A program made the translations under genes and the position numbers. Positions 1 to 64,000 of a stretch of DNA of 64,000 bases are shown one piece after another (within the stretch, counting starts at the first letter, position 1; each line of letters starts with the position of its first letter). The stretch lies in assembly GCA_021372475.1 (NCBI GenBank), contig JAJFUJ010000139.1, positions 9,535 to 73,534 on the forward strand, given 5' to 3'. The stretch comes from Chloroflexota bacterium (GTDB lineage: Bacteria; Chloroflexota; Anaerolineae; UBA1429). The notes beneath the pieces were generated by a model. The model did no database searches. It was not told the origin of the DNA and saw only the letters and a program-made list of their open reading frames with translations.

Positions 1-123
1 GTTGCGGCAGCAAGATTGGTACACGCTGCGCTCCGAGCTGGATGCTAACCCACGCAAAGCCTGGGGGCAAACGCTTTATCAACCCATCCCTTCGTGTCCG
101 CCGCTGTAATTCGGGCATCTCAT

Positions 124-163
124 CCATAAACAAAACATCCCTGGCATTATAACTCCAGGGATG
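124..163 (-). terminator. Rho-independent terminator downstream of the sigma factor gene
   Basis: Inverted repeat CATCCCTGG(136-144)/CCAGGGATG(155-163). On the minus strand it is followed by TTTTGTTTATG, just 3' of the stop at 179. Confidence 0.6.
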
Positions 164-178
164 TTAAGAAACTCGAAA

Positions 179-1441
179 CTAGACGAGATAATCGCGCAGT
201 TGACGGCTGCGGCTTGGGTGACGCAGGCGGTCCAGTGCTTCGTGCTCGATTTGACGGATGCGCTCGCGGGTTAGCCCGAACTTGCGCCCGACCTCTTCCA
301 GCGTATAGCTGCGTCCGTCCTGCAGTCCAAAACGTAGCCGCAGAATGCGAGCTTCACGTGGAGTAAGTGTCGTGAGGATATCCTCGAGTTTCTGCTGCAG
401 CATATGCTGGTAGGTCGAGTCGGAGGGGGTCGGTGCCTCGTCATCCGGGATAAAGCTGCCTAACTCGCTGTCCTCTTCCTCACCCACTGGTTTCTCGAGC
501 GAAAGCGGACGCTGCGATACCTTGAGCATCCACTGCACCTTTTGTGGTGGAAGTGCTAATTGGTCGGCAATCTCTTCCGGCGTTGGCTGGCGTCCCCAAT
601 CCTGTTCGAGCTGCTGTGCTACCTGATATACTTTGCGGATGCGGTCGCTCAAATGAACCGGCAGCCGAATCACGCGCCCCTGGTCGGCCAGAGCCCGAGT
701 GATTGCCTGGCGAATCCACCACGTAGCATAGGTACTGAAGCGGTGTCCTCGTCGATAATCAAACTTTTCAACTGCCTTGATCAGACCGAGGTTTCCTTCC
801 TGAATTAAATCCAGGAAGGGCACTCCCTGTCCAAGGTAACGCTTGGCGATGCTGACAACCAGGCGCGTATTGGCTTTGATGAGATGGGTGCGCGATGCCT
901 CGCCAAGTTCAATCACCTGCGACAGCCGATCCTTGTCATCCTCAGTTAAATTCTTGTTGGTGACATATTCCTTCTTGGCGAGCTGACCTTCTTCGAACTG
1001 GCGCGCCAAGGTCACTTCCTGTTTTGCGGTGAGCAGCGGAACGCGAGCCATTTCCTTGAGATACAGGCTGATAGTATCATCGCTGGATATCTCTGAGAGA
1101 TCAAAACGTTTATCTAGTTCGGATTCGGACTCGAGCGGCTCAACTTCGATAAACTCCTTATCATCCTCGGGTGTCTCTGGATGCTCAGCTTCGGCTTCGA
1201 CTTCGGCTTCAACCTCAGCTTCCTCCTCATCCTCTTTCTTGCCCTCATCATACATGACTTGCACACCCTCTTCGCTGAGGTGTATGAATAAGTCCTCCAG
1301 CTCAGCCATATTCTCCTCGACCTCAGGGAATACCGCCATAATATCGTCGAGGGTAACGTATCCTTGCTCTTCAGCCTTTGCTAGGAGTAGCTGAAGTGCT
1401 TTATTCTCCTTATCGTTTACTTTGAGTACCATTTCAACCAC
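179..1441 (-). CDS. sigA: Primary RNA polymerase sigma-70 factor (RpoD/SigA type)
   Basis: The C-terminal two-thirds carries sigma-70 regions 2–4 ([48 protein letters not shown]; region 4 with [15 protein letters not shown]...[17 protein letters not shown]). The N-terminus has the acidic region 1.1-like stretch. The start is GTG at 1441, or ATG 9 nt downstream. Confidence 0.93.
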
Positions 1442-1864
1442 CGCTTATAGAGTAAATTGCACTCGCTGACATAACATAATCCGCCCCGAAAACACTGAGG
1501 CGGATTATGAACTAGTTCACAAGTGGACGTTATTGCATCATAACTGGATAAAGCCGCCTCTAGAGCCTCCAAGTACGATACCGGCTAGCTCACATAGACA
1601 TCATACATAGTATTCAGCTCATCTTATCATGCTATTAAAGATATGTCAAGTTATTTTCCATTTTACGGCTAATGGCCAGTACCGTCAGAAATAAAACTCG
1701 ACTGTTTAATATAGCACATACGATACGATTTGTACAGTACCTATATTCGGAAATTACCTACATGTTGTAGGTCGATGCCTGCATTAGTAAGGCGGATATA
1801 CTTTGACGGTAATCTCATAGGTGTGTATGATAATGATGACAATGGTGAAAAGGTATCGAGGTTA

Positions 1865-2710
1865 GTGGCAGGAATAGGAAACGTTTTGCGGGAGACGCGA
1901 GAAGCTCAGAGACTGAGCTTACTTGACGTGGAGCGTGAAACGCGTATCCGTCATATATATCTACAGGCTTTGGAGGAAGAACGATTTGACGACCTGCCTG
2001 GTGATGTATATGCTCGCGGATTTATTCGCAACTATGCACTATCCCTAGGCCTAGATCCCCAACCGCTTCTTGAAGAGTATGATCATATACGTGAGGCTCC
2101 ACAACAAGACGAGACGGCAGTGTTAAATGAACCGCTCTTACCTCAACGTATTAATAACACCGGCGCGCGGGTGTTTCTCATCTTGATGGCCTTGCTTGTC
2201 ATATTATTGGTTGGTTGGTATGCATACAATCGTTTTTATGGGGGGGTAAGCCCTTCGGATTTACTGAGCCGTCTCGGAATAAAAGTGCACCAAACCAGCA
2301 CGCCGACCCTGGAACCTGGCCGGAGTGGTGAACTCGATACGCCATCGCCGACAGAGTTCTATACCCTAGCGCCCACAATTACAGCGACGCCGGAAGTGAC
2401 GGCGTCGCCGGCTCGCACGGCTTTTCCAACCCGCACTCCCACGGCTATCTCGGGTATTCTGATTGTAGCTGATGTGCTTGAGGATACTTGGGTACACGCC
2501 ATCGCTGATGGCGAAGTGATTTTCGATGGCGCCTTGACAGCCGGCGATCAGCGCACTTGGCAGGCTGCCAGCATCATCAGTCTGAGCATCGGCAATGCCG
2601 GCGGCATCAGCCTGACGGTAAACAATGTGCCTGTCGGTGTACTCGGTGCCAGCGGAGAACTAATCGATATGGATTATACGCTTGATACCTTGCCGACCCC
2701 AGCGCCCTGA
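1865..2710 (+). CDS. rodZ: RodZ-like cytoskeleton/HTH-XRE protein (N-terminal HTH, one TM, Thr/Pro-rich linker, C-terminal DUF4115-like domain)
   Basis: Motif LRETREAQRLSLLDVERETRIRHIYLQALEEERFDDLPGDVYARGFIRNYALSLGLD matches the RodZ HTH region. A TM helix (FLILMALLVILLVGWYAY) follows. The six-frame ORF begins at 1730, but a GTG at 1865 with a GAGG Shine-Dalgarno 4 nt upstream fits the conserved N-terminus better. Confidence 0.7.
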   Translation: MAGIGNVLRETREAQRLSLLDVERETRIRHIYLQALEEERFDDLPGDVYARGFIRNYALSLGLDPQPLLEEYDHIREAPQQDETAVLNEPLLPQRINNTGARVFLILMALLVILLVGWYAYNRFYGGVSPSDLLSRLGIKVHQTSTPTLEPGRSGELDTPSPTEFYTLAPTITATPEVTASPARTAFPTRTPTAISGILIVADVLEDTWVHAIADGEVIFDGALTAGDQRTWQAASIISLSIGNAGGISLTVNNVPVGVLGASGELIDMDYTLDTLPTPAP

Positions 2711-2753
2711 CTGCATCAACCTCGTTGTAAATCCCGCCTGTTTAGGTTGATTT

Positions 2754-4073
2754 ATGCGTTTTTACCTTGTTACCCTCGGGTGCCCCAAAAATAGCGTTGA
2801 TAGTGAGATGATGGCATCGCTGCTGCGCCAGGACGGCCACCAGCCAGTGAGTGATGCCCGTCATGCGGATGTATTAATCGTCAATACCTGCGCTTTTATC
2901 GCCGATGCGCGCAGCGAGTCATTCTCTGCCATCCATGAACTGGCCCTTCGCAAGCGGCGCTGGCAGCGTTTGGTTGTGGTGGGCTGCATGGTCGAACGCG
3001 ATTCGGATGAAATTAAGCGCCGCGCCCCCGCCGTCGATGCGCTGCTTGGGGCCCGCTCATGGCCGCAAATCCGTCAGATCGTAGCCGGTTTCCAGGAAGC
3101 GCGCCCAGGCTCAGCCTATGTTCCCGCGGAGATACAGGAGCGCGCCCTGGTGACTTCCGTCACCCGCATTCGGCAGGATGGAGCCAGCGCATATATCAAA
3201 ATCGCCGATGGCTGCGATGCTTCCTGCGGTTATTGTGCAATTCCGCTTATCAAAGGCCCACAGCACAGCAAACAGCCTGCCGATGTTCTCCGCGAAGCCC
3301 GCGAACTAGCGGCGCAAGGGGTACGCGAGATTACCCTGATTGCTCAAGATACCACGGCTTATGGGCGCGACCTGGGATTTACCGATGCCCTGCCGGATCT
3401 GGTCGAGACGCTTAGCTGTGCATTGCCGGAGCTCCTGTGGTTGCGCATCCTGTATGCTTATCCTCAGCATATAACGCCGCGGCTTATCGCGTGCATAACA
3501 GCCATGCCAAACGTATGCCATTATCTCGACGTTCCCCTGCAGCACGGCGCGCCAAGCGTGCTGCGGCGCATGCGCCGTTCGGATAATATCCCAGACATGC
3601 TGCAGACGATTCAAGCGCTGCGTGAGGCTGTGCCCGATATCGCGCTGCGCTCGACCTTTATCGTTGGTTATCCTGGTGAGACCGATGATGAATTCGAACA
3701 GCTTCTGGAGTTTATGCAGCTAATCCACTTTGATAATGTAGGCGTCTTTCGCTATTCACGGGAGAGAGGGACTTTTGCTGCCGATTTGCCAGGCCAGGTA
3801 CCGGCGGAGGTTGCCGAAGAACGCTTCCAGCGAGCAATGCTCGCGCAGCAGCAGATATCGCTTCAGAATAATCTTGCTCAGGTTGGGCGCCGTATGCAAG
3901 TGCTTGTCGAAGGCGCATCCGGCGGGCTAACGATTGGTCGTTGCTACCGGCAGGCGCCGGAAATAGACGGCCTGACCCTGATATCGGGTAGCGCGCAAGC
4001 GGGCAGTGTGCTTTCGGTAGCTATCGTCAGTGCGCAGGAATACGATTTGCGGGGAGAGCTTGCGGCGACATAA
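2754..4073 (+). CDS. rimO: Ribosomal protein S12 methylthiotransferase RimO (MiaB-family radical SAM)
   Basis: N-terminal MTTase domain (YLVTLGCPKN, three-Cys region). Radical-SAM CxxxCxxC appears as CDASCGYC. A C-terminal TRAM-like domain is present. Length 439 aa. Confidence 0.85.
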   Translation: MRFYLVTLGCPKNSVDSEMMASLLRQDGHQPVSDARHADVLIVNTCAFIADARSESFSAIHELALRKRRWQRLVVVGCMVERDSDEIKRRAPAVDALLGARSWPQIRQIVAGFQEARPGSAYVPAEIQERALVTSVTRIRQDGASAYIKIADGCDASCGYCAIPLIKGPQHSKQPADVLREARELAAQGVREITLIAQDTTAYGRDLGFTDALPDLVETLSCALPELLWLRILYAYPQHITPRLIACITAMPNVCHYLDVPLQHGAPSVLRRMRRSDNIPDMLQTIQALREAVPDIALRSTFIVGYPGETDDEFEQLLEFMQLIHFDNVGVFRYSRERGTFAADLPGQVPAEVAEERFQRAMLAQQQISLQNNLAQVGRRMQVLVEGASGGLTIGRCYRQAPEIDGLTLISGSAQAGSVLSVAIVSAQEYDLRGELAAT

Positions 4074-4694
4074 CTAGCGCTGTCTGACCCAGAAACCTTC
4101 GGATAGCAGCGTTTGTTGATACAGCTTGAGCAGCAGTGGGTTTAGCCGGTTGAGTTCCTGCGGCTCTGCAAGGGCAAGGTATAGAGTCTGCGCCAGATAA
4201 TCGCTGGGGGAATCCGCGCCTAGTAGGTCGCTGCCGTATCCTAACTGCGCCAGTCTGCTAAACCGTTGTGCAGCTTCTGTCAGCGCCTGCGTTGAGCCGC
4301 AACCATCCGAAAACGATCCTCTCGCAGCCTGGAGCTCCTCTCCCAGCAGATCATCCAATAGACGCATTACTAGCAGAAAACTCTCCCTGCTATCGCCGGC
4401 TGCTTGTTCAGCGGAGATATATAGAACGCTTTCATAACTATTCCCTCGCCAGATCTGCGTGCCGGGAACGTAACGCGATTCGCCGCTATGAATGACGATG
4501 TGTCCGCGTGGTTGGGCTAGCCACCAGCGTAGCATACCATCGGGCAGAGGCGCAAGAATCTTTAGAAACGTTAGCCCCAGGTCCCAGACGGTCTCTATGC
4601 GGCCTTGTTGCGCGGGCAGCCCGTCGAGCGCGTCCGGAGCAACGTGAATCCGCTGCTGCCAGAGGACGTTATGGTAGTGTCCGTGCGTATCCAT
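4074..4694 (-). CDS. Hypothetical protein
   Basis: 206-aa ORF with coding-like composition, convergent with rimO (stops abut). No motif recognised. Confidence 0.5.
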   Translation of the reverse strand: MDTHGHYHNVLWQQRIHVAPDALDGLPAQQGRIETVWDLGLTFLKILAPLPDGMLRWWLAQPRGHIVIHSGESRYVPGTQIWRGNSYESVLYISAEQAAGDSRESFLLVMRLLDDLLGEELQAARGSFSDGCGSTQALTEAAQRFSRLAQLGYGSDLLGADSPSDYLAQTLYLALAEPQELNRLNPLLLKLYQQTLLSEGFWVRQR

Positions 4695-4823
4695 TCTTCT
4701 CCTTACCCAGATACATTAAGTGTAGCTCAACTCAGCCTCGGCGTCACTTGCCGGTTATGTGTTATTGCATACATTTGAATGTGTAGGGAGCAGTCCAAAT
4801 ACTCACATTATTAGGGAGTCTGG

Positions 4824-5690
4824 GTGGAAAAAGAAAATGCACACCTTCCGCTGGACAGCCGCGATGTGAAGGTGTGGCGCGATGAGCATCTGGAAAAGCA
4901 GCGAGTTGCTGTAGTGGCTGAGGAGCCCCTCATAATCAGCGTCAATGGGCAGCGTGTGGCGGCTCTGATGCGCCTCCCCGGCGATGAACGGGAGCTGGCT
5001 GCCGGATTCCTGGTAAGCGAGGGGATTATCCCTGATTTCTCCGCTATCTATACAATCCTGCATTGCAATAACGAGGTGGACGCCTCGCCTGCTCAGGATG
5101 ACCAGGTCGGCACGACCGGACGTAACCGCGTGGACGTTCAAGCAGCGCCGGAGCGCCTCAACCCTGAGGCGCGCCTGGATGTCCTGCGGCTAGTGCGCGC
5201 AGGCTGCGGGGCAGCCGAGGTGAATCCGAGCGTGTTGCAGCACACTCCGCTCGCCTCGGCGGTTACGTTTGATGCTCAGGTGTTGGCCGCAGCAGGTAAA
5301 GGCATACGCGACGGTCAGGCCGTTCATATGCAGGCTGGAGGAACACATGCTGCCGGCGTCTATTCTCGCCAGGGAGAATGTATCGTCCTCCGCGAGGATA
5401 TCGGCAGGCACAATGCCGTCGATAAAGCGTGCGGCTATTGTCTGCTAAATATGATCCCTCTGGATGATAAGTTGCTGCTCTGTTCGGGGCGGCTCTCTTA
5501 TGAGATGGTGAACAAAGTGCTCAACCTGGGCATCCCGGTCGTAGCCTCAATTTCATCTCCGACGGGGCTGGCCTTGCAGCTAGCGGATGCCGGCAATGTA
5601 ACCGTGGTTGGTTATCTGCGCGGCAGCCGCATGACGGTGTACACCCATCCGGAGCGTATTATCTTTCCGGCAGACGGCACGCTTCTCTAG
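4824..5690 (+). CDS. fdhD: Formate dehydrogenase accessory sulfurtransferase FdhD
   Basis: Matches the FdhD family throughout (LVSEGII, GGTHAAG, IGRHNAVDKACGYCLL). GTG start with an AGGGAG Shine-Dalgarno 7 nt upstream. Confidence 0.85.
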   Translation: MEKENAHLPLDSRDVKVWRDEHLEKQRVAVVAEEPLIISVNGQRVAALMRLPGDERELAAGFLVSEGIIPDFSAIYTILHCNNEVDASPAQDDQVGTTGRNRVDVQAAPERLNPEARLDVLRLVRAGCGAAEVNPSVLQHTPLASAVTFDAQVLAAAGKGIRDGQAVHMQAGGTHAAGVYSRQGECIVLREDIGRHNAVDKACGYCLLNMIPLDDKLLLCSGRLSYEMVNKVLNLGIPVVASISSPTGLALQLADAGNVTVVGYLRGSRMTVYTHPERIIFPADGTLL

Positions 5691-5699
5691 CTTCGGGTG

Positions 5700-7622
5700 C
5701 TAATTGGGCACATTCAAGCTGGCCAGGTCGATGTAATCCCCCAGCTCCTGGCCGTTTTTGCTGATGTGCAGACGTTCCCCGCCTTCCAGTTTGTACAATC
5801 CTATGCGGAGTGTCAGTTCCCCGGCCTGAGCGGTATCGGGAAGCAGAATGCCATAACGGTCGATGATATCTGCGCCAGGCTGCCAGGTGGTGGTCAACGC
5901 TGCTCCGCCACCCGGCTCGCTGTCGCGTTGGGCGACAATCTGGCCGTTCTCATCGAGCAGGTGGATGAACACCTTGTACCGCTCCGGGATGGCTGCTGCG
6001 GCCCGCCAATACAGCGCAACCTGGACGACATCCCCCGGCTTAACCCGCGGCGTTGTCAGCGTGTAACCCTCCAGTAAAATGGCATCTCCGAAAGCCAGGT
6101 CTGTTGATACCTGTGGCTGGCTGGATACCTCGGACGGCACCGCATACATAACCAGGCGCAAGTCGCCGTACCAGCGGTCGAGAGCCTTGTAGGTGTGCTG
6201 GTCCAGCCAGGTTTCGATAAAACGCCCCGGGTCGCTCTCATCGGTAGCCCAAAGGATGCCATATATACGCTTATGGGCGGCTACCAGTTCTTCCAACTGT
6301 CCCAGTACTATTTCCTGGTTCAGCGGTCGCGTCAACGGTAATGGTACGAGCTGCTGCGGCCCGTGAAAATAGTAGCCAACCGTCTCAACCTGGCTGGGAG
6401 CGTTTATCAGGATTGCATCGTTAGCCCCGGCCGTCCGTTGTATCTCTGCCACGATACCCCGATAATCATCGCGATAGAAGGCAGGGTCATAATATAGATG
6501 AGCTAGTGATACCAGTGAGGTGCTTAGTGCAAGCCCCAGGACTAGCGCAGTCAAAGCCCAGGCAACCCAACGCTTGCGCAACAAGCCATACGTTAACTGA
6601 CCTATTTCGATGGTTGCGCTGGCAAGCAGCAGTGCAAAAGCCGGATGCACCAGCAGCAGAAATTTGTCCTTCAGGAAGGGGCGTGAAAGCGATAATATGT
6701 AAAAGATAACCAGGGGGACCGCCAGGTAGAGGGTATATATCCAGGAGCGCTGCCTGCGTATGAGTGGGAGTATCACAGCAAGGCTCAGCATCACAATCCC
6801 GAGGATAACCACCAACTGACTTAACGGAATGGTTATGCCAAAGGCGAGCACCTGTCCAGCGCGCGCGAACAGTTGCCAGGCCGAGAGCGCTTCCCCTGCG
6901 GCCGGCCAGTTGGTAAGCGACCGCCACGATACAAGCAGCCATGGAATATACGCCGCAACCAAAAGGGCTTGCATACCGAGCCAGCGCAGTATCCACCCCC
7001 AGGAACGTTCTTTACCCTGGGCAAGCCATAACGCTAATACTGCACAGCTCTGCGCAAATATCACTGCAAAGGTGACATAATGGCTGTATACTGCACCGAT
7101 GCTGAGCGCCAGGTAGCCTATCGCCATCCCCCAGTGCCAGTGTTTTAACGGGGACGGCTTATCAGCTTCAGTGAGTTTGATAAAAGCCAACCATGAGGCA
7201 GCGCCCAGTAGCGCAGCCCACTCGTACATGCGCGTTTCCTGCGAGTAATAAACCTGCAGTGGTGATAGTGCGGTATACAAGGCCGCCAATACAGCCGCAT
7301 CGCGGTGCAGCAGCACACGTCCCAATATATATACAACCAGCACCAGGGCGCAGCCGGCCAGGGCTGAAAGGGCGCGTGCCGCAAATTCGGATATGCCTGC
7401 CAGCCTGACCCAGTAGTGCAGGACGAGGTAATAAAACGGGGGGTGTATATCGGCTGCGGCGTTGCGCAGGATAGTGGGGATATCGCGCTGCGCCAGCGCG
7501 ATGGTCGTGCCCTCATCGTTCCACAAGCTTTGTGCACCAAGGCGATAAAAGCGCAATACGGCAGCCAACAGCAGGATGACGGTCAGCAGCGCCCATTGCC
7601 AGCGTTCAGCTTTGCCCTTCAC
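5700..7622 (-). CDS. GT39/GT83-type (PMT/ArnT-like) membrane glycosyltransferase with a C-terminal extracytoplasmic domain
   Basis: Multi-TM N-terminal half with RFYRLGAQSLWNDEG, typical of PMT_2/ArnT-like glycosyltransferases. The listed ORF starts with TTG at 7667, overlapping the upstream gene by 62 nt. A GTG at 7620-7622 preceded by GAAGAGGGG gives a 14-nt overlap and is the more plausible start. Confidence 0.75.
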   Translation of the reverse strand: MKGKAERWQWALLTVILLLAAVLRFYRLGAQSLWNDEGTTIALAQRDIPTILRNAAADIHPPFYYLVLHYWVRLAGISEFAARALSALAGCALVLVVYILGRVLLHRDAAVLAALYTALSPLQVYYSQETRMYEWAALLGAASWLAFIKLTEADKPSPLKHWHWGMAIGYLALSIGAVYSHYVTFAVIFAQSCAVLALWLAQGKERSWGWILRWLGMQALLVAAYIPWLLVSWRSLTNWPAAGEALSAWQLFARAGQVLAFGITIPLSQLVVILGIVMLSLAVILPLIRRQRSWIYTLYLAVPLVIFYILSLSRPFLKDKFLLLVHPAFALLLASATIEIGQLTYGLLRKRWVAWALTALVLGLALSTSLVSLAHLYYDPAFYRDDYRGIVAEIQRTAGANDAILINAPSQVETVGYYFHGPQQLVPLPLTRPLNQEIVLGQLEELVAAHKRIYGILWATDESDPGRFIETWLDQHTYKALDRWYGDLRLVMYAVPSEVSSQPQVSTDLAFGDAILLEGYTLTTPRVKPGDVVQVALYWRAAAAIPERYKVFIHLLDENGQIVAQRDSEPGGGAALTTTWQPGADIIDRYGILLPDTAQAGELTLRIGLYKLEGGERLHISKNGQELGDYIDLASLNVPN

Positions 7623-9354
7623 GGGCCCCTCTTCGCGAATGGAATATGATAAACGCCGCGACTGCAATCAACAGCACGGCGCCGCCTATCCAGAGCCATT
7701 GAGGCCGCGATGTATTGCGGATAATAATACCGTCCAGATTGAGAGTGCCTTTGCTGACGACCACCCGAACCTGGTGGCTGCCGGCCGGCAAAGACCAGGC
7801 TAGGGATACCATCTGGCTGTTTGGCGAGTTGCTCGCAGCTAGCTGTACGTCCATTGGTGCGCGGTTATCTATAGTCACTGCAATTACTGCTGCTTCGGTC
7901 ATTGGGAATACGACCAACTGCATATCGGTGCCCTCGAAACTAAACTGCAGCTCGGAGCCTTGGCTGCCCTGCTGGTAAGCTCCCAACACAGCCTGTTCGT
8001 CCTTGACAAGCTGCCAGGCCCCCTGATAGTCGAGCGCCCAATGGTCTTCTTGAAAATAACCTGGCAATACTTTACGCGGCAAATGCGCCAGCTCTGTAAG
8101 CGCAGTATAGGCTGGCAGCGGACTGAAATCCGGCTCCAACAGGCGGAAGTAATACCACGGCTGATTGATTTCTGCGTCGGAAGGGCGCCGTAGGAACCAG
8201 TAGTTCATTACGCCCATCCACGGCCAGTTGCGCGCCGCACGCTGGTAGGCTTGCACGGCATAAGCAGCCTGTTCTTCCTCCGTTACCCGTCCATACGGCA
8301 CCGATTCAGTCATGGTTGCGGGCTGGGCATTCCAACCCACTTCGCTGGCCCAGATGGGTTTGTCGCTGTCGCCATGTTTGACCATTATCTGGCGCAGCAA
8401 CTGTACCCGCGAAAAGTTGGCGCGGTCGGTACTCGTGCGCAGGTCATTCGGGCCGGTCCACAGACCGTAGACCATCGCGCCCATAATATCATAGTTGCCT
8501 GCCAGGCCGGCATCATACATCATCTCCAAATAAGTGAGGTCGCTGATGTTGCGCGGTCCGAACTCGAGCGGGGTTTCTTCTGTGGTTTGCGCCAAGGCTG
8601 CTGATATGATGACGCAGTCAGGGTCCGCTTCCTTGGCGCGGCGGTAGGCAATCTGTAAAAGTTTGACATAGGCTGCCGGGTCAGCCGGCTGGTCGCCCCA
8701 TTCAGGGTAAATGTTGGGTTCGTTCCAGATTTGGTAATAGCGGATGCGCCCCTTGTAACGGCTGACTACCGCATAGACGTAATCGCCGAAATCTTCATAA
8801 TCGTCAGGGGGCGCCATTGTCCAGCCTTCTGCAGAGCCTACTGCGCGGCTCCAAGCCGGCGGTCGATCAAGGCGGGCGATGATCTGCACATCGTACTGCT
8901 CCGCCAAGTCAACGATACGGTCGTACTTGGCCCAGGCATCCACATCCCACTTGTGATCCCAGTAATCCCCCTTGGCGGATATTTCGATATCCTCCCATGG
9001 GAATTCCTGGCGAATCCAGCAGAATCCAGCTTCGCTGATCATCTGCAGCGACCGCTCGATTTTGGCGACCTCTACTTCCTGCTCGAGAAACGTGTTGACG
9101 CCGTATGGGCAGATGCCGGTGTAACGCATCGGGGTGTAAGGTTCTGTTTCCGGGGTGGGTTGAGTCAGATTGAGATATGCCAGAGCGAGCGTGCCTTTGA
9201 GCTGCTCGCCCAGGGTTCGCTCCCCGGTCCATGAAGCGAGCACCTGGCGCCACTGCGCTTGGGTGAACCACAACCCTGCGGCGATGATAGCGATAATAGC
9301 CAGGGTAATCGCTAACCAGCGCTTATGCTTCGGTATATTGCGTTGGCGGGGCAT
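7606..9354 (-). CDS. Membrane-anchored glycoside hydrolase, clan GH-A (GH5/GH39-like)
   Basis: N-terminal TM helix, then a TIM-barrel-like region with the acid/base motif QIWNEPN and a probable nucleophile motif IWASEVGW. A C-terminal TM helix follows. It is translationally coupled to the downstream GT39 gene. Confidence 0.7.
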   Translation of the reverse strand: MPRQRNIPKHKRWLAITLAIIAIIAAGLWFTQAQWRQVLASWTGERTLGEQLKGTLALAYLNLTQPTPETEPYTPMRYTGICPYGVNTFLEQEVEVAKIERSLQMISEAGFCWIRQEFPWEDIEISAKGDYWDHKWDVDAWAKYDRIVDLAEQYDVQIIARLDRPPAWSRAVGSAEGWTMAPPDDYEDFGDYVYAVVSRYKGRIRYYQIWNEPNIYPEWGDQPADPAAYVKLLQIAYRRAKEADPDCVIISAALAQTTEETPLEFGPRNISDLTYLEMMYDAGLAGNYDIMGAMVYGLWTGPNDLRTSTDRANFSRVQLLRQIMVKHGDSDKPIWASEVGWNAQPATMTESVPYGRVTEEEQAAYAVQAYQRAARNWPWMGVMNYWFLRRPSDAEINQPWYYFRLLEPDFSPLPAYTALTELAHLPRKVLPGYFQEDHWALDYQGAWQLVKDEQAVLGAYQQGSQGSELQFSFEGTDMQLVVFPMTEAAVIAVTIDNRAPMDVQLAASNSPNSQMVSLAWSLPAGSHQVRVVVSKGTLNLDGIIIRNTSRPQWLWIGGAVLLIAVAAFIIFHSRRGAREGQS

Positions 9355-9380
9355 CCCTTCTCCTTACCAGGTGGTACAGC

Positions 9381-10715
9381 TCAGAAAGTACGTTTACGGG
9401 TGCTGCGCCGCACCGGGCCGGTGTGTTTACTCGCTCCGCGGTAACTCGGGAGATCGAGGTCTATAATTGTGCATACTTCAGCATCTTCCAGGCGGCTCTT
9501 TAACCGTTCATCCAAGGATTCCCAATCTGCTCGCGAGACCGTCAGCACCGTTGGTAAGCCGATCTGGTAGCGGTGGTTAAGAATCTGAAACAGCTTTTCC
9601 CGCGCCCAAGGCGAAGTGTTTTGAGTGCTCAGGTCGTCCAGCACAAGCAGCCTGGCTCGGCGTACCTCATTGAAGCGCTGGTCGTAGGATACGGCACTGC
9701 CGGGTTGGAAGGTCGCTCGCAGGTAGTCCAGCAGGTCAGCTACCACCACAAACAGCACCGATATACCCGCCCGACTGACATGATTGGCAATTGCGGCGGC
9801 CAGGTGGGTTTTGCCTACGCCGTACGGTCCGCGGATGAGCAGCCAATTTTGGGGCGCCTCGCTGTATTCCTGGACATCTTGCATCGCTTTTTTTAGGGCT
9901 TGTTGCTGGTTGGCATCCAGGTCGGCACGCCGGTCTTTGAAAGCATCCATGGTCATTTCCTGATAGCTGCTCAGGGAGCCAAAAGAGTCGTTTTTACCTT
10001 TGATGCGGTGGTCAACGCCGTGGAGCGGGACTATGACTACCATATTCTGATCGCGCAAACGCGAGGCTAAACGCGGATCCAGATCGTCCAGCATCTGGTT
10101 CGTAGTGATAACCGTGGGCAGTTCGGCATTGTAACGGTAGTTGAGCAGTTGGTAAAGTTTTTCGGCGGCCCAGGGAGTTGCATTCTGAGTGCCGAGGTCA
10201 TCCAGGATGAGCATGTCAATGCTGCGCACCTGGTCAAAGCGCTCATCATAGGTGGTCGTGCTGTTAGGAGCGTAGGCTGCCCTGAGATAATCGAGCAGGT
10301 CAGGCACTACCACAAACAGCACCGGTTGAGCCTGTTCGAGCCGATAGTTGGCTATCGCTGCAGCGAGGTGGGTTTTTCCGCTGCCGTATGAGCCGGTGAA
10401 AACCAGCCAGCCGTGCGGGTTCCTGGCGTAACTTTGAGCCTCTGAACACGCCATCTGCAGCGACATCGCTATTTCAGTGGCTCCGCTGCCGTCGACTTGG
10501 AACGTTTCAAAGGTCATTTTCTGCAAGTACTGCAGGTTGCTGGCCTGTCGCAATGCCTCGATTCGCCGGCGTGTGTATTCCTGCCGTTTGCATACGCAGG
10601 GTTGTGCTTTGCCGAAACGCGGGTCGCCAACAGGGACATCCGCACGCACGTAACCCATGCCGTGGCAGTACGGGCACTCCTCCGGTGTTTCTTGTTGAGG
10701 ATCTTCCATTGACAT
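9381..10715 (-). CDS. Helicase-loader-like protein with an N-terminal zinc ribbon and two tandem DnaC/DnaI/IstB-type AAA+ modules
   Basis: CxxC...CxC at the N-terminus (CPYCHGMGYV...CVCK). Module 1: GSYGSGKTHLAAAIANY ... MLILDDLG ... ITTN. Module 2: GPYGVGKTHLAAAIANH ... LLVLDDLS ... TVSR. Both have intact Walker A/B and sensor regions. It lies immediately downstream of dnaB and a DnaD-like gene. Confidence 0.8.
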   Translation of the reverse strand: MSMEDPQQETPEECPYCHGMGYVRADVPVGDPRFGKAQPCVCKRQEYTRRRIEALRQASNLQYLQKMTFETFQVDGSGATEIAMSLQMACSEAQSYARNPHGWLVFTGSYGSGKTHLAAAIANYRLEQAQPVLFVVVPDLLDYLRAAYAPNSTTTYDERFDQVRSIDMLILDDLGTQNATPWAAEKLYQLLNYRYNAELPTVITTNQMLDDLDPRLASRLRDQNMVVIVPLHGVDHRIKGKNDSFGSLSSYQEMTMDAFKDRRADLDANQQQALKKAMQDVQEYSEAPQNWLLIRGPYGVGKTHLAAAIANHVSRAGISVLFVVVADLLDYLRATFQPGSAVSYDQRFNEVRRARLLVLDDLSTQNTSPWAREKLFQILNHRYQIGLPTVLTVSRADWESLDERLKSRLEDAEVCTIIDLDLPSYRGASKHTGPVRRSTRKRTF

Positions 10716-10724
10716 AGGCTGCTA

Positions 10725-11366
10725 TTACTCTTGCTTTCGCCCGGAAATGGACCAGCGCTTCAGGATAGCCTCGATGTAGCGCCAGTTACGCACGTTTCTC
10801 TCCACCGCGATTTGAAAAGCCTCTCTAATCCAGTTATCTGGATAGGTCTTGCTCGCCTCAAGCAGTTGCTCGCTAATGAGCGGCGTCAGTAACCCTATGT
10901 TCTCCTCATACAAGGTAAAGATGGAGGGCTTGGCGTGTTGAATATGCGGCTCAACGACACGACCCTCAGTCTCCAATACGAGCGTACCTTCCTTAACTTC
11001 CCGGATGGCGGCGCGCCCCTGAGGGGTATTAAGAAACAGGTAAGTTAAGACACTGTCATTGGCGTTGATATCCAACTGCAAAATTGTGCCGCGGGTTACC
11101 GCTCGCGTCACTGCCTGATGCAGTGCATCAAGCCTGGTCTCATCCCCAAGCGTGGGCAGCCCGCTCAAGAGCGGGCCTTCGCTCTCCAGTTCACTCATCA
11201 CAAGGTAGCGAGGCGAGCCCTTTTGATGATACAAAGCCCAAAACATATAGATAGTAAGCTTGAGTTCGGCAAGGTCGTCTATTTCTGACAGCAGGTCGGC
11301 AAAAAATAAATCCGGTACCGGCGTATAGTTCAGGCGCCCCTCTGGAAACCCAGTGAACGTTTTCAC
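10725..11366 (-). CDS. DnaD-domain replication initiation/primosome protein
   Basis: C-terminal DnaD-like motif (…[17 protein letters not shown]). Its start overlaps the dnaB stop by 4 nt (ATGA), so the two are translationally coupled. It sits between the helicase and loader genes. Confidence 0.65.
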
Positions 11367-12715
11367 GATGTGCCGTATCCGCCGCCGTCATCTTCCGGCG
11401 CATGCAGGTCGGCAAATAACGTAAGTTTCGGATTAAAGTATAGCGAAACAGTGCCCGAAGCCCCGTTCCGATGCTTGGCCACAATTAAATCGGCGATATT
11501 GGTTCTATCGGTCGGCTCATTGAAGGTATCCTCACGATAGATAAAAATGACAATGTCGGCATCCTGCTCAATCGAGCCGCTTTCGCGGAGGTCCGAAAGT
11601 ACTGGTTTTTTATCCGGACGGTTCTCAACAGCGCGCGAAAGCTGCGACAGGGCGACTACCGGCACATTCAACTCTCGGGCGAGCGATTTTAACGAGCGCG
11701 AGATATATGAAATCTCCTGCACCCGATTCTCGCTGCGCCTGTCGCCGGCCTGCATCAATTGCAGGTAGTCGATGATAATGAGGTCCAGGTTGAACTCAGC
11801 TGCCAGGCGGCGCGACTTGCTGCGGATTTCCATCGGGGTGAGCGATGCAGAGTCATCGATAAAGATCTGCGCTTGCGAGAGCTCCCCGCTAACGCGGGTA
11901 AACTCATCCCATCGGTCTAGGATATGCCCGTTTCGCAAGTCCTTGGAATCGATCCCTGAAGATGCCGAGATCATGCGCTGCACTAACTGCTCGCTGGACA
12001 TTTCGAGCGTAAAAATCGCCACTACGGCATTGTGCCGCAGCGATGCGTTGCAGGCAATGGTAGTTGCCAGGCTGCTTTTACCCACCGCAGGCCGCGCTGC
12101 GATGATAATCAGATCGGAGCGCTGCATGCCCCCCAGCAGCTTGTCTAAATCAGCAAACCCGGTCGGCACACCCGAAGTCTGGTCAGGGTGCAGCGCTAGG
12201 TTCTCCACTTTGTCATAATACGGACCGATTATCTCTGCAATAGGGGTTAACTCGCGCACGGACCTGCGCTGGGCAACCTCGAATATTATGCTCTCGGCTT
12301 TATCTACGACTTCATCAACATCCTCACGGTCTTCATAGGCCAGGGCAGCAATCTCGCCGGCTGCATCGATCAGCCTCCGCATAACGCGGGTGCGTTCAAC
12401 GATATGCCCGTAATACTCCACGTTAACCGAGGTAGGCACCATATTGACCAGCGAGGTCAGGTATGGAGCGCCGCCAACGATCTCTAGTTTGTTGTTTCGC
12501 TCCAGTTCATCGATTACAGTCACAAGGTCAGCGGGGACGCGTCGTTCATGCAGGTCAACAATGGCTTGAAAGATAATCTGATGGGTTTCACGGTAGAAAT
12601 CCTGAGGTTGCAAAAAGGTGCTCACCCTGATGATTGCGTCAGGATCTATCAGCAGGCTGCCGAGTACCGATTGCTCCGCTTCGATATTTTGAGGGGGCAG
12701 GCGATCTTGAGCCAT
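11363..12715 (-). CDS. dnaB: Replicative DNA helicase DnaB
   Basis: N-terminal [22 protein letters not shown]. RecA-like domain with GKSSLA Walker A and the H2–H4 motifs. 450 aa. Confidence 0.95.
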
Positions 12716-12717
12716 GG

Positions 12718-13215
12718 TTACTGCTTCCCGAGGTCGTCAATATCCAGCGAGCTGAGAAATTCGCGGAAAGGGCCCAACTGGTCATCCTGGCCAGGTTGAG
12801 TTTTGCGTATATCGGGTGAAACGGTGATGGCGGCTTTTTCCATAACGCTCTCATCCGCATATAACGGCACAGCCGCCCGTAGTGCCAAGGCTATCGCATC
12901 GCTCGGGCGGGCATCCAGCATTTGCAGCCGACCGCCCCGCTGCAATGCAAGGCGCGCATAGAACGTGCTCTCGTTCAGATCGTTAATCACAATATACGCC
13001 AACTGCCCACCAAGTTCAGTGATCGTATTCAATAATAAATCATGTGTCATCGGACGTGGGATAGAAGTATCCTGCAAGCGCATCACAATGGCTTCTGACT
13101 CGAAACTGCCTATCCATATTGGCAGGTAGCGTTCACCGTGCGTCTCCTTGAGCAGAATAACACGGTGCCGGTCCAATAGGCTATAGAGCACGGAATACAC
13201 ATCCAGTTCTATCAC
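12718..13215 (-). CDS. Bifunctional nuclease (BFN/DUF151) family protein
   Basis: Motif [45 protein letters not shown] is typical of the BFN domain. It is directly upstream of dnaB with a 2-nt gap. Confidence 0.65.
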
Positions 13216-13276
13216 GAAGGCACTCCCCCAGCTCGAATACCCTATTATAGCATGGGAAGCGTTCCTTGTTCAATCG

Positions 13277-14107
13277 TCAGAGCCAGCGGTTAACTAAAAG
13301 AAGCAATGAGCCACAAAATACGGCAATAAGGCTATATTCCAGGACGACTCGTCCTGAGAGACGTTTTTGCAACATAGACCGAGTAAGCCCCGTTGCCAGG
13401 TAGTATAAAAGGAGCAGAATGGCGCCGCCCACGCGGGCATCCATTTTGACATAGTTGAGTGCCCATTTACATTCGCTCATGACCAAACCGATGATGAGCG
13501 CATATAACCAGATACGCTTGGAGTTTGATTCCAGCTCGCGGATGAGCTCAAGTGAGAGCATCGCGCTGACTGCCAGCACCGAGGTAGCAGAAATGAGCGC
13601 CCTCATGGGAGCACTGGATATAACGATGTAGAATATCAAGGCTGCCAAATATACAGCTACCTGAAGCGTCAAGCGAGCCGGCCATGCCATCTTGCCGGAA
13701 TAATCCATCGTGTGATACTGCATGGAGAGCACAAGGGATAGCAGCAGCGCCACAAGGCCAATGAAACTGACGCGCAGCAACCAACTGGGGATATTGGGCA
13801 AGATGATAAAGCTGAAAAAAGTGATTACACCGGGCAAAATCCAGAACGTTACGGAATAGCCAAATGAAGAGTCCGGCAAATTAGGGTGGCTGCGTACTGT
13901 CATTTCACTGCAGAGGCATACCAAAGCGGTGAGCAGTATGCCAAATTGGACCGTTGTATTTATCGATAACTGAAGCTCGGAGCCGAGCACCGTCAACGTT
14001 ATCAGGCGTGTCGGCAAGGTTATCAAGCTGGCCAGCAACAGTCCACATATTATAAAACCGATGGTAATCCAGGTTTGTTCGCTTCTGGACATACTATAGA
14101 CCTGCAA
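13277..14107 (-). CDS. Polytopic membrane protein, function unknown
   Basis: Seven or more hydrophobic helices. No recognisable motif. Confidence 0.5.
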   Translation of the reverse strand: MQVYSMSRSEQTWITIGFIICGLLLASLITLPTRLITLTVLGSELQLSINTTVQFGILLTALVCLCSEMTVRSHPNLPDSSFGYSVTFWILPGVITFFSFIILPNIPSWLLRVSFIGLVALLLSLVLSMQYHTMDYSGKMAWPARLTLQVAVYLAALIFYIVISSAPMRALISATSVLAVSAMLSLELIRELESNSKRIWLYALIIGLVMSECKWALNYVKMDARVGGAILLLLYYLATGLTRSMLQKRLSGRVVLEYSLIAVFCGSLLLLVNRWL

Positions 14108-14208
14108 TAAACTGTAAGTCGATTCTAGGTTTAGCGTTGGCCGCTGTCAAAAGCTGGCTAGCACGCCGGGGTGATCCCGTAGTTTTTCGCCGGATGAAAG
14201 GGGTAGTG

Positions 14209-15564
14209 ATGACCCACGAACGTTTCAACCTGCATAGCCTGGCAGATTTAGCTGATAAAGTCGCGGAACTTGGGCTTGATTTACCCGTGTGCGCCCAGAC
14301 AGAATTACTGAACTCCTCGGTTTTAGTCGGGCAGCACCATATCGCCAACCGCTTTGCGCTGCAGCCTATGGAGGGCTGTGATGGCACTCAGGATGGCCGG
14401 CCAGACGCCCTGACGTTCCGCCGTTACGAGCGTTTTTACCATGGCGGAGCGGGTTTGGTGTGGTTTGAGGCTACGGCGGTGGCCTCCGAAGGGCGCGCCA
14501 ATCCCCGCCAACTGTACTTGAATGACACTACCTGGCCCGCCTTTTTGATGTTACGCGAGAGGGCGCTTCAAGCAGGGCAGCAGAGCAATGGTGCGGACTA
14601 TCTGCCGTACACCGTCCTGCAGTTGACGCACTCAGGCAGGTACAGTCGACCGTCCGATAAGCCAGCGCCCATTATCGCCCATCACGACGGCGTACTTGAC
14701 GGCGTATTCCATCTGCCGCCCGATTATCCCCTGATTACCGACCAGGAGTTGCAGGCGCTGATTCCTCAATATGTGGCTGCAGCGCGCTTGGCGGAGCACT
14801 GCGGATTCGATGCCGTGGATATTAAAAGCTGCCATCGTTACTTGATAAATGAACTCCTGGCCGCTCATACTCGCCCCGGAGGATACGGCGGATCATTCGA
14901 GAACCGGACTAGGCTGCTATTGGAGATAGTGAATGCGGTTCGCGCTGCATGCCCGGATTTGGCCGTCTGGGTGCGGCTTTCCTGTTACGACGGCCATCCG
15001 TTCCCCTGGGGTTGGGGCGCCGATTCTAGTGATGAACATACCCCTGATATGCATGAGCCGTTGCATCTAGTCGGGCTGTTACAGCAAGCAGGCGTGGCCG
15101 GCATTAATGTGACGGCCGGCAATCCTTATTTTACCCCCCATATCAACCGACCATACGACCGCGCTGTCGTTAACGGCAAACTGCCCGACGAGCATCCTCT
15201 GATTGGTGTCGCGCGTTTACTCAACCTGGCGCATCTGGTTAAAGAAGCTTATCCCAGCCTGCTGGTTATTGGTTCGGGATTCTCCTGGCTGCGCCACCTG
15301 CTGCCGTATGTAGCGGCTGGGGTGATTCAACAAGGCTGGATGGACCTGGCGGGAATCGGCCGTGGGGCATTTGCTTACCCTGATCTAGTGCGCGATGTGT
15401 TGTTGACCGGCAAGATGAACCCCAAGCGGGCCTGTATCACTTGTAGCCGCTGTACACAAATTATGCGCGACCATGGGTGTGCCGGGTGCGCGATCTTTGA
15501 CCGCGAGGTATATGGCCCTATATATGCGGCCGGCAGAGTGCAGCATCCTGCTCAATCAGGATGA
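14209..15564 (+). CDS. NADH:flavin oxidoreductase (Old Yellow Enzyme family) with a C-terminal Cys-rich tail
   Basis: OYE TIM-barrel motifs (LVWFEATAV...; QLTHSGRY; HCGFDAVDIKSCHRYLINELL). C-terminal CITCSRC...CAGC cluster. Start chosen at ATG 14209 with an AAAGGGG Shine-Dalgarno; the six-frame ORF starts at 14137. Confidence 0.7.
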   Translation: MTHERFNLHSLADLADKVAELGLDLPVCAQTELLNSSVLVGQHHIANRFALQPMEGCDGTQDGRPDALTFRRYERFYHGGAGLVWFEATAVASEGRANPRQLYLNDTTWPAFLMLRERALQAGQQSNGADYLPYTVLQLTHSGRYSRPSDKPAPIIAHHDGVLDGVFHLPPDYPLITDQELQALIPQYVAAARLAEHCGFDAVDIKSCHRYLINELLAAHTRPGGYGGSFENRTRLLLEIVNAVRAACPDLAVWVRLSCYDGHPFPWGWGADSSDEHTPDMHEPLHLVGLLQQAGVAGINVTAGNPYFTPHINRPYDRAVVNGKLPDEHPLIGVARLLNLAHLVKEAYPSLLVIGSGFSWLRHLLPYVAAGVIQQGWMDLAGIGRGAFAYPDLVRDVLLTGKMNPKRACITCSRCTQIMRDHGCAGCAIFDREVYGPIYAAGRVQHPAQSG

Positions 15565-15566
15565 GG

Positions 15567-16889
15567 TTATTCCTCAGCATGCCCGCGGAAGACTATTTTT
15601 ATCGGCGTACCTTCAAAGGGATAACTCTTGCGTATCTGGTTCTCCAGATAGCGCGTATAGCTAAAATGCACCAGTTCGGTATCATTCACAAAGAAAACAA
15701 AAGTTGGAGGGTCAACGCTCACCTGCGAGCCGTAGTAGAAACGCAGTTTTTTACCTGACCGGCTGGGAGGCGAGTGCTGCGAGGTGGCATCACGCAGGAT
15801 GGCGTTCAGTTCGCTGGTGCTCAGGCGCTGCTGACGTTCTTGGTAAATACGCAGCATCAATGGCAGGATACGGTCAACCCGTTGGCCGCGTAGTGCAGAG
15901 ATATACAATACTGGCACATAAGGCATAAACTTGAGCTCATTACGCAGCCTGGCCTCATATTCGGCCTGTGTGTTGGTATCCTTGGTTACCAGATCCCACT
16001 TGTTTACTAAGACAGCGACGCTCTTGAACTCCTCCAGGATAAAACCGGCGATATGCGCATCCTGAGCGGTGATCCCGGCGGTTGCGTCCACGACGAACAT
16101 GACAATATTCGCCCGATCGATGGCATGAAATGCCCGCAGCACGCTATATTTTTCGATGCCTTGAGCGATGCTGCCGCGTTTACGAATGCCGGCGGTGTCA
16201 ATCAACACAATCGGTTGTCCGTAATAGACTAGGCGCGTATCAACAGCATCGCGCGTAGTGCCCGGTATATCACTTACGATAACGCGTTCCTCACCCATCA
16301 GACGATTCAGGAGCGATGACTTGCCCACATTCGTGCGCCCAACAATGGCAATACTGAGAGTTTGGTCGGTATCTTCAGCCTCCAGCTCTCCTGGAAGGAT
16401 CTGAACTAGATGATCGAGCAAGTCACCAATCCCCATACCTCGCAGTGCCGATATCGGGTAAGGGTCGCCTAATCCAAGCTGATAGAACTCTGGCAAATCC
16501 TGATCGCGTTTGATGTTGTCCGCCTTGTTAACTGCCAGAATAATCGGCTTGTGAGTTTTACGCAGCAAGCCGGCGATTTCATGGTCGGCTGGTAAAAGGC
16601 CTTCGGTAATGTCTGTCACAAAGAGAATAACGTCCGCCTCTTCAATGGCAATCTGGGCCTGGATACGCACTTGTTCGACCAGCGAGCTCGTCTCGGTCAA
16701 CACCAGCCCGCCTGTATCAACCAACGCAAAACTGTGTCCAGTCCACTCGGCTCTGCCATACTGCCGATCGCGGGTGGTACCGGGCTCATCTTCCACAATC
16801 GCCCGGCGTTCCCCAATCAGGCGGTTAAACAGTGTGGATTTACCGACATTTGGTCGTCCAACCAGAGCGACGAGAGCTTTAGGTGTCAT
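15567..16889 (-). CDS. der: Ribosome-biogenesis GTPase Der (EngA), double GTPase domains
   Basis: Two G domains (GRPNVGKSTLFN...DTGG; GRTNVGKSSLLN...DTAG) plus a C-terminal KH-like domain. Confidence 0.93.
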   Translation of the reverse strand: MTPKALVALVGRPNVGKSTLFNRLIGERRAIVEDEPGTTRDRQYGRAEWTGHSFALVDTGGLVLTETSSLVEQVRIQAQIAIEEADVILFVTDITEGLLPADHEIAGLLRKTHKPIILAVNKADNIKRDQDLPEFYQLGLGDPYPISALRGMGIGDLLDHLVQILPGELEAEDTDQTLSIAIVGRTNVGKSSLLNRLMGEERVIVSDIPGTTRDAVDTRLVYYGQPIVLIDTAGIRKRGSIAQGIEKYSVLRAFHAIDRANIVMFVVDATAGITAQDAHIAGFILEEFKSVAVLVNKWDLVTKDTNTQAEYEARLRNELKFMPYVPVLYISALRGQRVDRILPLMLRIYQERQQRLSTSELNAILRDATSQHSPPSRSGKKLRFYYGSQVSVDPPTFVFFVNDTELVHFSYTRYLENQIRKSYPFEGTPIKIVFRGHAEE

Positions 16890-16905
16890 ATAAACCCACC
16901 TGTTC

Positions 16906-18219
16906 CTAACGTGTGGCGCCGGCAGGCGTTAACGAAGGAGGCGTGGATGTCGGCGCAGGTGCTTTGGTTATCTCCACTTCGATGAACTCTGGCGATACAC
17001 TTGTCACCGTCAATTGGTCTAAATTGGGGGCTTTATCGGCCAGTATCGAAACGATCGACTTAACTTGATGTTTGCCGATCCCGAGGCCGCCTAAATCAAC
17101 ATAAGCTTCCATCAAATCAGGCGTGAGGCTGTCCAGGATGACGGTAGGTCCAGTGATGATGATATCCACTGAAGGGACGTTTAGCTGCGCTGTAAGTCCC
17201 TCCCCCAGTTTACGTGCTTCGAGCGGCAGTTCTATGCTCGAACCGCCCATAACCGGCGCAATTTCGATGGAAACGAACACATCCTGACGCTGCTGGCCGC
17301 TTTCGCTGTAAATGGTGACGCCTTCGGGCAAGTCCAGCGGCATCCTTTGGACAATCGTTTTGGTTGCAGCCGTTACGTCAACCACCCCAAGGGTGGAAAC
17401 AAGTCCGGACATATTCGCCACCACAGCAGGCGGCCCTACCACGGTCACCGTGCTGGGATCTACGGTGACGCCAGAGATATAGTACCCGTTGGCAGGATGA
17501 CCAGACGTAAGCGTTCTGACAGCCACTTCTCGGTAATTCAGCATCCGCTCGATCATTACTGAGACATTGACTGTCTGCGGGTTCAATTGTAATCCAGAGA
17601 TGACCTGCCCATTCCGGTCAAGCGGTTGAACCTCTACCCTGCGCTCGAGGGTACTGCGCTGGCCGATCAGGGAAACCGCAGCTTGAACAGCCGTAACGTT
17701 GGTCACCAGCGAAGCAGGGCCTACAATTGTTACACTGGCAGGGATTACCGAGCTGATGGATGCCGAATAGCCCAACGGTAAATCCTCGATATTATCTAAG
17801 CGTGCTTCGATAGGTAGCGTGATTGTTCGCAGCGGCTGTAAATCTACATATACCGTTTGCGGTTGTGTCTCTATAACAGATACCAGATGGTCAGAGCAGG
17901 TAACTTTAACGGGCATGCTCCTTGTTCCTGGTTCAAGGTTCTCAAGGTCGACAACCGCTTTGAAACTGCCACTGGTCAGCGTGCTCCAACTGGATTCAAA
18001 GGCACGGATGCGTACTTTGGCTGTTTTATCCAGGGCGCTCGCCAGCGTCAATCCCTCCGGCAGATTGATGATATCAATCGGTATCGTCTGAGGAAAAAAG
18101 TCTTCGCGCGGTCGGTCGTTAGCATAGGTGGCGCTTACCCACACTACAACAGCAAGCACTAGCGCCAAAGCTACTGAGCCGATATTATCCCAACCTCGTT
18201 TACTGATTGCCAGCTTCAC
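16906..18219 (-). CDS. cdaR: YbbR-domain protein (CdaR-like regulator of diadenylate cyclase)
   Basis: N-terminal TM helix followed by repeated beta-rich YbbR-like modules. Its start overlaps the cdaA stop by 4 nt, as in cdaA–cdaR operons. Confidence 0.7.
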   Translation of the reverse strand: MKLAISKRGWDNIGSVALALVLAVVVWVSATYANDRPREDFFPQTIPIDIINLPEGLTLASALDKTAKVRIRAFESSWSTLTSGSFKAVVDLENLEPGTRSMPVKVTCSDHLVSVIETQPQTVYVDLQPLRTITLPIEARLDNIEDLPLGYSASISSVIPASVTIVGPASLVTNVTAVQAAVSLIGQRSTLERRVEVQPLDRNGQVISGLQLNPQTVNVSVMIERMLNYREVAVRTLTSGHPANGYYISGVTVDPSTVTVVGPPAVVANMSGLVSTLGVVDVTAATKTIVQRMPLDLPEGVTIYSESGQQRQDVFVSIEIAPVMGGSSIELPLEARKLGEGLTAQLNVPSVDIIITGPTVILDSLTPDLMEAYVDLGGLGIGKHQVKSIVSILADKAPNLDQLTVTSVSPEFIEVEITKAPAPTSTPPSLTPAGATR

Positions 18220-19076
18220 AGTTGACCCTTGTGTTTTTTATGTTGAACATGCAGCGTGTCAAGCACCCGTGAAATCCAATCGCGCACATTGCCCTTTCGT
18301 GCCTGCTCGGGTTTGAGCAGTGTCTGCAGCAGTGTTACCAACCGACGTTCATCTAAATGCCTGACAATGCGGCCACTGCGCGCCATCGAGATGATTCCAG
18401 TTTCCTCCGAGACAACGAGCGCAATTGCATCCGTTGTTTCGGTGATGCCAATCGCAGCGCGATGACGCGTGCCTAGATGTACATCAGATACCACTGACTC
18501 AGTTAGCGGTAGTAAACAAGCAGCAGCCACAATTTCATTACCACGTATTATAACGGCGCCATCGTGTAAAGCGGTATTCGGGAAGAAAACGGTCTGCAGC
18601 AATTCACTTACCACAGCGCTATGGATGGAAACCCCGGTATCGATATAATCCTGTAATCCGGTTTCGCGTTCGATAACGATTAAAGCGCCGTGATGCATCT
18701 CGGATAGACGTCCGCAGCTATTGGCGATCTCGCGGATTGTACGATCGACCGCCGAATCGGATTCTGCCAAGAAGGTGATGCCGCTGGCTCTGCCGAGTCT
18801 GTCCAGCGCACGGCGCAGTTCAGGCTGCAGCACAATCACAACGACGATTAACAGCGCTTGTGCAGCGTTTCTGAGGAGCCAGTTAAAAGCAGTTAAGCCG
18901 GCAATACTCCCGATCAATGCCAGAACAATGGCAACCAGCATAGTTCCTTTGATTAGCTGCATTGCCTGGGTTCCACGCACCAGCATCAGAACCCCGTAGA
19001 ATACTCCGGCTACCAGGAGGATATCTACCAGGTTGCGCAATTCTAGTTTAGAGAGTACCCAGAGAATATCAGTCAC
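18216..19076 (-). CDS. cdaA: Diadenylate cyclase CdaA (c-di-AMP synthase)
   Basis: Three N-terminal TM helices followed by a DAC domain (ALHDGAVIIRGNEIVAAACLLPLT; GTRHRAAIGITETTDAIALVVSEETGIIS). Confidence 0.9.
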   Translation of the reverse strand: MTDILWVLSKLELRNLVDILLVAGVFYGVLMLVRGTQAMQLIKGTMLVAIVLALIGSIAGLTAFNWLLRNAAQALLIVVVIVLQPELRRALDRLGRASGITFLAESDSAVDRTIREIANSCGRLSEMHHGALIVIERETGLQDYIDTGVSIHSAVVSELLQTVFFPNTALHDGAVIIRGNEIVAAACLLPLTESVVSDVHLGTRHRAAIGITETTDAIALVVSEETGIISMARSGRIVRHLDERRLVTLLQTLLKPEQARKGNVRDWISRVLDTLHVQHKKHKGQL

Positions 19077-19078
19077 GT

Positions 19079-20002
19079 TTAAACCCCGAGCAAATCTACC
19101 AATACCGCTTTTTGGGCATGCAGCCGATTTTCAGCCTGGTCAAAAATCCAAGAATGCGCGCCGTCGGCAACCTCGTCGGTTATCTCTTCTCCTCGATGCG
19201 CTGGCAAGCAGTGCATTACGCCCACTTGCTTTTTGGCAATGCTGACCAGGGCAGCGTTTACCTGATAAGGAGGGAAGACTTGGCGGCGGATGGCTGCCTC
19301 CGTCTCCTGCCCCATACTTGTCCAGGTGTCGGTGTAGATAATGTCGGCGTCCGTTGCAGCTTCGTACGGGTCGACAACCAGATGAATCTCCGCGCCAGTT
19401 TCGGCAGCGCGCAGGCGCGCCCACTCGACAACTTCGCTCAGCGGCCCGTATCCTGTCGGAGTCGCAGCCCAAATGCGCATCCCTGTATTGGCGCCACCCA
19501 TCAGCAGCGAATGGAGGACATTGTTCCCATCGCCAACATACGCCAGTTTGACTCCTTTGAGCCCGCCCAGCTTTTCCTGGATAGTGAGTAAATCCGCCAT
19601 CCCCTGGCACGGGTGGTCGAAATCAGATAATCCGTTGACAACTGGCACTGAAGCCCATTCGGCAAGACCAAGGATATCTCGATGAGAGAACACACGCGCC
19701 ATAATTCCATCCACATAGCGCGCTAGTACCCTGGCCACATCCGGCACACTTTCACGTTGACCCAGCTTAATCTCATCCGGAGCAATGTACAGTGCATCGC
19801 CGCCTTCTTGCTTCATTGCCATCTCGAAAGATACCCTTGTGCGTAAAGAAGGCTTTTGGAATACCATCGCCAGTGTTTTGCCGAAGAGCAGGTTCCGGCT
19901 TTGCTTGGCATACAGGTCACGCTTTAGCCGCGCTGCCAGTCCTAACAGGGATAGCGTCTCCTGTGGTGTTTTGTCTGCGATGCTGATGAAATCCTTTTTC
20001 AT
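19079..20002 (-). CDS. argF: Ornithine carbamoyltransferase
   Basis: Carbamoyl-phosphate binding motif STRTRVSFE. Ornithine-binding motifs D..N and HCLPAHRGEE. 307 aa. Confidence 0.9.
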   Translation of the reverse strand: MKKDFISIADKTPQETLSLLGLAARLKRDLYAKQSRNLLFGKTLAMVFQKPSLRTRVSFEMAMKQEGGDALYIAPDEIKLGQRESVPDVARVLARYVDGIMARVFSHRDILGLAEWASVPVVNGLSDFDHPCQGMADLLTIQEKLGGLKGVKLAYVGDGNNVLHSLLMGGANTGMRIWAATPTGYGPLSEVVEWARLRAAETGAEIHLVVDPYEAATDADIIYTDTWTSMGQETEAAIRRQVFPPYQVNAALVSIAKKQVGVMHCLPAHRGEEITDEVADGAHSWIFDQAENRLHAQKAVLVDLLGV

Positions 20003-20026
20003 GCCAACCCCAGTTCTATCTTTATA

Positions 20027-20704
20027 CTACTTGCGCGCCCACACAATATCATAATCGATCTGCCAGCGCATAGAGCGGATATTACCTAAACCCTCTGCCT
20101 GTAGATAAGTTTCCAGCCGACCACGTTTACTCATTCTGCCCGGGAAGAACCAACTGTCAAACCCTACCCGATTGGTTAACAGGAGTGTCCCGCCTGGTTT
20201 CAGTACCCGCAGCATTTCCTGAATAGCTTGCTTCGGATGCTGCATAAATTCCAGCGCCTCCAGGCAACTGACACAGTCAAAGACGCCATTCGCGAATCCC
20301 AGATGCATCGCATCTTGCTGAGCATATTCAGTACGATGCTCGTATTGCTTTGCTCGCAAGATTGCGCCATTCAACATCCCGAGCGACCTGTCGACGCCAT
20401 ATAGGCGTCCATTACTGTATCCGACGTCTTCGAGGGCGGATAATACGCGCCCCGTGCCGGTGGCCACATCAAGCAGCTTCCACTCCCGAGAGTCATCCAC
20501 GGCCTCAAGCAGTGGTATTCCGATATACCTTAGCTCGTAAACATACTGGACTGCCTTAATCCTGTCGTATCTGGGGGCTGCCAAATCATATAGCCAGGCA
20601 ACCGGGCGGGTTCCCAGATAGGTTCCTTCCGTCATCACTACAAGCCAATACACGATTGCAGCAAACAAAACCAGGCCGATAAAGTACCAAACTAAAGGCG
20701 GCAC
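20027..20704 (-). CDS. Class I SAM-dependent methyltransferase with an N-terminal TM helix
   Basis: SAM-binding motif I (LDVATGTGRV). The post-I acidic residue and motif II are present. Confidence 0.7.
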   Translation of the reverse strand: MPPLVWYFIGLVLFAAIVYWLVVMTEGTYLGTRPVAWLYDLAAPRYDRIKAVQYVYELRYIGIPLLEAVDDSREWKLLDVATGTGRVLSALEDVGYSNGRLYGVDRSLGMLNGAILRAKQYEHRTEYAQQDAMHLGFANGVFDCVSCLEALEFMQHPKQAIQEMLRVLKPGGTLLLTNRVGFDSWFFPGRMSKRGRLETYLQAEGLGNIRSMRWQIDYDIVWARK

Positions 20705-20705
20705 C

Positions 20706-21596
20706 CTACACCCATTGGCTGGCAGCCAGGCTAGCTAACAGTATAGATATTTGCCACGGAAGCTGTGTTAGGATGTATCCGCCAGCAAGCTCGGGGTTGT
20801 CCTTCAGGCACAAATGATCAGCAATAGCAGCACATGCGATTAATACAGCAGGGACTGGCTGTCGGGAATATAGCAGATATCCTACAATGCCCAGCCATAC
20901 GACTAGCACGGCAATATGCAGCCCAAGCTGATTGGTGCGCAGCCAGGCCGGCCGCAGCGCCGCACCAGCGCCGAGTAAAACTGCCAATAACACCAGGCGC
21001 GGAGTGAGTGCGTCCATCACAATTGCAGCCAGCAGAAAAGACATAGCGGCCTGCACGCCTGCGGAACTATCCGCAAGCATCACCGACTTGTCTCCCGTCA
21101 AGATAGCCACCCAGGCTAGTAGCAACAGCCCAATGCCTACTGTAGTGGTCGCGTACTGGCTGATAAAGACAGACATAATCAGGCAGGCAACTGCCGTTGC
21201 CAGGGCTGATAGGCTATGGCCAGTGAGCCCCGGATAGGTGCGTAAATCGCTTACCAGGTTGCGTAGAAAGGTAGCCGCACGGTGAGGATGGGGCTGTGCA
21301 TTATCGAACTCCAGTACGACATTGCCGAAAGCGTCAGTAGCGGGAGGTTGAGCACGCACCTGGTTGCGCAACTCGCGCAGAGATAGTAAATGGGTGGTGA
21401 TTGCTCCGAACAACGGGTCCGCTACTAGCCAGGCGGCTACCAGCAACACTACGGAGACGTTTTGTCCAACCTGCAATGCGCCCGCCGCAACCAAGCCGCA
21501 GGCAAAAGCCCACGATATGGTTAGTCGCGGCCTGACTCCGAAAGCGGCGAAATGCCAATCCCAGGTTAAGCTGGGAGTGGGCAGCTTGGCATTCAC
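20706..21596 (-). CDS. Integral membrane protein, function unknown
   Basis: Highly hydrophobic 296-aa ORF with 2 nt spacing to the downstream methyltransferase gene. Confidence 0.5.
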   Translation of the reverse strand: MNAKLPTPSLTWDWHFAAFGVRPRLTISWAFACGLVAAGALQVGQNVSVVLLVAAWLVADPLFGAITTHLLSLRELRNQVRAQPPATDAFGNVVLEFDNAQPHPHRAATFLRNLVSDLRTYPGLTGHSLSALATAVACLIMSVFISQYATTTVGIGLLLLAWVAILTGDKSVMLADSSAGVQAAMSFLLAAIVMDALTPRLVLLAVLLGAGAALRPAWLRTNQLGLHIAVLVVWLGIVGYLLYSRQPVPAVLIACAAIADHLCLKDNPELAGGYILTQLPWQISILLASLAASQWV

Positions 21597-21827
21597 GGCG
21601 AGCTCCTCCCTTGAAGTTCACTGGTATTATAACATACTAGCACCGAGCATGTTAATTACAGCGTGCTGCAAGCCTTCTCTGCGAGCGCTGATAGTGATAT
21701 GGCGTTTTGCTATTTGTTCAGAGCTAGTACCCGGGGATTCCGACAATTTTCATGCGGCTGAGGAATAGAAAAGTCGGCTATGAGATGGCAATTTACCCGC
21801 AACCAGCCTGGGGGTCAGGTGTGCGAT

Positions 21828-22955
21828 CTAGGCTTGCGGCTCACTCGTTGGAAGATCCCGCAGACTGAGGCTGAGGTGGTGCGATTCGGGCGCAATGGCC
21901 AGAATAATCGCACTTACTTGATCTCCTGGCGCTAATTCTATCTTGGGGGTGCTAAAACTGCCGTTAGCGAGTTCAGTCTCGTGTACCAATCCTTCGATAC
22001 CAGGTTCGATCTCAACAAAAGCTCCAAAGTCGACGATGCGGGTGATTGTGCCGGTAATTACCTGGCCAACGTGGTATTTATCTTCAAGCATTGTCCAAGG
22101 ATCAGGCATCGTCCGTTTGATGGATAAACCGATGCGCTGCCTATCGGGCTCGATACGCAGTACCATCACCTGTACTTGCTGCCCGATACGCAATACTTCG
22201 CTGGGGTGCTGTACGCGCGACCACGAAATTTCAGAGATATGTACTAGCCCATCTACGCCGCCTAGATCGACAAAAGCACCGAATTCACGCAAACTGCTTA
22301 TAGTACCGGAGCGAACCTGACCTTCCGTGATATCCGCCATAAGCTGTTCACGCTGTTGAATGCGCGATTCGCGCCTGGCGGCTCGCTCCGAGAAGATCAG
22401 GCGTCGTCGTCGGCGATTTACTTCAATCACCTTGACGGTCAACTCGGCGTTAGTATATGCGGTCAGAGCTTCCTGAGCGGTGTTTTCACCGCGCTGTCCC
22501 AATCCCGAGATTTGCGACAATGGGATAAATCCCTGCAGTCCTCGCCAGTTGCAGACCAGCCCCCCCTTATTGCCGCCTGTGACCAGGCACTGTACGGGCT
22601 CATTGGATTCCATCAACTTTTCGGCCAACTGCCAATCGGCGTAAGCTTTAGCCAAGTTGATGGAGACAGTCAATTCACCGTCACGGTCCTCATTTCGAGT
22701 AATATAAACATATATACGCTTACCGACCTTTAATTCATGGCGCTCTTCGGTGGTCATACGCTGGAGATCGAGGGTAGAAACGACAGCATCTTCCTTGGCG
22801 CCGATATCTACGAGGATTTCATCCGCTCGGACGCTAATAATCTCTCCCTCAACAATATCACCCCGCGTGGGTATAGCATTTTCAAAGCTCTTTCCCATCC
22901 GCTCCCAAGCTGAGGCAAAGTCCTCCTCGGGCTCACTGATAACTCTTTGCTCCAT
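21828..22955 (-). CDS. rpsA: 30S ribosomal protein S1 (four S1 domains)
   Basis: Repeated S1 motifs (G..V.G.V..I...GAFV.I..GIEGLVH.SE...). Confidence 0.85.
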   Translation of the reverse strand: MEQRVISEPEEDFASAWERMGKSFENAIPTRGDIVEGEIISVRADEILVDIGAKEDAVVSTLDLQRMTTEERHELKVGKRIYVYITRNEDRDGELTVSINLAKAYADWQLAEKLMESNEPVQCLVTGGNKGGLVCNWRGLQGFIPLSQISGLGQRGENTAQEALTAYTNAELTVKVIEVNRRRRRLIFSERAARRESRIQQREQLMADITEGQVRSGTISSLREFGAFVDLGGVDGLVHISEISWSRVQHPSEVLRIGQQVQVMVLRIEPDRQRIGLSIKRTMPDPWTMLEDKYHVGQVITGTITRIVDFGAFVEIEPGIEGLVHETELANGSFSTPKIELAPGDQVSAIILAIAPESHHLSLSLRDLPTSEPQA

Positions 22956-23118
22956 TATCTACCTCATAGGCGCCTTGTCTGGGATTCACATCAGATATAT
23001 ATATCTGCTAGTAGTCTAGTGGCAGAATCTGCTTATAGCCACTGAAATACTGTATTCTTTATATATCTATATGCATTCAATATAGGCTAAATCGGTTTGG
23101 ATGTCAATCGCTGTGCGG

Positions 23119-25011
23119 TTACTGCACTGCCGGACCGACAAGGTAGCGCGCTGGCCAGGGCGCATATCTGCTAAAGAATTGCTCCCTTGAAACTACCTGC
23201 CCGTTTTGCTCGATTACGCGAGTAAGGACGGCATCGATGCCATCATGAGCCTCATCGACCATAATTTGTTCGCCTGGAGCAAGGCTTGGATCTTCTTCAT
23301 AGACGGTGTCCCCCGCGGGTTTGGGATTGCTCGTAGCCGCATCCTCTATACGAACGGTGCGGTTTGTAGGTGCACCATAGATATAAAAAGTGATAATACC
23401 TTTTGCATCATCGATCGCGTTGGTTATGATGATAGGCGTATCCATATCATTGGTGAACTTCAAGTCAGTGCTGGGCGAAAATACGGCCGCATCTAGGCCG
23501 ACCGGCGGCTCATAACGGCTGATGCGGTAGCTGTGCGGGTAACGCTCTACGACTGGGAATCCGCCGAAAAAGACGGCGCGAAAGAGCGTGGTGGCTACCT
23601 GGCAGACGCCGCCCCCCGGGCCAAGGATTGTCTTGTTGCCATAAATAATCCACGATTCACTGTACCCGTTTGCGATGGTGACAGGACCAAGCACCGATAA
23701 AAACGAAAAGGTGGCCTTGGGAGGCACAATCACCGACTGAAACTCTTCCGCTGCCCGGCGGACATTCTGAGCCCTTTCGGCCGACGACCCGCCGAAATAT
23801 GTTTCGCCGCTGCTAATGAGCTGCAAAGGCAGCATCGCTTGCAGGTCGGATAACCGCACAGTTGGCTGCACCGAACGAAGCGGAAGCTGCCCCGTACGTT
23901 CGCTGGAAAAACAAAGCGTCTGCAGCATAGTTAAGGCGGCCTGAATATCCAGAGAGTATCCCACCTGAGCAGGTTTCTGAGTGCTTATTGTTTGGGTGGC
24001 TGGGTCATAAACAAAAGTACCCTCCATGGACGGTCTGGATATCTGCGTGTTGAGCGCTTGCAAATAGGCGAGCATCTGATCTTGGTCGAGTTCCACATGG
24101 GCTATCTGGCCTTGGGCTGTAATTTCCTGCTTTACAACCAGCCAGGAGGCCAGCAGCGCCCGATCGAGCACCCAGGTCTGAGTGATCATCTCGCTTTGGC
24201 CGGCCAGATTAGTTTGCTCGAGCGAGGCTTCCAAGGTAATAGGGCTGCTGAGTAAAATGCGAGCTTGCTCAGTTGCCTGCTGATAATCGCCGGTGCGCGG
24301 CGCAATATCCCGCGTTACAAGCGAGATGGTGATGACCTCAGCCTTGGCCCACTGTGCCTGCACGGTAGATTCACCTATCAGGGTGTAACGTAGCCGAGTT
24401 CCCCAACCCGCCTTTCCCTGGCTGTTCAGCACGGCCTCCTGGATGGCTTGCTGAGTGGCGATATAGTCGATTTCCTGACCAGTCTGTTCCTGCTGAGTGC
24501 TGATATCCAGGCCTTGCACGTTGAACTGGGCACTGCGCGAGGGTTGAACGGTTTCAGAGGCCAACTCGCGGATAAAAACGAGGAGCTTTCCAGCCTCAAA
24601 CCGGACGGGCGGTTGAATTGTGTAGCCATACAACAGCGCCTTGATTCGGGAGGAGATGTCCTTGCGAAAGATTCCGCTGCGGCCAAGCGCTAATGCTTCA
24701 GCGACAGCCGGCTCCAGACGGTATGTTGCGCCCAGGCTTGCTGGCGATACCAGCCAAGTGCGCTCATTGGCGCTCAGAGCCAGATGAGGCAGTGAACCGG
24801 CTCCCAATTCTTCCTGTAGGAGTGAGAGCGCTTCATCGGCGCTTAATCCCCCTACAGGTACTCCGCTGATATTGACGCCTTCATAAATCTTGCCGGCATA
24901 CCTAGCCTGGTAGACGAGCCATGCTGCTCCAGAGGCACAGATGAGCGTGAGCGCCGCAAGCAGCACAAAACGGATCAATCTGGTTATCAGGATGCGTGAC
25001 AGACGGGTCAT
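23119..25011 (-). CDS. VanW-family (YoaR-like) protein with an N-terminal signal anchor
   Basis: C-terminal VanW core (GGGVCQVATTLFRAVFFGGFPVVERYPHSYRISRYEPPVGLDAAV). N-terminal TM helix and a peptidoglycan-binding-like region (YEGVNISGVPVGGLSADEA). Confidence 0.75.
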   Translation of the reverse strand: MTRLSRILITRLIRFVLLAALTLICASGAAWLVYQARYAGKIYEGVNISGVPVGGLSADEALSLLQEELGAGSLPHLALSANERTWLVSPASLGATYRLEPAVAEALALGRSGIFRKDISSRIKALLYGYTIQPPVRFEAGKLLVFIRELASETVQPSRSAQFNVQGLDISTQQEQTGQEIDYIATQQAIQEAVLNSQGKAGWGTRLRYTLIGESTVQAQWAKAEVITISLVTRDIAPRTGDYQQATEQARILLSSPITLEASLEQTNLAGQSEMITQTWVLDRALLASWLVVKQEITAQGQIAHVELDQDQMLAYLQALNTQISRPSMEGTFVYDPATQTISTQKPAQVGYSLDIQAALTMLQTLCFSSERTGQLPLRSVQPTVRLSDLQAMLPLQLISSGETYFGGSSAERAQNVRRAAEEFQSVIVPPKATFSFLSVLGPVTIANGYSESWIIYGNKTILGPGGGVCQVATTLFRAVFFGGFPVVERYPHSYRISRYEPPVGLDAAVFSPSTDLKFTNDMDTPIIITNAIDDAKGIITFYIYGAPTNRTVRIEDAATSNPKPAGDTVYEEDPSLAPGEQIMVDEAHDGIDAVLTRVIEQNGQVVSREQFFSRYAPWPARYLVGPAVQ

Positions 25012-25078
25012 CGTGCTTTTCTCCAGGCGCCAATAGCTAGATTATAAACGATATTTACCTTAATGAGAACTATTCATC

Positions 25079-25306
25079 GAGGGTGTTGAAAAAGAGGTTC
25101 TTTCCTTATACTTGCCCACTGGGAAACAGGAAGCGTCATTCCGGCGCAGGCCGGAATCCAGCATTGATCTGATATATAGTGTAATATATCATATCATAAA
25201 ACGAATAAAAGCAAGACTCGGATGGGTTCCTGCCTGCGCGGGAATGATCTGCGAGTTCGCAACTCTGTCTTTCAGACACTGCGGTATCTCCTATTGGATA
25301 CTTTTT
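25079..25306 (+). mobile_element. Miniature inverted-repeat element, copy 1 (about 228 bp, non-coding)
   Basis: Perfect 16–17 bp terminal inverted repeats (C)GAGGGTGTTGAAAAAG ... CTTTTTCAACACCCTC(G). Internal palindrome CATTCCGGCGCAGGCCGGAATC. Roughly 85–90% identical to the copies at 46328-46555 (reverse orientation) and 62811-63198. Confidence 0.85.
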
Positions 25307-25494
25307 CAACACCCTCGCTGTTTTTTGCCTTGATAGCATTTGATATATAATGGCGTAGTGTAATAATAGAAAAGTGTAATCCCGTTGCACGATGCCTGAA
25401 AGCGGGAGATAACCTTTCTGCCTCAGCAAGCTAACGGCTTTGCCACTGTTAGCTAAATGCTGAGAGCAAACCCATAGGAAGGAGGCAATACCCC

Positions 25495-25821
25495 TTGAGC
25501 AACTATGAATTGATTTATATCCTGCAGCCTGACCTCGATGAAGCTGCCCTCGCTGCTTTGAATGAACACATTCAGCAAATCATCAACGCTAACGGCGGTC
25601 AAGTCGCCAGCTCTGAATTGATGGGACGCCGTGCTTTGGCTTACCCGATCAAAAGGCGCCATGAAGGCTATTATATGCTGGTCAAAGCGAGCCTGACCCA
25701 AAATACAATTACAGAGATCGAGCGTTCATTGCGGTTGTCGGAAGACGTTTTGCGCCATATGCTCGTCCGAGTTGATGAACAGCAGACAGCAACCGACGTC
25801 ATCGAAGAAACTAGCGCATAA
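25495..25821 (+). CDS. rpsF: 30S ribosomal protein S6
   Basis: MSNYELIYILQPDLDE...YYMLVKAS. TTG start with a GGAAGGAGG Shine-Dalgarno. Confidence 0.9.
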   Translation: MSNYELIYILQPDLDEAALAALNEHIQQIINANGGQVASSELMGRRALAYPIKRRHEGYYMLVKASLTQNTITEIERSLRLSEDVLRHMLVRVDEQQTATDVIEETSA

Positions 25822-25878
25822 TTTACTAACACCCCGTGTTTCGTATTGTGCGTTTTCAGGGATACGAACAGTGGGGTT

Positions 25879-26232
25879 ATGACGTATATGGAGGTTACAT
25901 TGGCCGATTATAATAGTCGAGACCGTGACTATGATGAGTCATCGGGTGAAAGCGAAGGTCGAGGTGAATCCGGCGGGCGTCGCTCATTCCGCCCAAGGCG
26001 TGATTATCAGCGCCGACCGCGAGTTTGCCCCTTTTGCGCTGAAAAAATGGCCGCGCTGGATTACAAAGATGTCCCGTCCTTAAGAAGATTTATCTCGGAA
26101 CGCGGACGGATCCTGCCCAGAAGACGTACTGCTGCCTGCGCAAAACATCAGCGTATGATATCAACGGCTATCAAACGCGCTCGCCAGATTGCGCTGTTAC
26201 CTTACACTGCAGATCATACCCGCGTCAGATAA
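25879..26232 (+). CDS. rpsR: 30S ribosomal protein S18 with an acidic/Arg-rich N-terminal extension
   Basis: S18 core ([11 protein letters not shown]...[49 protein letters not shown]). Start chosen at ATG 25879; the listed ORF begins at 25846. Confidence 0.85.
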
Positions 26233-26261
26233 CAGCCTTCTTGCGGCTAGGTCTTTCATAT

Positions 26262-26300
26262 AAGGGGGTATAGGCTGATATTCCTATACCCCCTTAGAAA
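26262..26300 (+). terminator. Putative intrinsic terminator after rpsF–rpsR
   Basis: Hairpin AAGGGGGTATAGG–loop–CCTATACCCCCTT followed by a weak U-rich tail. Confidence 0.45.
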
Positions 26301-26317
26301 CTATAATAGGCACACCA

Positions 26318-27532
26318 ATGGGAAAACAAACGCGTTCCGCAGAACCTAAGGAACTGAATCGCAAGCAGCTTTCACGTCAGTCTAAGGATGCCCGCACACG
26401 ACGTAGGCTAATTTATGGCACCTTAGCTGTAGTTGGTTTAGCCCTGCTTGTGCTCGGCTATGGTCTACTTGACCAGTATGTGCTGCAGCCCAGGCGACCA
26501 GCAGCCATCGTGAATGGCACCGAAATATCCCGCAAAGCGTACGAAACACGCTTGGCATATCGCCAATGGGATTACGACAACTATTTACAACAGCTTGAAC
26601 AACAGCGCACAATCTATGCCAGCAGCGAAGATCAGTCATTTATGGTCGATTTAATCGACCAGCAAATATCGAGTCTGCAAAGTGAGATTCTAACGCTCTC
26701 CTCAACAACCCTTACGGAACTCGTCGATGAGGAGATATATAAACAAGAGGCCGCCAAACGAGGGATTACCGTAGCAGATGAAGATGTTCAGTATACTCTC
26801 GAAACCCAGTTCGGATACTATTCAGTGACCCCCACGCCGTACCCTACGATTGCTAGCACTGCCACTTCCATATCAGTGACGCCAACGGCGCAGATTACTA
26901 GCACGATGCAAGCCGTTTCACCCACAGTAACCGCCACTGCTACGGTGACAGTAACAGAGACGCCCTACCCGACATCAACGCCGATGACCAAGGAGCAATT
27001 CGAGTCCAGATTGTCAACCTGGCTTAACTCGGCGCAGCAGGCGTCCGGGTTCACTGAAGCAGACTTACAAACCATTATCAGGAATGCCCTGCTGCGTCAA
27101 AAGGTTCAGCAAGCTATCGCTGATGAAGTACCTACCGTAGCCGAACAGGTACACGCACGGCACATTCTTTTTGCGACGCGTGAAGAGGCTGAGGCAGCTT
27201 TGGTTCGCATCAAGGCGGGCGAGGATTTTGCCACCCTGGCGACCGAGCTTTCGACCGATACTGGCTCCAAATTGGATGGCGGCGACCTAGGGTGGTTTAC
27301 CAAAGGTACAATGCTGACCGAGTTTGAGGATGCGGCATTCAGTCTGCCGGTCGGCCAGGTGAGCGATGTGGTGGAAACCAGCGCCGGTTTTCACCTGATT
27401 CTCGTTCTAGACCATCAGGCAGAACGCCCTCTGGACGCAGATGCCTTGCAGCAAGCTCAGGATACAGCAGTCAGTAAATGGCTCGAGGCCCAACGGGCTT
27501 CCCCCGATATTAAAATCCTGCTATCAAGCTAG
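26318..27532 (+). CDS. Parvulin-type peptidyl-prolyl cis-trans isomerase (PrsA/SurA-like), membrane anchored
   Basis: N-terminal TM helix, a Thr/Pro-rich linker, and a PpiC domain (HARHILF...GGDLGWF..G.M...FEDAAF.L..G..S.VVET..GFHLI). Confidence 0.8.
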   Translation: MGKQTRSAEPKELNRKQLSRQSKDARTRRRLIYGTLAVVGLALLVLGYGLLDQYVLQPRRPAAIVNGTEISRKAYETRLAYRQWDYDNYLQQLEQQRTIYASSEDQSFMVDLIDQQISSLQSEILTLSSTTLTELVDEEIYKQEAAKRGITVADEDVQYTLETQFGYYSVTPTPYPTIASTATSISVTPTAQITSTMQAVSPTVTATATVTVTETPYPTSTPMTKEQFESRLSTWLNSAQQASGFTEADLQTIIRNALLRQKVQQAIADEVPTVAEQVHARHILFATREEAEAALVRIKAGEDFATLATELSTDTGSKLDGGDLGWFTKGTMLTEFEDAAFSLPVGQVSDVVETSAGFHLILVLDHQAERPLDADALQQAQDTAVSKWLEAQRASPDIKILLSS

Positions 27533-27557
27533 TGAAAGCGCCGCATTTAGCAGCGCT

Positions 27558-29759
27558 TTAGTTCGTGCGTTCGCGCCGCACTTCAAGCACGTCGCGGACA
27601 TTTAGCAGTTTGGTAATCAAGTCCGACAGCTGGGTAATGCTGCGGATACCTACGGTAGCAACGATATTTGCAGTATGATCGGCGCCGGTATTGATATTTG
27701 CAGCGCTCATATTGATATTGAGATCAGCCATTACCGAAGTGATGTCGCGCAGCAAACCGCTGCGATCAAAAGCTTCTATTCGTATCACCACCGGATAAGC
27801 TTGAGCTGTTCGCCCCCAACTCAGGGGGATCAACCGCTCAGTATCGCGCATATTAATCACATTCGGGCAATCCTGGCGATGTACGGTTATCCCCTTACCG
27901 CGGGTAATATAACCGACAATCGCATCACCCGGTACTGGGCTGCAGCAGTTGCCCATCCGTGTATACAGATCACCCACACCCGCCACAGTAACCTCGGAAA
28001 CAGCGGATTCCGGAATGGCCTTGAGCTTGAGCGCCTGGTTCTTGTCACTCCCCGGCTCGTCAATTTTGGCTGCAATTTGGCTGGGGCTGATGCTCCCAAA
28101 ACCGACCTCTGCCAGGAAGTCTTCCAGCTTGGAGAAGTTAAAGAGGGTCGCTATTTCCGTGTACGATTCCTGATCAAAGCCCAGCCGACGTAATTCGCGA
28201 TCCAATATTTCCCGGCCGGCCGCGATATTCTCTTCACGCTTCTCGTGGCGAAACCACTGGCGTATTTTCTGCCTGGCTTTTTGGGTGGATACATAGTTAA
28301 GGTGTGGATTCAGCCAGTCGCGGCTTGGCCCCCCTTGCTTGGCAGTGAGGATCTCGACCTGCTCACCATTCTTGAGTTGATAATCAAGGGCCACCAACCG
28401 GCCGTCGACCTTGGCTCCCCGGCAACGATGACCTATTTCACTGTGAATATCGTAGGCAAAATCCACCGGCGTAGAGCCTTTTGGCAAGTCTACGATATCG
28501 CCCTTGGGGGTAAAGACATAAACCCTCTCGGCAAAGACATCGCTGCGCATCCCCTCGACAAATTGGTGGGCATCCTCCACATCCTCGCGCCAATCCGTAT
28601 TGCGCTGCAACCATGCTATCTTGGTCTCGAGCGACTCGTCGCGGTGCGCACCTCCATCCTTATAGCGCCAATGGGCGGCGATGCCGTATTCTGCCACCTG
28701 GTGCATTTTCTCAGTGCGAATCTGTACTTCGAGCGGCTTGCCTTGCAAGGCGACCACAGCGGTGTGCAGCGATTGGTAAAAGTTCTCTTTGGGCGAAGCG
28801 ATATAGTCGTCAAACTCGCCCGGGATGGGGCGCCACAGGCTATGCACAATTCCCAGGGCATGATAACAAGCAGGGATATCTAGCACAATGATGCGCACTC
28901 CTCGTACATCATATATCTGGTCAAAATCCCGATTTTTCTCCTGCATCTTGTGGTAGATGCTATAGAGATGCTTGGGGCGTCCGGTAATTCGCGCAGTAAT
29001 TCCTTCTTCTACCAGGCGCTTTTTTAGAATATCGATAACCTGTTCGAGGTAAGCAGCGCGCTCCTCGCGCTTCTCGGCGACTAGTTGCGCAATGCGGTGA
29101 TACGCCTCATCATCCAAATACCGAAAAGATAAATCCTCTAACTGCCATTTGAGCTGCCAGATACCCAGACGATTAGCCAGCGGTGCATAGATATCCAAGG
29201 TCTCCTGCGCCATGCGTTTCTGGCGGTCCTCTGCCAGGAACTGGAGTGTGCGCATGTTATGCAGCCGATCGGCCAGCTTGATAATGATGACGCGAATATC
29301 ATCCACCATCGCCAGGAACATTTTGCGCAAGTTTTCGGCTTGCACTTCGCTGAGGGTAGCTCGATCGAGATGGCTCTTTTCCTTGACGTGTTGTAACTTG
29401 CTGACACCATCAACCAACCTGGCTACTATTGGCCCAAATTCCAGCTTGATATCAGCCAAGGTTACGGTTGTATCCTCGACGGTATCATGAAGCAAACTGG
29501 CGATAATGGTAGGGATATCCATATGGAGGTCAAGCAGAATGACAGCAACCTCAATCGGGTGCATAATATACAGGTCGCCCGACTGGCGTAGTTGATTGCC
29601 GTGGGCTTTGACAGCGAAGTCGAGTGCGCGACTGACCTCATTGAGGGCATCCGGATAAAGCGCCTCAACCTGCTTTAGGAAATTTTGCCGATCACCTGGC
29701 GTGAATTCGCTTGTCATAAGTATATTAAGTATAGCCTGAAAGCATTCGAAATTCAACAA
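27558..29759 (-). CDS. rel: Bifunctional (p)ppGpp synthetase/hydrolase (RelA/SpoT homolog)
   Basis: HD hydrolase domain (HPIEVA...LHDTVEDT), RelA_SpoT synthetase domain, and TGS and C-terminal ACT domains. 733 aa. Confidence 0.93.
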   Translation of the reverse strand: MLNFECFQAILNILMTSEFTPGDRQNFLKQVEALYPDALNEVSRALDFAVKAHGNQLRQSGDLYIMHPIEVAVILLDLHMDIPTIIASLLHDTVEDTTVTLADIKLEFGPIVARLVDGVSKLQHVKEKSHLDRATLSEVQAENLRKMFLAMVDDIRVIIIKLADRLHNMRTLQFLAEDRQKRMAQETLDIYAPLANRLGIWQLKWQLEDLSFRYLDDEAYHRIAQLVAEKREERAAYLEQVIDILKKRLVEEGITARITGRPKHLYSIYHKMQEKNRDFDQIYDVRGVRIIVLDIPACYHALGIVHSLWRPIPGEFDDYIASPKENFYQSLHTAVVALQGKPLEVQIRTEKMHQVAEYGIAAHWRYKDGGAHRDESLETKIAWLQRNTDWREDVEDAHQFVEGMRSDVFAERVYVFTPKGDIVDLPKGSTPVDFAYDIHSEIGHRCRGAKVDGRLVALDYQLKNGEQVEILTAKQGGPSRDWLNPHLNYVSTQKARQKIRQWFRHEKREENIAAGREILDRELRRLGFDQESYTEIATLFNFSKLEDFLAEVGFGSISPSQIAAKIDEPGSDKNQALKLKAIPESAVSEVTVAGVGDLYTRMGNCCSPVPGDAIVGYITRGKGITVHRQDCPNVINMRDTERLIPLSWGRTAQAYPVVIRIEAFDRSGLLRDITSVMADLNINMSAANINTGADHTANIVATVGIRSITQLSDLITKLLNVRDVLEVRRERTN

Positions 29760-29821
29760 CTTGCTATTTATTTAGGCTTTTGTACAGGATGGTTAGTTTT
29801 TTGCGCCACTTCAGGTAGGGG

Positions 29822-29977
29822 TTATTCCTTCCTCTGCAGCCGCTTTACGGTGTTAACCACAACCAGAGCAATTAGCACTGCCAGCGCCCAATCCCATTTG
29901 CCGAGGGCGACCAGCATTGCCATGATTGTCACTAATAGCATATTCAGCCAAAAGATTGGCCTGGTCCCATCCGCCAT
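29822..29977 (-). CDS. Small (51-aa) two-helix membrane protein, not in the supplied ORF track
   Basis: Minus-strand ORF MADGTRPIFWLNMLLVTIMAMLVALGKWDWALAVLIALVVVNTVKRLQRKE. Canonical AGGAGG Shine-Dalgarno 5 nt upstream of the ATG. Stop TAA. Confidence 0.55.
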   Translation of the reverse strand: MADGTRPIFWLNMLLVTIMAMLVALGKWDWALAVLIALVVVNTVKRLQRKE

Positions 29978-30093
29978 AATGCCTCCTAGCCAATGTTAAC
30001 TGGAGTAAGCAGATAATTTCTACAACGAGTTTGCCAGACATATATATTCGCTATACTATGGGAAAAACTCGGTAACAGGGAAATGAGGCTTTC

Positions 30094-30891
30094 TTGAGTG
30101 CAGCAACAGTTGTCGCCTTTATCATATCGCTCATTGTTCAGGTTTGTTTTCCACTAGCTGTCACCTTATATTTCCGCAGACGATATCATACCCCCTGGAA
30201 ACTGTATGGGTATGGTATGTTAATTTTTGCAGTATTTCAGATAGTCAGTTGGTTGCCGATCAATGTCTACCTCGATGCTACCTTTGGCGATAAACTAACT
30301 ACCGAAACTGGCGCGTTTCTTTGGCTGCTCGCGACCGCACTTCTCACAAGCCTGACGGAAGAAGGCGGACGGTGGCTCGGTTACCGGTTTTTATTCCCCC
30401 GACATAAATATAAACTATCGTGGGAAAACGGGATGATGTACGGCCTCGGCCATGCCAGCATGGAGACTATGTTGCTGATTGCCGGACTCACTTTTATGTA
30501 CTTTATCGCCTACCTTGTCTTGGGGCAGGCAACCCAGAGCACTTTTTTGAAATCCCTTGCCCCTTTACAAACTGAAGAGGTGAGTTCAACGCTAAAGGAC
30601 ATAATAAACACTAGTTGGACTCAACCCATCGTCGTAGCCGTCGAACGTGTCCTGATGTTCGGCCACCAGTTAGCCTGGGCTCTTATGGTGCTGGCGAGTT
30701 TTATTGCCAAACGCAAGCGCTGGTTTCTGTTCGCCGTTATTTACCACTGGATGATCGCCGTAGTTGTGCCAGGCCTGGCGCGCTTGTATGGTTTCTGGGT
30801 TGCAGAAGGTGTGAATGTCGCACTATGCGTTATCAGTATGTTTATCATCATCAAATTGCGCGCACTTCTTACCGAAGCACAATTAAGCTAG
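30094..30891 (+). CDS. YhfC-family intramembrane metalloprotease-like protein
   Basis: Polytopic membrane protein with the family's conserved LTEEGGRWLGYRF ... GHASMET motifs. Confidence 0.6.
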   Translation: MSAATVVAFIISLIVQVCFPLAVTLYFRRRYHTPWKLYGYGMLIFAVFQIVSWLPINVYLDATFGDKLTTETGAFLWLLATALLTSLTEEGGRWLGYRFLFPRHKYKLSWENGMMYGLGHASMETMLLIAGLTFMYFIAYLVLGQATQSTFLKSLAPLQTEEVSSTLKDIINTSWTQPIVVAVERVLMFGHQLAWALMVLASFIAKRKRWFLFAVIYHWMIAVVVPGLARLYGFWVAEGVNVALCVISMFIIIKLRALLTEAQLS

Positions 30892-31778
30892 AGGCTGTTT
30901 ACCCTACCCATCTTGTTCAGGATGCGGGTGAGTTCTGCCCTTGCCCCTTCGTCCAACGCCGCGACAGGCGCCCGCGCTGGCCCCACTGGCTGCCCGACCA
31001 ATTCCAAGGCTTCCTTAATGACAGACGGAAAGGTCCCCAACGCGAACGCTTGTCGCAAAGGCGCAAGCTGGCGCTGCAATTCACGAGCCGAAGCATAGTC
31101 GCCATTTTGCATAGCACGGTATATTCCCACCGCTAAATCCGGTGCCACATTGGCTGTCGCAGCGACTGCGCCTACACAGCCGCAGCACAACGCTGCATAA
31201 ATGAGCGTGTCACGGCCCACAAAAGTAACGAAATCAGAAGGGCAGGCTTCCATATATGCAAGGGTCAACCCCAGATCACCGCTTGAGTCTTTCATCCCCA
31301 CCAGAGCTTTTTGTGCAGCCAGCTTGCCAATTACTCTCGCGGGGATAGAATAGCCTGCCCTCTCGGGATTGTTATATGCCAATACCGGTATAGTTGTGGA
31401 TTCGGCCACCCGCATAAAATGGCGATATAGCTCCTCGGCATTCGGACGAAGGTAAAAAGGCGCGATAAGCGAGGCGGCATCTGCGCCTGCGGACGCAGCA
31501 TGGATTGTTAAATCAATCGAGTCCCGTGTCGTGATTGCACCGGTATGCGCCAATACAAGTACCTGACCATTGACCTCATCCAAGACAACCTCCAGGATTG
31601 TTCTACGCTCATTCATGGTGAGCGCATGGAATTCGCCTTGACTGCCGCAGGGGAAGATACCATGGACTCCCTGAGATACCAGAAAGCGCACCAACCGTCG
31701 TAAACTTGATTCGTCTATCGTTTCATCCTGGTGAAATGGCGTTACAATAGGAACGATTATGCCATGCAATGCCTTCAT
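30888..31778 (-). CDS. Dihydrodipicolinate synthase / N-acetylneuraminate lyase family aldolase
   Basis: DapA-family N-terminus (GIIVPIVTPFHQDETIDESSLRRLVRFLVSQGVHGIFPCGSQGEF) and a Schiff-base Lys region. Paralog assignment is not possible from sequence alone. Confidence 0.75.
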   Translation of the reverse strand: MKALHGIIVPIVTPFHQDETIDESSLRRLVRFLVSQGVHGIFPCGSQGEFHALTMNERRTILEVVLDEVNGQVLVLAHTGAITTRDSIDLTIHAASAGADAASLIAPFYLRPNAEELYRHFMRVAESTTIPVLAYNNPERAGYSIPARVIGKLAAQKALVGMKDSSGDLGLTLAYMEACPSDFVTFVGRDTLIYAALCCGCVGAVAATANVAPDLAVGIYRAMQNGDYASARELQRQLAPLRQAFALGTFPSVIKEALELVGQPVGPARAPVAALDEGARAELTRILNKMGRVNSL

Positions 31779-31901
31779 ATGTTGCTCTCCTAAAATACCT
31801 GGCTTGGTCGCCGTGACAATACAATGAATCGCACTTGCCCTATCTTGTTGACATTAATGCGGCAGGTCTCATAATAAATCATTATTTACAGGAGCCTAAA
31901 T

Positions 31902-32546
31902 ATGCTTGCAGAGCTCAAACGCCTGGTGTGCGAAGGGAATATGCTGCTGCCGCACAACAACTTAGTAACCTGGACAAGCGGCAACGTCAGCGGACGAGAC
32001 GCTGAAAGTGGCCTTGTTGTGATTAAGCCCAGCGGTGTGCCGTATGATGAACTAACACCAGAAAAGATGGTCGTGCTTGATCCACAAGGTAGCATTTTAG
32101 AGGGCGCTCTGCAACCTTCGGTCGATGCACCAACACATCTCTACGTTTATCGGCACCGTGCCGATGTGATGGGCATGGTGCATACGCATTCCACTTTTGC
32201 GACCGCTTTCGCCGCTGCTGGGCGCTCCATTCCGGTCTATTTGACGGCAATCGCGGACGAGTTTGGACAAGCTATTCCTCTGGGAGCTTATGCGCAAATC
32301 GGCGAAGAAGAGATAGGCCAAGAGATAATTCGCTCAATTGGCACGAGCCCCGCTATCCTGATGAAAAACCATGGCGTCTTCACCATTGGGGACTCTGTAA
32401 TGGCCGCTGTCAAATGCGCCGTGATGACCGAAGATGTGGCCCGGACTGTATTTTATGCCTTGCAGCTCGGGCAGCCCAAGGAAATACCGCCCGACGAAGT
32501 CGCGCGCGGGCACCGGCGTTATGTCGACAAATACGGCCAAAGGTAA
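31902..32546 (+). CDS. Class II aldolase/adducin-family protein (L-fuculose-/L-ribulose-5-phosphate aldolase/epimerase-like)
   Basis: Zn-binding His motif HTHSTFATAFA. Length 214 aa, typical of FucA/AraD. Confidence 0.75.
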   Translation: MLAELKRLVCEGNMLLPHNNLVTWTSGNVSGRDAESGLVVIKPSGVPYDELTPEKMVVLDPQGSILEGALQPSVDAPTHLYVYRHRADVMGMVHTHSTFATAFAAAGRSIPVYLTAIADEFGQAIPLGAYAQIGEEEIGQEIIRSIGTSPAILMKNHGVFTIGDSVMAAVKCAVMTEDVARTVFYALQLGQPKEIPPDEVARGHRRYVDKYGQR

Positions 32547-32570
32547 TGGCAGCCAGAAAGGCACCGCATT

Positions 32571-34250
32571 ATGTCAATCACCGTAGTGGCTAGCTTGCCG
32601 GATGGCAGAAAAGTGTCATTCCCTATGGGCACCAGTATAGGCACTATGCTGGCTTCCACGATGAAATTTACGTTACCCCTTGTAGCCGCAGTTAAAGACA
32701 ACGAGATGGTGCCGTTAAGCTATGTCCCTGATCGGGATGTTACGCTGGAAGCGGTTGATACGGCATCCAGCGAAGGCATGCGCATCTACCAGCGTTCGCT
32801 GTGCTTTGTGCTTGTCACCGCCGTTCGCGAATTATACCCCACTGCCCGGTTAGTGATTGACCATTCCGTGCCGAACGGCGGTTTTTATTGCGAGTTGATG
32901 CATAGCAAGCCGCTGAGCATGTGCGAACTGGCTAATATCGAGAGCAGAATGCGAGAGATTGTCGCCCTAGACGAACCCATAACATGCGAAATACTCTCGC
33001 AACACGCTGCCCGCGAGGTATTTGCCAAGCAAGGCTTTCAGGACAAAGTCGCCTTGTTGAAATATGATCCCGCCGTCACAGTGCCTGTATATACCTTGCG
33101 CGGCATCTGCGATTCCTTTTACGGCTTGCTGACCGAACGCACCGGCCAACTGCGGTGGTTTAGCTTACGGCCAAGCTCTTCTGGCTTTATCCTGTTCGTG
33201 CCCCCACCGCATACGCCCACTGAACTACCGCCTGAATATGAGCACAACAAAATTATGCGTGTCTTTCACGAGTATGGAGAGTGGCTAAGGATTCTGAATC
33301 TGCAGGATATCAGCTCGCTGAATAGAGCGGTCGACCAGAATAATATCCGTGAAGTTATCCTCATTTCTGAAGCATTTCACGAGAAGCATATTTCACAGCT
33401 CGCCGATGAGATTACAGCTAAACGCAATGTGAGAATTGTTCTGATCGCCGGCCCGTCTTCTTCAGGGAAAACGACCTTCGCGCGACGGCTATCCATACAA
33501 CTGCGCGTTAATGGTACGAAACCTTACGCGCTGGGGCTGGATGATTACTTTGTCGACCGTGAGCGTACCCCGCGTGATGAGAATGGCGAGTATAACTATG
33601 AGGCCTTCGAGGCGCTAGATGCCGGCCTCTTCAATGACCAGATTAAGGGATTAATTGAAGGTAAGGAAGTAATTTTACGGCATTATGACTTCATCTCGGG
33701 GCGCGGATATTGGGGCAAACCGGTTCTTTTGCCCCGTGACGCCATTCTGATAATCGAAGGAATTCATGGGCTGAATCCCAGGCTGCTCTCAGAAGAGGTC
33801 CGCGCGCAAACGTTCAGCATTTATACTTCAGCTCTAACGCAACTCAACATAGACGACCACAACCGTGTGCCGACTTCGGATTCGCGGCTGCTGCGCAGAA
33901 TCGTGCGCGATTCCCAATTCCGTGGCTATACTGCCCAGGATACACTTGCGCGTTGGGCAAGCGTCAGGCGGGGTGAGGAGCAGCACATTTTCCCATTCCA
34001 AGAAAATGCAGATGCAATGTTCAACTCTGCACTGGCTTATGAGTTAGCAGTCTTGAAGCCCTTTGCCGAACCTTTGCTCAATGCGCTCCCTTCCAGTAAC
34101 CCGAATTGCCGTGAAGCGCGGCGGCTTCTCGACTTGCTGCACTGGGTGCAGCCTTGCTCTGCGGATTATGTGCCCGATAACTCGCTGCTGCGCGAGTTTA
34201 TTGGTGGCTCTATTCTGGAGGATTTCTCGTTTAGTTTGCCGGAAACCTAA
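32571..34250 (+). CDS. Uridine/cytidine-kinase-family nucleoside kinase fused to N-terminal TGS and ThrRS-like domains
   Basis: N-terminal TGS-like beta-grasp region (VASLPDGRKVSFPMGTSIGTM). C-terminal PRK/uridine kinase domain with P-loop GPSSSGKTT. Confidence 0.65.
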   Translation: MSITVVASLPDGRKVSFPMGTSIGTMLASTMKFTLPLVAAVKDNEMVPLSYVPDRDVTLEAVDTASSEGMRIYQRSLCFVLVTAVRELYPTARLVIDHSVPNGGFYCELMHSKPLSMCELANIESRMREIVALDEPITCEILSQHAAREVFAKQGFQDKVALLKYDPAVTVPVYTLRGICDSFYGLLTERTGQLRWFSLRPSSSGFILFVPPPHTPTELPPEYEHNKIMRVFHEYGEWLRILNLQDISSLNRAVDQNNIREVILISEAFHEKHISQLADEITAKRNVRIVLIAGPSSSGKTTFARRLSIQLRVNGTKPYALGLDDYFVDRERTPRDENGEYNYEAFEALDAGLFNDQIKGLIEGKEVILRHYDFISGRGYWGKPVLLPRDAILIIEGIHGLNPRLLSEEVRAQTFSIYTSALTQLNIDDHNRVPTSDSRLLRRIVRDSQFRGYTAQDTLARWASVRRGEEQHIFPFQENADAMFNSALAYELAVLKPFAEPLLNALPSSNPNCREARRLLDLLHWVQPCSADYVPDNSLLREFIGGSILEDFSFSLPET

Positions 34251-34258
34251 GCCGCCTG

Positions 34259-34957
34259 CTAGCCAGTATATCCCATCTGTTCGGACGGGCTGATATCAGA
34301 GTGCACCATCGAAAGTAACAAGGTCTGCTCGAGTGTGCGCAGTTGGTGCACCCGCCCATGGGGAATAATAATCATCTCATTAGTTCCCAGTGCCAGCGTA
34401 CCTATGTCTGTCGCAACTTCGAGCTGACCACCCAACACGAGCAGCAGCTCATCATGATCATCATGCCTGTGCCGCCCTACTACTCCTTGGCACCAGGCCG
34501 CGCGCACCGCCATTTCATCGACCTGGAAGAATTCAACAGAGAAAAAAGTCTGGGTTAATCCTCTAGCTACCTCATGCGGATCTGCCTTGATAATATGCAA
34601 GCCAGGATGTGTACTGCCGTGCCCGTTCTTGCGCTCAGGTTCTGCTTGTGCTTGTGCAATTAATACCACAGAGTCGTGTAACGAACTGCTGGTATGTTCA
34701 ATCCCTTTAGGCACGAGAGCGAGATCGCTCTCGTGCATTATCATATCCTTATCATCTGTTTCGATCCTAAGCGACCCTCTGACAACATAGAATAACTCAT
34801 CATACAAGATGTGCCGATGGATATTGACTACTCCGCGCGCAAGATACATATAGATAGCAAAGTAGTCCAACCTAGCGATTTGCTGTAATAAAAACGGGCG
34901 CGTAAGCCCATCCGCAAGTTGGAGCAGATTGAGTTTATCTGGGGCCATAGCAGCCAC
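34259..34957 (-). CDS. Bicupin protein
   Basis: Two cupin-like His-containing motifs (G.EHTSS; HRHDDHDELLLVLGG). Function unknown. Confidence 0.5.
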   Translation of the reverse strand: MAAMAPDKLNLLQLADGLTRPFLLQQIARLDYFAIYMYLARGVVNIHRHILYDELFYVVRGSLRIETDDKDMIMHESDLALVPKGIEHTSSSLHDSVVLIAQAQAEPERKNGHGSTHPGLHIIKADPHEVARGLTQTFFSVEFFQVDEMAVRAAWCQGVVGRHRHDDHDELLLVLGGQLEVATDIGTLALGTNEMIIIPHGRVHQLRTLEQTLLLSMVHSDISPSEQMGYTG

Positions 34958-34969
34958 AACACCCCGACT

Positions 34970-36121
34970 TTACAGTGTGTCGTACAAGATTTTCCCGCGT
35001 ACCATCGTCATCAAGGCCTGTTTGCCATCCCATACTACCAGATCAGCGTCATTGCCCACAGCTATTTTACCTTTGTGCTCCAAGTGCAGTTGGCGCGCCG
35101 GAACGGAGGTCACCATTGGCAGCGCTTGCTCGAGAGAAAGGTTGCAAGCGCGCATCATATTAACCAGCCCCCTCTCGAGAGTTAGCGTGCTGCCGGCCAG
35201 TGTCCCACTGGGGGTCCTTGCCTCACCGTTGCGAACGGTGATACTGCTGCCCCAGATGTGGTATTCGCCGTCGGACATCCCTGTCGCGCTCATCGCATCT
35301 GTAATGAGGGCAAGTCTCTCCGCTCCCTTGGCGCTGTAGGCCAATTGCAGAACTGGTACAGCCAAATGCACCAAATCAGCGATCACCTCGCAAGTGAGGT
35401 TCGGCAGGGTCAGTGCGGCGCCAACCATCCCAGGCGTGCGGTGATGCAGCGGCTCCATCGCGTTGAATAAGTGGGTAATCTGGGTAGCGCCCAGCACTAC
35501 CGCTTGGCAAACCTGCTCATAAGTGGAGCTGCTGTGGCCAAGCGCCACTGTAATACCCAGCGATACTGCTGCACTCAGCAAATCCAGATTTTCTGGGAAC
35601 TCGGGGGCAATGGTAAGCAGCTTGATCGCTCCAGATTTCAGGTAAGCGTTATATTCCTCCGCCCTGGCAAGGCGTATTTGGGCCGGGTCATGAGCGCCTC
35701 GCCGCGCAGCCTCGATGTAGGGACCTTCTAAATGGGCGCCCAGCAATTGCGCACCGCCCGTATTCTGCTGCATCACCTTGCTGATAGCATCCAGGGCCGC
35801 ATCAATCTGGCGCGGCGCGGCGGTAATTGTGCTAGCAAGAAACGAGGTTACGCCATGTTGGCCAAGAAAACGTGCGATTGCGCACAAGGCAGCAGGTTCC
35901 GCTTCCATTACATCGCGCCCTACTGCACCATGGGTATGCATATCGATGAATCCTGGCAGCAGGTCGCGCCCCCTCAAGTCAAGGATGTGCGCCTCGGGGA
36001 GCACAGGTGGAGCACCTCTTCCAAGGTCAGCGATTGTGCCATCAGAGACCAACAGCCAGCCGCCTGGCCAGGGGCCGGCAGCCGTATAGATTGTACCGCC
36101 GGTGAACAGTGTACATTCCAC
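34970..36121 (-). CDS. nagA: N-acetylglucosamine-6-phosphate deacetylase
   Basis: Amidohydrolase metal-binding motifs (DMHTHG; later HLFNAM/HSSS). Confidence 0.85.
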   Translation of the reverse strand: MECTLFTGGTIYTAAGPWPGGWLLVSDGTIADLGRGAPPVLPEAHILDLRGRDLLPGFIDMHTHGAVGRDVMEAEPAALCAIARFLGQHGVTSFLASTITAAPRQIDAALDAISKVMQQNTGGAQLLGAHLEGPYIEAARRGAHDPAQIRLARAEEYNAYLKSGAIKLLTIAPEFPENLDLLSAAVSLGITVALGHSSSTYEQVCQAVVLGATQITHLFNAMEPLHHRTPGMVGAALTLPNLTCEVIADLVHLAVPVLQLAYSAKGAERLALITDAMSATGMSDGEYHIWGSSITVRNGEARTPSGTLAGSTLTLERGLVNMMRACNLSLEQALPMVTSVPARQLHLEHKGKIAVGNDADLVVWDGKQALMTMVRGKILYDTL

Positions 36122-36136
36122 TATAACGCTCCCTAG

Positions 36137-37618
36137 TTATTCATTGCCCAACAGCTCAGCAAAACGGGCGTAGGCTTCGTTCCAACCGGCAGAACTGCGC
36201 GGCTCGTAAGTGGTCACCTCGAAGGAACGTCTGACCACCTCACGGCCCTCGGCGAGCGACCCGATATGTCCACAGGAAATCGCTTGCATGATGAGATTAC
36301 CTGCGGCGGTGGCCTCAACCGGCCCTGCAATCACCGTGCGTCGGGTAGCATCGGCTGCCAGTTGGCACAGCAGTTGGTTTTGGCAGCCGCCCCCAACGAT
36401 ATGGATGGTCTTGAGCGACCGGTTCAACATCAGCTCGAGCTTCTCTATAACCCATCGATAACGCAATGCCAGGCTTTCCAGGGCGCAGCGCACAATTTCC
36501 CCTTTCGTCCCGGGGGCAGTTTGGCCGGTTCGCCGGCAGTACTCACGGATACGCGTTGGCATATCGCCAGGCCGTAGAAAGTCGGGGCAATCCGGATCGA
36601 GCACTGCCTCAAAGGGAGCGGCGTGTTCAGCCAGCGAGGTCAATTCGGCATACGACAGCTCCTCACCAGCTTGCTGCCAAGTGTGGCGGCACTGCTGCAC
36701 AAGCCATAGCCCCATGATGTTCTTGAGCAGACGGAAGGTTCCGCATACACCGCCCTCATTGGTAAAGTTGTATTTCAAGCTGTCTGTGTTGATGATAGGT
36801 TGACGTGTCTCGACGCCCATCAGGCTCCATGTGCCGGAACTGATATAGGCAAAATCATCACCGGCGGCCGGCACCGCTGCGACCGCCGAACCCGTATCAT
36901 GACAGGCAGGCGCGATAACCTGCACTTTATCGAGCCCGACTTCTTCGGCAACCGAGGGCAGCAAAGGCCCCAGCACGGCGCCGGGCTGCACCACTTCCGG
37001 CAAGATATGCGCAGGCAAGCCAAGCTTACCCAGCAGCGGATAAGCCCAATCCATACGGCGCGGGTCATAGAACTGGCTTGTAGTAGCGATTGAGAACTCG
37101 GCTGCTTTGACCCCGGTGAACCAATAGTTGAACAGGTCCGGGATCATCAGCAGCGTTTTCGCTTGGTCAAGCAGAGGGTCGTCCGTCAGCCTCATCGCCA
37201 GGAGCTGGTAGAGCGTATTAATCTCCATAAATTGGATGCCTGTTTGGGCAAATACTTCCTCGCGCGGCACCCTGACGAAAGCCGCTTCCAGCATGCCCGC
37301 GGTGCGCGAGTCGCGGTAGTTGAACGGCATCCCCAGCAGGACATCATTGCGCCCGAGCAGCGCGAAATCCACCCCCCAAGTATCCAGACCTATGCTGGCC
37401 AGTTCACCCTTGTATTCCCGCCGGTAGACTGCCAACCCTTCTTTCATCTCCGCCCACAGGCGAGGAACATCCCAATAGAGGTGATCCAGGATTTTAACGG
37501 GTCCATTAGGGAAACGGTGAATGGGCTTGAGTTCCAACTTGCTGCCATCAAACTGGCCAAGGATGGCCCGCCCGCTTTCCGCGCCCAGGTCCAGCGCCAG
37601 ATAATCCATTTTCTTCAT
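36137..37618 (-). CDS. FGGY-family sugar kinase (rhamnulokinase-like)
   Basis: N-terminal LALDLGAESGRAILG. FGGY N- and C-domains. 493 aa. Confidence 0.75.
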   Translation of the reverse strand: MKKMDYLALDLGAESGRAILGQFDGSKLELKPIHRFPNGPVKILDHLYWDVPRLWAEMKEGLAVYRREYKGELASIGLDTWGVDFALLGRNDVLLGMPFNYRDSRTAGMLEAAFVRVPREEVFAQTGIQFMEINTLYQLLAMRLTDDPLLDQAKTLLMIPDLFNYWFTGVKAAEFSIATTSQFYDPRRMDWAYPLLGKLGLPAHILPEVVQPGAVLGPLLPSVAEEVGLDKVQVIAPACHDTGSAVAAVPAAGDDFAYISSGTWSLMGVETRQPIINTDSLKYNFTNEGGVCGTFRLLKNIMGLWLVQQCRHTWQQAGEELSYAELTSLAEHAAPFEAVLDPDCPDFLRPGDMPTRIREYCRRTGQTAPGTKGEIVRCALESLALRYRWVIEKLELMLNRSLKTIHIVGGGCQNQLLCQLAADATRRTVIAGPVEATAAGNLIMQAISCGHIGSLAEGREVVRRSFEVTTYEPRSSAGWNEAYARFAELLGNE

Positions 37619-37954
37619 AAGAGCTCCTCTTGAGAGTGCTAATCATTGCCTGTATATCACAAATCCGGATGGTCGGCAAGCATACTGGTTGGAAATGTCG
37701 GCATCACAATGGTAAATGCTAGCACCAACTGATTACTAAACAGTTATTATGGCTGGCTTAGGATTTGCGACCATAACCAATCTTGCAACATATGGGTCCG
37801 AAATCATATACAACCTGTATCAGCATCTCGAGATGAAAAAGTTGAAACATAAAGCCGAGTGATTATCTACTCGGCTCTTTATGTCTGTACGCCCAGGGTA
37901 GGGTCGAACGCTCAACAGGCGGATTTGTAGTACTCACAGAGCCTCAATTAGCAA

Positions 37955-38149
37955 ATGTTGCCAAATATGGCAGCTCAGATTGACGGACTCTACCCTCAAA
38001 AGCAAGTCCGTCATTTCCGCACGACGAACAATCTGGAACGTCTGAACCGCGAGATACGCCGGCGCACTCGGGTGGTGAGTATCTTTCCCAATGAAGCTTC
38101 CTGTCCGCCTCTGGCCAGCGAGATCCTGATGGAGGTCAACGATGACTGA
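37955..38149 (+). pseudogene. C-terminal remnant of an IS256-family (Mutator-type) transposase
   Basis: The 64-aa ORF ends ...TTNNLERLNREIRRRTRVVSIFPNEASCPPLASEILMEVNDD, matching the conserved IS256 transposase C-terminus. No upstream catalytic part remains. It sits in an AT-rich non-coding stretch (37620-38376). Confidence 0.7.
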
Positions 38150-38376
38150 AAAAGCGGTCGAGTCTATTTAACTATGGAATCTGTAATACCTCAGGGACTA
38201 GCCTGAATGAATCTGCAGAAAGAGTTGCACAATCCAGGGTTTGCTTCGAACATTGTTCTCCTAGTTCAATTATCATTTAAAGGAACAACACTCCTTGCGG
38301 TTTACTGGGCTAACGGCTACAATAAAAATACAGGGCATAGGTGGTTTCTTGATAAGGGCATACCTTAGGAGGCCAT

Positions 38377-39381
38377 ATGTTAAACCTGGTAACCGGCGCA
38401 ACCGGCTTTATCGGAAGTCATCTTGTCGAGGCGCTTTTGTTGCGCGGAGAGCAAGTCCACGCATTGGTGCGCCCAACAAGTAACGCGCACATGCTAAGGG
38501 GTCTTGGTGCCGATGTGCACCTTGGAAATCTCGACGACCAGGCGACACTCATGGCGGCTGCAGAAGGGGCTGATCGAATCTGGCACTGTGCCGCATTGGT
38601 GAACGATTGGGGCCTGCCGGATGCCTTTGTCCAGGCGAACGTGGATGGCGTTCGCAACATTTTGGCCGTGGCTACGCGGGCAAAGGTGAAGCGTTTTATC
38701 TTTCTCAGTACCAGCGATGTGTATGGATTCCCGGGTCGACCCACCCTTGAGAGCGAAAAGCCGGCGCCGCGGGGGCTGCCGTATGTCGATACTAAGGTCG
38801 AAGGTGAAATGCTGGTACGAAATCACTTCCTCAAAGTGGGGCTGCCTATCACCATCATCCGCCCAGGCACGGTCTATGGTCCGCGCAGTGTTACGCTCGT
38901 GCTGCCGATTGTTCGCGCGCTGCTGGAGCGCCGAGGATATACAATTGACCGAGGCCGCCACCTGGCAGGTTTGACCTTTGTTGGGAATCTGGTGCAGGCC
39001 ATGTTGCAGGCAGGGGATGTCCCTGAAGCAGTAGGTGAAGCCTATAACATCACAGACGGCACCAGTATCACCTGGGCGCAATTTATCCATGCCCTGGCTG
39101 ACGCCATGCAAGTACCGCATCCAGAACGAAACTATAGTCACTGGCAGGCGTATGCACTGGCATCCTTTCTTGAGAGCACCTATACCCTGCAGGGGAAAAA
39201 TGGAAGGCCGTGGATAACCCGGCTGGCGGTTGAGCTTATGGGCACCAACCAGGATTTTCCGATCGAAAAGGCACGCAAGCAGTTGGGATATCGCCCTTGT
39301 GTATCGTTCGAAGACGGCATCAAGGCGACGGTTGCCTGGCTGCGGCAGGCTGGACATATTGAGCTTGAATCTGATACATAG
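38377..39381 (+). CDS. NAD-dependent epimerase/dehydratase (extended SDR)
   Basis: Rossmann motif TGATGFIGSHL plus a Y..K catalytic dyad region. Confidence 0.8.
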   Translation: MLNLVTGATGFIGSHLVEALLLRGEQVHALVRPTSNAHMLRGLGADVHLGNLDDQATLMAAAEGADRIWHCAALVNDWGLPDAFVQANVDGVRNILAVATRAKVKRFIFLSTSDVYGFPGRPTLESEKPAPRGLPYVDTKVEGEMLVRNHFLKVGLPITIIRPGTVYGPRSVTLVLPIVRALLERRGYTIDRGRHLAGLTFVGNLVQAMLQAGDVPEAVGEAYNITDGTSITWAQFIHALADAMQVPHPERNYSHWQAYALASFLESTYTLQGKNGRPWITRLAVELMGTNQDFPIEKARKQLGYRPCVSFEDGIKATVAWLRQAGHIELESDT

Positions 39382-39406
39382 TCTGGTGGAATGGAGCAAT
39401 AGTGAT

Positions 39407-40528
39407 ATGAGAGTCGCAGAGATATCCAGAGCAGCGGTGCTGCCGCAGGCCGGCCAGCCGGTAGAGATACGCGAGTATCCGCTCCCCAGAATGGAGGACG
39501 GGGCAGTGCTGCTGCGCACCAAATACAGCGAGGTGTGTGGCACAGACGTCCACCTGCAGCACGGGCATTTGTCGGGGGTACCGTATCCCATCATCCCCGG
39601 GCATGTGAATGTCGGCGAAGTGGTCGAGACAGCCGGCCATCCCACCGACCAGGACAACCAGCCTATTAGTGTAGGGCAATTGGTTACTTTCCTTGATGTC
39701 AATGAAACCTGCGGACGCTGTTGGTACTGTACGGTGGGCAAGGCATCCACACGCTGCCCGCACAGGCGGGTTTACGGCATTACCTACAGCGCCGATGAGG
39801 GATTGCTTGGCGGGTGGTCGCAGTTCATCTACCTAAAGCCGGGCGTTAAAATACTACCGCTCCCAGAAACGGTGCCGGCCGAACGCTTTATCGGCGCTGG
39901 CTGCGGTTTGCCGACAGCTGTGCACGCTCTAGAGCGCGCACAGGTAATGCTGGGTGATACCGTGGTCGTCCAGGGCAGCGGTCCGGTAGGGCTGACGGCC
40001 GCCATCCTGGCGCAGTTGAGCGGCGCCACAAAAGTGATTGTAATTGGCGGTCCAGCGCCGCGGCTGCAGGAAGCCTTGCGTATTGGCGCCGATGAGGTAA
40101 TCGATATTACCCGGTTTGATATCAAGTCGCGTAAGGAACGCGTGCTGGAATTGACCAGCGGCCGGGGCGCCGACATAACCATCGAAGCCAGCGGAGCGCC
40201 CCAAGCTGTCAATGAAGGATTTTCTTTTACTCGCGATGCGGGACGCTACGTCATCGTCGGGCAATATACTGACCTGGGCGATATTCGGATCAATCCGCAC
40301 CTCGATATCAACCGCAAGCACCTCGATATCCGCGGCTGCTGGGGCAGTGATTTCAGCCACCTTTGGCGTGGAATGCGCATAGTAGAAAAATACGGCGAAA
40401 GATATCGCTGGGAGCAGTTCATTACGCGCCGTTATGGGTTGGACGAGGCCAATCAGGCGCTCGATGATGTGGCGCATTGGCGTACTGTTAAAGCCTTGAT
40501 CGACCCGTGGCAGCGCAGCGAGAGATAA
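39407..40528 (+). CDS. Zn-dependent medium-chain alcohol/polyol dehydrogenase (MDR family)
   Basis: Zn-binding CGTDVH..H and a structural-Zn Cys cluster (CGRCWYC..G....C). Rossmann motif GSGPVG. Start placed at ATG 39407; the six-frame ORF starts at 39230. Confidence 0.8.
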   Translation: MRVAEISRAAVLPQAGQPVEIREYPLPRMEDGAVLLRTKYSEVCGTDVHLQHGHLSGVPYPIIPGHVNVGEVVETAGHPTDQDNQPISVGQLVTFLDVNETCGRCWYCTVGKASTRCPHRRVYGITYSADEGLLGGWSQFIYLKPGVKILPLPETVPAERFIGAGCGLPTAVHALERAQVMLGDTVVVQGSGPVGLTAAILAQLSGATKVIVIGGPAPRLQEALRIGADEVIDITRFDIKSRKERVLELTSGRGADITIEASGAPQAVNEGFSFTRDAGRYVIVGQYTDLGDIRINPHLDINRKHLDIRGCWGSDFSHLWRGMRIVEKYGERYRWEQFITRRYGLDEANQALDDVAHWRTVKALIDPWQRSER

Positions 40529-40531
40529 ACT

Positions 40532-41071
40532 GTGGCCGGAGAACTTGCTCTTTATATCAGCGCAGCTCATGAGCAGGATGCCGAGTGCGAGCAAATCGGG
40601 CGGCTGTTGGCGGAGAGACTCGTCACAATTCGCTGGCGCATCTGGCGCACGCCGTTGTATGGGAACATGAACCCGGACCAAGATAGCATTGCGGCCAGTC
40701 CGTTTTACGTCATCCTGCTGGGCACAGACCTGGTCGCGCCGATGGGCGTCGAGTGGCAGATTGCCGCGCATTCAGGGGTGTTCATCATTGCGTTTCGCGA
40801 TGAAACTTGCTCGCCTTCACCTGCGGCTGACTATTTTGCACGCAATACGGAAATTGCCTGGCAACCTTATAAAAAATCTGATGAGTTTATCCTGGCATTT
40901 GAACACATCCTCCTGACTCAGCTCATCAATGGGACGCCGGGCTACGGTCTTGCTCTGGATGATATTGAACTAATCTCCGCCCGGCTGCAGACACTCGAAT
41001 CTCTGGCGCCGGCCCCTCAGGGCACGCGTCAAGAGGCCGGTCAAGGTGGAGTCATCCTTACTGCGGGTTAG
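40532..41071 (+). CDS. Hypothetical protein (possible TIR-like/DUF4062-like fold)
   Basis: GTG start 4 nt after the dehydrogenase stop. Pattern [10 protein letters not shown]...[19 protein letters not shown] weakly resembles the TIR βA/βC/αC segments. Confidence 0.4.
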
Positions 41072-42125
41072 AGCACTCCGCTGTCTGGTCAAAGCGTACT
41101 TCGGATAGTTGGCGTAGCCTATCGGCCGCAGTTTCAGGCGTAAGGTCACGCTGAGCATTTGCCAGCATCTCGTATCCAACCATAAACTTACGCACCTCTG
41201 CCGAGCGTAATAGTGGCGGATAAAAGTGCATGTGCCAGTGCCACTCGCTGTGGGGCGCCCCGTCAGTCGGCTGCTGATGTATTCCCATCGTATAGGGGAA
41301 GGAGATACTAAAGAGATTATCATAACGAGTCGTCATGCGTTTGATTATGTTTGCCAATGCCTGGCTTTCGGCACCGTCCAATTGGTCAATCGATGCCAGG
41401 TGGCGCCGGCTGAGCACCATTATCTCATACGGCCATGCAGCCCAAAAGGGCACCAGCGCAACAAAGTGGTCGTTCACGCAGACGATTCTTTCCCCCTTGC
41501 GTTCCTCCAATGCTAGGTAATCGCACAATAGGCAAGAGCCCTTGTGTTCATGATATTGTAATAAAGCCTTACGTTCCTGAGCAGGGATATGCGGTACTGT
41601 GGCGTTGGCCCAGATTTGACCGTGAGGGTGCGGATTGCTGCAGCCCATCATCGCCCCCTTGTTTTCAAATATTTGGACATAGTTAATATCCGGCCGCTGG
41701 CCAATTTCAACGTACTGCTGCTGCCAGACCTCAACCACCTGTAGGATCGCAGATTCACTCATCTGCGGTAGGGTCAGATTGTGGCTTGGAGAAAAGCAAA
41801 CAACACGACACAATCCTGATTCGCTTTTGGCAATCAACAGGTCATCTTCCCGCACTTCACCATGCGGGGTATCTGGTAGTAATGCCATAAAGTCGTTGTC
41901 AAAGACAAAGGTTGCCTGATATTGCGGATTGACAGCTCCTCCCGCGCGGCGATTGCCTGGGCAGAGATAACAATCCGCGTCATATTCTGGGCGTGATTCT
42001 ATATTCGGTTTCTCACGCTGCCCCTGCCATGGACGCCTGGCGCGGTGCGGCGAGACTAGAATCCATTCATCAGTTAGAGGGTTATATCGCCTGTGAGGAT
42101 GTCCAATAAGGCTAAATAGGGCCAC
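41058..42125 (-). CDS. galT: Galactose-1-phosphate uridylyltransferase (class I GalT, HIT superfamily)
   Basis: Zn-binding Cys/His (CYLCPGN) and active-site motif [12 protein letters not shown]. Confidence 0.85.
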
Positions 42126-42269
42126 TCGGCTCCTTTCAACATGATGCTATTTATTAATGAATGAAGCATAAAGCTGGAGTCATGCTTGTCAAACGTGCTA
42201 ATTGACCGGCAGCCAGCTAAGCGCTAATATCACCCATCAATATATCTTTTACACTCAACGGAGTATGGA

Positions 42270-42884
42270 ATGTTGTGCCCGGAATGCAAAATTCATGTGG
42301 ATGGGGGGGCCCATTGTCCACATTGTGGAGAGCCTGTACCTGAGCGAGAGACCTTCGGCGGTCAGGGAGGGCACTATTTTATGGTGCTTGTCTTGCTCAG
42401 TGTATCTGTATTTGCAATATTTTTCATTTTATCAACGCTAAGCACGGGTTTTAGCGCATCAATTAACAGGATATTTATCAGTCGTTGGAACTGGTTGTAT
42501 ATCTCGTTGTTCCTTCTTCCAATAGGGATTGGTTTATACACTTGGAATACGTTGCGCAGCGAGGAAATCACAGTTACAGATGCTTTTATCTCGAAGCAAT
42601 CTCGCTGGGGTAATCAGCAGTTCATGTGGGCGCAAGTCGAATCCTTTCACCGCATTTCCCTTTTACCTAAAAGGCGTTGGATTAATCGAGTCCTCTCACT
42701 CAGGCGCACGATATCGCGTGAACGCCTGGTCTGGCATTTACCTCCGCAGGCTTATGAGCTTGTTGGATACCAGGATGAGAATAGTGAGCCGTCTGTTATT
42801 CGCCTGGAACCCGGCACCATCGACGAATTACCCTGGCTGCTGGAGCTTATTCAAGAGCATGTCGGTCCACCGAAAGATGAGTGA
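42270..42884 (+). CDS. Zinc-ribbon membrane protein, function unknown
   Basis: N-terminal CPECK...CPHCG zinc ribbon, two TM helices, and a C-terminal soluble domain. Confidence 0.5.
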   Translation: MLCPECKIHVDGGAHCPHCGEPVPERETFGGQGGHYFMVLVLLSVSVFAIFFILSTLSTGFSASINRIFISRWNWLYISLFLLPIGIGLYTWNTLRSEEITVTDAFISKQSRWGNQQFMWAQVESFHRISLLPKRRWINRVLSLRRTISRERLVWHLPPQAYELVGYQDENSEPSVIRLEPGTIDELPWLLELIQEHVGPPKDE

Positions 42885-43012
42885 GTTCGTTATGGCTGGT
42901 TTCTATATCCTGCTCATTTATTGAGCCATTCCGGTACCTTTAATGGCGCAATACTTTTGCCTTCTCTTGTGCAGCCGCCTTCGCATTTTCCAGGATTATG
43001 CAGCATGTGTTG

Positions 43013-44515
43013 TTACAGTATGACAGGGTAATACTGTCCTTCGAGCCAATAACCGCCTGAGATGCAGCGATAGTTAGCGGGAGTATCTGCGGGAAGTGGA
43101 ATCGGCAACGTTATAGATTTGCCAGGAGCAAGTGACAGGATAGGCCCCGCGACGACAGAACTCAAGGTATCGTTATTCTGATTTTGCAACAGGACTTCGA
43201 ACCAGTCTGCATTAGCCGTGCTGGAACCGATATTGCGCAGGGTGATGTATATCATTTTGTTCTGGCGGATACCAATATTCTCCACGACGAGCTGCGCCCC
43301 CTCGACAGTAAATGAGTGTTCAATCGTCCCAAGGCTTACCTCGCCCACGTCTGTTACGCCATCTAGATGCTCAAGTTTCCATTCGCCCACCTGGGTCACA
43401 GCAGATGTTTCTAGATACAAGCATGTGAGTTGATGGGCTGCCAAAAGAACAGGGTCTGTCGCAGCATACCATTCCGCTCCGTCTGGCTGCGTGCCGACCA
43501 GCCGGAGCTGCTGGTAGGCTAAGTCGGTGTCCGAGTTATTAATTAGCCATAATTCTAGTGACGCGTGCGCACCCATTTCTGAAACAGCAGCGCTGGATAC
43601 CCCGACTATTGCGACTGGCGAAGGGGCAACCTGCCAACTCAGCGCTGCCGGCAGCTTAGATACGCTCTGTTCGCTGACCAGTGAAAACTGCTGGATAGTC
43701 CACGCGCCTGCCTTATCAGGCAAGTAATCCAGATTCACCGTACAAGTGTCGTCGGCCGCAATCAACCAATCCCCGCTGTAATTCACCTGACGCAGCTTGC
43801 CGTCCGGATCTACTAGAAATACCTGAATCAGCTTCAGTTGAAGCGGACTGGCCTCGTTATTACGCAACGGTAACGTCAGGGCTATGGAACGAGCAAATTT
43901 CACGTTGATCATTGAGATGGCAGGTGTGGCTGCCCAGGTAACCTTGGAAAAAGGTTTTTCGTTCGTGACAACCGTCCCTTCGGCAAGGTTTTCCAGGGGG
44001 ATTCCAAAAAATGAGATCAAGTCACTCGCTTGTGCCGCCGACCAGCTTCCGTCGCGCCGCACATAAAGCTCCAAGTGTAAATGCGGCTCGTGTGCACCGG
44101 ATGTGCCTGAATAACCCAGGAACTCGCCTTGAGTAACCTGCCTGGTCTCGGTAATTGCATCACGCAAATGCGCCATACGGATTTTCCAATCGCCGCAGGT
44201 CAAGTCGATGTAGTTGCCTAAACCGTATAAAGACGGGCGCGTATCAACCAGGTATATTGCTTCGCCATCTGCCGGAGCGTATAGCGGGGTGCCTTCAGGT
44301 AATGCAAAATCGACCGCAAACCCAAGGTTCGCATTGGATGCCCAATGGTCGTCCGGTCCCCAGGTAATCGAATATTGGTCGCCAGTGGCCCACGGTAAGA
44401 TAAACCTCTCAGCTTGCTCAGCCAAAGGGTCGTCAGCGCGGACAACATGTGGCAAGGTCAGGGCAACAGTCAACACTATCAACAGCCATCGGGAGGCAGC
44501 CCAATGTAGTTTCAC
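43013..44515 (-). CDS. Secreted M23-family (LytM-type) metallopeptidase with a C-terminal beta-rich domain
   Basis: Signal peptide. M23 motifs (H.G.D; GYSGTSGAHEPHLHLELY). Confidence 0.75.
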   Translation of the reverse strand: MKLHWAASRWLLIVLTVALTLPHVVRADDPLAEQAERFILPWATGDQYSITWGPDDHWASNANLGFAVDFALPEGTPLYAPADGEAIYLVDTRPSLYGLGNYIDLTCGDWKIRMAHLRDAITETRQVTQGEFLGYSGTSGAHEPHLHLELYVRRDGSWSAAQASDLISFFGIPLENLAEGTVVTNEKPFSKVTWAATPAISMINVKFARSIALTLPLRNNEASPLQLKLIQVFLVDPDGKLRQVNYSGDWLIAADDTCTVNLDYLPDKAGAWTIQQFSLVSEQSVSKLPAALSWQVAPSPVAIVGVSSAAVSEMGAHASLELWLINNSDTDLAYQQLRLVGTQPDGAEWYAATDPVLLAAHQLTCLYLETSAVTQVGEWKLEHLDGVTDVGEVSLGTIEHSFTVEGAQLVVENIGIRQNKMIYITLRNIGSSTANADWFEVLLQNQNNDTLSSVVAGPILSLAPGKSITLPIPLPADTPANYRCISGGYWLEGQYYPVIL

Positions 44516-44524
44516 GGCTAACCT

Positions 44525-46285
44525 CTAGCGACAAATTAACACAGGGAACCATGCTTCGCGCAGGACGAGATCCACTGTACTGCCGAGAAATGCTTTCAAC
44601 AAGGGCTTGTATCCATATCCGCCCATAATGAGTATGCTGGCGTTTTCCTCGCGCATGATACTTAGGATAACTTCATGCGGCTGGCCGGACTCGAACCGTG
44701 ATTCAATTGTCGTTTTGGCCGAATGTCCTACATATTGCCATGCAGCATCCAGCATCTCACGGGAGGTGCGCTGGCCGGCTACGGTTAAAATGACGCCCTC
44801 CAGCCGCCAGCGCGAGATGAGTTCGCGCATAACAAAGAGCGCTTCACGCGACTTGGGGCTGCCGTCATAAGCCAGTAATAGCTTTTGAGGGGCTCGGGTC
44901 AAAGTGCCGGGCACAGCCAGGATTGGCCGTGCGGCTTTTTCAGCAACACCATGGAAAATAGTGCCGAGAGGGACATCAGCCCATTGGCCATGCACTTTGC
45001 GCTGGTTAATAACAATCAAATCCGACCAGTGAGCCTTCTCAATGATGCGTTGCTCGATATCGCCAACCTCAAGACTGGTAGTAAATGGAATGCCCATCCC
45101 CTGGCAGCGGAAGGCAAACTCCTGGAGGATCATTTCACCTTGCTTGTGTGCTTCGGGGGTATCGTTCAGCAGCACGTGCAGCCCGTGCAATACGCCGCTC
45201 TCGCGGCGCGCAATCTCTCCGGCCTGGCTGAGTGCCAGCCATCCGGTTTCTGCGCCGCTTACCGCCACCAAGATGTCGCGGAACAGGCTGGTTACAGTCT
45301 CTTGATCCAGTCTCTCTTCCCTCCACGTACCTGCGCGCGGGCCTGCCTCTAATTGGCTGGGAGCCAGCCTATCCAGGAGGTTGACCCAGAACCGTTCCAG
45401 GACCCTTTGCGGTCGGCGGCTAAAACGGGATACAAAGTCGAGCGCAGCCTGTTCGGGCGTGATATTGTGTTGATACCTCTTGGATAGATAGTAAGCATGA
45501 TCGATAACCCACAGGTAAAGATCAGTTTCTGTTTGGCTTGGGAAATCGCGATTAAGGTGCTTCTTACGAATGGCTTTGACGAAGGGCAGATAGGTGTTGT
45601 CATACCAGTCGATAACAGCTTCTCCCCAACTGCTGGGTTGGGCGCGTTTCTGGTCGATAAAGTATCTATGTACATAGATATGATCGAGCAGCCGCGCGTA
45701 GGAATCCGGCCTAGTTGCGCGGATATTGGCACCCGGACGAAGTTCATCCAGTCTGGTTGCCTTGATGAAATCGCTGTAGGGACCGAGCAGGTCCAAGTCC
45801 TCCATGGTTAGCTCGGCAGTGACGGGCACGCGGCTCTCAACCTCGATCACTTCCGCATCGATATATGTCTGCCCCTGGTGTCTGGCAACCGACACGCGGT
45901 GATGCCCGTCCACAACAAAATAGGCCTCGCCCACTTTATAGAGCTTAATTGGCGGGAGGTACACTCCGCGGATATTGGCGCTATCAACGCTCATCCATTT
46001 GGAACTGGAATGCTGTTGGGTGGGGGCGAAAATGCGGTCAAAATCACCGCTGCGGTCAAGGCTGCCGATGATCTGCGCGATGGGCACAGCCTGAATTCCG
46101 CGGTAACGTTGGTGGGTCATCTCAACCACGCGCTGCAAATAGCTAAAGGGAACCAGACCGCTGCTGCGGCCTGTTAACCGTTCGCGGAAGCGCCGCGTGC
46201 GCGCACCTCGCAAAGCCTGGTCATAATGCCTGCGGACTAGCACTTCCATAGGCATCTGTTCGGAGTTGGAATCTGATTTTCTCAT
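44525..46285 (-). CDS. ParB/Srx-like domain protein fused to tandem universal-stress-protein (UspA) domains
   Basis: ParB-like motif KVGEAYFVVDGHHRVSVARHQG. Two C-terminal USP-like α/β modules (…LLAYDGSPKS…; …ILIMGGYG…). The true start is uncertain (about 46250-46285), because the listed 698-aa ORF runs into the MITE at 46328-46555. Confidence 0.55.
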   Translation of the reverse strand: MRKSDSNSEQMPMEVLVRRHYDQALRGARTRRFRERLTGRSSGLVPFSYLQRVVEMTHQRYRGIQAVPIAQIIGSLDRSGDFDRIFAPTQQHSSSKWMSVDSANIRGVYLPPIKLYKVGEAYFVVDGHHRVSVARHQGQTYIDAEVIEVESRVPVTAELTMEDLDLLGPYSDFIKATRLDELRPGANIRATRPDSYARLLDHIYVHRYFIDQKRAQPSSWGEAVIDWYDNTYLPFVKAIRKKHLNRDFPSQTETDLYLWVIDHAYYLSKRYQHNITPEQAALDFVSRFSRRPQRVLERFWVNLLDRLAPSQLEAGPRAGTWREERLDQETVTSLFRDILVAVSGAETGWLALSQAGEIARRESGVLHGLHVLLNDTPEAHKQGEMILQEFAFRCQGMGIPFTTSLEVGDIEQRIIEKAHWSDLIVINQRKVHGQWADVPLGTIFHGVAEKAARPILAVPGTLTRAPQKLLLAYDGSPKSREALFVMRELISRWRLEGVILTVAGQRTSREMLDAAWQYVGHSAKTTIESRFESGQPHEVILSIMREENASILIMGGYGYKPLLKAFLGSTVDLVLREAWFPVLICR

Positions 46286-46327
46286 ACGTAAAGCCAGTAT
46301 AACATAGGCCGTACATTCTACGTAATC

Positions 46328-46555
46328 GAGGGTGTGGAAAAAGTATCCCAATGGAGACCCCCCGAGTATCTGAAATGACAGGGTTGCGAACTCGCATAGC
46401 ATTCCCACGCAAACAGGAATCCATCCGAGTCTTGTTATTATATGATATACCCCACTATATATCAGATTGATACTGGATTCAGGCCTGCGCCGGAATGACG
46501 CTTCCTGTTTCCTAATGGGCAAGTATAAGAACAGACCTCCTTTTTCAATGCCCTC
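46328..46555 (-). mobile_element. Miniature inverted-repeat element, copy 3 (reverse orientation)
   Basis: TIRs GAGGGTGTGGAAAAAG ... CTTTTTCAATGCCCTC. Flanked by GTAATC / GTAACC (a possible 6-bp target-site duplication with 1 mismatch). Confidence 0.8.
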
Positions 46556-46841
46556 GTAACCAACGGTTGACAAACCCAGGGTTCCTATTATTATATAGTT
46601 ATAAGGCGTTGATGAGGACAAGTAACTCTGCTTGCTTATTCAGCGAGCCGCCGTTGATGCAAGGGCGGCTAACCAAGTAGAGCGAATTCCACCTCGGAGC
46701 CGGGCACGATGAGTGCTCCCGGGAGCTTCCGTTACCGAGCATAATACGAGGCCGGCGTGTAAACCCGGCGCACTTAGGTGGCACCACGAAAGCAAACGCT
46801 TCTCGTCCTAACGAGAAGCGTTTTTGCGTTATGAAAGGAGC

Positions 46842-48119
46842 ATGATGATTGAACTGAACTACATCCGCGAGCATCTAGATGAGGTCAGGCAGGCACTGCG
46901 CGACCTGAATACCGACGCACCACTGGATGTTATCATCGAGATGGATGAACGCAGGCGCGCAATTCTATCTGAAGTAGAGGTGCTGCGGGCTGAGCGCAAC
47001 CGCGTGTCCAAGGAAATGCCAACCATCCGCGATAAAGATATCCGCCAGAGCATGGCCGAAGCTATGCGCCAGGTGGGCGATAAAATCAAGGCTCTAGAAA
47101 ATGAGCTGGAACCGGTGCAGCAGCGCCTGGATGATGCGCTGCTGCATGTCCCCAATCTGCCTGATAAGAGTGTCCCACTCGGGCCTGGTGAAAGCCATAA
47201 TATTATTGTGCACCAGGACACGGATCTGCCTGTATTCCCATTCGAACCACTGCCGCACTGGGATATTGGAGAGGCGCTGGGCATTCTGGATTTCGAGCGC
47301 GGGGTCAAAATCTCGGGCACCCGTTTTTACCTACTCAAGGGCGCAGGCGCCCAATTGCAGCGAGCGCTGATATCTTTTATGCTCGATGTACATACTCGAT
47401 ATCAAGGATATACAGAGATTTATCCCCCTTATCTCGTACGCCGTGAATGTTTGTATGGCACCGCCCAGCTCCCGAAATTTGCTGATAACCTGTATATGGA
47501 TACTGAGGATGACTTGTGGCTGATCCCGACTGCCGAGGTGCCGGTGACGAATATGCACCGTGGTGAGATCCTTGATGAAGGGCAACTTCCGCTCAATTAT
47601 TGTGCGTACACCGCATGTTTCCGCCGCGAAAAGATGTCTGCCGGACGCGATACACGCGGCATCAAACGCGGCCATCAATTCGATAAGGTCGAGATGGTCA
47701 AGTTCGTCAAGCCTGAGACCTCCATGGACGAGTTGTTCAGCCTGATCGATAATGCCGAGGATATCTGCCGACGCCTAGGCTTACCGCATCGGCTTGTGCA
47801 GATGTGTACGGGCGACCTTTCGTTCTCGGCGGCGGTCAAGTACGATGTTGAAATCTGGGCGGCTGGCTGCAAAGAGTGGCTGGAGGTCTCGTCGTGCAGC
47901 AATTTTAAGGATTTCCAGGCTCGGCGCGCCAATATCCGCTATCGCCCGACTGACGGCGGTAAACCACAATGGGTGCACACGCTCAACGGCTCGGGTTTGG
48001 GCTTGCCGCGTGTGCTTATTGCCGTCATCGAAAATAACCAACGGCAGGATGGCAGCATCGTTATCCCTGAAGCACTGCGCCCGTATATGGGGGGACAAGA
48101 GGTGATTGAGCACCTGTAG
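46842..48119 (+). CDS. serS: Seryl-tRNA synthetase
   Basis: N-terminal coiled-coil and a class II core (motif 2 FRRE, motif 3 GSGLGLPR). AAAGGAG Shine-Dalgarno before ATG 46842. Confidence 0.93.
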   Translation: MMIELNYIREHLDEVRQALRDLNTDAPLDVIIEMDERRRAILSEVEVLRAERNRVSKEMPTIRDKDIRQSMAEAMRQVGDKIKALENELEPVQQRLDDALLHVPNLPDKSVPLGPGESHNIIVHQDTDLPVFPFEPLPHWDIGEALGILDFERGVKISGTRFYLLKGAGAQLQRALISFMLDVHTRYQGYTEIYPPYLVRRECLYGTAQLPKFADNLYMDTEDDLWLIPTAEVPVTNMHRGEILDEGQLPLNYCAYTACFRREKMSAGRDTRGIKRGHQFDKVEMVKFVKPETSMDELFSLIDNAEDICRRLGLPHRLVQMCTGDLSFSAAVKYDVEIWAAGCKEWLEVSSCSNFKDFQARRANIRYRPTDGGKPQWVHTLNGSGLGLPRVLIAVIENNQRQDGSIVIPEALRPYMGGQEVIEHL

Positions 48120-48195
48120 TGCCCGTGAGATTGACAGTAATGGCCCTCTCTGCTATACTCTGCAAGCTGGACGGAGAGGGCCATCTAGGTGTGAT

Positions 48196-48281
48196 GGAGG
48201 GATGGCAGAGCGGTTTAATGCGGCGGTCTTGAAAACCGTTGATCGCAAGATCCGGGGGTTCGAATCCCTCTCCCTCCGCCT
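48196..48281 (+). tRNA. tRNA-Ser(UGA), long variable arm
   Basis: Acceptor GGAGGGA/TCCCTCC, anticodon loop CTTGAAA, T-loop GGTTCGAATCC. Manual fold. Confidence 0.8.
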
Positions 48282-48302
48282 TGGTTGGTTTGGCGTGCAC
48301 TA

Positions 48303-48396
48303 GGGGAGGTGCCGGAGTGGTCGATCGGGGCCGCCTGCTAAGCGGTTGTAGGGCCTTTAAGCTCTACCCAGGGTTCGAATCCCTGCCTCCCCGCCA
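48303..48396 (+). tRNA. tRNA-Ser(GCU), long variable arm, CCA encoded
   Basis: Acceptor GGGGAGG/CCTCCCC, anticodon loop CTGCTAA, T-loop GGTTCGAATCC, 3' GCCA. Confidence 0.8.
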
Positions 48397-48445
48397 TTGT
48401 TAGGGATTTGATGTTTGCTGTGCATCGTACTATTATTTGATTATT

Positions 48446-48518
48446 GCGCCCGTACCTCAATGGATAGAGGACCGGACTACGAATCCGTCTGTTGGGCGTT
48501 CGACCCGCCCCGGGCGCA
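48446..48518 (+). tRNA. tRNA-Arg(ACG)
   Basis: Acceptor GCGCCCG/CGGGCGC, D-loop TCAATGGATAGAG, anticodon loop CTACGAA, T-loop GCGTTCGACCCGCC. Confidence 0.8.
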
Positions 48519-48636
48519 CAGATATTGCAAAAGCCGATAGTGGTATCAAGATTCCTACTATTATCGGCTTTAGATTAGCAAATGACCGCTTTATGATGCA
48601 ATAGCGAATGCTGTTTCTTTTTAGCAGGTTCTCTGC

Positions 48637-49746
48637 TTATGTTAGTTCGACAGCCCCGAATGGATCAAGTAACTCTATCTTTCTCAAGTAGAGTCCTACC
48701 AGCCACAATTTTATGGGAGTTCGTTCTGCAAGGCGTTGGTAAACATCACATATCAACGCGCTGTTAGGCCGGCATCCGCTAACCCAAAGGCGCATTCCTA
48801 CAATAAAATCACGCACCCATTCCTTACCCCCCGCAATACTCGAGTAGGTATCCTCACATTGCAAAAAGCCCGGGACAATGTCTCCGTTCTCCAGCGGGTG
48901 GCTGGGCAGGGATACGGCCCTTTTCTCCTTGCCTACGCACCAAAGCAGCCGTTCAATAAAACGGAAAGCCTTGGGTGCGCAAAGCCACGAATCATGTATG
49001 AAACTCTGAAACCATGACCAATCCGGACATATCTCAGACAGGCGTCTCTCGATTTGTTGAACCTCTGGGACTTGCAGCTCCGCAAAATATGGATCATAGA
49101 ATCTAGGATTGCCATAGTGCCCCTGCTCGTTTCCGCCGCCGCACTGCGTGTCGCCCAAGAACTGATCGCGACAATAGAGGTTCCTGTGATCGTCATCCCA
49201 AACGAGCGACTTGATCCACCAGCGCTGCCGGTGGACTATCCTGCGAAGTAAAAGCTCCTTGAGCTCTGACCGCTCCCCGAGCACTTCCCATAGAGCTGCA
49301 CATACCTGCTGCCAGTTGATATCCGCATTGCCGCGCATGGAGAGTTCAAGAGCCGCCTGTCGAGGTACAGCCCCTGCGAGCCAGGCGTCCAGACAGAAGA
49401 CATAATCTAGCATGCGTTCTTTCCGCTCTCTACTCGCGGTATAGCAGCCATGCACGAACGTTTGTGGAGTTTGTTTACCAATAGCATCCAGAACATCCAG
49501 ATACGGGGAAGGGAACGCCCAGTGCGGACAGAAAGGAGGGAAATTGATTGATCTTTCCACGATATCCTGTGCCCAGCGAGGTACAGGTTCCAGGCGCTTT
49601 TCCTGCTCGAAGAGGCACCGTAGGGCTTTATCGCATTGCAATTCCGGACAACGATCCCAACCTTGATCGTAAGGTGTATACGCCCAGCATCGGCTGGAAA
49701 TGCTGTCCAGATAAGCCTCTCTGAACCATGGCATCTTTTCAGTCAT
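48637..49746 (-). CDS. Hypothetical Trp/Cys-rich protein (orphan; sole ORF of a tRNA-Arg-flanked islet)
   Basis: 369 aa with about 18 Trp (about 5%) and about 14 Cys. No recognisable motif. Flanked by AT-rich sequence. Confidence 0.5.
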   Translation of the reverse strand: MTEKMPWFREAYLDSISSRCWAYTPYDQGWDRCPELQCDKALRCLFEQEKRLEPVPRWAQDIVERSINFPPFCPHWAFPSPYLDVLDAIGKQTPQTFVHGCYTASRERKERMLDYVFCLDAWLAGAVPRQAALELSMRGNADINWQQVCAALWEVLGERSELKELLLRRIVHRQRWWIKSLVWDDDHRNLYCRDQFLGDTQCGGGNEQGHYGNPRFYDPYFAELQVPEVQQIERRLSEICPDWSWFQSFIHDSWLCAPKAFRFIERLLWCVGKEKRAVSLPSHPLENGDIVPGFLQCEDTYSSIAGGKEWVRDFIVGMRLWVSGCRPNSALICDVYQRLAERTPIKLWLVGLYLRKIELLDPFGAVELT

Positions 49747-49825
49747 TTTGATTCTCCACCGCTCAACCAGTGATTATGCAGAACTAGACCCGCATAAGAT
49801 ATCTTGATTCGTTTCTTAATAATAT

Positions 49826-49870
49826 ACTACGAATCCGCCTATTGGGCGTTCGACCCGCCCCGGGCGCACA
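49826..49870 (+). repeat. Direct repeat of the 3' 45 nt of tRNA-Arg(ACG) (att-like)
   Basis: ACTACGAATCCGcCTaTTGGGCGTTCGACCCGCCCCGGGCGCACA matches tRNA positions 48476-48520 at 43 of 45 nt. Confidence 0.85.
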
Positions 49871-50095
49871 GTAGCCTAAATCCGATTGACGGACACTTGT
49901 TCCGTTAGTCGGATTTTCGTTCTCAATAGACAGATTTACTTTCTCCCTACTAACGGACTCCCTCACAAAGCTTGCCTGAATATTGCCGTAGTTTTGCCTA
50001 AAACGACTTTCAGGAGACCGCTACTTGGCAGCCGCGCTAGTTGGAGTAAAATCATACATACTAATCCAGCATTCATTTTCCACCGAAGGCGTATA

Positions 50096-50989
50096 ATGAA
50101 GGCAAGCTTGATTCAAGCATTACAAAATGGTGATATCATCGTTGGCGATGGGGCTATGGGCACCACCCTGCAAAAACAGGGATTGCCGGCTGGCGTGTTG
50201 CCCGAATTGTGGAATATAGAAAACCCCCAAGTAATAAAGCAGGTTCACCTCGACTATATTGCGGCAGGAGCCCAGTTCATAACCACCAACACATTGAACT
50301 GCAATATACCGATGATGCGGGAAGCTGGGATCGAGAAACGCCGTCTGGAGCTGGCGCGCGCCGGCGCTAGAATCGCGCTCGAGGCCGCCGCAAGTCAGGT
50401 TTGGGTAGGGGCCTCTATCGGGCCGACCGGCCAGCTACTGGAGCCGCTGGGTTCGCTGACCATTGACGAGCTCGAAACAGATTACCGCCAGCAGATGGAG
50501 GTATTCGCGGAAACCGGAGTGGACTTTCTCAAGATGGAGACCCATCAGGATGTTGAGGAGGCTTGCGCAGCCGTACGCATGGCCAAGCGCTATACTCATC
50601 TGCCGGTATGGTGCACTTTTGCTTTTAACACGCGCGGCAGGACGTTGATGGGCTTGCGTGCTGCGGATGCTGCGCGACGTCTGCAGGAAGAAGGGGCCGA
50701 TATAGTCGGCGCGAACTGCGGAGAGGGACCAGCAGCGATTGAAGCTGCCTTGCGCGCTATGCGCCCGGCAACTAGTCTGTTCCTCGCAGCGCAATCCAAC
50801 GCGGGCATCCCCCAGCTTGGAGAAGGCGGGCATACTATTTGGGACGTTGGCCCTGAGCAAATGGGCGTATACGCCAAGAGCTTTATTGCTCTGGGAGCAC
50901 AGCTCTTGTCGGGTTGCTGCGGCACAACCCCCGCATTTATTGCTGCACTCGATCGAGCTGTCCACAATATCGATGCACACTCAGATTGA
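50096..50989 (+). CDS. Homocysteine S-methyltransferase domain protein (MmuM/BHMT/MetH-N-like)
   Basis: VGDGAMGT N-terminus and a zinc-ligand region GCCGTTP near the C-terminus. Start at ATG 50096; the listed ORF begins at 49886. Confidence 0.75.
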   Translation: MKASLIQALQNGDIIVGDGAMGTTLQKQGLPAGVLPELWNIENPQVIKQVHLDYIAAGAQFITTNTLNCNIPMMREAGIEKRRLELARAGARIALEAAASQVWVGASIGPTGQLLEPLGSLTIDELETDYRQQMEVFAETGVDFLKMETHQDVEEACAAVRMAKRYTHLPVWCTFAFNTRGRTLMGLRAADAARRLQEEGADIVGANCGEGPAAIEAALRAMRPATSLFLAAQSNAGIPQLGEGGHTIWDVGPEQMGVYAKSFIALGAQLLSGCCGTTPAFIAALDRAVHNIDAHSD

Positions 50990-51006
50990 TATCAGGGAGG
51001 TTCTGG

Positions 51007-52272
51007 ATGGTCAAACTTGCGATTGATGGGGGCATACCCGTTCGTTCTGCTCCGCTACAAGGCGGTTTCCATGGGTCTGCCGCGATAGATCAAACCGAAA
51101 TCAACGCCGTTACGAACGTACTTAAAAAGAAGCGCCTGTTTCGCTTCCTGGGTGATGAGCAGGAGTCTGAGGCCGCCCAAGTGGAAGCCTGGTATAAGGC
51201 CAGACTTGGTCGGCAGCATGCGCTCGCTGTTAACGGCGGAACGGCGGCGCTCATTTGCGCAATGTACGGCTTGGATTTAGGCCCTGGCGATGAGGTAATC
51301 ATCCCCGCACACACCTATGTGGCGACGGCCGCTGCCGTCATCGCTGCCGGTGCTGTGCCAGTCATTGCTGAAATCGATAATTCACTCAACATCGATCCGA
51401 GCGATGTCGAGAAAAAAATCACCCCCTACACAAAGGCGATTGTGCCGGTGCATATGCGCGGTATACCTGCCCGCATGGCAGAAATTATGGCGATTTCGGA
51501 AAAGCATGGCATCCCGGTTATTGAGGATGTCGCCCAGGCCAATGGCGGAAGCTACCGCGGTAAATACCTCGGCTCGATGGGCAAGGTTGGCTGCTTTAGC
51601 TTCCAGCAGTATAAAATAATCACCTCCGGCGAAGGCGGCATTTTTGTCACTGATGACCAGGATGTCTATTACCGCGGACGAATGCAGCACGACTGCGCCA
51701 TCGGATTCTGGCCAAGCGTCGACAAGACCCAACACGATTATGCAGTCTCGGGGGAAAACTACCGCATCTCTGAGCTGGCCGCTTCATTGGTACTGACACA
51801 GTGCGGCCGGCTGGACTCGCTGCTGTCTACGTTCCGCGCCACTAAAAAGCGCATCACCCAGGGAGTTAAGGACATCAAGGGATTAGCTTTGCAAGACGTG
51901 CCAGATCCGGAGGGTGATTGCGGCATTGCCTTTGTATTCTTTGCCCCCACGCCCGACTTGGCAAAGAGGCTCTCTGCAGCCTTAAACGCCGAGAATATCC
52001 GTTGTGGTACTATATACGACAACACCATTCCCGACCGCCACATCTATGCGAACTGGCCGTTTATGACAAGCGGTAAAGCTGAAATTCGGCGAATGCCGTG
52101 GATGAGCCCTTATTATAAGGGAAGCGTGCGCAACTATACACGCGAGCAATGTCCGCAGTCGCTGGGGTATCTGGAGCGCGCCGTTATGATGTTTATCGAT
52201 CAATTCTTCACCGCCCAGGATGCGGATCAGGTGGTTGAGGCGATTACTAAAGTAGCCTCGGCGCTGCTTTGA
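51007..52272 (+). CDS. DegT/DnrJ/EryC1/StrS-family PLP-dependent (sugar) aminotransferase
   Basis: Family N-terminus and a PLP-Lys region (FSFQQYKIITSGEGG). GGGAGG Shine-Dalgarno 7 nt before ATG 51007. Confidence 0.75.
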   Translation: MVKLAIDGGIPVRSAPLQGGFHGSAAIDQTEINAVTNVLKKKRLFRFLGDEQESEAAQVEAWYKARLGRQHALAVNGGTAALICAMYGLDLGPGDEVIIPAHTYVATAAAVIAAGAVPVIAEIDNSLNIDPSDVEKKITPYTKAIVPVHMRGIPARMAEIMAISEKHGIPVIEDVAQANGGSYRGKYLGSMGKVGCFSFQQYKIITSGEGGIFVTDDQDVYYRGRMQHDCAIGFWPSVDKTQHDYAVSGENYRISELAASLVLTQCGRLDSLLSTFRATKKRITQGVKDIKGLALQDVPDPEGDCGIAFVFFAPTPDLAKRLSAALNAENIRCGTIYDNTIPDRHIYANWPFMTSGKAEIRRMPWMSPYYKGSVRNYTREQCPQSLGYLERAVMMFIDQFFTAQDADQVVEAITKVASALL

Positions 52273-52319
52273 CATACAGCGCTGCTGGTGATAGACTGCA
52301 GAAAAGTGAGGATCCGGAA

Positions 52320-52546
52320 TAGTATCCAGCACACAGCGTTCAGAGAGCTTCTACCTGGCTGCAATAGAAGCCGCCAAAAGGCTGGGAAATGGGCCGGTGA
52401 ACTGCTGAGGTGATAAGCCTCGGCCGGGATGATACTCGTTATCACATATTGAGGGAAGAACGATCGGCATAAATCGTTCTTAATCAGGGTGGCACCGCGA
52501 GATAACCTCTCGTCCCTGTTATACACAACAGGGCGGGAGGTTTTTA
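52320..52546 (+). promoter_or_regulatory. T-box riboswitch leader for trpS
   Basis: Conserved T-box sequence AATCAGGGTGGCACCGCGAG (52482-52501). Terminator hairpin CCTCTCGTCCCTGTT...AACAGGGCGGGAGG plus TTTTTATTT (52506-52549). Candidate UGG specifier in ...GAAAUGGG.... Confidence 0.7.
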
Positions 52547-52566
52547 TTTAGCCGTGAAGGAGCAAT

Positions 52567-53622
52567 ATGGAACGTAAGCGCATATTGACTGGAGACAGGC
52601 CTACTGGCAAACTCCATCTGGGACACTATGTAGGTAGCCTGGCTAATCGCGTTAGGCTGCAGGATGAATACGATTGTTTTTTTATTGTGGCGGACCTGCA
52701 TACTCTGACAACCCGCCCTGAAAAGGAGCATATTGAAGCACTGCGCCAAAACGTCCATGACGTTGTGCTGGATTACCTATCGGTGGGAATCGATCCGGCG
52801 CGCAGCGTCATCTATCTACAGTCCGCTGCGCCCGCCGTCTATGAGATGAACCTCTTCTTTGAAATGCTGGTAACGCTGCCCAGGCTGCAGCGCGTGCCCA
52901 GCATCAAGGATATGGCGCGGGCGGCTAACCTGAATGATGAAACCCTGCCGTTCGGTTTGGTCGGTTACCCAGTGCTGCAGGCGGCCGATATCCTGATGCC
53001 GCGCGCCAACCTGGTGCCCGTGGGCAGAGATAACGAGGCGCATGTTGAGGTTGCACGCGAGATTGCGCGGCGTTTTAACTATCTGTACGGTGAGGTATTT
53101 CCCCTGCCGGAAGTGATGGTTGGCGAGGTGCCATCCCTTATCGGCACCGACGGCCAGGCTAAAATGTCCAAGAGCCTGGGTAATGCCATCTTTTTATCCG
53201 ACGATGCCAAAACTGTCACTCGTAAGGTGACTGGTATGTACACTGACCCTAACCGTATCAGCGCAGATATTCCGGGTCAGGTAGAGGGGAACCCGGTCTT
53301 TGCCTACCACGATGCCTTTAACCCTAACCTTGCCGAGGTTGAGGACCTTAAAGCGCGCTACCGCCAAGGTAAAGTGGGTGATGTCGAGGTAAAAGACAAG
53401 CTTACGCGCGCACTGAATACCTTTATGGATCCGATTCGCGAGCGCCGGGCCACATTCGAAGCCCAGAAGGGATTAGTTGAACAGGTGATATACGAAGGAA
53501 CCCAGCGTGCATCCCATGAGGGCGAAGAGACCGTCTTGCTGATGCGCAAGGCAATGGGTTTATCGGGCCTGTGGAATCGTATCTCACGCAAAGCGCGCGA
53601 GGCGCAGGAGGCCAAAGCCTGA
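52567..53622 (+). CDS. trpS: Tryptophanyl-tRNA synthetase
   Basis: Class I motifs [14 protein letters not shown] (HIGH) and KMSKS. 351 aa. Confidence 0.93.
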
Positions 53623-53628
53623 ATTCTA

Positions 53629-54363
53629 TCAACGGGGCACAAAATAAGGAGAAGGCTGGTCGTGCTGTTTTCTACGCGTGACCAGCCCAATCAGCAGACC
53701 ATATACAAAACCGCCGACATGGGCGAACCAGGCAGTCCCCCCACTGGCACTCGTAACCACCGAAGCCGCTCCGTTAAATAATTGCAGGATAAACCAGAAG
53801 CCCAATACCAACAGCGCCGGCAATGTTGTTATCCTGATAAAGCCCAGAATTACGATAATCCCCTTAACGCGTTGGCGCGGGAAGAGCACCAGATAAGCGC
53901 CCAACACGGAAGCTATGGCGCCGCTGGCGCCCAGGATGGGCACTTCAGAGGAAGGATCTACTGCTACCTGAACCAACGAAGCGATAACCCCGCCAGCCAG
54001 GTAGAAAAGGAGATATGCAACATGCCCGAGATGATCCTCGATATTATCACCAAAAATCGCCAGGTAAAGCATATTGCCGATAATATGCTGCCAACTGGCG
54101 TGCATAAACATCGCGCTGAGTAAGGTGAATACCGAAGGCAAGTCCGGACTAACGGTGATGCGCGCAGGGATTAGCGCGGCTGTGGAAATAAACCGGTTCA
54201 AGGCGGGCCCTGAGAGCAGTGCCTCGTATAGCCATACAATGACATTTAGCGCGATCAATATCCAGTTGACAACTGTGGGCCTTCTGCGTGGGGTGTCATC
54301 GCCAATTGGTATCATCCGTATGCCTCTCGTAGAATCTGCAGTTGTTATTATACAATAAACCAA
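53629..54363 (-). CDS. Rhomboid-family intramembrane serine protease
   Basis: Six TM helices. Catalytic GASGAI (Ser) and a downstream His in the last TM helix (AHVGGF). Confidence 0.8.
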   Translation of the reverse strand: MVYCIITTADSTRGIRMIPIGDDTPRRRPTVVNWILIALNVIVWLYEALLSGPALNRFISTAALIPARITVSPDLPSVFTLLSAMFMHASWQHIIGNMLYLAIFGDNIEDHLGHVAYLLFYLAGGVIASLVQVAVDPSSEVPILGASGAIASVLGAYLVLFPRQRVKGIIVILGFIRITTLPALLVLGFWFILQLFNGAASVVTSASGGTAWFAHVGGFVYGLLIGLVTRRKQHDQPSPYFVPR

Positions 54364-54427
54364 ACACTATATCAGACTGAAACTTGCTTGTTCATCGTGC
54401 GGCCATATAATTGTAATCTGTTTTGCA

Positions 54428-57403
54428 TTGCAGCAAATGCCCAAGGGGGTGTTAGTGACAGCGAATACCACGCCAATGCCTTCACGCGATACCGCAGCCA
54501 AACCCGAGGATGAGAATACCTTGCAGAGGCAGGCGTCCAGCAGTCTGCCACGGCCTCCCATACGTGGCTTTGTCGGTCGGATTGGAGAATTGCATGCTCT
54601 TGAACAAGCTCTGGCGGCCGACAGCAGCACTGCGCTGATAAGCATAACTGGGTCGGAAGGCAATGGAAAAACCGCTTTGGCCGCTCAGGCTGCTCGCAAC
54701 CTGGCTGCCCAGGGGGTCTTTAGGCAAGTTGTCTACAGCAATTTTGCTGGGGGAGGTGGTGTGGATGCTGCCCTATGGGAGCTTTACGCCGTTCTGCCGC
54801 AAAAGGTCGATCCTCATGTCGATAACACCGCTCAACTAAAGCAATGCCTCGCAGACTCCTCTACACTCATCCTCTGGGATCATCTCGAGGCGCTGCTGCC
54901 CGAAGGCGACGCGCCTGTAGTAGAGTCAGAGCTGCGAACCTTGCTGCAATTCGGGGTCCAGCTCTCCGGAGCTGGGTGCAAGCTGTTAATTATCTCGGAT
55001 AAGCCGTTGCCGGGATTTAATAGCTTCCCTGCGAGCCTGTCGCTGCCGGAACTCGGGCCTCTTACGGATGCCGACGCACGCGAGCTGCTTCAAGCGGTCA
55101 GCCCTCCCGCACTTGCGGCCGAAGATGCCGACCGAGTGCTCAAGCTCAGTTACAATCAGCCCATTGCGATCCAAGCGTTGGCCGCTCTCTTGCACCACTT
55201 CACACCCGTTGACCTCTACACGATGATTGAGCAGGTGCTGCCGGGGTCGACCACTTCCGGCATTTGGAGCGGGCAGCAAGCCCACGAAATGGCTCTGAGC
55301 GCGATCTGGCAAACCTTATCAGTTGAATCCAGAGAATCGCTCTATGGTTTGGGGATATTCTTGACCGGTGGAATGGAACGGCTCGTCAACCAGGTTGAAG
55401 CGAAGGATGCCGAGTCCTGGCGCCGCTTTCTATTACTGACCACCCAATGCGGGCTAATATATCAAGAACAGGTTGCACCTTTGGCGATCCCGTATCTGCA
55501 TTTACACCCAGCCCTGCTGCACTTTACTCAGCGCCACCTCGCGCGTGAAGCGCGGCTACAGCTAAATGCATGGTACTGTGCCAGTTATCTCGGCCTTTTA
55601 AAATGGATCCACGAGCAGGAAAAGCGTTCCAACAGAGAATTGCTTCAACTGCTTTGGATTGAGATGCCCAATTTCCGCCGCGCGTTTGCTTTACTTGCCT
55701 CCAGCCAGCAGCTCACCTATATCCAAGAGTACAGCCAGGCACTGAGTTATGCCATGGACAAGTTCGGATTGCAGAGGGAAATCGAGTTCGTCGGTGAAGT
55801 CGTTCGTTCGCTAATGCAGGCCGCTTTGCCCAAGGACGGTCCATTGGCGCGAAATGGCGTGTTGTTTATGCTGGAGCAGGTCCAAAAATTGCTCGATGCT
55901 GGCAAAGGGCAGCAGGCAGTTGCTATCCTGCAGCCAATGTGCCAGCGTATCGAAAAAGACGACCAGCTCGCCTACAAAGGAGATGATGCCAAGTTTGACC
56001 GGGCCCGAGCGAATCACCTGCTCGGTAAAGCCTTGGTAGTGAATAACAAACTACCGGTGGCGCTTGCGGCCATGTTGCGCGCCCTCACGATGTTCGATCA
56101 ACTCACAAACCAAACTGACGCTCGTACAGAGATGCTCGAACTACTACTCGACCTTACCGATCTGCTGCTTACTGCCCGTGAGATAGATCAGGCGAAAAAG
56201 ATAGCCGAACGAGGATTGCTCGTCGCTGCCGATCTCGACGATAAAGAAGCTTTAGGGAAGCTCAATTACCGTTTGGCGTTAATTACCCAGCAACACCAAG
56301 ATCACGAGCTGTCGCAGCGCTACGCCTCACAAGCTCTGGATTACTATCAGGCTGCCGCAAATCCGGAGGGGCAAGCTGAAGCCTGGCGTCATTTGGCAAT
56401 GCTCAGCGTGCAGCGGGAAAGGGCCGACGACGCGATTCAGCAATTAAACCAGGCACTGGAGCTAGCCCGACAAGCATCCAATAAGCTGCTTGAGGCGGAC
56501 ATTCTGGTTCGGCTAGGTACGATTTGCACACAGAAAGAACGCCCAAATGAGGCGGAGGCCAACTATATTTTGGCATTAGGTATCTACCAAGATCACCATT
56601 TCAAACCAGGTCAGGCATCTACCGAAGTCTTGTTAAGCGAATTGCTCCTTAATAATGGACAAGCTGCTAGCGCTCGTATCCATGCTGAAGCTGCAAGAGC
56701 TCTGGTTGAAGGGGCAGGGCCAGGCGCTCAGCCCTGGGCGATATTCGACCTGCTGGAACGCATTGCCACGGCAGAAGGCGATTCAGAACGTGCTTTGATG
56801 TGGCGCCGTCGCACGCGTGAGAGCTTTACCGAGGCGCCGCAGGCTGAGCCTATCCTGATGCGCTGGCGTCCGATTTTGCGGAAATTGGCGGCCGCTTGCA
56901 ATGGCGAAACGCTTGATGAAGAGACGCTAGCCAATCTGGATAAAATGGAAGCAGAGATTAACAATCCCGAACTCTTCAACACCATCTGGCGCATCCTAGG
57001 GGGTGAACGCGGGAGCGCGCTATATGAGCCGCTCGGGATTGGTGAGGCTGTAGTCATCAAGCGCCTGCTCGATGGCATCGAACATCCGGCAATCTTGGCA
57101 GAAGCGCCAGGAATCCCTAAAACGAACCAGACGCCTTCCGGTTTCTCTGTCGAGCAGTTTATCTCCGCGGTTAAGGCAGCTCAGCAAGGTGACGCTCAGG
57201 CGATTACTGCGACCGAGAATTTCATCCAGATGCTGGAAAGTAAAGAGGCGCCGCAAACGTTGCACGATTTTGCGGCTGCTATACGGCGCATTTTGGCAGG
57301 CGAGCGCGGCGCTACTATTGCTGACGGCCTGCCCGATGAGCTTGCGCAGGTACTTCAAACCTTGATTATATCTTTGGATGACACGAATTTACCTGCCGAG
57401 TGA
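54428..57403 (+). CDS. STAND/NB-ARC-type P-loop NTPase with a C-terminal TPR-repeat array
   Basis: FVGRIGELHALEQAL...ISITGSEGNGKTALA (Walker A), hhhhDD Walker B (LILWDHLE), then about 500 aa of TPR-like helical repeats. No recognisable DNA-binding or enzymatic effector domain. Confidence 0.65.
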   Translation: MQQMPKGVLVTANTTPMPSRDTAAKPEDENTLQRQASSSLPRPPIRGFVGRIGELHALEQALAADSSTALISITGSEGNGKTALAAQAARNLAAQGVFRQVVYSNFAGGGGVDAALWELYAVLPQKVDPHVDNTAQLKQCLADSSTLILWDHLEALLPEGDAPVVESELRTLLQFGVQLSGAGCKLLIISDKPLPGFNSFPASLSLPELGPLTDADARELLQAVSPPALAAEDADRVLKLSYNQPIAIQALAALLHHFTPVDLYTMIEQVLPGSTTSGIWSGQQAHEMALSAIWQTLSVESRESLYGLGIFLTGGMERLVNQVEAKDAESWRRFLLLTTQCGLIYQEQVAPLAIPYLHLHPALLHFTQRHLAREARLQLNAWYCASYLGLLKWIHEQEKRSNRELLQLLWIEMPNFRRAFALLASSQQLTYIQEYSQALSYAMDKFGLQREIEFVGEVVRSLMQAALPKDGPLARNGVLFMLEQVQKLLDAGKGQQAVAILQPMCQRIEKDDQLAYKGDDAKFDRARANHLLGKALVVNNKLPVALAAMLRALTMFDQLTNQTDARTEMLELLLDLTDLLLTAREIDQAKKIAERGLLVAADLDDKEALGKLNYRLALITQQHQDHELSQRYASQALDYYQAAANPEGQAEAWRHLAMLSVQRERADDAIQQLNQALELARQASNKLLEADILVRLGTICTQKERPNEAEANYILALGIYQDHHFKPGQASTEVLLSELLLNNGQAASARIHAEAARALVEGAGPGAQPWAIFDLLERIATAEGDSERALMWRRRTRESFTEAPQAEPILMRWRPILRKLAAACNGETLDEETLANLDKMEAEINNPELFNTIWRILGGERGSALYEPLGIGEAVVIKRLLDGIEHPAILAEAPGIPKTNQTPSGFSVEQFISAVKAAQQGDAQAITATENFIQMLESKEAPQTLHDFAAAIRRILAGERGATIADGLPDELAQVLQTLIISLDDTNLPAE

Positions 57404-57466
57404 TTTTATCCGCATTATCCACAAGTACGAATAGCATGTGGATAACCTGAAACTGGAGCATGAACA

Positions 57467-58207
57467 ATGCATTATAAGTTGATTGCCTGCGATGTCTTTG
57501 CCAGATTAGCTTACTATTGCGCTGCCTTTTCGCCTCATATCATCGATATCGAACTGTTGAAAAAAGGCTTGCACAACATTCCTACTAACCTCAATCAAGA
57601 GCTGAGCGAACGCATCAACCACATAGAACCAGGCAACTATGATGCCATATTGCTTGGATACGGCCTGTGCGGTAACTCGATCAGTGGAATTCGTGCGACT
57701 CATACCCCAGTCATCATCCCGCGCGCCCATGACTGCATCACCCTATTTCTGGGGTCCGCCGAAACTTATGGAAAGGAAGCCCGCGCAAACCCGGGCACCT
57801 ACTGGTACACGCCCGATTATATCGAGCGCGGTGGAGCGGCCGGCGACGTAGTGGCACTGGGAGCCTCCGTCAGTGGGAACATGGATGAGGTATATCAGGA
57901 GTATGTCGAAAAATACGGCAAAGATAATGCCGATTATTTGATGGAAGTGATGGGCGCTTGGACCCAGCACTATAACCGAGCCGTCTATATACGCACTTGT
58001 GAAGCAACCTTCCCCGACCTCTCAGCCCAGGCGCGCGAGACTGCTGACCGGCGCGGCTGGAACTATGTGGAAATGGCCGGCAGCCTGCTGCTCATCCGCG
58101 ACTTGCTCGAAGGCCGCTGGGATGCAAAGCGCTTCCTAACCGTTCTACCAGGACATACGGTCGAGGCGAGCAATGATGAAGGTATCATTGGCGAACACGG
58201 TCAGTAA
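57467..58207 (+). CDS. Hypothetical protein (DUF1638-like?)
   Basis: 246-aa soluble protein 64 nt downstream of the STAND gene. The family assignment is from memory only. Confidence 0.4.
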   Translation: MHYKLIACDVFARLAYYCAAFSPHIIDIELLKKGLHNIPTNLNQELSERINHIEPGNYDAILLGYGLCGNSISGIRATHTPVIIPRAHDCITLFLGSAETYGKEARANPGTYWYTPDYIERGGAAGDVVALGASVSGNMDEVYQEYVEKYGKDNADYLMEVMGAWTQHYNRAVYIRTCEATFPDLSAQARETADRRGWNYVEMAGSLLLIRDLLEGRWDAKRFLTVLPGHTVEASNDEGIIGEHGQ

Positions 58208-58283
58208 CTACCTGCGTTTGGTCTATCCAAGTCGTTAGGCTAAAATAAGTTTACCAAAACTATGCAGGGTTAGGAGCTGCTTT

Positions 58284-60293
58284 ATGTCAAAGATTCCGAG
58301 TTCAGAGACAAGCCGCCTGGCAGTTAATACGATTCGTATGATGGCAGTTGACGGCGTTGAAAAAGCCAATTCCGGGCACCCTGGCTTGCCGATGGGCGCA
58401 GCCAATTATGCCTTCACGCTTTGGTCGCGCTATCTGCGTTTCAACCCGCAGGACCCCGCGTGGCCAAACCGCGATCGTTTTATCCTTTCGGCAGGTCATG
58501 GGTCGATGCTGCTGTACACCTTATTGCACCTCGCTGGCTTTGATTTGCCGCTTGCTGAGCTGCAGCGCTTCAGGCAGTGGGAGAGCAAAACGCCGGGCCA
58601 CCCCGAATACGGTGTAACGCCGGGCGTCGAAACCACCACCGGCCCACTGGGAGCCGGATTTTCAAATGGCGTGGGGATGGCAATCGCCGCCAAGATGTCC
58701 GCTGCCCGCTACAATACGGCTGAGCATACCATTGTAGACCACTATATCTATGGCATCGTAAGTGACGGCGACTTGATGGAGGGGGTGGCTTCCGAGGCTG
58801 CCTCCCTGGCCGGCCACCTGAAACTGGGCAATATCATCTATTTTTATGATGATAATAGAATCTCTATCGAAGGCTCGACCGACCTCGCCTTTACCGAGGA
58901 GCGCGGCAAGCGCTTTGAGGCTTACGGGTGGCAGGTGCTCTACATCGACGGCCACGACTGCGAAGCTGCTGCTCGAGCCATTGAAGCAGCGCAGCAGGAT
59001 ACTGAGCGTCCGTCGCTTATCATCGCCCGCACGCATATCGCCATGGGCAGCCCCAACAAAGTGGATACCGCCGAGGCGCATGGCGCGCCGCTAGGTGCAG
59101 CCGAAGTTCAGGCCACTAAGAAGAACCTCGGCTGGCCTGATGAACCGGCTTTCTACGTGCCGGACGCAGTTCGCCAGCTCTTTAAGGAACGCGTAGCTGA
59201 ACTGAAGGTAGAATATACCAAATGGCAGCAGACTTGGGCAGCATGGGCTAAGGCGAATCCGGAACTAGCCGCGCAACGCCAGGCTTCCTTAAACAAACAG
59301 CTTCCGGACAATCTGGAACAGGAGCTGTTGAGCACGCTTTCCGAGAAACCGGCAGCTACACGCCGCATCAGTGGAGATATGATTCAGAAAATCGCGGCTC
59401 TCGTGCCCGGCGTTGTCGGAGGGTCGGCTGACCTTGCACCTTCCACCTCAACCTTGATGAAAAAGGAGCAGGATTTTAGCGCAGCCTGCCGTAGCGGCCG
59501 CAACCTGCATTTTGGCGTGCGCGAGCATGGCATGGGAGGCATAGTCAACGGTATAGCTTTATACGGAGGATTCATCCCATACGGCGCCACCTTCCTTGTC
59601 TTTGCTGATTATATGCGCCCAACCCTGCGTCTGGCCAGCATCATGGGCATCCAGTCAATTTTTATCTTTACCCATGACAGCATTTTCGTCGGCGAAGACG
59701 GCCCCACCCATGAGCCAATTGAGCAGATTGCATCCCTGCGCGCTATCCCAAGGATGACGGTTATCCGCCCGGCTGACGGCGCAGAAGTTGCGGCTGCCTG
59801 GGCTTTTGCCCTCCGCCACCACAACGGGCCAACAGCTTTGATTCTATCCCGCCAGAATCTACCGGTCATCCAGCGCGATAAGGAGTTTAGTTTTGAAGCC
59901 TTTAATCGCGGGGGGTATGTAGTCAGCGAAACCGCCGGCCGTGCTCCAGACGTGGTATTAGTCGGAACAGGTTCAGAGCTGCAGCTTGCGGTTGCCGCTA
60001 AATCAGCGGTTGAAGCATTGGGGTTGGCCGCTCGCGTGGTCTCGATGCCTTCGGTAGAGACCTTCCTGCGCCAGGATGAGGCATATCGTAGGGCAGTCAT
60101 CACGCCAGGCAGCAAGCGTGTGGTCATCGAGGCAGGTATCCGGCAAGGATGGGACCGCGTCGTCGGCAGCGATGCCTTGTTCATCACTCAGGAAGATTAC
60201 GGACACTCAGCCCCGGCTGAGGTATTGGCTGAAAAGCTCGGCTTCACCCCTGCTCAGGTATCCGCTAAAGTAGTTGCCTGGTTAAAGAACTAG
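58284..60293 (+). CDS. tkt: Transketolase
   Basis: ThDP-binding N-terminus (GHPG..MG; GDG..MEG), a pyrimidine-binding domain and a C-terminal domain. 669 aa. Confidence 0.95.
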
Positions 60294-60312
60294 TCTGGTT
60301 GTTAATATAAAA

Positions 60313-60352
60313 CAAGCGAGTCGGCTTACATGACTCGCTTGTTTTGTGTATT
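60313..60352. terminator. Bidirectional intrinsic terminator between tkt and the MFS gene
   Basis: Perfect 12-bp stem AACAAGCGAGTC / GACTCGCTTGTT with T-rich flanks on both strands. Confidence 0.6.
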
Positions 60353-60361
60353 CACTCAAAA

Positions 60362-61636
60362 CTAATCCGTGCCTACGCGAAACACACGAAAGAACAGCGC
60401 AGTTACCCCTCTGAAAACAGCGATAATGTAGAAAGCGTTAACAATCCCCAGGCTGTCCGAAAGCAGCGTCCCAAGCATCGGGCCAATAAATGCGGCGCCG
60501 TTGGCCAATAGTGTATCTGCGGCAATGCAAGTCGCCTGCTGCCCTTGCGGGAGCACCTTGTAGAGGGTATTGCTGATAAATATGTTCATCGTAGCACTGA
60601 ATACGGCTGAACAAATAGCGGGTACGACCAGCATCTCCGGTGTATGCGCTAAGGCAGTAGTTATGGGGTATAACGCCGTTCCAAGCAGGGTTACCCACAG
60701 ATACTTTTTGAACACGGGACGGTTACAAAATCGCCCGAGCAAAAGATAAATCAAAACACTCAAACCGTTCTCCACCAGGATGAGCACACCAATCCAGGCA
60801 TCCGATGCCCCTATAACACGCACTTTGTAAATAACATACAACGCCTGAGGAGCTGCTATGGCCGTGCGGAATAGAAGAGTTACCCATGACCAGCGCCGAA
60901 ACTGGGGAGCTTCGTTGATAGTATTGAAAAGAGCGCGAAGAGAATAAGATCCCTTCGCCGTCTGGGGATTATCACCTTTGATATGAAGCTTGGAAAATAT
61001 ATAAATGCTGATTAAGCCCGCCACAAATCCTGATATAAATAATGCCTGGTAATTAAACGGATATGGCGTGCCACTCAACCATCTTCCAGAGAGAAAACCA
61101 ACAATACTGGCCACCAACCCGTTGACGGCCAAGCGGACACTCAGCATAAGTGGCCTTCGCTCTGCGCTGGTAGCCCGCCCTAGAATAGTCGTGACGGCTA
61201 CATTGCTAACCAGGCTGGGGAGCGCAATCATGGCATATGATGATACGAGTATGACGGCAGCGGCTTGTGGAGAGAATAACGGGAGGAAAGCGTACAGCCC
61301 GGTGGTTAGCCTGTAGATAAACCTGCCCCAGTTGGCAGTGCTAACGAGATTTGTCTGCTTTTGAACGTATATGCCAACCGGTATAGCAAAGACGATATTC
61401 ACTAATGCCGGCAAGGAACTAAAAGCGGTTATCAGCCAGGTACTGGCCCCGAGGCGTGTCAAAAATACACTCAGGTAAGCAAGGGAGCCGGCAGCAAGAA
61501 CCGATTGGAAAGCTACTTCCAGATAGAGGATGCGTTCATTGGGGGGGATTCCGCTGAATGTTCTTCCTGTCTTGAACAAGCGGTCAGACAGCGAAGTCGT
61601 AGGCCATCTCCGGCCTATTGTGGTATTGTCAGGCAT
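60362..61636 (-). CDS. MFS transporter
   Basis: Twelve predicted TM helices. Typical MFS loop motifs. Confidence 0.75.
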   Translation of the reverse strand: MPDNTTIGRRWPTTSLSDRLFKTGRTFSGIPPNERILYLEVAFQSVLAAGSLAYLSVFLTRLGASTWLITAFSSLPALVNIVFAIPVGIYVQKQTNLVSTANWGRFIYRLTTGLYAFLPLFSPQAAAVILVSSYAMIALPSLVSNVAVTTILGRATSAERRPLMLSVRLAVNGLVASIVGFLSGRWLSGTPYPFNYQALFISGFVAGLISIYIFSKLHIKGDNPQTAKGSYSLRALFNTINEAPQFRRWSWVTLLFRTAIAAPQALYVIYKVRVIGASDAWIGVLILVENGLSVLIYLLLGRFCNRPVFKKYLWVTLLGTALYPITTALAHTPEMLVVPAICSAVFSATMNIFISNTLYKVLPQGQQATCIAADTLLANGAAFIGPMLGTLLSDSLGIVNAFYIIAVFRGVTALFFRVFRVGTD

Positions 61637-61650
61637 GCATCGTCCGTATT

Positions 61651-62724
61651 TTATTCAAGTATATGTTGTAAAGTTAGGCGAATTACCTCACCTACCTGGC
61701 GTGTTGTGGCTGTGCCGCCGAGATCCGGGGTAAGTGTGGCGCCCTGCTCAGTGACCAGCTCAATCGCTTTCAAAATGTTAGCCGCGGTCTCAACCTGTCC
61801 CAAATGCTCAAGCATCATGGCTCCTGCCCATATAGCGGCAATTGGGTTGGCGATCCCCTTGCCTGCAATATCCGGAGCCGAGCCATGAACCGGCTCGAAA
61901 AGAGAAGGATAGCGCCTGGTTGGGTTTATGTTAGCGCTGGGCGGAATGCCAAGGCTGCCCTGTAGCGCACCGCCAAGGTCTGTCAGGATATCGCCGAAGA
62001 GATTCGATGCCACAACAACATCCAGCGATTCAGGGGCCGTGATAAACTTTGCCGCAAGAGCATCTACATGATATTGACGGCAGTTAACCGTTGGATATTC
62101 TCGGCTTAGCTGCAAAAATACCTCATCCCAAAACACCATGCTGTACTGAAGCGCATTCGATTTTGTCGCGCTGACCAGCTCGTGCCGCGGACGGCGCAAA
62201 GCTAACTCAAAGGCATAACGCAATACACGTTCTACGCCAGCCCGCGTGAAAACCGCAGTTTGAACGGCTACTTCCTCCCCAGTGCCGCGGTGCACGCGAC
62301 CGCCCACACCGCTGTATTCGCCCTCGGTATTTTCACGGATGCAGACAAAGTCGATAGCTTCGCTACCTTTGCGCAGCGGACCAGGAATGCCCTTGAGCAA
62401 CTTGACCGGGCGAAGGTTGATATACTGGTCGAACTGCTGCCGAATCGGCAGTAACAAACCCCACAAAGAGATATGATCCGGCACTGTCGGATAGCCGACC
62501 GCGCCAAAGAAAATAGCCTCGTAATCAGCTAGGATTGTCAAACCATCCGCGGGCATCATTATCCCGTGCTTGAGGTAATAATCACATCCCCATGGGAAGC
62601 TTTGGTATTTTAGGGAGAATCCGCCATGCAACTGGCTGGCAAGGTTGAGCACCTGAACAGCTTCATTGATTGTCTCGATGCCGATCCCATCACCAGGGAC
62701 CAACGCGATGCGATACTGGGTCAT
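61651..62724 (-). CDS. Isocitrate/isopropylmalate dehydrogenase-family enzyme (tartrate/D-malate dehydrogenase-like)
   Basis: YRIALVPGDGIGIE N-terminus and NLFGDILTDLGGALQGSLGI. Start placed at ATG 62724 with a GAGGTGG Shine-Dalgarno; the listed TTG start is at 62754. Confidence 0.8.
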   Translation of the reverse strand: MTQYRIALVPGDGIGIETINEAVQVLNLASQLHGGFSLKYQSFPWGCDYYLKHGIMMPADGLTILADYEAIFFGAVGYPTVPDHISLWGLLLPIRQQFDQYINLRPVKLLKGIPGPLRKGSEAIDFVCIRENTEGEYSGVGGRVHRGTGEEVAVQTAVFTRAGVERVLRYAFELALRRPRHELVSATKSNALQYSMVFWDEVFLQLSREYPTVNCRQYHVDALAAKFITAPESLDVVVASNLFGDILTDLGGALQGSLGIPPSANINPTRRYPSLFEPVHGSAPDIAGKGIANPIAAIWAGAMMLEHLGQVETAANILKAIELVTEQGATLTPDLGGTATTRQVGEVIRLTLQHILE

Positions 62725-62810
62725 CAGCCACCTCTGGGGAAGTTCTAGCGTCAACCGCTATCGAGCGCTTTCCAATGTGCCACAAGCTCAGGCGAATGTC
62801 AAGGCCGTTG

Positions 62811-63198
62811 AGGGTGTTGAAAAAGAGGTTCTGTCCTTATACTTGCCCACTGGGAACAGGAAGCGTCAGGGGCTGTCCGAAAAGTAACAATTTTCCTTTT
62901 TAGACAACTGATTGTAGGGCATACTTGCCAAAATAACGCGGAAAATGATAGTTGCGTGGAAGTTTACCTTCCAATAATAACGAAACTGAGTACATAAGTG
63001 GGAATAGGCTTTAGGGCTATCTGCTTTTTGGACAGCCCCTCCAGTATTAATCTGACATATAATGGAACATATCATATAATAACAGTAATAAAAGCAAGAC
63101 TCAAATGGATCCCTGCTTGCGCGGGAATGCTATGCGAGTTCAAGTTGGTCTTTTCAGACACTATGGTGTCTCCAACTGGATACTTTTTCCACACCCTC
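62811..63198 (+). mobile_element. Miniature inverted-repeat element, copy 2, carrying a nested 170-bp secondary inverted-repeat element (62870-63039)
   Basis: Outer TIRs GAGGGTGTTGAAAAAG ... CTTTTTCCACACCCTC. Perfect 7-bp direct repeat GGCCGTT at 62804-62810 and 63199-63205. The inner element has its own TIRs GGGGCTGTCCGAAAAG / CTTTTTGGACAGCCCC. Confidence 0.85.
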
Positions 63199-63285
63199 GG
63201 CCGTTGACACCTTCCGGGGTGGTTATATAATAGGAGACGAAAGACCTTGGAGAAATGTGTTCATGGAGGGATAGTCTAGAATAGC

Positions 63286-64000
63286 AATGGGTTGTAATCT
63301 GAACGATATGGCCCGTTTTATCGATGAAGCCACTCGCCGTTATCAGCTACTGGCAGCGGCCTCGGTGAATTATAACGATGAAGAACACCCCATCCCTGCT
63401 CGCGCATTAACCCCAAACCTGGAGAAGGCATGGCTGCGAGCTGCCGACATTTTTAACCGAGGTGAGGTTGTTAGCAGTATTGTAACCGGCTGGAACCGCG
63501 GCGGATTATTGGTCCGTTGGCAGGAATTGCAGGGCTTTGTGCCTGCCTCACAGCTCCGTGACATAACGGTTTTCGAATGCGACGAACCTCGTGCCGAAGT
63601 GCTTGCCGGCTGGGTTGGCAAAGAACTAGCCCTTAAGATAATCGAATTGGATAAGGAACGCAATCGGTTGGTCTTTTCTGAACGAGCCACCTCTTGGGGT
63701 CCGCATGATGGTGAATTACTTTTATCACAGATAAAGCCTGGTGAAACGCGCAGCGGGCAGGTCAGCAACTTGTGCGATTTTGGCGCTTTCATCGATTTGG
63801 GCGGTATTGACGGCTTAGTTCATCTCTCTGAGCTTTCGTGGCGGAGGATTACTCACCCGCGTGAACTTTTAGCAATCGGTCAGCAAGTACAGGTTTATGT
63901 CATCGATGTTGATCGCGCCCATCATCGCGTTGCCTTGAGCCTCAAACGCCTGCATCCCAATCCCTGGTCAATCGTGGATACAAAATACGCAGTTGGCCAG
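63286..64000 (+). CDS. S1 RNA-binding-domain protein (S1-like; 5' partial, continues beyond the window)
   Basis: Open frame-1 reading frame to the window end, not in the ORF track. Two S1 modules are visible (GEVVSSIVTGWNRGGLLVRW; GQVSNLCDFGAFIDLGGIDGLVHLSELSW). Confidence 0.7.

Follow-up and report, generated by a model that had tools for sequence, protein, structure and literature searches.

A miniature repeat family with IS1182-type ends that appears to be positioned by the -35 hexamer of promoters in a Chloroflexota bacterium

Correia elements (CREE) of Neisseria are small elements with terminal inverted repeats (TIRs) that are abundant in intergenic regions, lie beside genes, carry promoters and use a TA target. 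We know of no transposase for these elements and of no positioning relative to a -35 box. REP/BIME sequences are imperfect palindromes of 20-40 bp with a conserved 5' tetranucleotide, have neither TIRs nor target duplications and are associated with a RAYT gene. Other elements return to a recurrent landmark: IS1397 and ISKpn1 insert into REP sequences, and yeast Ty3 integrates at the start sites of genes transcribed by RNA polymerase III. Insertion in REPs has also been described for ISPpu9 (PMC12288879). In the IS1182 family, hairpins are the insertion sites of IS1272 and TnSha1, which remove part of the target and generate no duplication, and other members of the family also target palindromes (PMC4923244, PMC5678879). 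ISPse1 of Paracoccus produces a 4-bp duplication (PMC3281130), and the IS1182-derived MITEs of Methanosarcina acetivorans, whose partner is ISMac2, display either a 4-bp duplication or none (PMC3852290). To these we can add a 1535-bp IS1182-family element with the TIR GATAGTGTTGAAAAAG, found on Sinorhizobium and Mesorhizobium plasmids (L145 and L147-L151), whose six independent insertions in a GGGTGG-like target carry 4-bp duplications (GGTG, CACC, GGGG, GGTT). Here we describe a MITE family from a Chloroflexota bacterium that shares its ends with IS1182 elements. Based on our observations, we propose that this MITE is moved in trans and is positioned by a -35 hexamer, an explanation to which, taken as a whole, we assign a probability of roughly three in four.

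The window, by which we mean the entire 64-kb stretch of DNA that was analysed, contains three dispersed copies of the MITE, designated A, B and C (Table 1). All three had been anticipated in the original prediction, at 25079, 46328 and 62811; the limits given there for copy B (46328-46555) stand, while copy A ends at 25316 instead of 25306 and copy C starts at 62810 instead of 62811. When the insert nested in copy C is left out, the copies are 85-88% identical to each other in pairwise comparisons, and with 42-47% G+C they lie below the value of the window (53%). The 16-mer GAGGGTGTTGAAAAAG, allowing at most 3 mismatches, has 8 matches in the window, compared with 0.29 expected from shuffles, and a count of 8 was reached in 0/100 shuffles; six of these matches are the ends of copies A, B and C. 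The repeats had been described as perfect, a description that fits copy A (16/16 positions between left and right TIR, 17 with the flanking C/G), but neither copy C (15/16) nor copy B (13/16). Pfam assignments of the flanking genes (VanW-like and ribosomal S6; Usp-domain and SerS; Iso_dh and S1-domain) bear out the proposed placement between divergent genes in 3/3 cases. The ORFs in the three copies are frame-inconsistent between copies, the MITE of 228-238 bp is devoid of coding capacity, and no homologues of element-encoded peptides were found in 5.8 billion proteins. A TIR scan of species-representative genomes is rich in chance 16-mer matches, and the interior of the family was absent from all 116 loci examined among the matches listed. 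Likewise, the family-specific right-end 22-mer had no match in a metagenome scan, and paired-TIR scans found no paired TIRs in viral contigs.

Table 1. Positions of the MITE copies, their parts and their landing sites (window coordinates unless a contig is named)
Feature	Position	Strand	Remarks
MITE copy A	25079..25316	+	238 bp; between VanW-like gene (-) and rpsF (+)
Left TIR of copy A	25079..25094	+	GAGGGTGTTGAAAAAG
18-bp palindrome in left arm of copy A	25139..25156	+	TTCCGGCGCAGGCCGGAA; missing from copy C
Central promoter-like site of copy A	25169..25197	+	CTGATA-17-TATCAT; points to right end
Right TIR of copy A	25301..25316	-	perfect inverted copy of left TIR
First target-site duplication of copy B	46322..46327	.	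GTAATC; empty site in L127
MITE copy B	46328..46555	-	228 bp; between Usp-domain gene (-) and serS T-box leader (+)
Central promoter-like site of copy B	46437..46465	-	CTGATA-17-TATAAT
Second target-site duplication of copy B	46556..46561	.	GTAACC; one substitution
serS promoter	46567..46594	+	TTGACA-16-TATTAT; -35 box 5 bp past duplication
First target-site duplication of copy C	62803..62809	.	GGCCGTT; after TGTCAA at 62797-62802
MITE copy C	62810..63198	+	389 bp including nested element; between Iso_dh (-, start 62724) and S1-domain gene (+, start 63287)
Nested TIR element	62869..63039	+	171 bp; GGGGCTGTCCGAAAAG ... CTTTTTGGACAGCCCC
Central promoter-like site of copy C	63052..63080	+	CTGACA-17-TATAAT; 11/12 matches
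Second target-site duplication of copy C	63199..63205	.	GGCCGTT; overlaps TTGACA at 63204-63209
S1-domain gene promoter	63204..63231	+	TTGACA-16-TATAAT; 12/12 matches; 5 bp from copy C end
119-bp MITE beside IS	L136 702-840; L142 1286-1424		4-bp TAAA in common

Each copy is built of 16-bp TIRs followed by about 45 bp of arm sequence, the left arm being unlike the right, with a GC-rich palindromic module in both arms and an AT-rich centre. The modules (25136-25165, 25222-25250 and their equivalents in copies B and C) translate to MGSCLRGND, IPAQAGIHLSL and FPRKQESI, peptides that we take to resemble spurious 'hypothetical proteins' of many phyla; the modules themselves presumably resemble the 20-bp dRS3 repeat of Neisseria (ATTCCC-N8-GGGAAT). 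Could the family, instead of being a transposon, represent a structured non-coding RNA or palindromic repeats of the REP/BIME type? Copy A, folded as single-stranded DNA, does form a long hairpin (-54 kcal/mol, z = -9) and houses an 18-bp REP-like palindrome. However, copy B folds no better than shuffles (z = -1.95), compensatory changes are present in 0/66 consensus pairs with an unfavourable covariation term (three sequences, hence low power), and Rfam returned no match at gathering thresholds and, up to E = 1, only a meaningless miRNA-shaped match at E = 0.25. Moreover, TIRs, duplications and an empty site are hallmarks of a transposon, and whereas REP/BIME repeats, which are mobilized by RAYT transposases, measure 20-40 bp, the MITE is about 230 bp long with TIRs and duplications, only its internal 18-bp palindrome being REP-like. 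We regard an RNA or REP/BIME identity as highly improbable. Structured RNA, which had been put forward as the finding that would speak against a mobile element, was rejected on the folding of copy B, the lack of covariation and the lack of an Rfam match, and the reading as a mobile element stands.

The mobility of the family can be seen at copy B. A relative (L127, GCA_040961035.1), whose SerS is 95% identical, has 92-94% nucleotide identity to the window on both sides of copy B and is collinear with it apart from 46334-46554, where copy B is missing. The relative displays the empty site CTACGTAATCAACGGTTGACA where the window has GTAATC[MITE]GTAACC, so that ...CATTCTACGTAATCAACGGTTGACAAACC... 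in L127 faces ...CTACGTAATC[copy B]GTAACCAACGGTTGACA... in the window; a more distant relative, L129, is also empty at this position. Copy B thus inserted cleanly and duplicated 6 bp of its target, and one of the two target copies has since been changed by one substitution. The duplication of copy C is perfect over 7 bp, and none is recognisable in the flanks of copy A. A contig of 508 bp with the S6 protein ends 35 bp before the position of copy A. Duplications are thus 6-7 bp long in the window, and the range widens to 4-8 bp when all elements with this TIR are considered. The empty site with its duplication in a close relative, together with the IS1182-family elements that have the same ends and are described below, upholds the mobile-element reading of the original prediction: copies A, B and C are a genuine MITE family with IS1182-type ends.

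Copy C offers a second, different case of insertion. Its extra length is the nested 171-bp element, which is unrelated to the MITE. It takes the exact place of the 18-bp palindrome TTCCGGCGCAGGCCGGAA that copies A and B possess, and it has no duplication; the window holds no further copy of it. The nested element has IS1182-like TIRs (GGGGCTGTCCGAAAAG) and matches the published hairpin-replacing behaviour of the IS1182 family.

What could move a MITE with no coding capacity? A tblastn search found no transposase within the 64-kb window. In an Opitutales MAG (L072), a 1598-bp element at 5929-7526 has the 16-mer GAGGGTGTTGAAAAAG at both ends and encodes a transposase of 489 aa, with PF05598 and PF13751, that scores 350 bits on the NCBIfam model NF033551 'IS1182 family transposase' (cutoff 270 bits). 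Two further elements, L130 and L131, with 87% and 71% protein identity to L072, were picked through homology to the L072 protein alone and their contigs were read without the DNA motif; both are bounded by the same 16-mer, which has 0-1 mismatch per end in all three elements. Transposase relatives at 52% identity are bounded by GAGGCTGTTGAAAAA or AGAAGCTGTTGAAAAAG, and at 39% identity the annotated IS1182 elements of Sinorhizobium and Paracoccus plasmids still preserve the core TGTTGAAAAA in their ends, ...GTGTTGAAAAAG or ...CTGTTGAAAAAC. Transposases matching the TIRs, for which a search had been suggested, therefore exist, although in other genomes (L072, L130, L131). Since these IS1182 elements have the same ends as the MITE, we attribute its mobilization to a transposase of this family; most likely, the MITE is moved in trans by a DDE transposase of the IS1182 family whose gene lies in another part of the genome. 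It seems quite unlikely that the transposase belongs outside the IS1182 family and that the ends are merely similar. The duplications of about 5-8 bp, where IS1182 members are documented to make 4 bp or 0 bp, would suit an outside enzyme, as would the lack of an IS1182 gene, with or beside the MITE, in any Chloroflexota locus examined; yet the 16-mer bounds three independent IS1182 elements on either side, of which two were reached via protein homology alone, and the core TGTTGAAAAA is conserved down to 39% protein identity.

The surroundings of the full-length ISs deserve a separate description. On either side of L130 (806-2403), L131 (447-2005) and L132 (1429-3048), as well as of L072, there are repeats of 8-15 bp that are inverted and not direct, as in gatccccgccgcaag-IS-cttgcagcggggatc. 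In an alignment of six IS ends the similarity continues for about 15-20 bp beyond GAGGG; as the flanks are alike across three loci, the true IS tips may lie further out, and the inverted flanks are either hairpin targets or longer IS ends. A MITE of 119 bp with a TIR of GAGGGTGTTGAAAAAG type stands 4 bp from a full-length IS on two metagenome contigs, L136 and L142. Among the matches listed, many loci have two facing TIRs 57-600 bp apart around unrelated interiors, many of them in Anaerolineae and Ardenticatenia and a few in Acidobacteriota, Bacteroidales, Armatimonadota and Atribacterota. Unrelated interiors between the same TIRs indicate that the GAGGGTGTTGAAAAAG-type TIR is common to many MITE families. 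At about 640-747 of L125 two TIR elements lie in tandem, 3 bp apart, and a CCTCAAA duplication overlaps the tip of the first. Several MAG contigs, including L022, L081, L110 and other short contigs of Ardenticatenia and Anaerolineae, start or end inside a TIR element; these repeats thus fragment metagenome assemblies, and counts of copies in MAGs will be too low.

The outward flanks of genuine elements revealed a recurrent hexamer, TTGACA, about 10-13 bp from the tip. Hexamers were counted, as matches to TTGACA at 5 or 6 of 6 positions, in the 36 flanks of 18 TIR elements with an identifiable duplication of 4-8 bp; a paired-TIR scan of metagenomes contributed nine insertions of a 90-bp family. 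The hexamer lies exactly 5 bp beyond the duplication in 10 of the 36 flanks, while every other offset from 0 to 29 is represented by 0-2 flanks; the binomial P of about 1e-15 is for an offset of 5 that was picked after the data were inspected, and it is extreme even allowing for this post hoc choice. A -10 hexamer (TATAAT, at least 5/6) is located 16-18 bp downstream in 7/10 of the hexamer flanks, from which we conclude that the targeted sites are real sigma-70-type promoters. The promoter is on the left of the element in five cases and on the right in five. When ends rather than duplications are taken as the reference, a TTGACA-like hexamer is found 10-13 bp from the tip in 19/78 non-redundant genuine ends versus 2/87 chance-match ends (Fisher P = 2e-5). 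The 5-bp rule is observed in 10/15 Chloroflexota and hot-spring-like loci, and in 0/3 elements from other hosts. A 5-bp spacing to the -35 box across elements sharing the TIR is well supported. A target preference for promoter DNA had been one of two suggestions made for this family; our data support it directly and sharpen it to a -35-like hexamer 5 bp beyond the duplication. In the literature that we searched, we found no description of an insertion rule measured from the -35 box, although this says little about whether the rule is new.

Within the window, the rule is strict in copy B only, and copies A and C follow it approximately. In copy B the duplication, GTAAYC, is followed by AACGG and then by TTGACA-16-TATTAT, and the start predicted for this serS promoter coincides with position 46600, where the Rfam T-box leader begins. 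The target of copy C, TGTCAA-GGCCG-TTGACA, amounts to two back-to-back -35 boxes; one cut lies 5 bp from the right-hand hexamer, and the duplication runs into this hexamer, not away from it. Copy A, which lacks a duplication, is followed after 13 bp on its right by TTGATA (25330-25335), and promoter-like sites flank it on either side. Clear back-to-back hexamers were seen at the MITE targets of copy C and L118 only. A palindrome requirement at MITE targets was also considered and dropped, since short inverted repeats at the other targets are within chance.

Could the same distribution arise from random MITE insertion, with hits in genes and core promoters purged until only copies in short divergent intergenic regions are left? 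All the surviving copies are intergenic, the intergenic regions here are short, so that any insertion falls near a promoter, and copy A has neither a duplication nor the exact spacing, all of which such a history would accommodate. It is opposed by the spacing itself: selection cannot produce a distance that is precise to a single base (10 flanks at offset 5), and the hexamers cluster 10-13 bp from the tip, with none further upstream, where an insertion would be equally harmless. Purifying selection alone is therefore insufficient, though it could explain the intergenic location, and we consider random insertion followed by purging unlikely.

The other suggestion made in the original prediction was co-option, namely that the copies are kept as regulatory modules, which might serve as outward promoters, as upstream A/T tracts or as insulators between divergent promoters. 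All three copies contain a central CTGAYA-17-TATAAT/TATCAT site directed to the right end of the element. At 54347-54375 (-), where the ORFs 53629-54363 and 54428-57403 diverge across a short gap, the window has a native promoter-like site, CTGATA-17-TATAAT. Over 48 nt this site shares 77% identity with the AT-rich centre of the MITE, a similarity that could be cited for co-option; it may be due to chance, or the core may derive from a host promoter. Copy B stands between the serS promoter and the upstream region of the Usp-domain gene, and its insertion may have split a possible TTGATT -35 hexamer of the latter, on the other strand, which could likewise be counted in favour. On the other hand, conservation of the central site does not exceed that of the remaining element (2/12 positions vary, compared with about 86% overall identity), the 93%-identical relative L127 works without copy B, and unrelated interiors, such as that of the 90-bp family, are placed alike, indicating that placement follows the ends and not the cargo. 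Maintenance through co-option is, on balance, rather unlikely. Any effect of the MITE on expression is an inference.

The MITE has a more tangible consequence for gene models. The ORF at 44525-46621 (698 aa) reads through copy B and adds 112 codons to the Usp-domain gene, for which the gene models of two relatives give 586 aa; the true start of this gene is accordingly placed at 46285. The warning that the element generates spurious long ORFs was therefore justified, and MITEs of this type give false N-terminal extensions in annotation, the Usp-domain gene being an example.

Several other features of the window were recorded. T-box leaders are located at 46600-46813 (serS) and at 52300-52520, upstream of a gene starting at 52567. 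Three tRNA genes, Ser-TGA, Ser-GCT and Arg-ACG, lie at 48196-48519. The 3' half (48476-48521) of the tRNA-Arg(ACG) gene (48446-48519) is repeated 1350 bp downstream, at 49826-49871, with 96% identity, and is also present in inverted orientation at 37893-37932, 10.5 kb upstream. Between the two direct repeats is an ORF of 369 aa (48637-49746, -) with no Pfam match, and the tRNA-Arg repeat is present in the relatives L127 and L128 as well. As far as their arrangement goes, these half repeats look like the att-site remains of an integrated element.

How do these features place the MITE among the systems outlined at the beginning? Like the IS1182 ISs (IS1272/TnSha1, ISPse1), it has the terminal GAGGGTGTTGAAAAAG or the core TGTTGAAAAA, and its targets are non-random. 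The ISs, however, are about 1.5-1.6 kb long and carry a transposase, whereas the MITE has 228-238 bp and no transposase gene; they make a 4-bp duplication or none, against about 5-8 bp in MITE-type elements; and the landmark of IS1272/TnSha1 is a hairpin, that of the MITE a -35 hexamer. The family-typical duplication, 4 bp or none in a hairpin, is not what the window MITE displays. Because both the length of the duplication and the -35 landmark differ, we set the MITE-type elements apart from the documented behaviour of IS1182. The ISMac2-partnered MITEs are similarly short (160-169 bp) and share their inverted repeats with an IS1182-family element, but they are archaeal, have repeats of 25-26 bp and have no reported promoter-linked placement (PMC3852290). 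The MITE also shares with ISPpu9, IS1397/ISKpn1 and Ty3 a fixed integration beside a recurrent, harmless landmark; in its case, unlike theirs, ordinary sigma-70-type promoters provide the landmark in the form of their -35 hexamer. Correia elements are comparable in being small, TIR-bearing, intergenic and gene-adjacent and in having promoter sequences. Their ends differ from those of the window MITE.

The mechanism that we envisage runs as follows. At integration, a short staggered cut would give rise to a target duplication of about 5-8 bp. A TTGACA-like hexamer would set the position, such that the duplication ends exactly 5 bp upstream of a sigma-70-type -35 box, and the element would insert beside this box in either orientation. 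It would then occupy the DNA from about -41 upstream and spare the core promoter. Landing upstream of about -41 with the core promoter intact would account for every copy being in a promoter region, between divergent promoters. The elements might form a promoter-homing class, whose transpososome would recognise the TTGACA of the -35 box, be it by itself or on promoter DNA bent by bound RNA polymerase, and make one cut 5 bp upstream of it, a proposal for and against which we see equal weight. A TTGAAA within the TIR, 7 bp from the tip, is a hint that the hexamer is read directly.

What would such a mechanism imply? If the explanation is true, every promoter offers the element a safe harbour, and the DNA upstream of -41 would be systematically rewritten, while for related elements hairpins would be the landing pads, one of them being the palindrome within the MITE itself. 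Our finding ties a widespread set of short repeats to the IS1182 family, whose choice of target is poorly understood. A real rule would also provide a simple, sequence-level reason why elements pile up near promoters and would render insertion sites predictable. In Chloroflexota, many promoters would repeatedly have had the DNA just upstream of them, the seat of UP elements and activator sites, swapped for mobile DNA.

Follow-up and report, generated by a model that had tools for sequence, protein, structure and literature searches.

Results

The tRNA-Arg locus

The window analysed here, by which is meant the whole 64-kb stretch of DNA, contains an intact tRNA-Arg(ACG) gene that was called at 48446-48519 by both ARAGORN and Rfam. 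This gene is the last of a cluster in which serS (46824-48119) is followed by tRNA-Ser(TGA) (48196-48280), tRNA-Ser(GCT) (48303-48396) and tRNA-Arg, and the same serS/tRNA cluster is also found in the related contigs L039-L042 and L046. An islet of 1,350 bp, running from 48476 to 49825 and carrying a single gene and no integrase, begins within tRNA-Arg. The features of the locus are listed below, in order outward from the tRNA and then for the more distant part of the locus.

48446..48519, plus strand: intact tRNA-Arg(ACG) (ARAGORN; Rfam RF00005, 57.4 bits)
48476..48521, plus strand: repeat copy 1, attL-like, belonging to the functional tRNA
48530..48571, no strand assigned: hairpin T1, between the tRNA 3′ end and the ORF 3′ end (fold -20.7 kcal/mol, z -4.5)
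48637..49746, minus strand: single cargo ORF, 369 aa, Cys/Trp-rich, two tandem helical modules
49747..49825, minus strand: 79-nt region upstream of the ORF, right end of the inserted DNA
49826..49871, plus strand: repeat copy 2, attR-like, displaced tRNA-Arg 3′ half (44/46 identical to copy 1)
49872..49951, plus strand: T2 flank, strong hairpin with U-tract (fold -24.8 kcal/mol, z -5.5)
37845..37884, minus strand: hairpin T1′, lying 3′ of copy 3 in the tRNA sense (fold; resembles the L039 hairpin)
37885..37931, minus strand: repeat copy 3, degenerate tRNA-Arg 3′ half (relaxed search)
38015..38149, plus strand: C-terminal fragment of an IS256-family (Mutator) transposase (PF00872)
38292..50016, no strand assigned: 11.7-kb inverted block (epimerase ... 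serS, tRNAs, islet, copy 2, T2), from the relatives' gene order

The tRNA-Arg gene is the integration target and its 3′ half is repeat copy 1. A repeat search placed this half in a direct repeat of 46 nt (48476-48521 against 49826-49871; identity 44/46, spacing 1350 nt); an earlier sequence-only reading had described 45 nt with 43 matches, and that repeat is real, the computed block being one base longer at its 3′ end. When up to 3 mismatches were allowed only copies 1 and 2 matched, with 0 matches expected in 100 shuffles, and chance is ruled out. The displaced cognate fragment (copy 2), which received no tRNA score from Rfam, and the intact tRNA gene lie on the same strand of one replicon in direct orientation. 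The left edge of the repeat falls at tRNA position 31/32 (ACTACGAA) in the anticodon loop, and its right edge, read off the sequence, falls 3 nt beyond the discriminator base. Both mismatches between copies 1 and 2 lie within the tRNA, at positions 43 and 46. At position 43, C is found in both displaced copies and T in all intact genes.

A third copy, not mentioned in the sequence-only reading, is degenerate (6 substitutions and one inserted nucleotide); it lies inverted and 10.5 kb away from tRNA-Arg and has the left boundary ACTAC in common with the other copies. All three copies thus start at the identical base (ACTACGAA/ACTACAAA), at tRNA position 31/32. The anticodon loop is a recognised crossover sublocation of tRNA-targeting tyrosine integrases, used by 2083 of 3919 Islander islands, the Islander sublocations being the anticodon loop, the T loop and the T/acceptor junction (PMC4383910). 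Each of the three copies is followed by its own strong hairpin. The T2 flank is 80.5% identical over 77 nt to positions 2090-2166 of L040, and the stretch that includes copy 3 and part of T1′ (window 37851-37931) is 81% identical over 84 nt to L039 5851-5933, half-tRNA included.

Between the repeats there is, as had been read from the letters, one minus-strand ORF of 369 aa (48637-49746; Trp 4.9%, Cys 4.3%). Apart from the ORF, the interval has only two stretches, one of 115 nt that holds a strong hairpin and one of 79 nt on the upstream side of the ORF, and neither contains coding debris. The hairpin, T1, was also detected as an inverted repeat and is found with base changes in L037, a contig described below; it is probably a bidirectional terminator carried by the islet. 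The 79 nt upstream of the ORF, presumed to hold its promoter and 5′ UTR, are 39/44 identical to the matching stretch of L037 and gave no consensus sigma-70 match. The composition of the ORF is within the range of the host (GC z -0.6, GC3 z -0.9), with no compositional anomaly in the islet.

Search for an integrase

A Pfam scan of the 45 ORFs of at least 200 aa in the 64-kb window returned housekeeping and metabolic domains only, none of them of an integrase or recombinase, and a regular expression for integrase motifs had no match in the window. The description of the islet as integrase-less therefore held, both inside the islet and for window ORFs of this length. The islet leaves no room for an integrase gene, and its single gene contains no recombinase, relaxase or T4SS domain. 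Searches with the tRNA 3′-half pattern returned no viral attP from IMG/VR, and from the JGI metagenomes a single match, which is an ordinary locus of the empty type, L042. Neither a parent ICE or IME (window, relatives, one JGI metagenome scan and IMG/VR) nor, anywhere, an integrase with this att specificity was found.

Empty and occupied sites in related genomes

Relatives were found through SerRS similarity and their contigs were compared at tRNA-Arg. In L040 (SerRS 86% identical; GCA_054641895.1) an intact tRNA-Arg is directly joined to CAG followed by AACCCTAAATCCGATTGACGGACA...GTCGGATTTTCG, and this sequence 3′ of the tRNA is the T2 hairpin and flank that are found behind copy 2 in the window. 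L041 (SerRS 82%), like L040 an Anaerolineae MAG, has a hairpin similar to T2 directly 3′ of tRNA-Arg. The closest relative, L039 (SerRS 95%), has tRNA-Arg and then another hairpin, T1′, and in L042 and L046-L050 (SerRS 75-76%) there is a different terminator, then glycoside hydrolase and sulfatase genes. The ORF is absent from the tRNA-Arg site of every one of these contigs (L039, L040, L041, L042 and L046-L050).

In the relatives the intact tRNA-Arg runs straight into the distal flank, and what lies between the repeats is therefore a genuine insertion into the tRNA gene's 3′ half. The att-like integration scar that had been proposed for this tRNA 3′ end is thus borne out by the empty sites of L040 and L041; L042, L046 and L039 are also without the islet. 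The alternative named at the same time, that the ORF is a core gene of this locus, does not agree with its presence at only 1 of 7 related sites. An ancient tandem duplication of the tRNA is ruled out by the same direct junction of intact tRNA and distal flank.

The one occupied relative is the Logan contig L037 (1,399 nt; source data SRR22334941). It contains the 3′ part of tRNA-Ser(GCT), a spacer, tRNA-Arg, a T1-like hairpin and, on the opposite strand, an ORF whose product is 83% identical in amino acids to that of the window. The contig stops around 35 nt before the expected copy 2, and the right junction is outside it. Because the diagnostic positions are less than 31 nt apart, it is unlikely that L037 is a chimera of k=31 assembly.

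An inversion and an older copy of the tRNA half

The gene order of the window was compared with that of L041, L043 (from the assembly of L039), L044 (from the assembly of L040), L045 and L046. With slashes at the junctions, the relatives have DegT(-), SMT(-) / epimerase(+) ... M23(-), Usp(-), serS(+), tRNAs / ... amidohydrolase(+), cupin(+), PRK(-), and the window has PRK(+), cupin(-), amidohydrolase(-), FGGY(-) / epimerase(+) ... serS, tRNAs, islet / SMT(+), DegT(+). The block 38292-50016 is therefore inverted relative to both of its flanks, with junctions between 38291 and 38292 and between 50016 and 50017. In agreement with this, the intergenic region between epimerase and SMT in L043 is split in the window, its positions 1-107 corresponding to 38398-38292 (inverted) and 110-221 to 50017-50129. 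No inverted repeat was found at the junctions. Recombination between copies of the tRNA half as the cause of the inversion is ruled out, as both junctions lie outside all three copies.

When the inversion is undone, the three copies are direct and ordered outward from tRNA-Arg. The restored order is tRNA[copy 1], T1, ORF, [copy 2], T2 and about 65 nt up to the junction, then about 360 nt with the IS fragment, [copy 3], T1′ and the conserved downstream block. Copy 3 adjoins the block of FGGY kinase, amidohydrolase, cupin and PRK genes that lies downstream of tRNA-Arg in the relatives; it is the outermost and most decayed copy and carries the flank of the uninterrupted site of the closest relative, L039. 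Between copies 2 and 3 only around 550 bp remain. This remnant includes an IS256-family fragment of 44 codons and a stop (PF00872 profile positions 334-374 of 379, E 7.4e-11, 42 bits), which lies between copy 3 and the left inversion junction, with the epimerase gene beyond.

In accretion arrays, successive integrations push older att sites outward (PMC5704250; bioRxiv 10.1101/2020.12.28.424599). The restored layout is that of such a tandem array, in which copy 3 has the position expected of the outermost att site and is the oldest copy. The site is an integration hotspot at tRNA-Arg, used repeatedly and rearranged.

Divergence of the islet and of its surroundings

Over around 100 nt of backbone, L037 has 90% identity with L040 and 78% with the window, and its tRNA has base 26 and a T-stem pair of the L040 type; L037 thus carries the islet in the backbone of another clade. 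Between the window and L037 the ORF has a dN of 0.089 and a dS of 0.48, with a third-position identity of 0.76. The resulting dN/dS of 0.18 means that the ORF is maintained by purifying selection and, judged from its coding sequence, it appears to be functional. For serS, dS between the window and L040 is saturated (third-position identity 0.48); with the close relative L039 the window has a serS third-position identity of 0.74, similar to that of the ORF. The ORF thus appears less diverged than the two backbones, in a comparison that is made between two different genes and two different genome pairs. Furthermore, each clade has a member that lacks the islet (L039 and L040). Taken together, these comparisons favour the view that one minimal unit arrived laterally, at one and the same site, in two lineages, in which case the islet would have spread as a unit.

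The non-coding islet sequence and the backbone spacer did not differ significantly between the window and L037 (90/24 against 34/13 matches/mismatches, p = 0.41), and the case for lateral spread therefore rests on the comparison of two genes in two genome pairs. The sequence-only reading had left the choice between a decayed element that kept one cargo gene and a minimal mobilisable islet; the divergence of the coding sequence leans towards the latter.

The tRNA 3′ half has the T-stem pair of its host clade in L037 and that of the window clade in the window. Host-clade T stems of this kind are not a simple prediction for an element-borne 3′ half whose crossover lay in the anticodon loop. T2, for its part, resembles the L040 flank more than the backbone spacers resemble each other. 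Three details, namely the host-type T stems, the C at position 43 and the likeness of T2 to L040, fit no explanation neatly.

The cargo protein family

The cargo had been called an orphan with no recognisable domain. The second part of this description stands: the 369-aa protein had 0 matches in Pfam, NCBIfam and PHROGs, 0 families at E<=1 in PADLOC-DB and no sequence match in the PDB. It is not an orphan, since it has at least 225 homologues; a search of the 90% clusters at E<=1e-3 gave 225 proteins, most of them full-length, with identities of 45-83%. Their sources are Chloroflexi, KSB1, Latescibacterota, Planctomycetota/Phycisphaerae, Armatimonadota, Hydrogenedentota, Bacillota and one Nitrososphaerota MAG. 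In an exhaustive profile search of 1.84 billion proteins the family made up only 173 clusters at 50% identity, and it is therefore rare, as well as strongly conserved, uncharacterised and spread over many phyla.

The AlphaFold model of the protein is confident (pLDDT 89, pTM 0.86) and all-alpha, and a Foldseek search with it gave nothing below E = 1 in PDB or BFVD. The protein consists of two tandem helical modules of around 110 residues (hhalign 95.9%, E 6e-9). Conserved Cys, His and Trp residues in the family include C20, W21, H75, C101 and C256; based on the conserved Cys and His, a guess would be that the protein is a soluble metal-binding enzyme or binding protein. Fusions are rare, and are to HEAT repeats, to a xylose-isomerase-like TIM barrel and to HNH_3, the last being a nuclease domain at the N-terminus of one distant family member.

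In 38 loci of the family no conserved neighbour or operon partner was seen; only SDRs recur, at 5 loci and at varying distance. A tRNA lies within 200 nt at 1 of the 38 loci only (L006, Bacillota). No fragment of tRNA-Tyr or tRNA-Met was found across the gene at L006, and the proximity there is coincidental. No meaningful direct repeats flank family members elsewhere; the repeat at L023, considered as an att site, reflects duplication of the upstream region and of an additional N-terminal domain that the next gene also has. No family member was found on PLSDB plasmids, INPHARED phages or IMG/VR contigs. The suggestion that the islet carries a defence or anti-defence factor found no backing, there being no PADLOC or PHROGs match, no conserved neighbours and no homologue among these plasmids, phages and IMG/VR contigs.

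Discussion

Origin of the islet

The islet is, on balance, probably a CIME-like integrative element without an integrase of its own, inserted in tRNA-Arg(ACG) by an integrase from elsewhere. In this model a circular DNA would have consisted of an attP-like segment (a tRNA-Arg 3′ half that starts in the anticodon loop, and terminator T1), one gene and its upstream region. The junction of the excised circle would read ...GTTTCTTAATAATAT + ACTACGAATCCG...GCGCACAG + ATATTGCAAAAGCCGATAG, and the empty attB would be the tRNA-Arg 5′ part, one 3′ half and then TAGCCTAAATCCGATTGACGG. Recombination of the circle with the chromosomal tRNA-Arg gene would leave the inserted DNA to provide the 3′ half and the terminator of the working tRNA, with the original 3′ half (copy 2) and its flank T2 displaced 1,350 bp downstream. 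The recombinase would most probably be a tyrosine integrase encoded elsewhere, either by a co-resident or tandem element that is no longer present or at another place in the genome. Copy 3, with the same boundary, would mark an earlier integration at tRNA-Arg, and the DNA between copies 2 and 3 would have been gutted by the IS256-family element and split by the 11.7-kb inversion.

Integrase-mediated insertion is favoured because the anticodon-loop boundary, a hallmark of tyrosine-integrase recombination at an att site centred on the anticodon (PMC4383910), is common to three copies, because these have their own terminators and because an empty site exists; catalysis by an integrase and its supply in trans are what we infer from this. 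Against this model, no integrase of the required specificity was found, a RecA-dependent single crossover of a circle with the 46-nt homology would give an identical structure, only one other occupied site is available (L037, with its right junction beyond the contig end), and elsewhere the family shows no association with tRNAs, flanking repeats or mobile elements.

It is also possible, though we think it distinctly less likely, that a larger, integrase-bearing prophage, ICE or IME integrated once and that internal deletions left one useful gene. The islet would then be an immobile and vertically inherited fossil, and, with the same rather low likelihood, the relatives that lack it would have lost it by recombination between the direct repeats. 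A window without an integrase is as expected from such a history. The locus has evidently decayed (IS256 fragment, inversion, degenerate copy 3), decay to CIMEs is a documented route (PMC5704250), the GC and GC3 of the ORF are host-like, and the non-coding comparison does not separate islet from backbone. However, deletions would have had to leave zero debris between the repeats, where just 115 nt and 79 nt surround an intact gene with its own hairpin, and the same minimal unit is present in the backbone of another clade (L037). Furthermore, the dS of the ORF is only 0.48 while that of serS between the clades is saturated, and at least two precise losses would be needed, since L039 and L040, one from each clade, are without the islet.

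Homologous recombination by the host, with no site-specific recombinase, is improbable as the sole cause, and could have acted by two routes: a Campbell-type single crossover, in which a circularised fragment recombines through the 46 nt shared with the tRNA, or a double crossover that uses the conserved tRNA cluster at one end and copy 2 with T2 at the other. That no integrase was found is in keeping with this. Conservation of the tRNA cluster exceeds 90% among the relatives, and the window and L040 agree at 80% in the T2 flank; copy 1 of L037 is of the host type, as expected for a crossover within or beyond the tRNA. On the other hand, the left boundary is exact in three copies and lies at a canonical integrase crossover sublocation, and a first duplication with such an edge is beyond what homologous recombination can produce by itself. 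A homology of 46 nt is close to the lower limit for efficient RecA recombination, and the host-type T stem of L037 would need a crossover within the last 12 nt or so of the tRNA. It would take a good deal more to believe that the 369-aa protein is itself a new site-specific recombinase or homing enzyme and the islet a self-sufficient 1.35-kb element; equally far-fetched is its presumed target, the protein placing its own gene cassette into the tRNA-Arg segment from anticodon loop to 3′ end. In favour, the unit that seems to have moved contains no other gene, the fold of the protein has no known relative, one distant family member has the HNH_3 nuclease domain and the family is scattered across phyla. 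Yet the 36 other loci are without an adjacent tRNA (except for the coincidental L006), flanking repeats or multicopy behaviour, plasmids, phages and IMG/VR yielded no family member, and fusions to HEAT repeats and a sugar-isomerase-like TIM barrel do not point to work on DNA.

Relation to known elements

On the favoured reading, the islet is a small, fairly ordinary relic of an already known type of mobile element. CIMEs are left by the decay of ICEs of the ICESt1/ICESt3 type and of IMEs in streptococci (review PMC5704250). Like them, the islet keeps an attL and an attR from the 3′ end of the target gene, has no integration or transfer genes and lies in a former tandem (accretion) array at one att site; by analogy it might in principle be mobilised by the integrase of a related element. 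Unlike CIMEs it is far smaller (1.35 kb, one gene), with no parent ICE or IME and no cognate integrase found, and its host is an uncultured Chloroflexi/Anaerolineae lineage rather than a streptococcus.

Islander islands by definition contain a tyrosine integrase gene (PMC4383910). The islet shares with them a regenerated intact tRNA, a displaced cognate 3′ fragment in direct orientation, an empty site in relatives and an identity block that starts in the anticodon loop (attP type A), but it lacks the tyrosine integrase and its size is far below the typical one. Genomic islands at tRNA genes were reportedly treated by Williams in 2002, in work cited in the Islander paper.

The tycheposon islands of Prochlorococcus contain scattered partial tRNAs and degenerate elements (bioRxiv 10.1101/2020.12.28.424599). 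There, as here, successive integrations at one tRNA push older elements outward, and partial tRNA copies and integrase-less cargo occupy a variable region beside the tRNA gene. In contrast to tycheposons, the islet has no recombinase or replication module of the tycheposon type, only three copies and around 1.9 kb of inserted DNA are left at its site, and the phylum is a different one.

The locus offers a clean and very small case of tRNA genes as landing pads in uncultured Chloroflexi. Should the islet indeed move as a 1.35-kb unit with an integrase provided in trans, it would rank with the smallest integrative cassettes so far described at tRNA genes, and single accessory genes would be shuttled between diverged lineages without machinery of their own. 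The cargo family is a reasonable target for structural and functional work. As it stands, at least two integrations, an IS insertion and the 11.7-kb inversion have left their traces at the one tRNA-Arg site.

Orientation of the region carrying the islet

The islet in tRNA-Arg(ACG) lies within a larger rearranged segment, which in the window is accompanied by a remnant of an insertion sequence:

38015-38149, forward strand: transposase fragment of the IS256 family (Transposase_mut), consisting of the 44 C-terminal codons
38292-50016 (junctions 38291|38292 and 50016|50017): inverted 11.7-kb block, running from the epimerase gene to tRNA-Arg, the islet and T2, the hairpin flank directly after the second repeat copy

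When compared with at least 5 related assemblies, the block is in the opposite orientation to both of its flanks. Its left junction lies approximately 140 nt past the end of the transposase fragment; this C-terminal piece alone is left and the remainder of the insertion sequence is absent. At the two junctions, no inverted repeat could be detected.

The tRNA cluster and its 3′ flank

Upstream of the tRNA-Ser/Ser/Arg cluster there is a promoter-like site:

48131-48159, forward strand: near-consensus TTGACA, 17-nt spacer and TATACT with TG

The sequence ‘gattgacag...ctatactct’ is kept across the related islet-free contigs L039-L042, and none of the three tRNA genes of the cluster encodes a full CCA end. 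The 3′ flank of tRNA-Arg is different in each clade examined, with an FGGY kinase in the window, an ABC-F gene in L040, where the tRNA-Arg site is empty, and GH plus sulfatase genes in L041, L042 and L046. In L040, no gene is called in the roughly 1.2 kb 3′ of the empty site (2170-3350), and nothing in the window is similar to this stretch.

Copies, fusions and neighbours of the family

Members of the family of the 369-aa islet protein were located in other genomes:

L009 (Planctomycetota MAG), 8874-9983 and 10001-11146: two tandem paralogues
L023 (Phycisphaeraceae MAG), 9613-9760 and 11150-11300: extra N-terminal domain / duplicated region
L034, 6402-7565 and 15167-16231: surroundings of homologue P0008

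The L009 paralogues are 41% and 48% identical to the islet protein. Two copies on separate contigs are also carried by one Phycisphaerae MAG (L002 and L015) and by one Armatimonadia MAG (L005 and L022). In L023 the protein has an additional N-terminal domain of ~88 aa, the start of which is repeated, with the upstream region, before the next gene. Fused forms of the family module are rare (P0241, P0345, P0348, P0363); the partners are HEAT repeats, a TIM barrel of the xylose-isomerase-like type (AP_endonuc_2) and, for a single distant member, an HNH_3 nuclease domain.

Carbohydrate-related neighbours of family members give a weak hint of function. P0008 (69% identical) is flanked by GH172-family glycoside hydrolase genes, and several further loci are carbohydrate-related, with DegT and NTP transferases nearby.

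Follow-up and report, generated by a model that had tools for sequence, protein, structure and literature searches.

The Outer Element and Its Three Copies

The window, by which we mean the whole 64,000-nucleotide (64-kb) stretch of DNA that was analyzed, comes from a Chloroflexota metagenome-assembled genome (MAG). Upstream of a gene for an S1-domain protein lies a non-coding composite element of 389 bp (62810–63198, + strand), hereafter copy 2 of the outer MITE. It is bounded by 16-nt inverted repeats that are 94% complementary, GAGGGTGTTGAAAAAG on the left (62810–62825, + strand) and GAGGGTGTGGAAAAAG, read on the − strand, on the right (63183–63198). The heptamer GGCCGTT flanks it on both sides, and the right-hand heptamer (63199–63205) overlaps the −35 hexamer of the S1-domain gene. 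An earlier note on this DNA had placed that heptamer correctly, but its positions for the left heptamer (62804–62810) and for the start of the element (62811) are to be read as 62803–62809 and 62810, respectively.

Two short forms of the element lie elsewhere in the window: copy 1 (25079–25316, + strand, 238 bp), with the palindrome ATTCCGGCGCAGGCCGGAAT at 25138–25157, and copy 3 (46328–46555, − strand, 228 bp), with its palindrome at 46478–46495 and the flanks GTAATC and GTAACC. Compared segment by segment, the three copies are 83–98% identical, and all of them have the terminal repeat of the family, GAGGGTGTKGAAAAAG. When the window was scanned for this repeat, allowing up to three mismatches, eight matches were found versus 0.29 expected; six are element ends, and the remaining two, at 12310 and 58350, are unrelated. 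The outer element has the properties of a MITE: lengths of 228–389 bp, 16-bp terminal repeats, short ORFs only, several dispersed copies (three in 64 kb), and both insertion polymorphism and a target-site duplication for copies 2 and 3, as described below. It also contains a hairpin module, TCATTCCSGCGCAGGCMGGAAYCCA, that is present twice in inverted orientation (25136–25162 and 25219–25243 in the window) and resembles the dRS3 repeats of Neisseria.

Empty Sites and Target-Site Duplications

Contigs of a related strain, contained in metagenome assembly GCA_040961035.1 and 94–95% identical to the window at the DNA level, were used for comparison. One of them (L001) spans the site of copy 2, where its sequence, ...GAATGTCAAGGCCGTTGACACC..., contains GGCCGTT only once and the element is missing; therefore, the duplication made by copy 2 is genuine, and the identical heptamers pointed out in the earlier note are what they were taken for. 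The extent of the duplication is ambiguous, at 7–9 bp, because GA follows both heptamers. Another contig (L229) spans the site of copy 3 and reads ...CTACGTAATCAACGG..., again with the element absent, where the window has GTAATC, the element and GTAACC. This duplication is either 6 bp with one later change or 7 bp by an alternative parse. The presence of empty sites for copies 2 and 3 in a strain that is ≈95% identical also agrees with the recent transposition that had been proposed for copy 2. No terminal repeat of this kind was found in the three related-strain contigs (L001, L228 and L229).

Copy 1 lacks a target-site duplication. In L228, homology to the window begins immediately past the right end of this copy (25079–25316 compared with L228:662–745), and the rpsF promoter has a gene on its left that differs from the one in the window. 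Copy 1 therefore marks a synteny breakpoint relative to the related strain, and this position accounts for the missing duplication. It also suggests that a rearrangement took place at the MITE or was mediated by it.

A metagenome scan for the outer right end returned mostly chance matches. The sole real relative (L366:1335–1483) is bounded by the outer-type ends GAGGGTGTTGAATAAG and CTTTTTCAACACCCTC and flanked by a duplication of 8 bp without mismatch, TGCTATAA. The duplications of outer-type elements thus range from 6 to 8 bp (6 bp for copy 3, 7 bp for copy 2 and 8 bp for L366). These sequence comparisons show that the outer element is mobile, and they support a recent transposition.

The target of copy 2 is itself a small hairpin, TGTCAA-GGCCG-TTGACA, with a folding energy of −4.2 kcal/mol and a z-score of −1.85 (12 of 200 shuffled sequences folded equally well). 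The duplicated heptamer corresponds to the loop of this hairpin plus 2 nt, which may bear a weak resemblance to the loop-duplication branch of the published model (PMC5678879). Folding of the copy 3 target gave no convincing hairpin.

Promoter Context and Neighboring Features

All three outer copies end 5–11 bp upstream of −35-like hexamers (25317–25365, 46556–46600 and 63199–63231). The sigma-70-like promoter of the S1-domain gene (63204–63231, + strand), TTGACA-16-TATAAT, scores 12/12 and starts 5 bp past copy 2. Copy 3 precedes a TTGACA upstream of the serS T-box leader, and copy 1 precedes TTGCCT...TATAAT upstream of rpsF–rpsR. At the empty sites, the insertion-free DNA has the promoters in intact form, that of the S1-domain gene being unchanged in L001. 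The proximity could reflect a target preference, or the sites could merely be tolerant of insertion. The outer copies thus adjoin promoters of translation-related genes, and since they end only 5–11 bp from the −35 boxes, they may change the upstream promoter context.

A promoter-like sequence, CTGACA-17-TATAAT (11/12), is found at 63052–63080 in the AT-rich center of the outer MITE, facing the S1-domain gene, and the element might therefore carry an outward-reading promoter. Other features of the window include T-box leaders upstream of serS (46600–46813) and trpS (52300–52520), with Rfam scores of 100.9 and 118.2 bits, respectively. The 3′ 46 nt of a tRNA-Arg(ACG) gene (48446–48521) are repeated 1.35 kb downstream (49826–49871) with 96% identity, and the two copies bracket an ORF of 369 aa (48637–49746, − strand) that has no Pfam match. 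In this arrangement, the two copies resemble attL and attR of an integrated element that is either very small or decayed.

The position of every copy just upstream of a promoter, the stability of the predicted folds (z = −5.3 for the inner element, −9.0 for copy 1) and the origin of the sequence from a MAG could all be understood if the locus encoded a structured RNA, served as a regulatory hairpin or had been chimerically assembled, instead of being mobile DNA. We consider this very improbable. Any long inverted repeat folds well; Rfam had nothing relevant in 62700–63300 at E-values up to 10, and, at the gathering threshold, none of its models matched the elements of 15 related loci. The junctions coincide precisely with the terminal repeats, unlike those of an assembly error, and presence/absence polymorphism with target duplications shows transposition.

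The Nested Inner Element

Inside copy 2, in place of the outer palindrome, is a second inverted-repeat element (62869–63039, + strand) of 171 bp, or 173 bp (62868–63040) if the flanking A/T is counted. The insert starts with GGGGCTGTCCGAAAAG and finishes with CTTTTTGGACAGCCCC. Its left terminal repeat (62869–62884, + strand) is identical to that of a Bernardetia IS1182 element at 15 of 16 positions, and its right terminal repeat (63024–63039), GGGGCTGTCCAAAAAG on the − strand, matches the left end of the L192 IS described below at 16 of 16. The two inverted repeats are 16 nt long with one G:T mismatch, or 17 nt including the flanking A/T. The insert has no target-site duplication of its own, its flanks sharing at most one base. 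A hairpin at the right end is clearer than the candidate at the left end, where only a weak match to an IS-like left-end hairpin was found.

The inner repeats agree with the ends of IS1182-family elements at 15–16 of 16 positions, which places them in that family. The reference ends include those of plasmid-borne ISs annotated as IS1182 family, namely the Bernardetia IS (GAGGCTGTCCGAAAAG), ISMsp1 (GAGGCTGTCTCAAAAG), ISBce1 (GAGGTTGTCCCAAAAG) and ISBf3 (GAGGTTGTGTCAAAAC), and the inner-type IS end can be summarized by the motif GGGGCTGTCCRAAAAG. A scan of viral contigs yielded a 1758-bp IS (L192/L198) whose left terminal repeat is the same as the inner right repeat, with 16 bases identical. The 543-aa product of this IS, in which Pfam recognizes DUF772 and DDE_Tnp_1_6, scored 486 bits on the NCBIfam model transpos_IS1182 (NF033551; cut-off 270). 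The viral contigs also yielded L115, a deletion derivative of 602 bp whose repeats are those of the L192 IS and whose transposase is truncated. Proteobacterial IS1182 members have more divergent ends and 4-bp duplications, and the duplications of the IS1182 members examined were either 0 or 4 bp. Since the inner ends match those of transposase-encoding IS1182 ISs, the inner element is an IS1182-type MITE, which would draw its transposase from such an IS; no IS1182 transposase or homologue was found within the 64-kb window. Literature searches with the repeat strings returned only matches to human primers.

The nesting proposed in the earlier note is well supported: the second element is bounded exactly by 16-bp repeats that equal IS1182-family ends, and about 100 other small elements have the same repeats. 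Two other parts of that proposal need qualification. Support for a relationship between the outer and inner elements is confined to their terminal repeats, which agree at 11 of 16 positions; each of the two repeats also conforms to the IS1182-type template GRGGNTGTNNNAAAAG. The template itself matched the window seven times versus 0.02 expected, and all matches were at the ends of outer or inner elements. As to further copies of the inner segment, for which the note had suggested a search, no second copy of its interior was found in the window, the 101 genome loci described below or 25 metagenome loci. As regards the several copies expected of a MITE, the window holds a single one of the inner element.

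An alternative parentage in the IS1595 family (IS1016 group) was considered and dropped. Ends of this group start with GGGGCTG, as the inner element does, and it makes 7–9-bp duplications; in ISApl4, where the direct repeats are 8 bp long, the terminal repeat is GGGGCTGTACTAGA (PMC12561309), the first 9–10 bases of which resemble the inner repeat, and the 7-bp duplication of copy 2 would fit the group. However, the likeness does not extend past base 10, whereas the agreement with IS1182 ends is much closer, at 15–16 of 16 positions, and it is the inner element, without any duplication, that starts with GGGGCTG. The 102 loci with such elements gave no IS1595-type transposase motif, and L115 has a truncated IS1182 transposase between the same repeats. 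We therefore see hardly any chance of an IS1595 origin.

Replacement of a Palindrome

In an alignment of the three outer copies, copies 1 and 3 read GCGTCA-TTCCGGCGCAGGCC(G/T)GAA-TCCAG at the position where copy 2 has GCGTCA, the 171-bp insert and TCCAG. The earlier note had likewise put the insert where copies 1 and 3 have their palindrome, with a length of 170 bp. The palindrome of 18–20 bp is missing from copy 2 and has been replaced exactly by the insert, the comparison being with the paralogous copies 1 and 3 rather than with an orthologous unoccupied site. In the copy 1 sequence, the palindrome folds into an 8-bp stem closed by a loop of 4 nt, with an energy of −9.2 kcal/mol and a z-score of −3.2.

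The insertion departs from the canonical mode that had been assumed for it, in that there is no duplication and the target palindrome has been deleted. These are the features of stem-loop replacement: a palindromic target, loss of the palindrome and absence of a duplication. New insertions of IS1272, a member of the IS1182 family, replaced palindromes of 22–30 bp without duplication, and cases from databases involved palindromes of 21–85 bp; the mode was named "cut-paste-and-cut" or stem-loop-replacing transposition (PMC5678879). TnSha1/IS1272 always inserts in hairpins, deleting part of them (PMC4923244). The absent duplication and the lost palindrome at the present locus fit this signature, with a palindrome that, at 18–20 bp, is at or just under the lower limit of the 21–85-bp target range of IS1272.

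The difference between the long and short forms might also have arisen without nesting, if the long form were ancestral and the palindrome a deletion or excision scar, or if the segment had been swapped by recombination or template switching between hairpin repeats. Only a single long copy is known, the insert lacks a target duplication, and the related strain is without the whole composite. Against this stands the hairpin module itself. The inverted sister of the palindrome survives in all three outer copies, including copy 2, where it is intact (63107–63130, GCATTCCCGCGCAAGCAGGGATCC on the − strand); the palindrome is therefore an original module of the outer element. The palindrome also has no similarity to the inner repeats and, therefore, is not a footprint of the inner element. 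Furthermore, the boundaries of the insert are precisely those of 16-bp repeats that are the same as IS1182 ends, and loss of a hairpin without duplication is a documented outcome for the IS1182 family. An origin of the composite without nesting is thus improbable in our estimation.

IS1182-Type Small Elements in Other Genomes

One genome per species was scanned with the pattern GCTGTCCRAAAAG-N(125–155)-CTTTTYGGACAGC, giving 101 loci in Bacteroidota, Balneolaceae, Ignavibacteria, Verrucomicrobia, Anaerolineaceae and others, with unrelated elements of 150–180 bp. At least one of the loci (L053) is a coding coincidence. Several of the scanned genomes carry many such elements, and one Anaerolineaceae locus (L030) has exactly the repeat pair of the inner element, including its G/A asymmetry. 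None of the 101 interiors is similar to the 171-bp insert in the window, and sequence conservation among the elements stops at G-R-G-GCTGTCC. What the elements share is a class of terminal repeat, and they do not make up one family. There was no full-length IS among the 101 loci, long repeat pairs being due to neighboring MITEs or to chance.

The 102 copies of IS1182-type MITEs are without target duplications. Their flanks are mutually complementary over at least 5 bp in 11 of 102 cases, versus 0.77 expected from permuted pairs, which is what residual hairpin arms would give.

Some further properties of these elements were recorded. A few consist of two IS1182-type repeats alone, forming a hairpin of ≈35 bp (L096:2656–2690, L046:3270–3328 and L072:2457–2486), and tandem duplicated ends are also present among elements of this type, recalling the duplicated-left-end form IS1272L (PMC5678879). 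The motif GTCAT[TCA][CT][CTG] is enriched about 10-fold in the 102 MITEs (4.2 per kb, compared with 0.44 per kb in the flanks), and 33 of the 102 have GTCAT near one end and ATGAC near the other.

In viral contigs, the inner-type repeat mostly gave coding coincidences, GAGGCTGTCCAAAAAG encoding EAVQK in phage genes, and the outer repeat matched only by chance or in phage genes. A metagenome scan for the internal block of the outer element had no matches. A 677-bp element on a JGI metagenome contig (L352:3365–4041) has ends CAGGGTGTGGAAAAAGTATCC and a remnant of a transposase C-terminus; it is probably a eukaryotic Tc1/mariner-type element whose match to the outer repeat is coincidental.

A Model for the Composite Element

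The composite is probably explained by an outer MITE family and an IS1182-type MITE nested in it through stem-loop replacement. According to this model, a MITE family of 228–238 bp has inserted recently in promoter-proximal intergenic DNA, making 6–7-bp duplications. The 171-bp IS1182-type MITE would have entered an outer element, either ahead of the move of copy 2 to its present site or following it, by the structure-dependent mode of IS1272, in which a DDE transposase, here supplied in trans, would recognize a DNA hairpin or cruciform and join the element at the base of the stem. Such an insertion would remove the hairpin without making a target duplication; in this case, the hairpin would have been the outer MITE's own 18–20-bp palindrome.

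Which enzyme mobilizes the outer family is a separate matter. Its repeat fits GRGGNTGTNNNAAAAG and agrees with real IS1182 ends at 10–12 of 16 positions, IS5-family ends matching about equally well. The outer and inner elements might thus have been mobilized by different families, the outer one deriving from the IS5 superfamily or another source and the likeness of the repeats reflecting a distant kinship between IS5 and IS1182. Outer-type duplications of 6, 7 and 8 bp differ from those of IS1182-type MITEs, which have none, and of proteobacterial IS1182 members, which have 4 bp; the agreement with IS1182 ends is only 10–12/16, compared with 9/12 for the end of the IS5-family element ISPg4, GAGACTGTTGCA; and no IS bearing the outer terminal repeat was found in the viral-contig and metagenome scans. 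On the other hand, the outer repeat fits all the fixed positions of GRGGNTGTNNNAAAAG, a template that is otherwise absent from the window. Target duplications in the IS1182 family are reported as variable, with a range of 0–60 bp. The target of copy 2 is a small hairpin whose loop was duplicated, and the model of PMC5678879 predicts duplication of the loop or of the whole stem–loop. Separate parents are, on balance, unlikely, although they have to be reckoned with, and the enzyme behind the outer family would more likely be IS1182-like than IS5-like.

A broader proposal is more tentative, and we hold it to be possible rather than probable: IS1182-type non-autonomous elements may form a barely described, cross-phylum superfamily of hairpin-seeking elements whose own hairpins serve as landing pads, so that they nest in one another. 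The present locus might then show two outcomes expected from the structure-dependent transposition model, which is itself still hypothetical: loop duplication, in the 7-bp duplication of copy 2, and stem–loop replacement, by the inner element. If so, these elements of less than 200 bp would be natural minimal substrates for tests of the mechanism.

IS1182-type ends bound small elements in at least five phyla, and these elements are without duplications and tend to be located in palindromes. MITE-finding programs that require a target-site duplication would miss them. IS1182 goes unmentioned in a 2024 review of MITEs in prokaryotes, and the class has been little noticed in the literature searched. 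Stem–loop replacement is a rarely documented mode of insertion, and the composite would be a natural case of it outside the staphylococci, in a distant phylum, by an element without a transposase, with self-nesting through a MITE's own hairpin.

Comparison with Known Systems

In its kind, the composite belongs with what is already known: the nearest precedents are IS1272/TnSha1 for the mechanism and MITEPye1 for a MITE attributed to IS1182-family elements, and nested MITEs are commonplace.

Like the inner element, IS1272/TnSha1 (Wan et al. 2017, PMC5678879; Furi et al. 2016, PMC4923244) has 16-bp repeats and targets hairpins without sequence specificity, deleting the hairpin and making no duplication. 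In contrast to these staphylococcal elements, the inner element is only 171 bp long, has no transposase, resides in a Chloroflexota MAG and had its target hairpin within another MITE. Its repeat is of the subgroup found in Bacteroidota and Bacillus (GRGGCTGTCC.AAAAG), whereas the ends of IS1182 proper are of the form ...GGGGCTGACCCAAAAG; the comparison with IS1272 concerns the mode of insertion and not the repeat sequence.

MITEPye1 of Paracoccus yeei (PMC11578231) is also small, non-coding and intergenic, with IS1182-like repeats and a long stem–loop. It differs in phylum and repeat sequence, and has 18-bp repeats and 4-bp direct repeats, whereas the inner element makes no duplication and the outer element one of 6–8 bp. 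In the IS1016 group of the IS1595 family (ISApl4, PMC12561309), ends begin with GGGGCTGT and the 7–9-bp duplications are of the size made by the outer element; however, the rest of the repeat differs, and the element here that starts with GGGGCTG is the one that makes no duplication.

The annotated IS1182 ISs (Bernardetia, ISMsp1, ISBce1, ISBf3 and L192) have ends that match the inner element at 15–16 of 16 positions and the outer element at 10–12 of 16. As in the element described here, an additional copy of the repeat lies inward of their right end, where it gives rise to an end hairpin. The ISs are 1.7–1.9 kb in length and encode a transposase of ≈540 aa (DUF772 and DDE_Tnp_1_6), whereas the elements in the window have kept only the ends.
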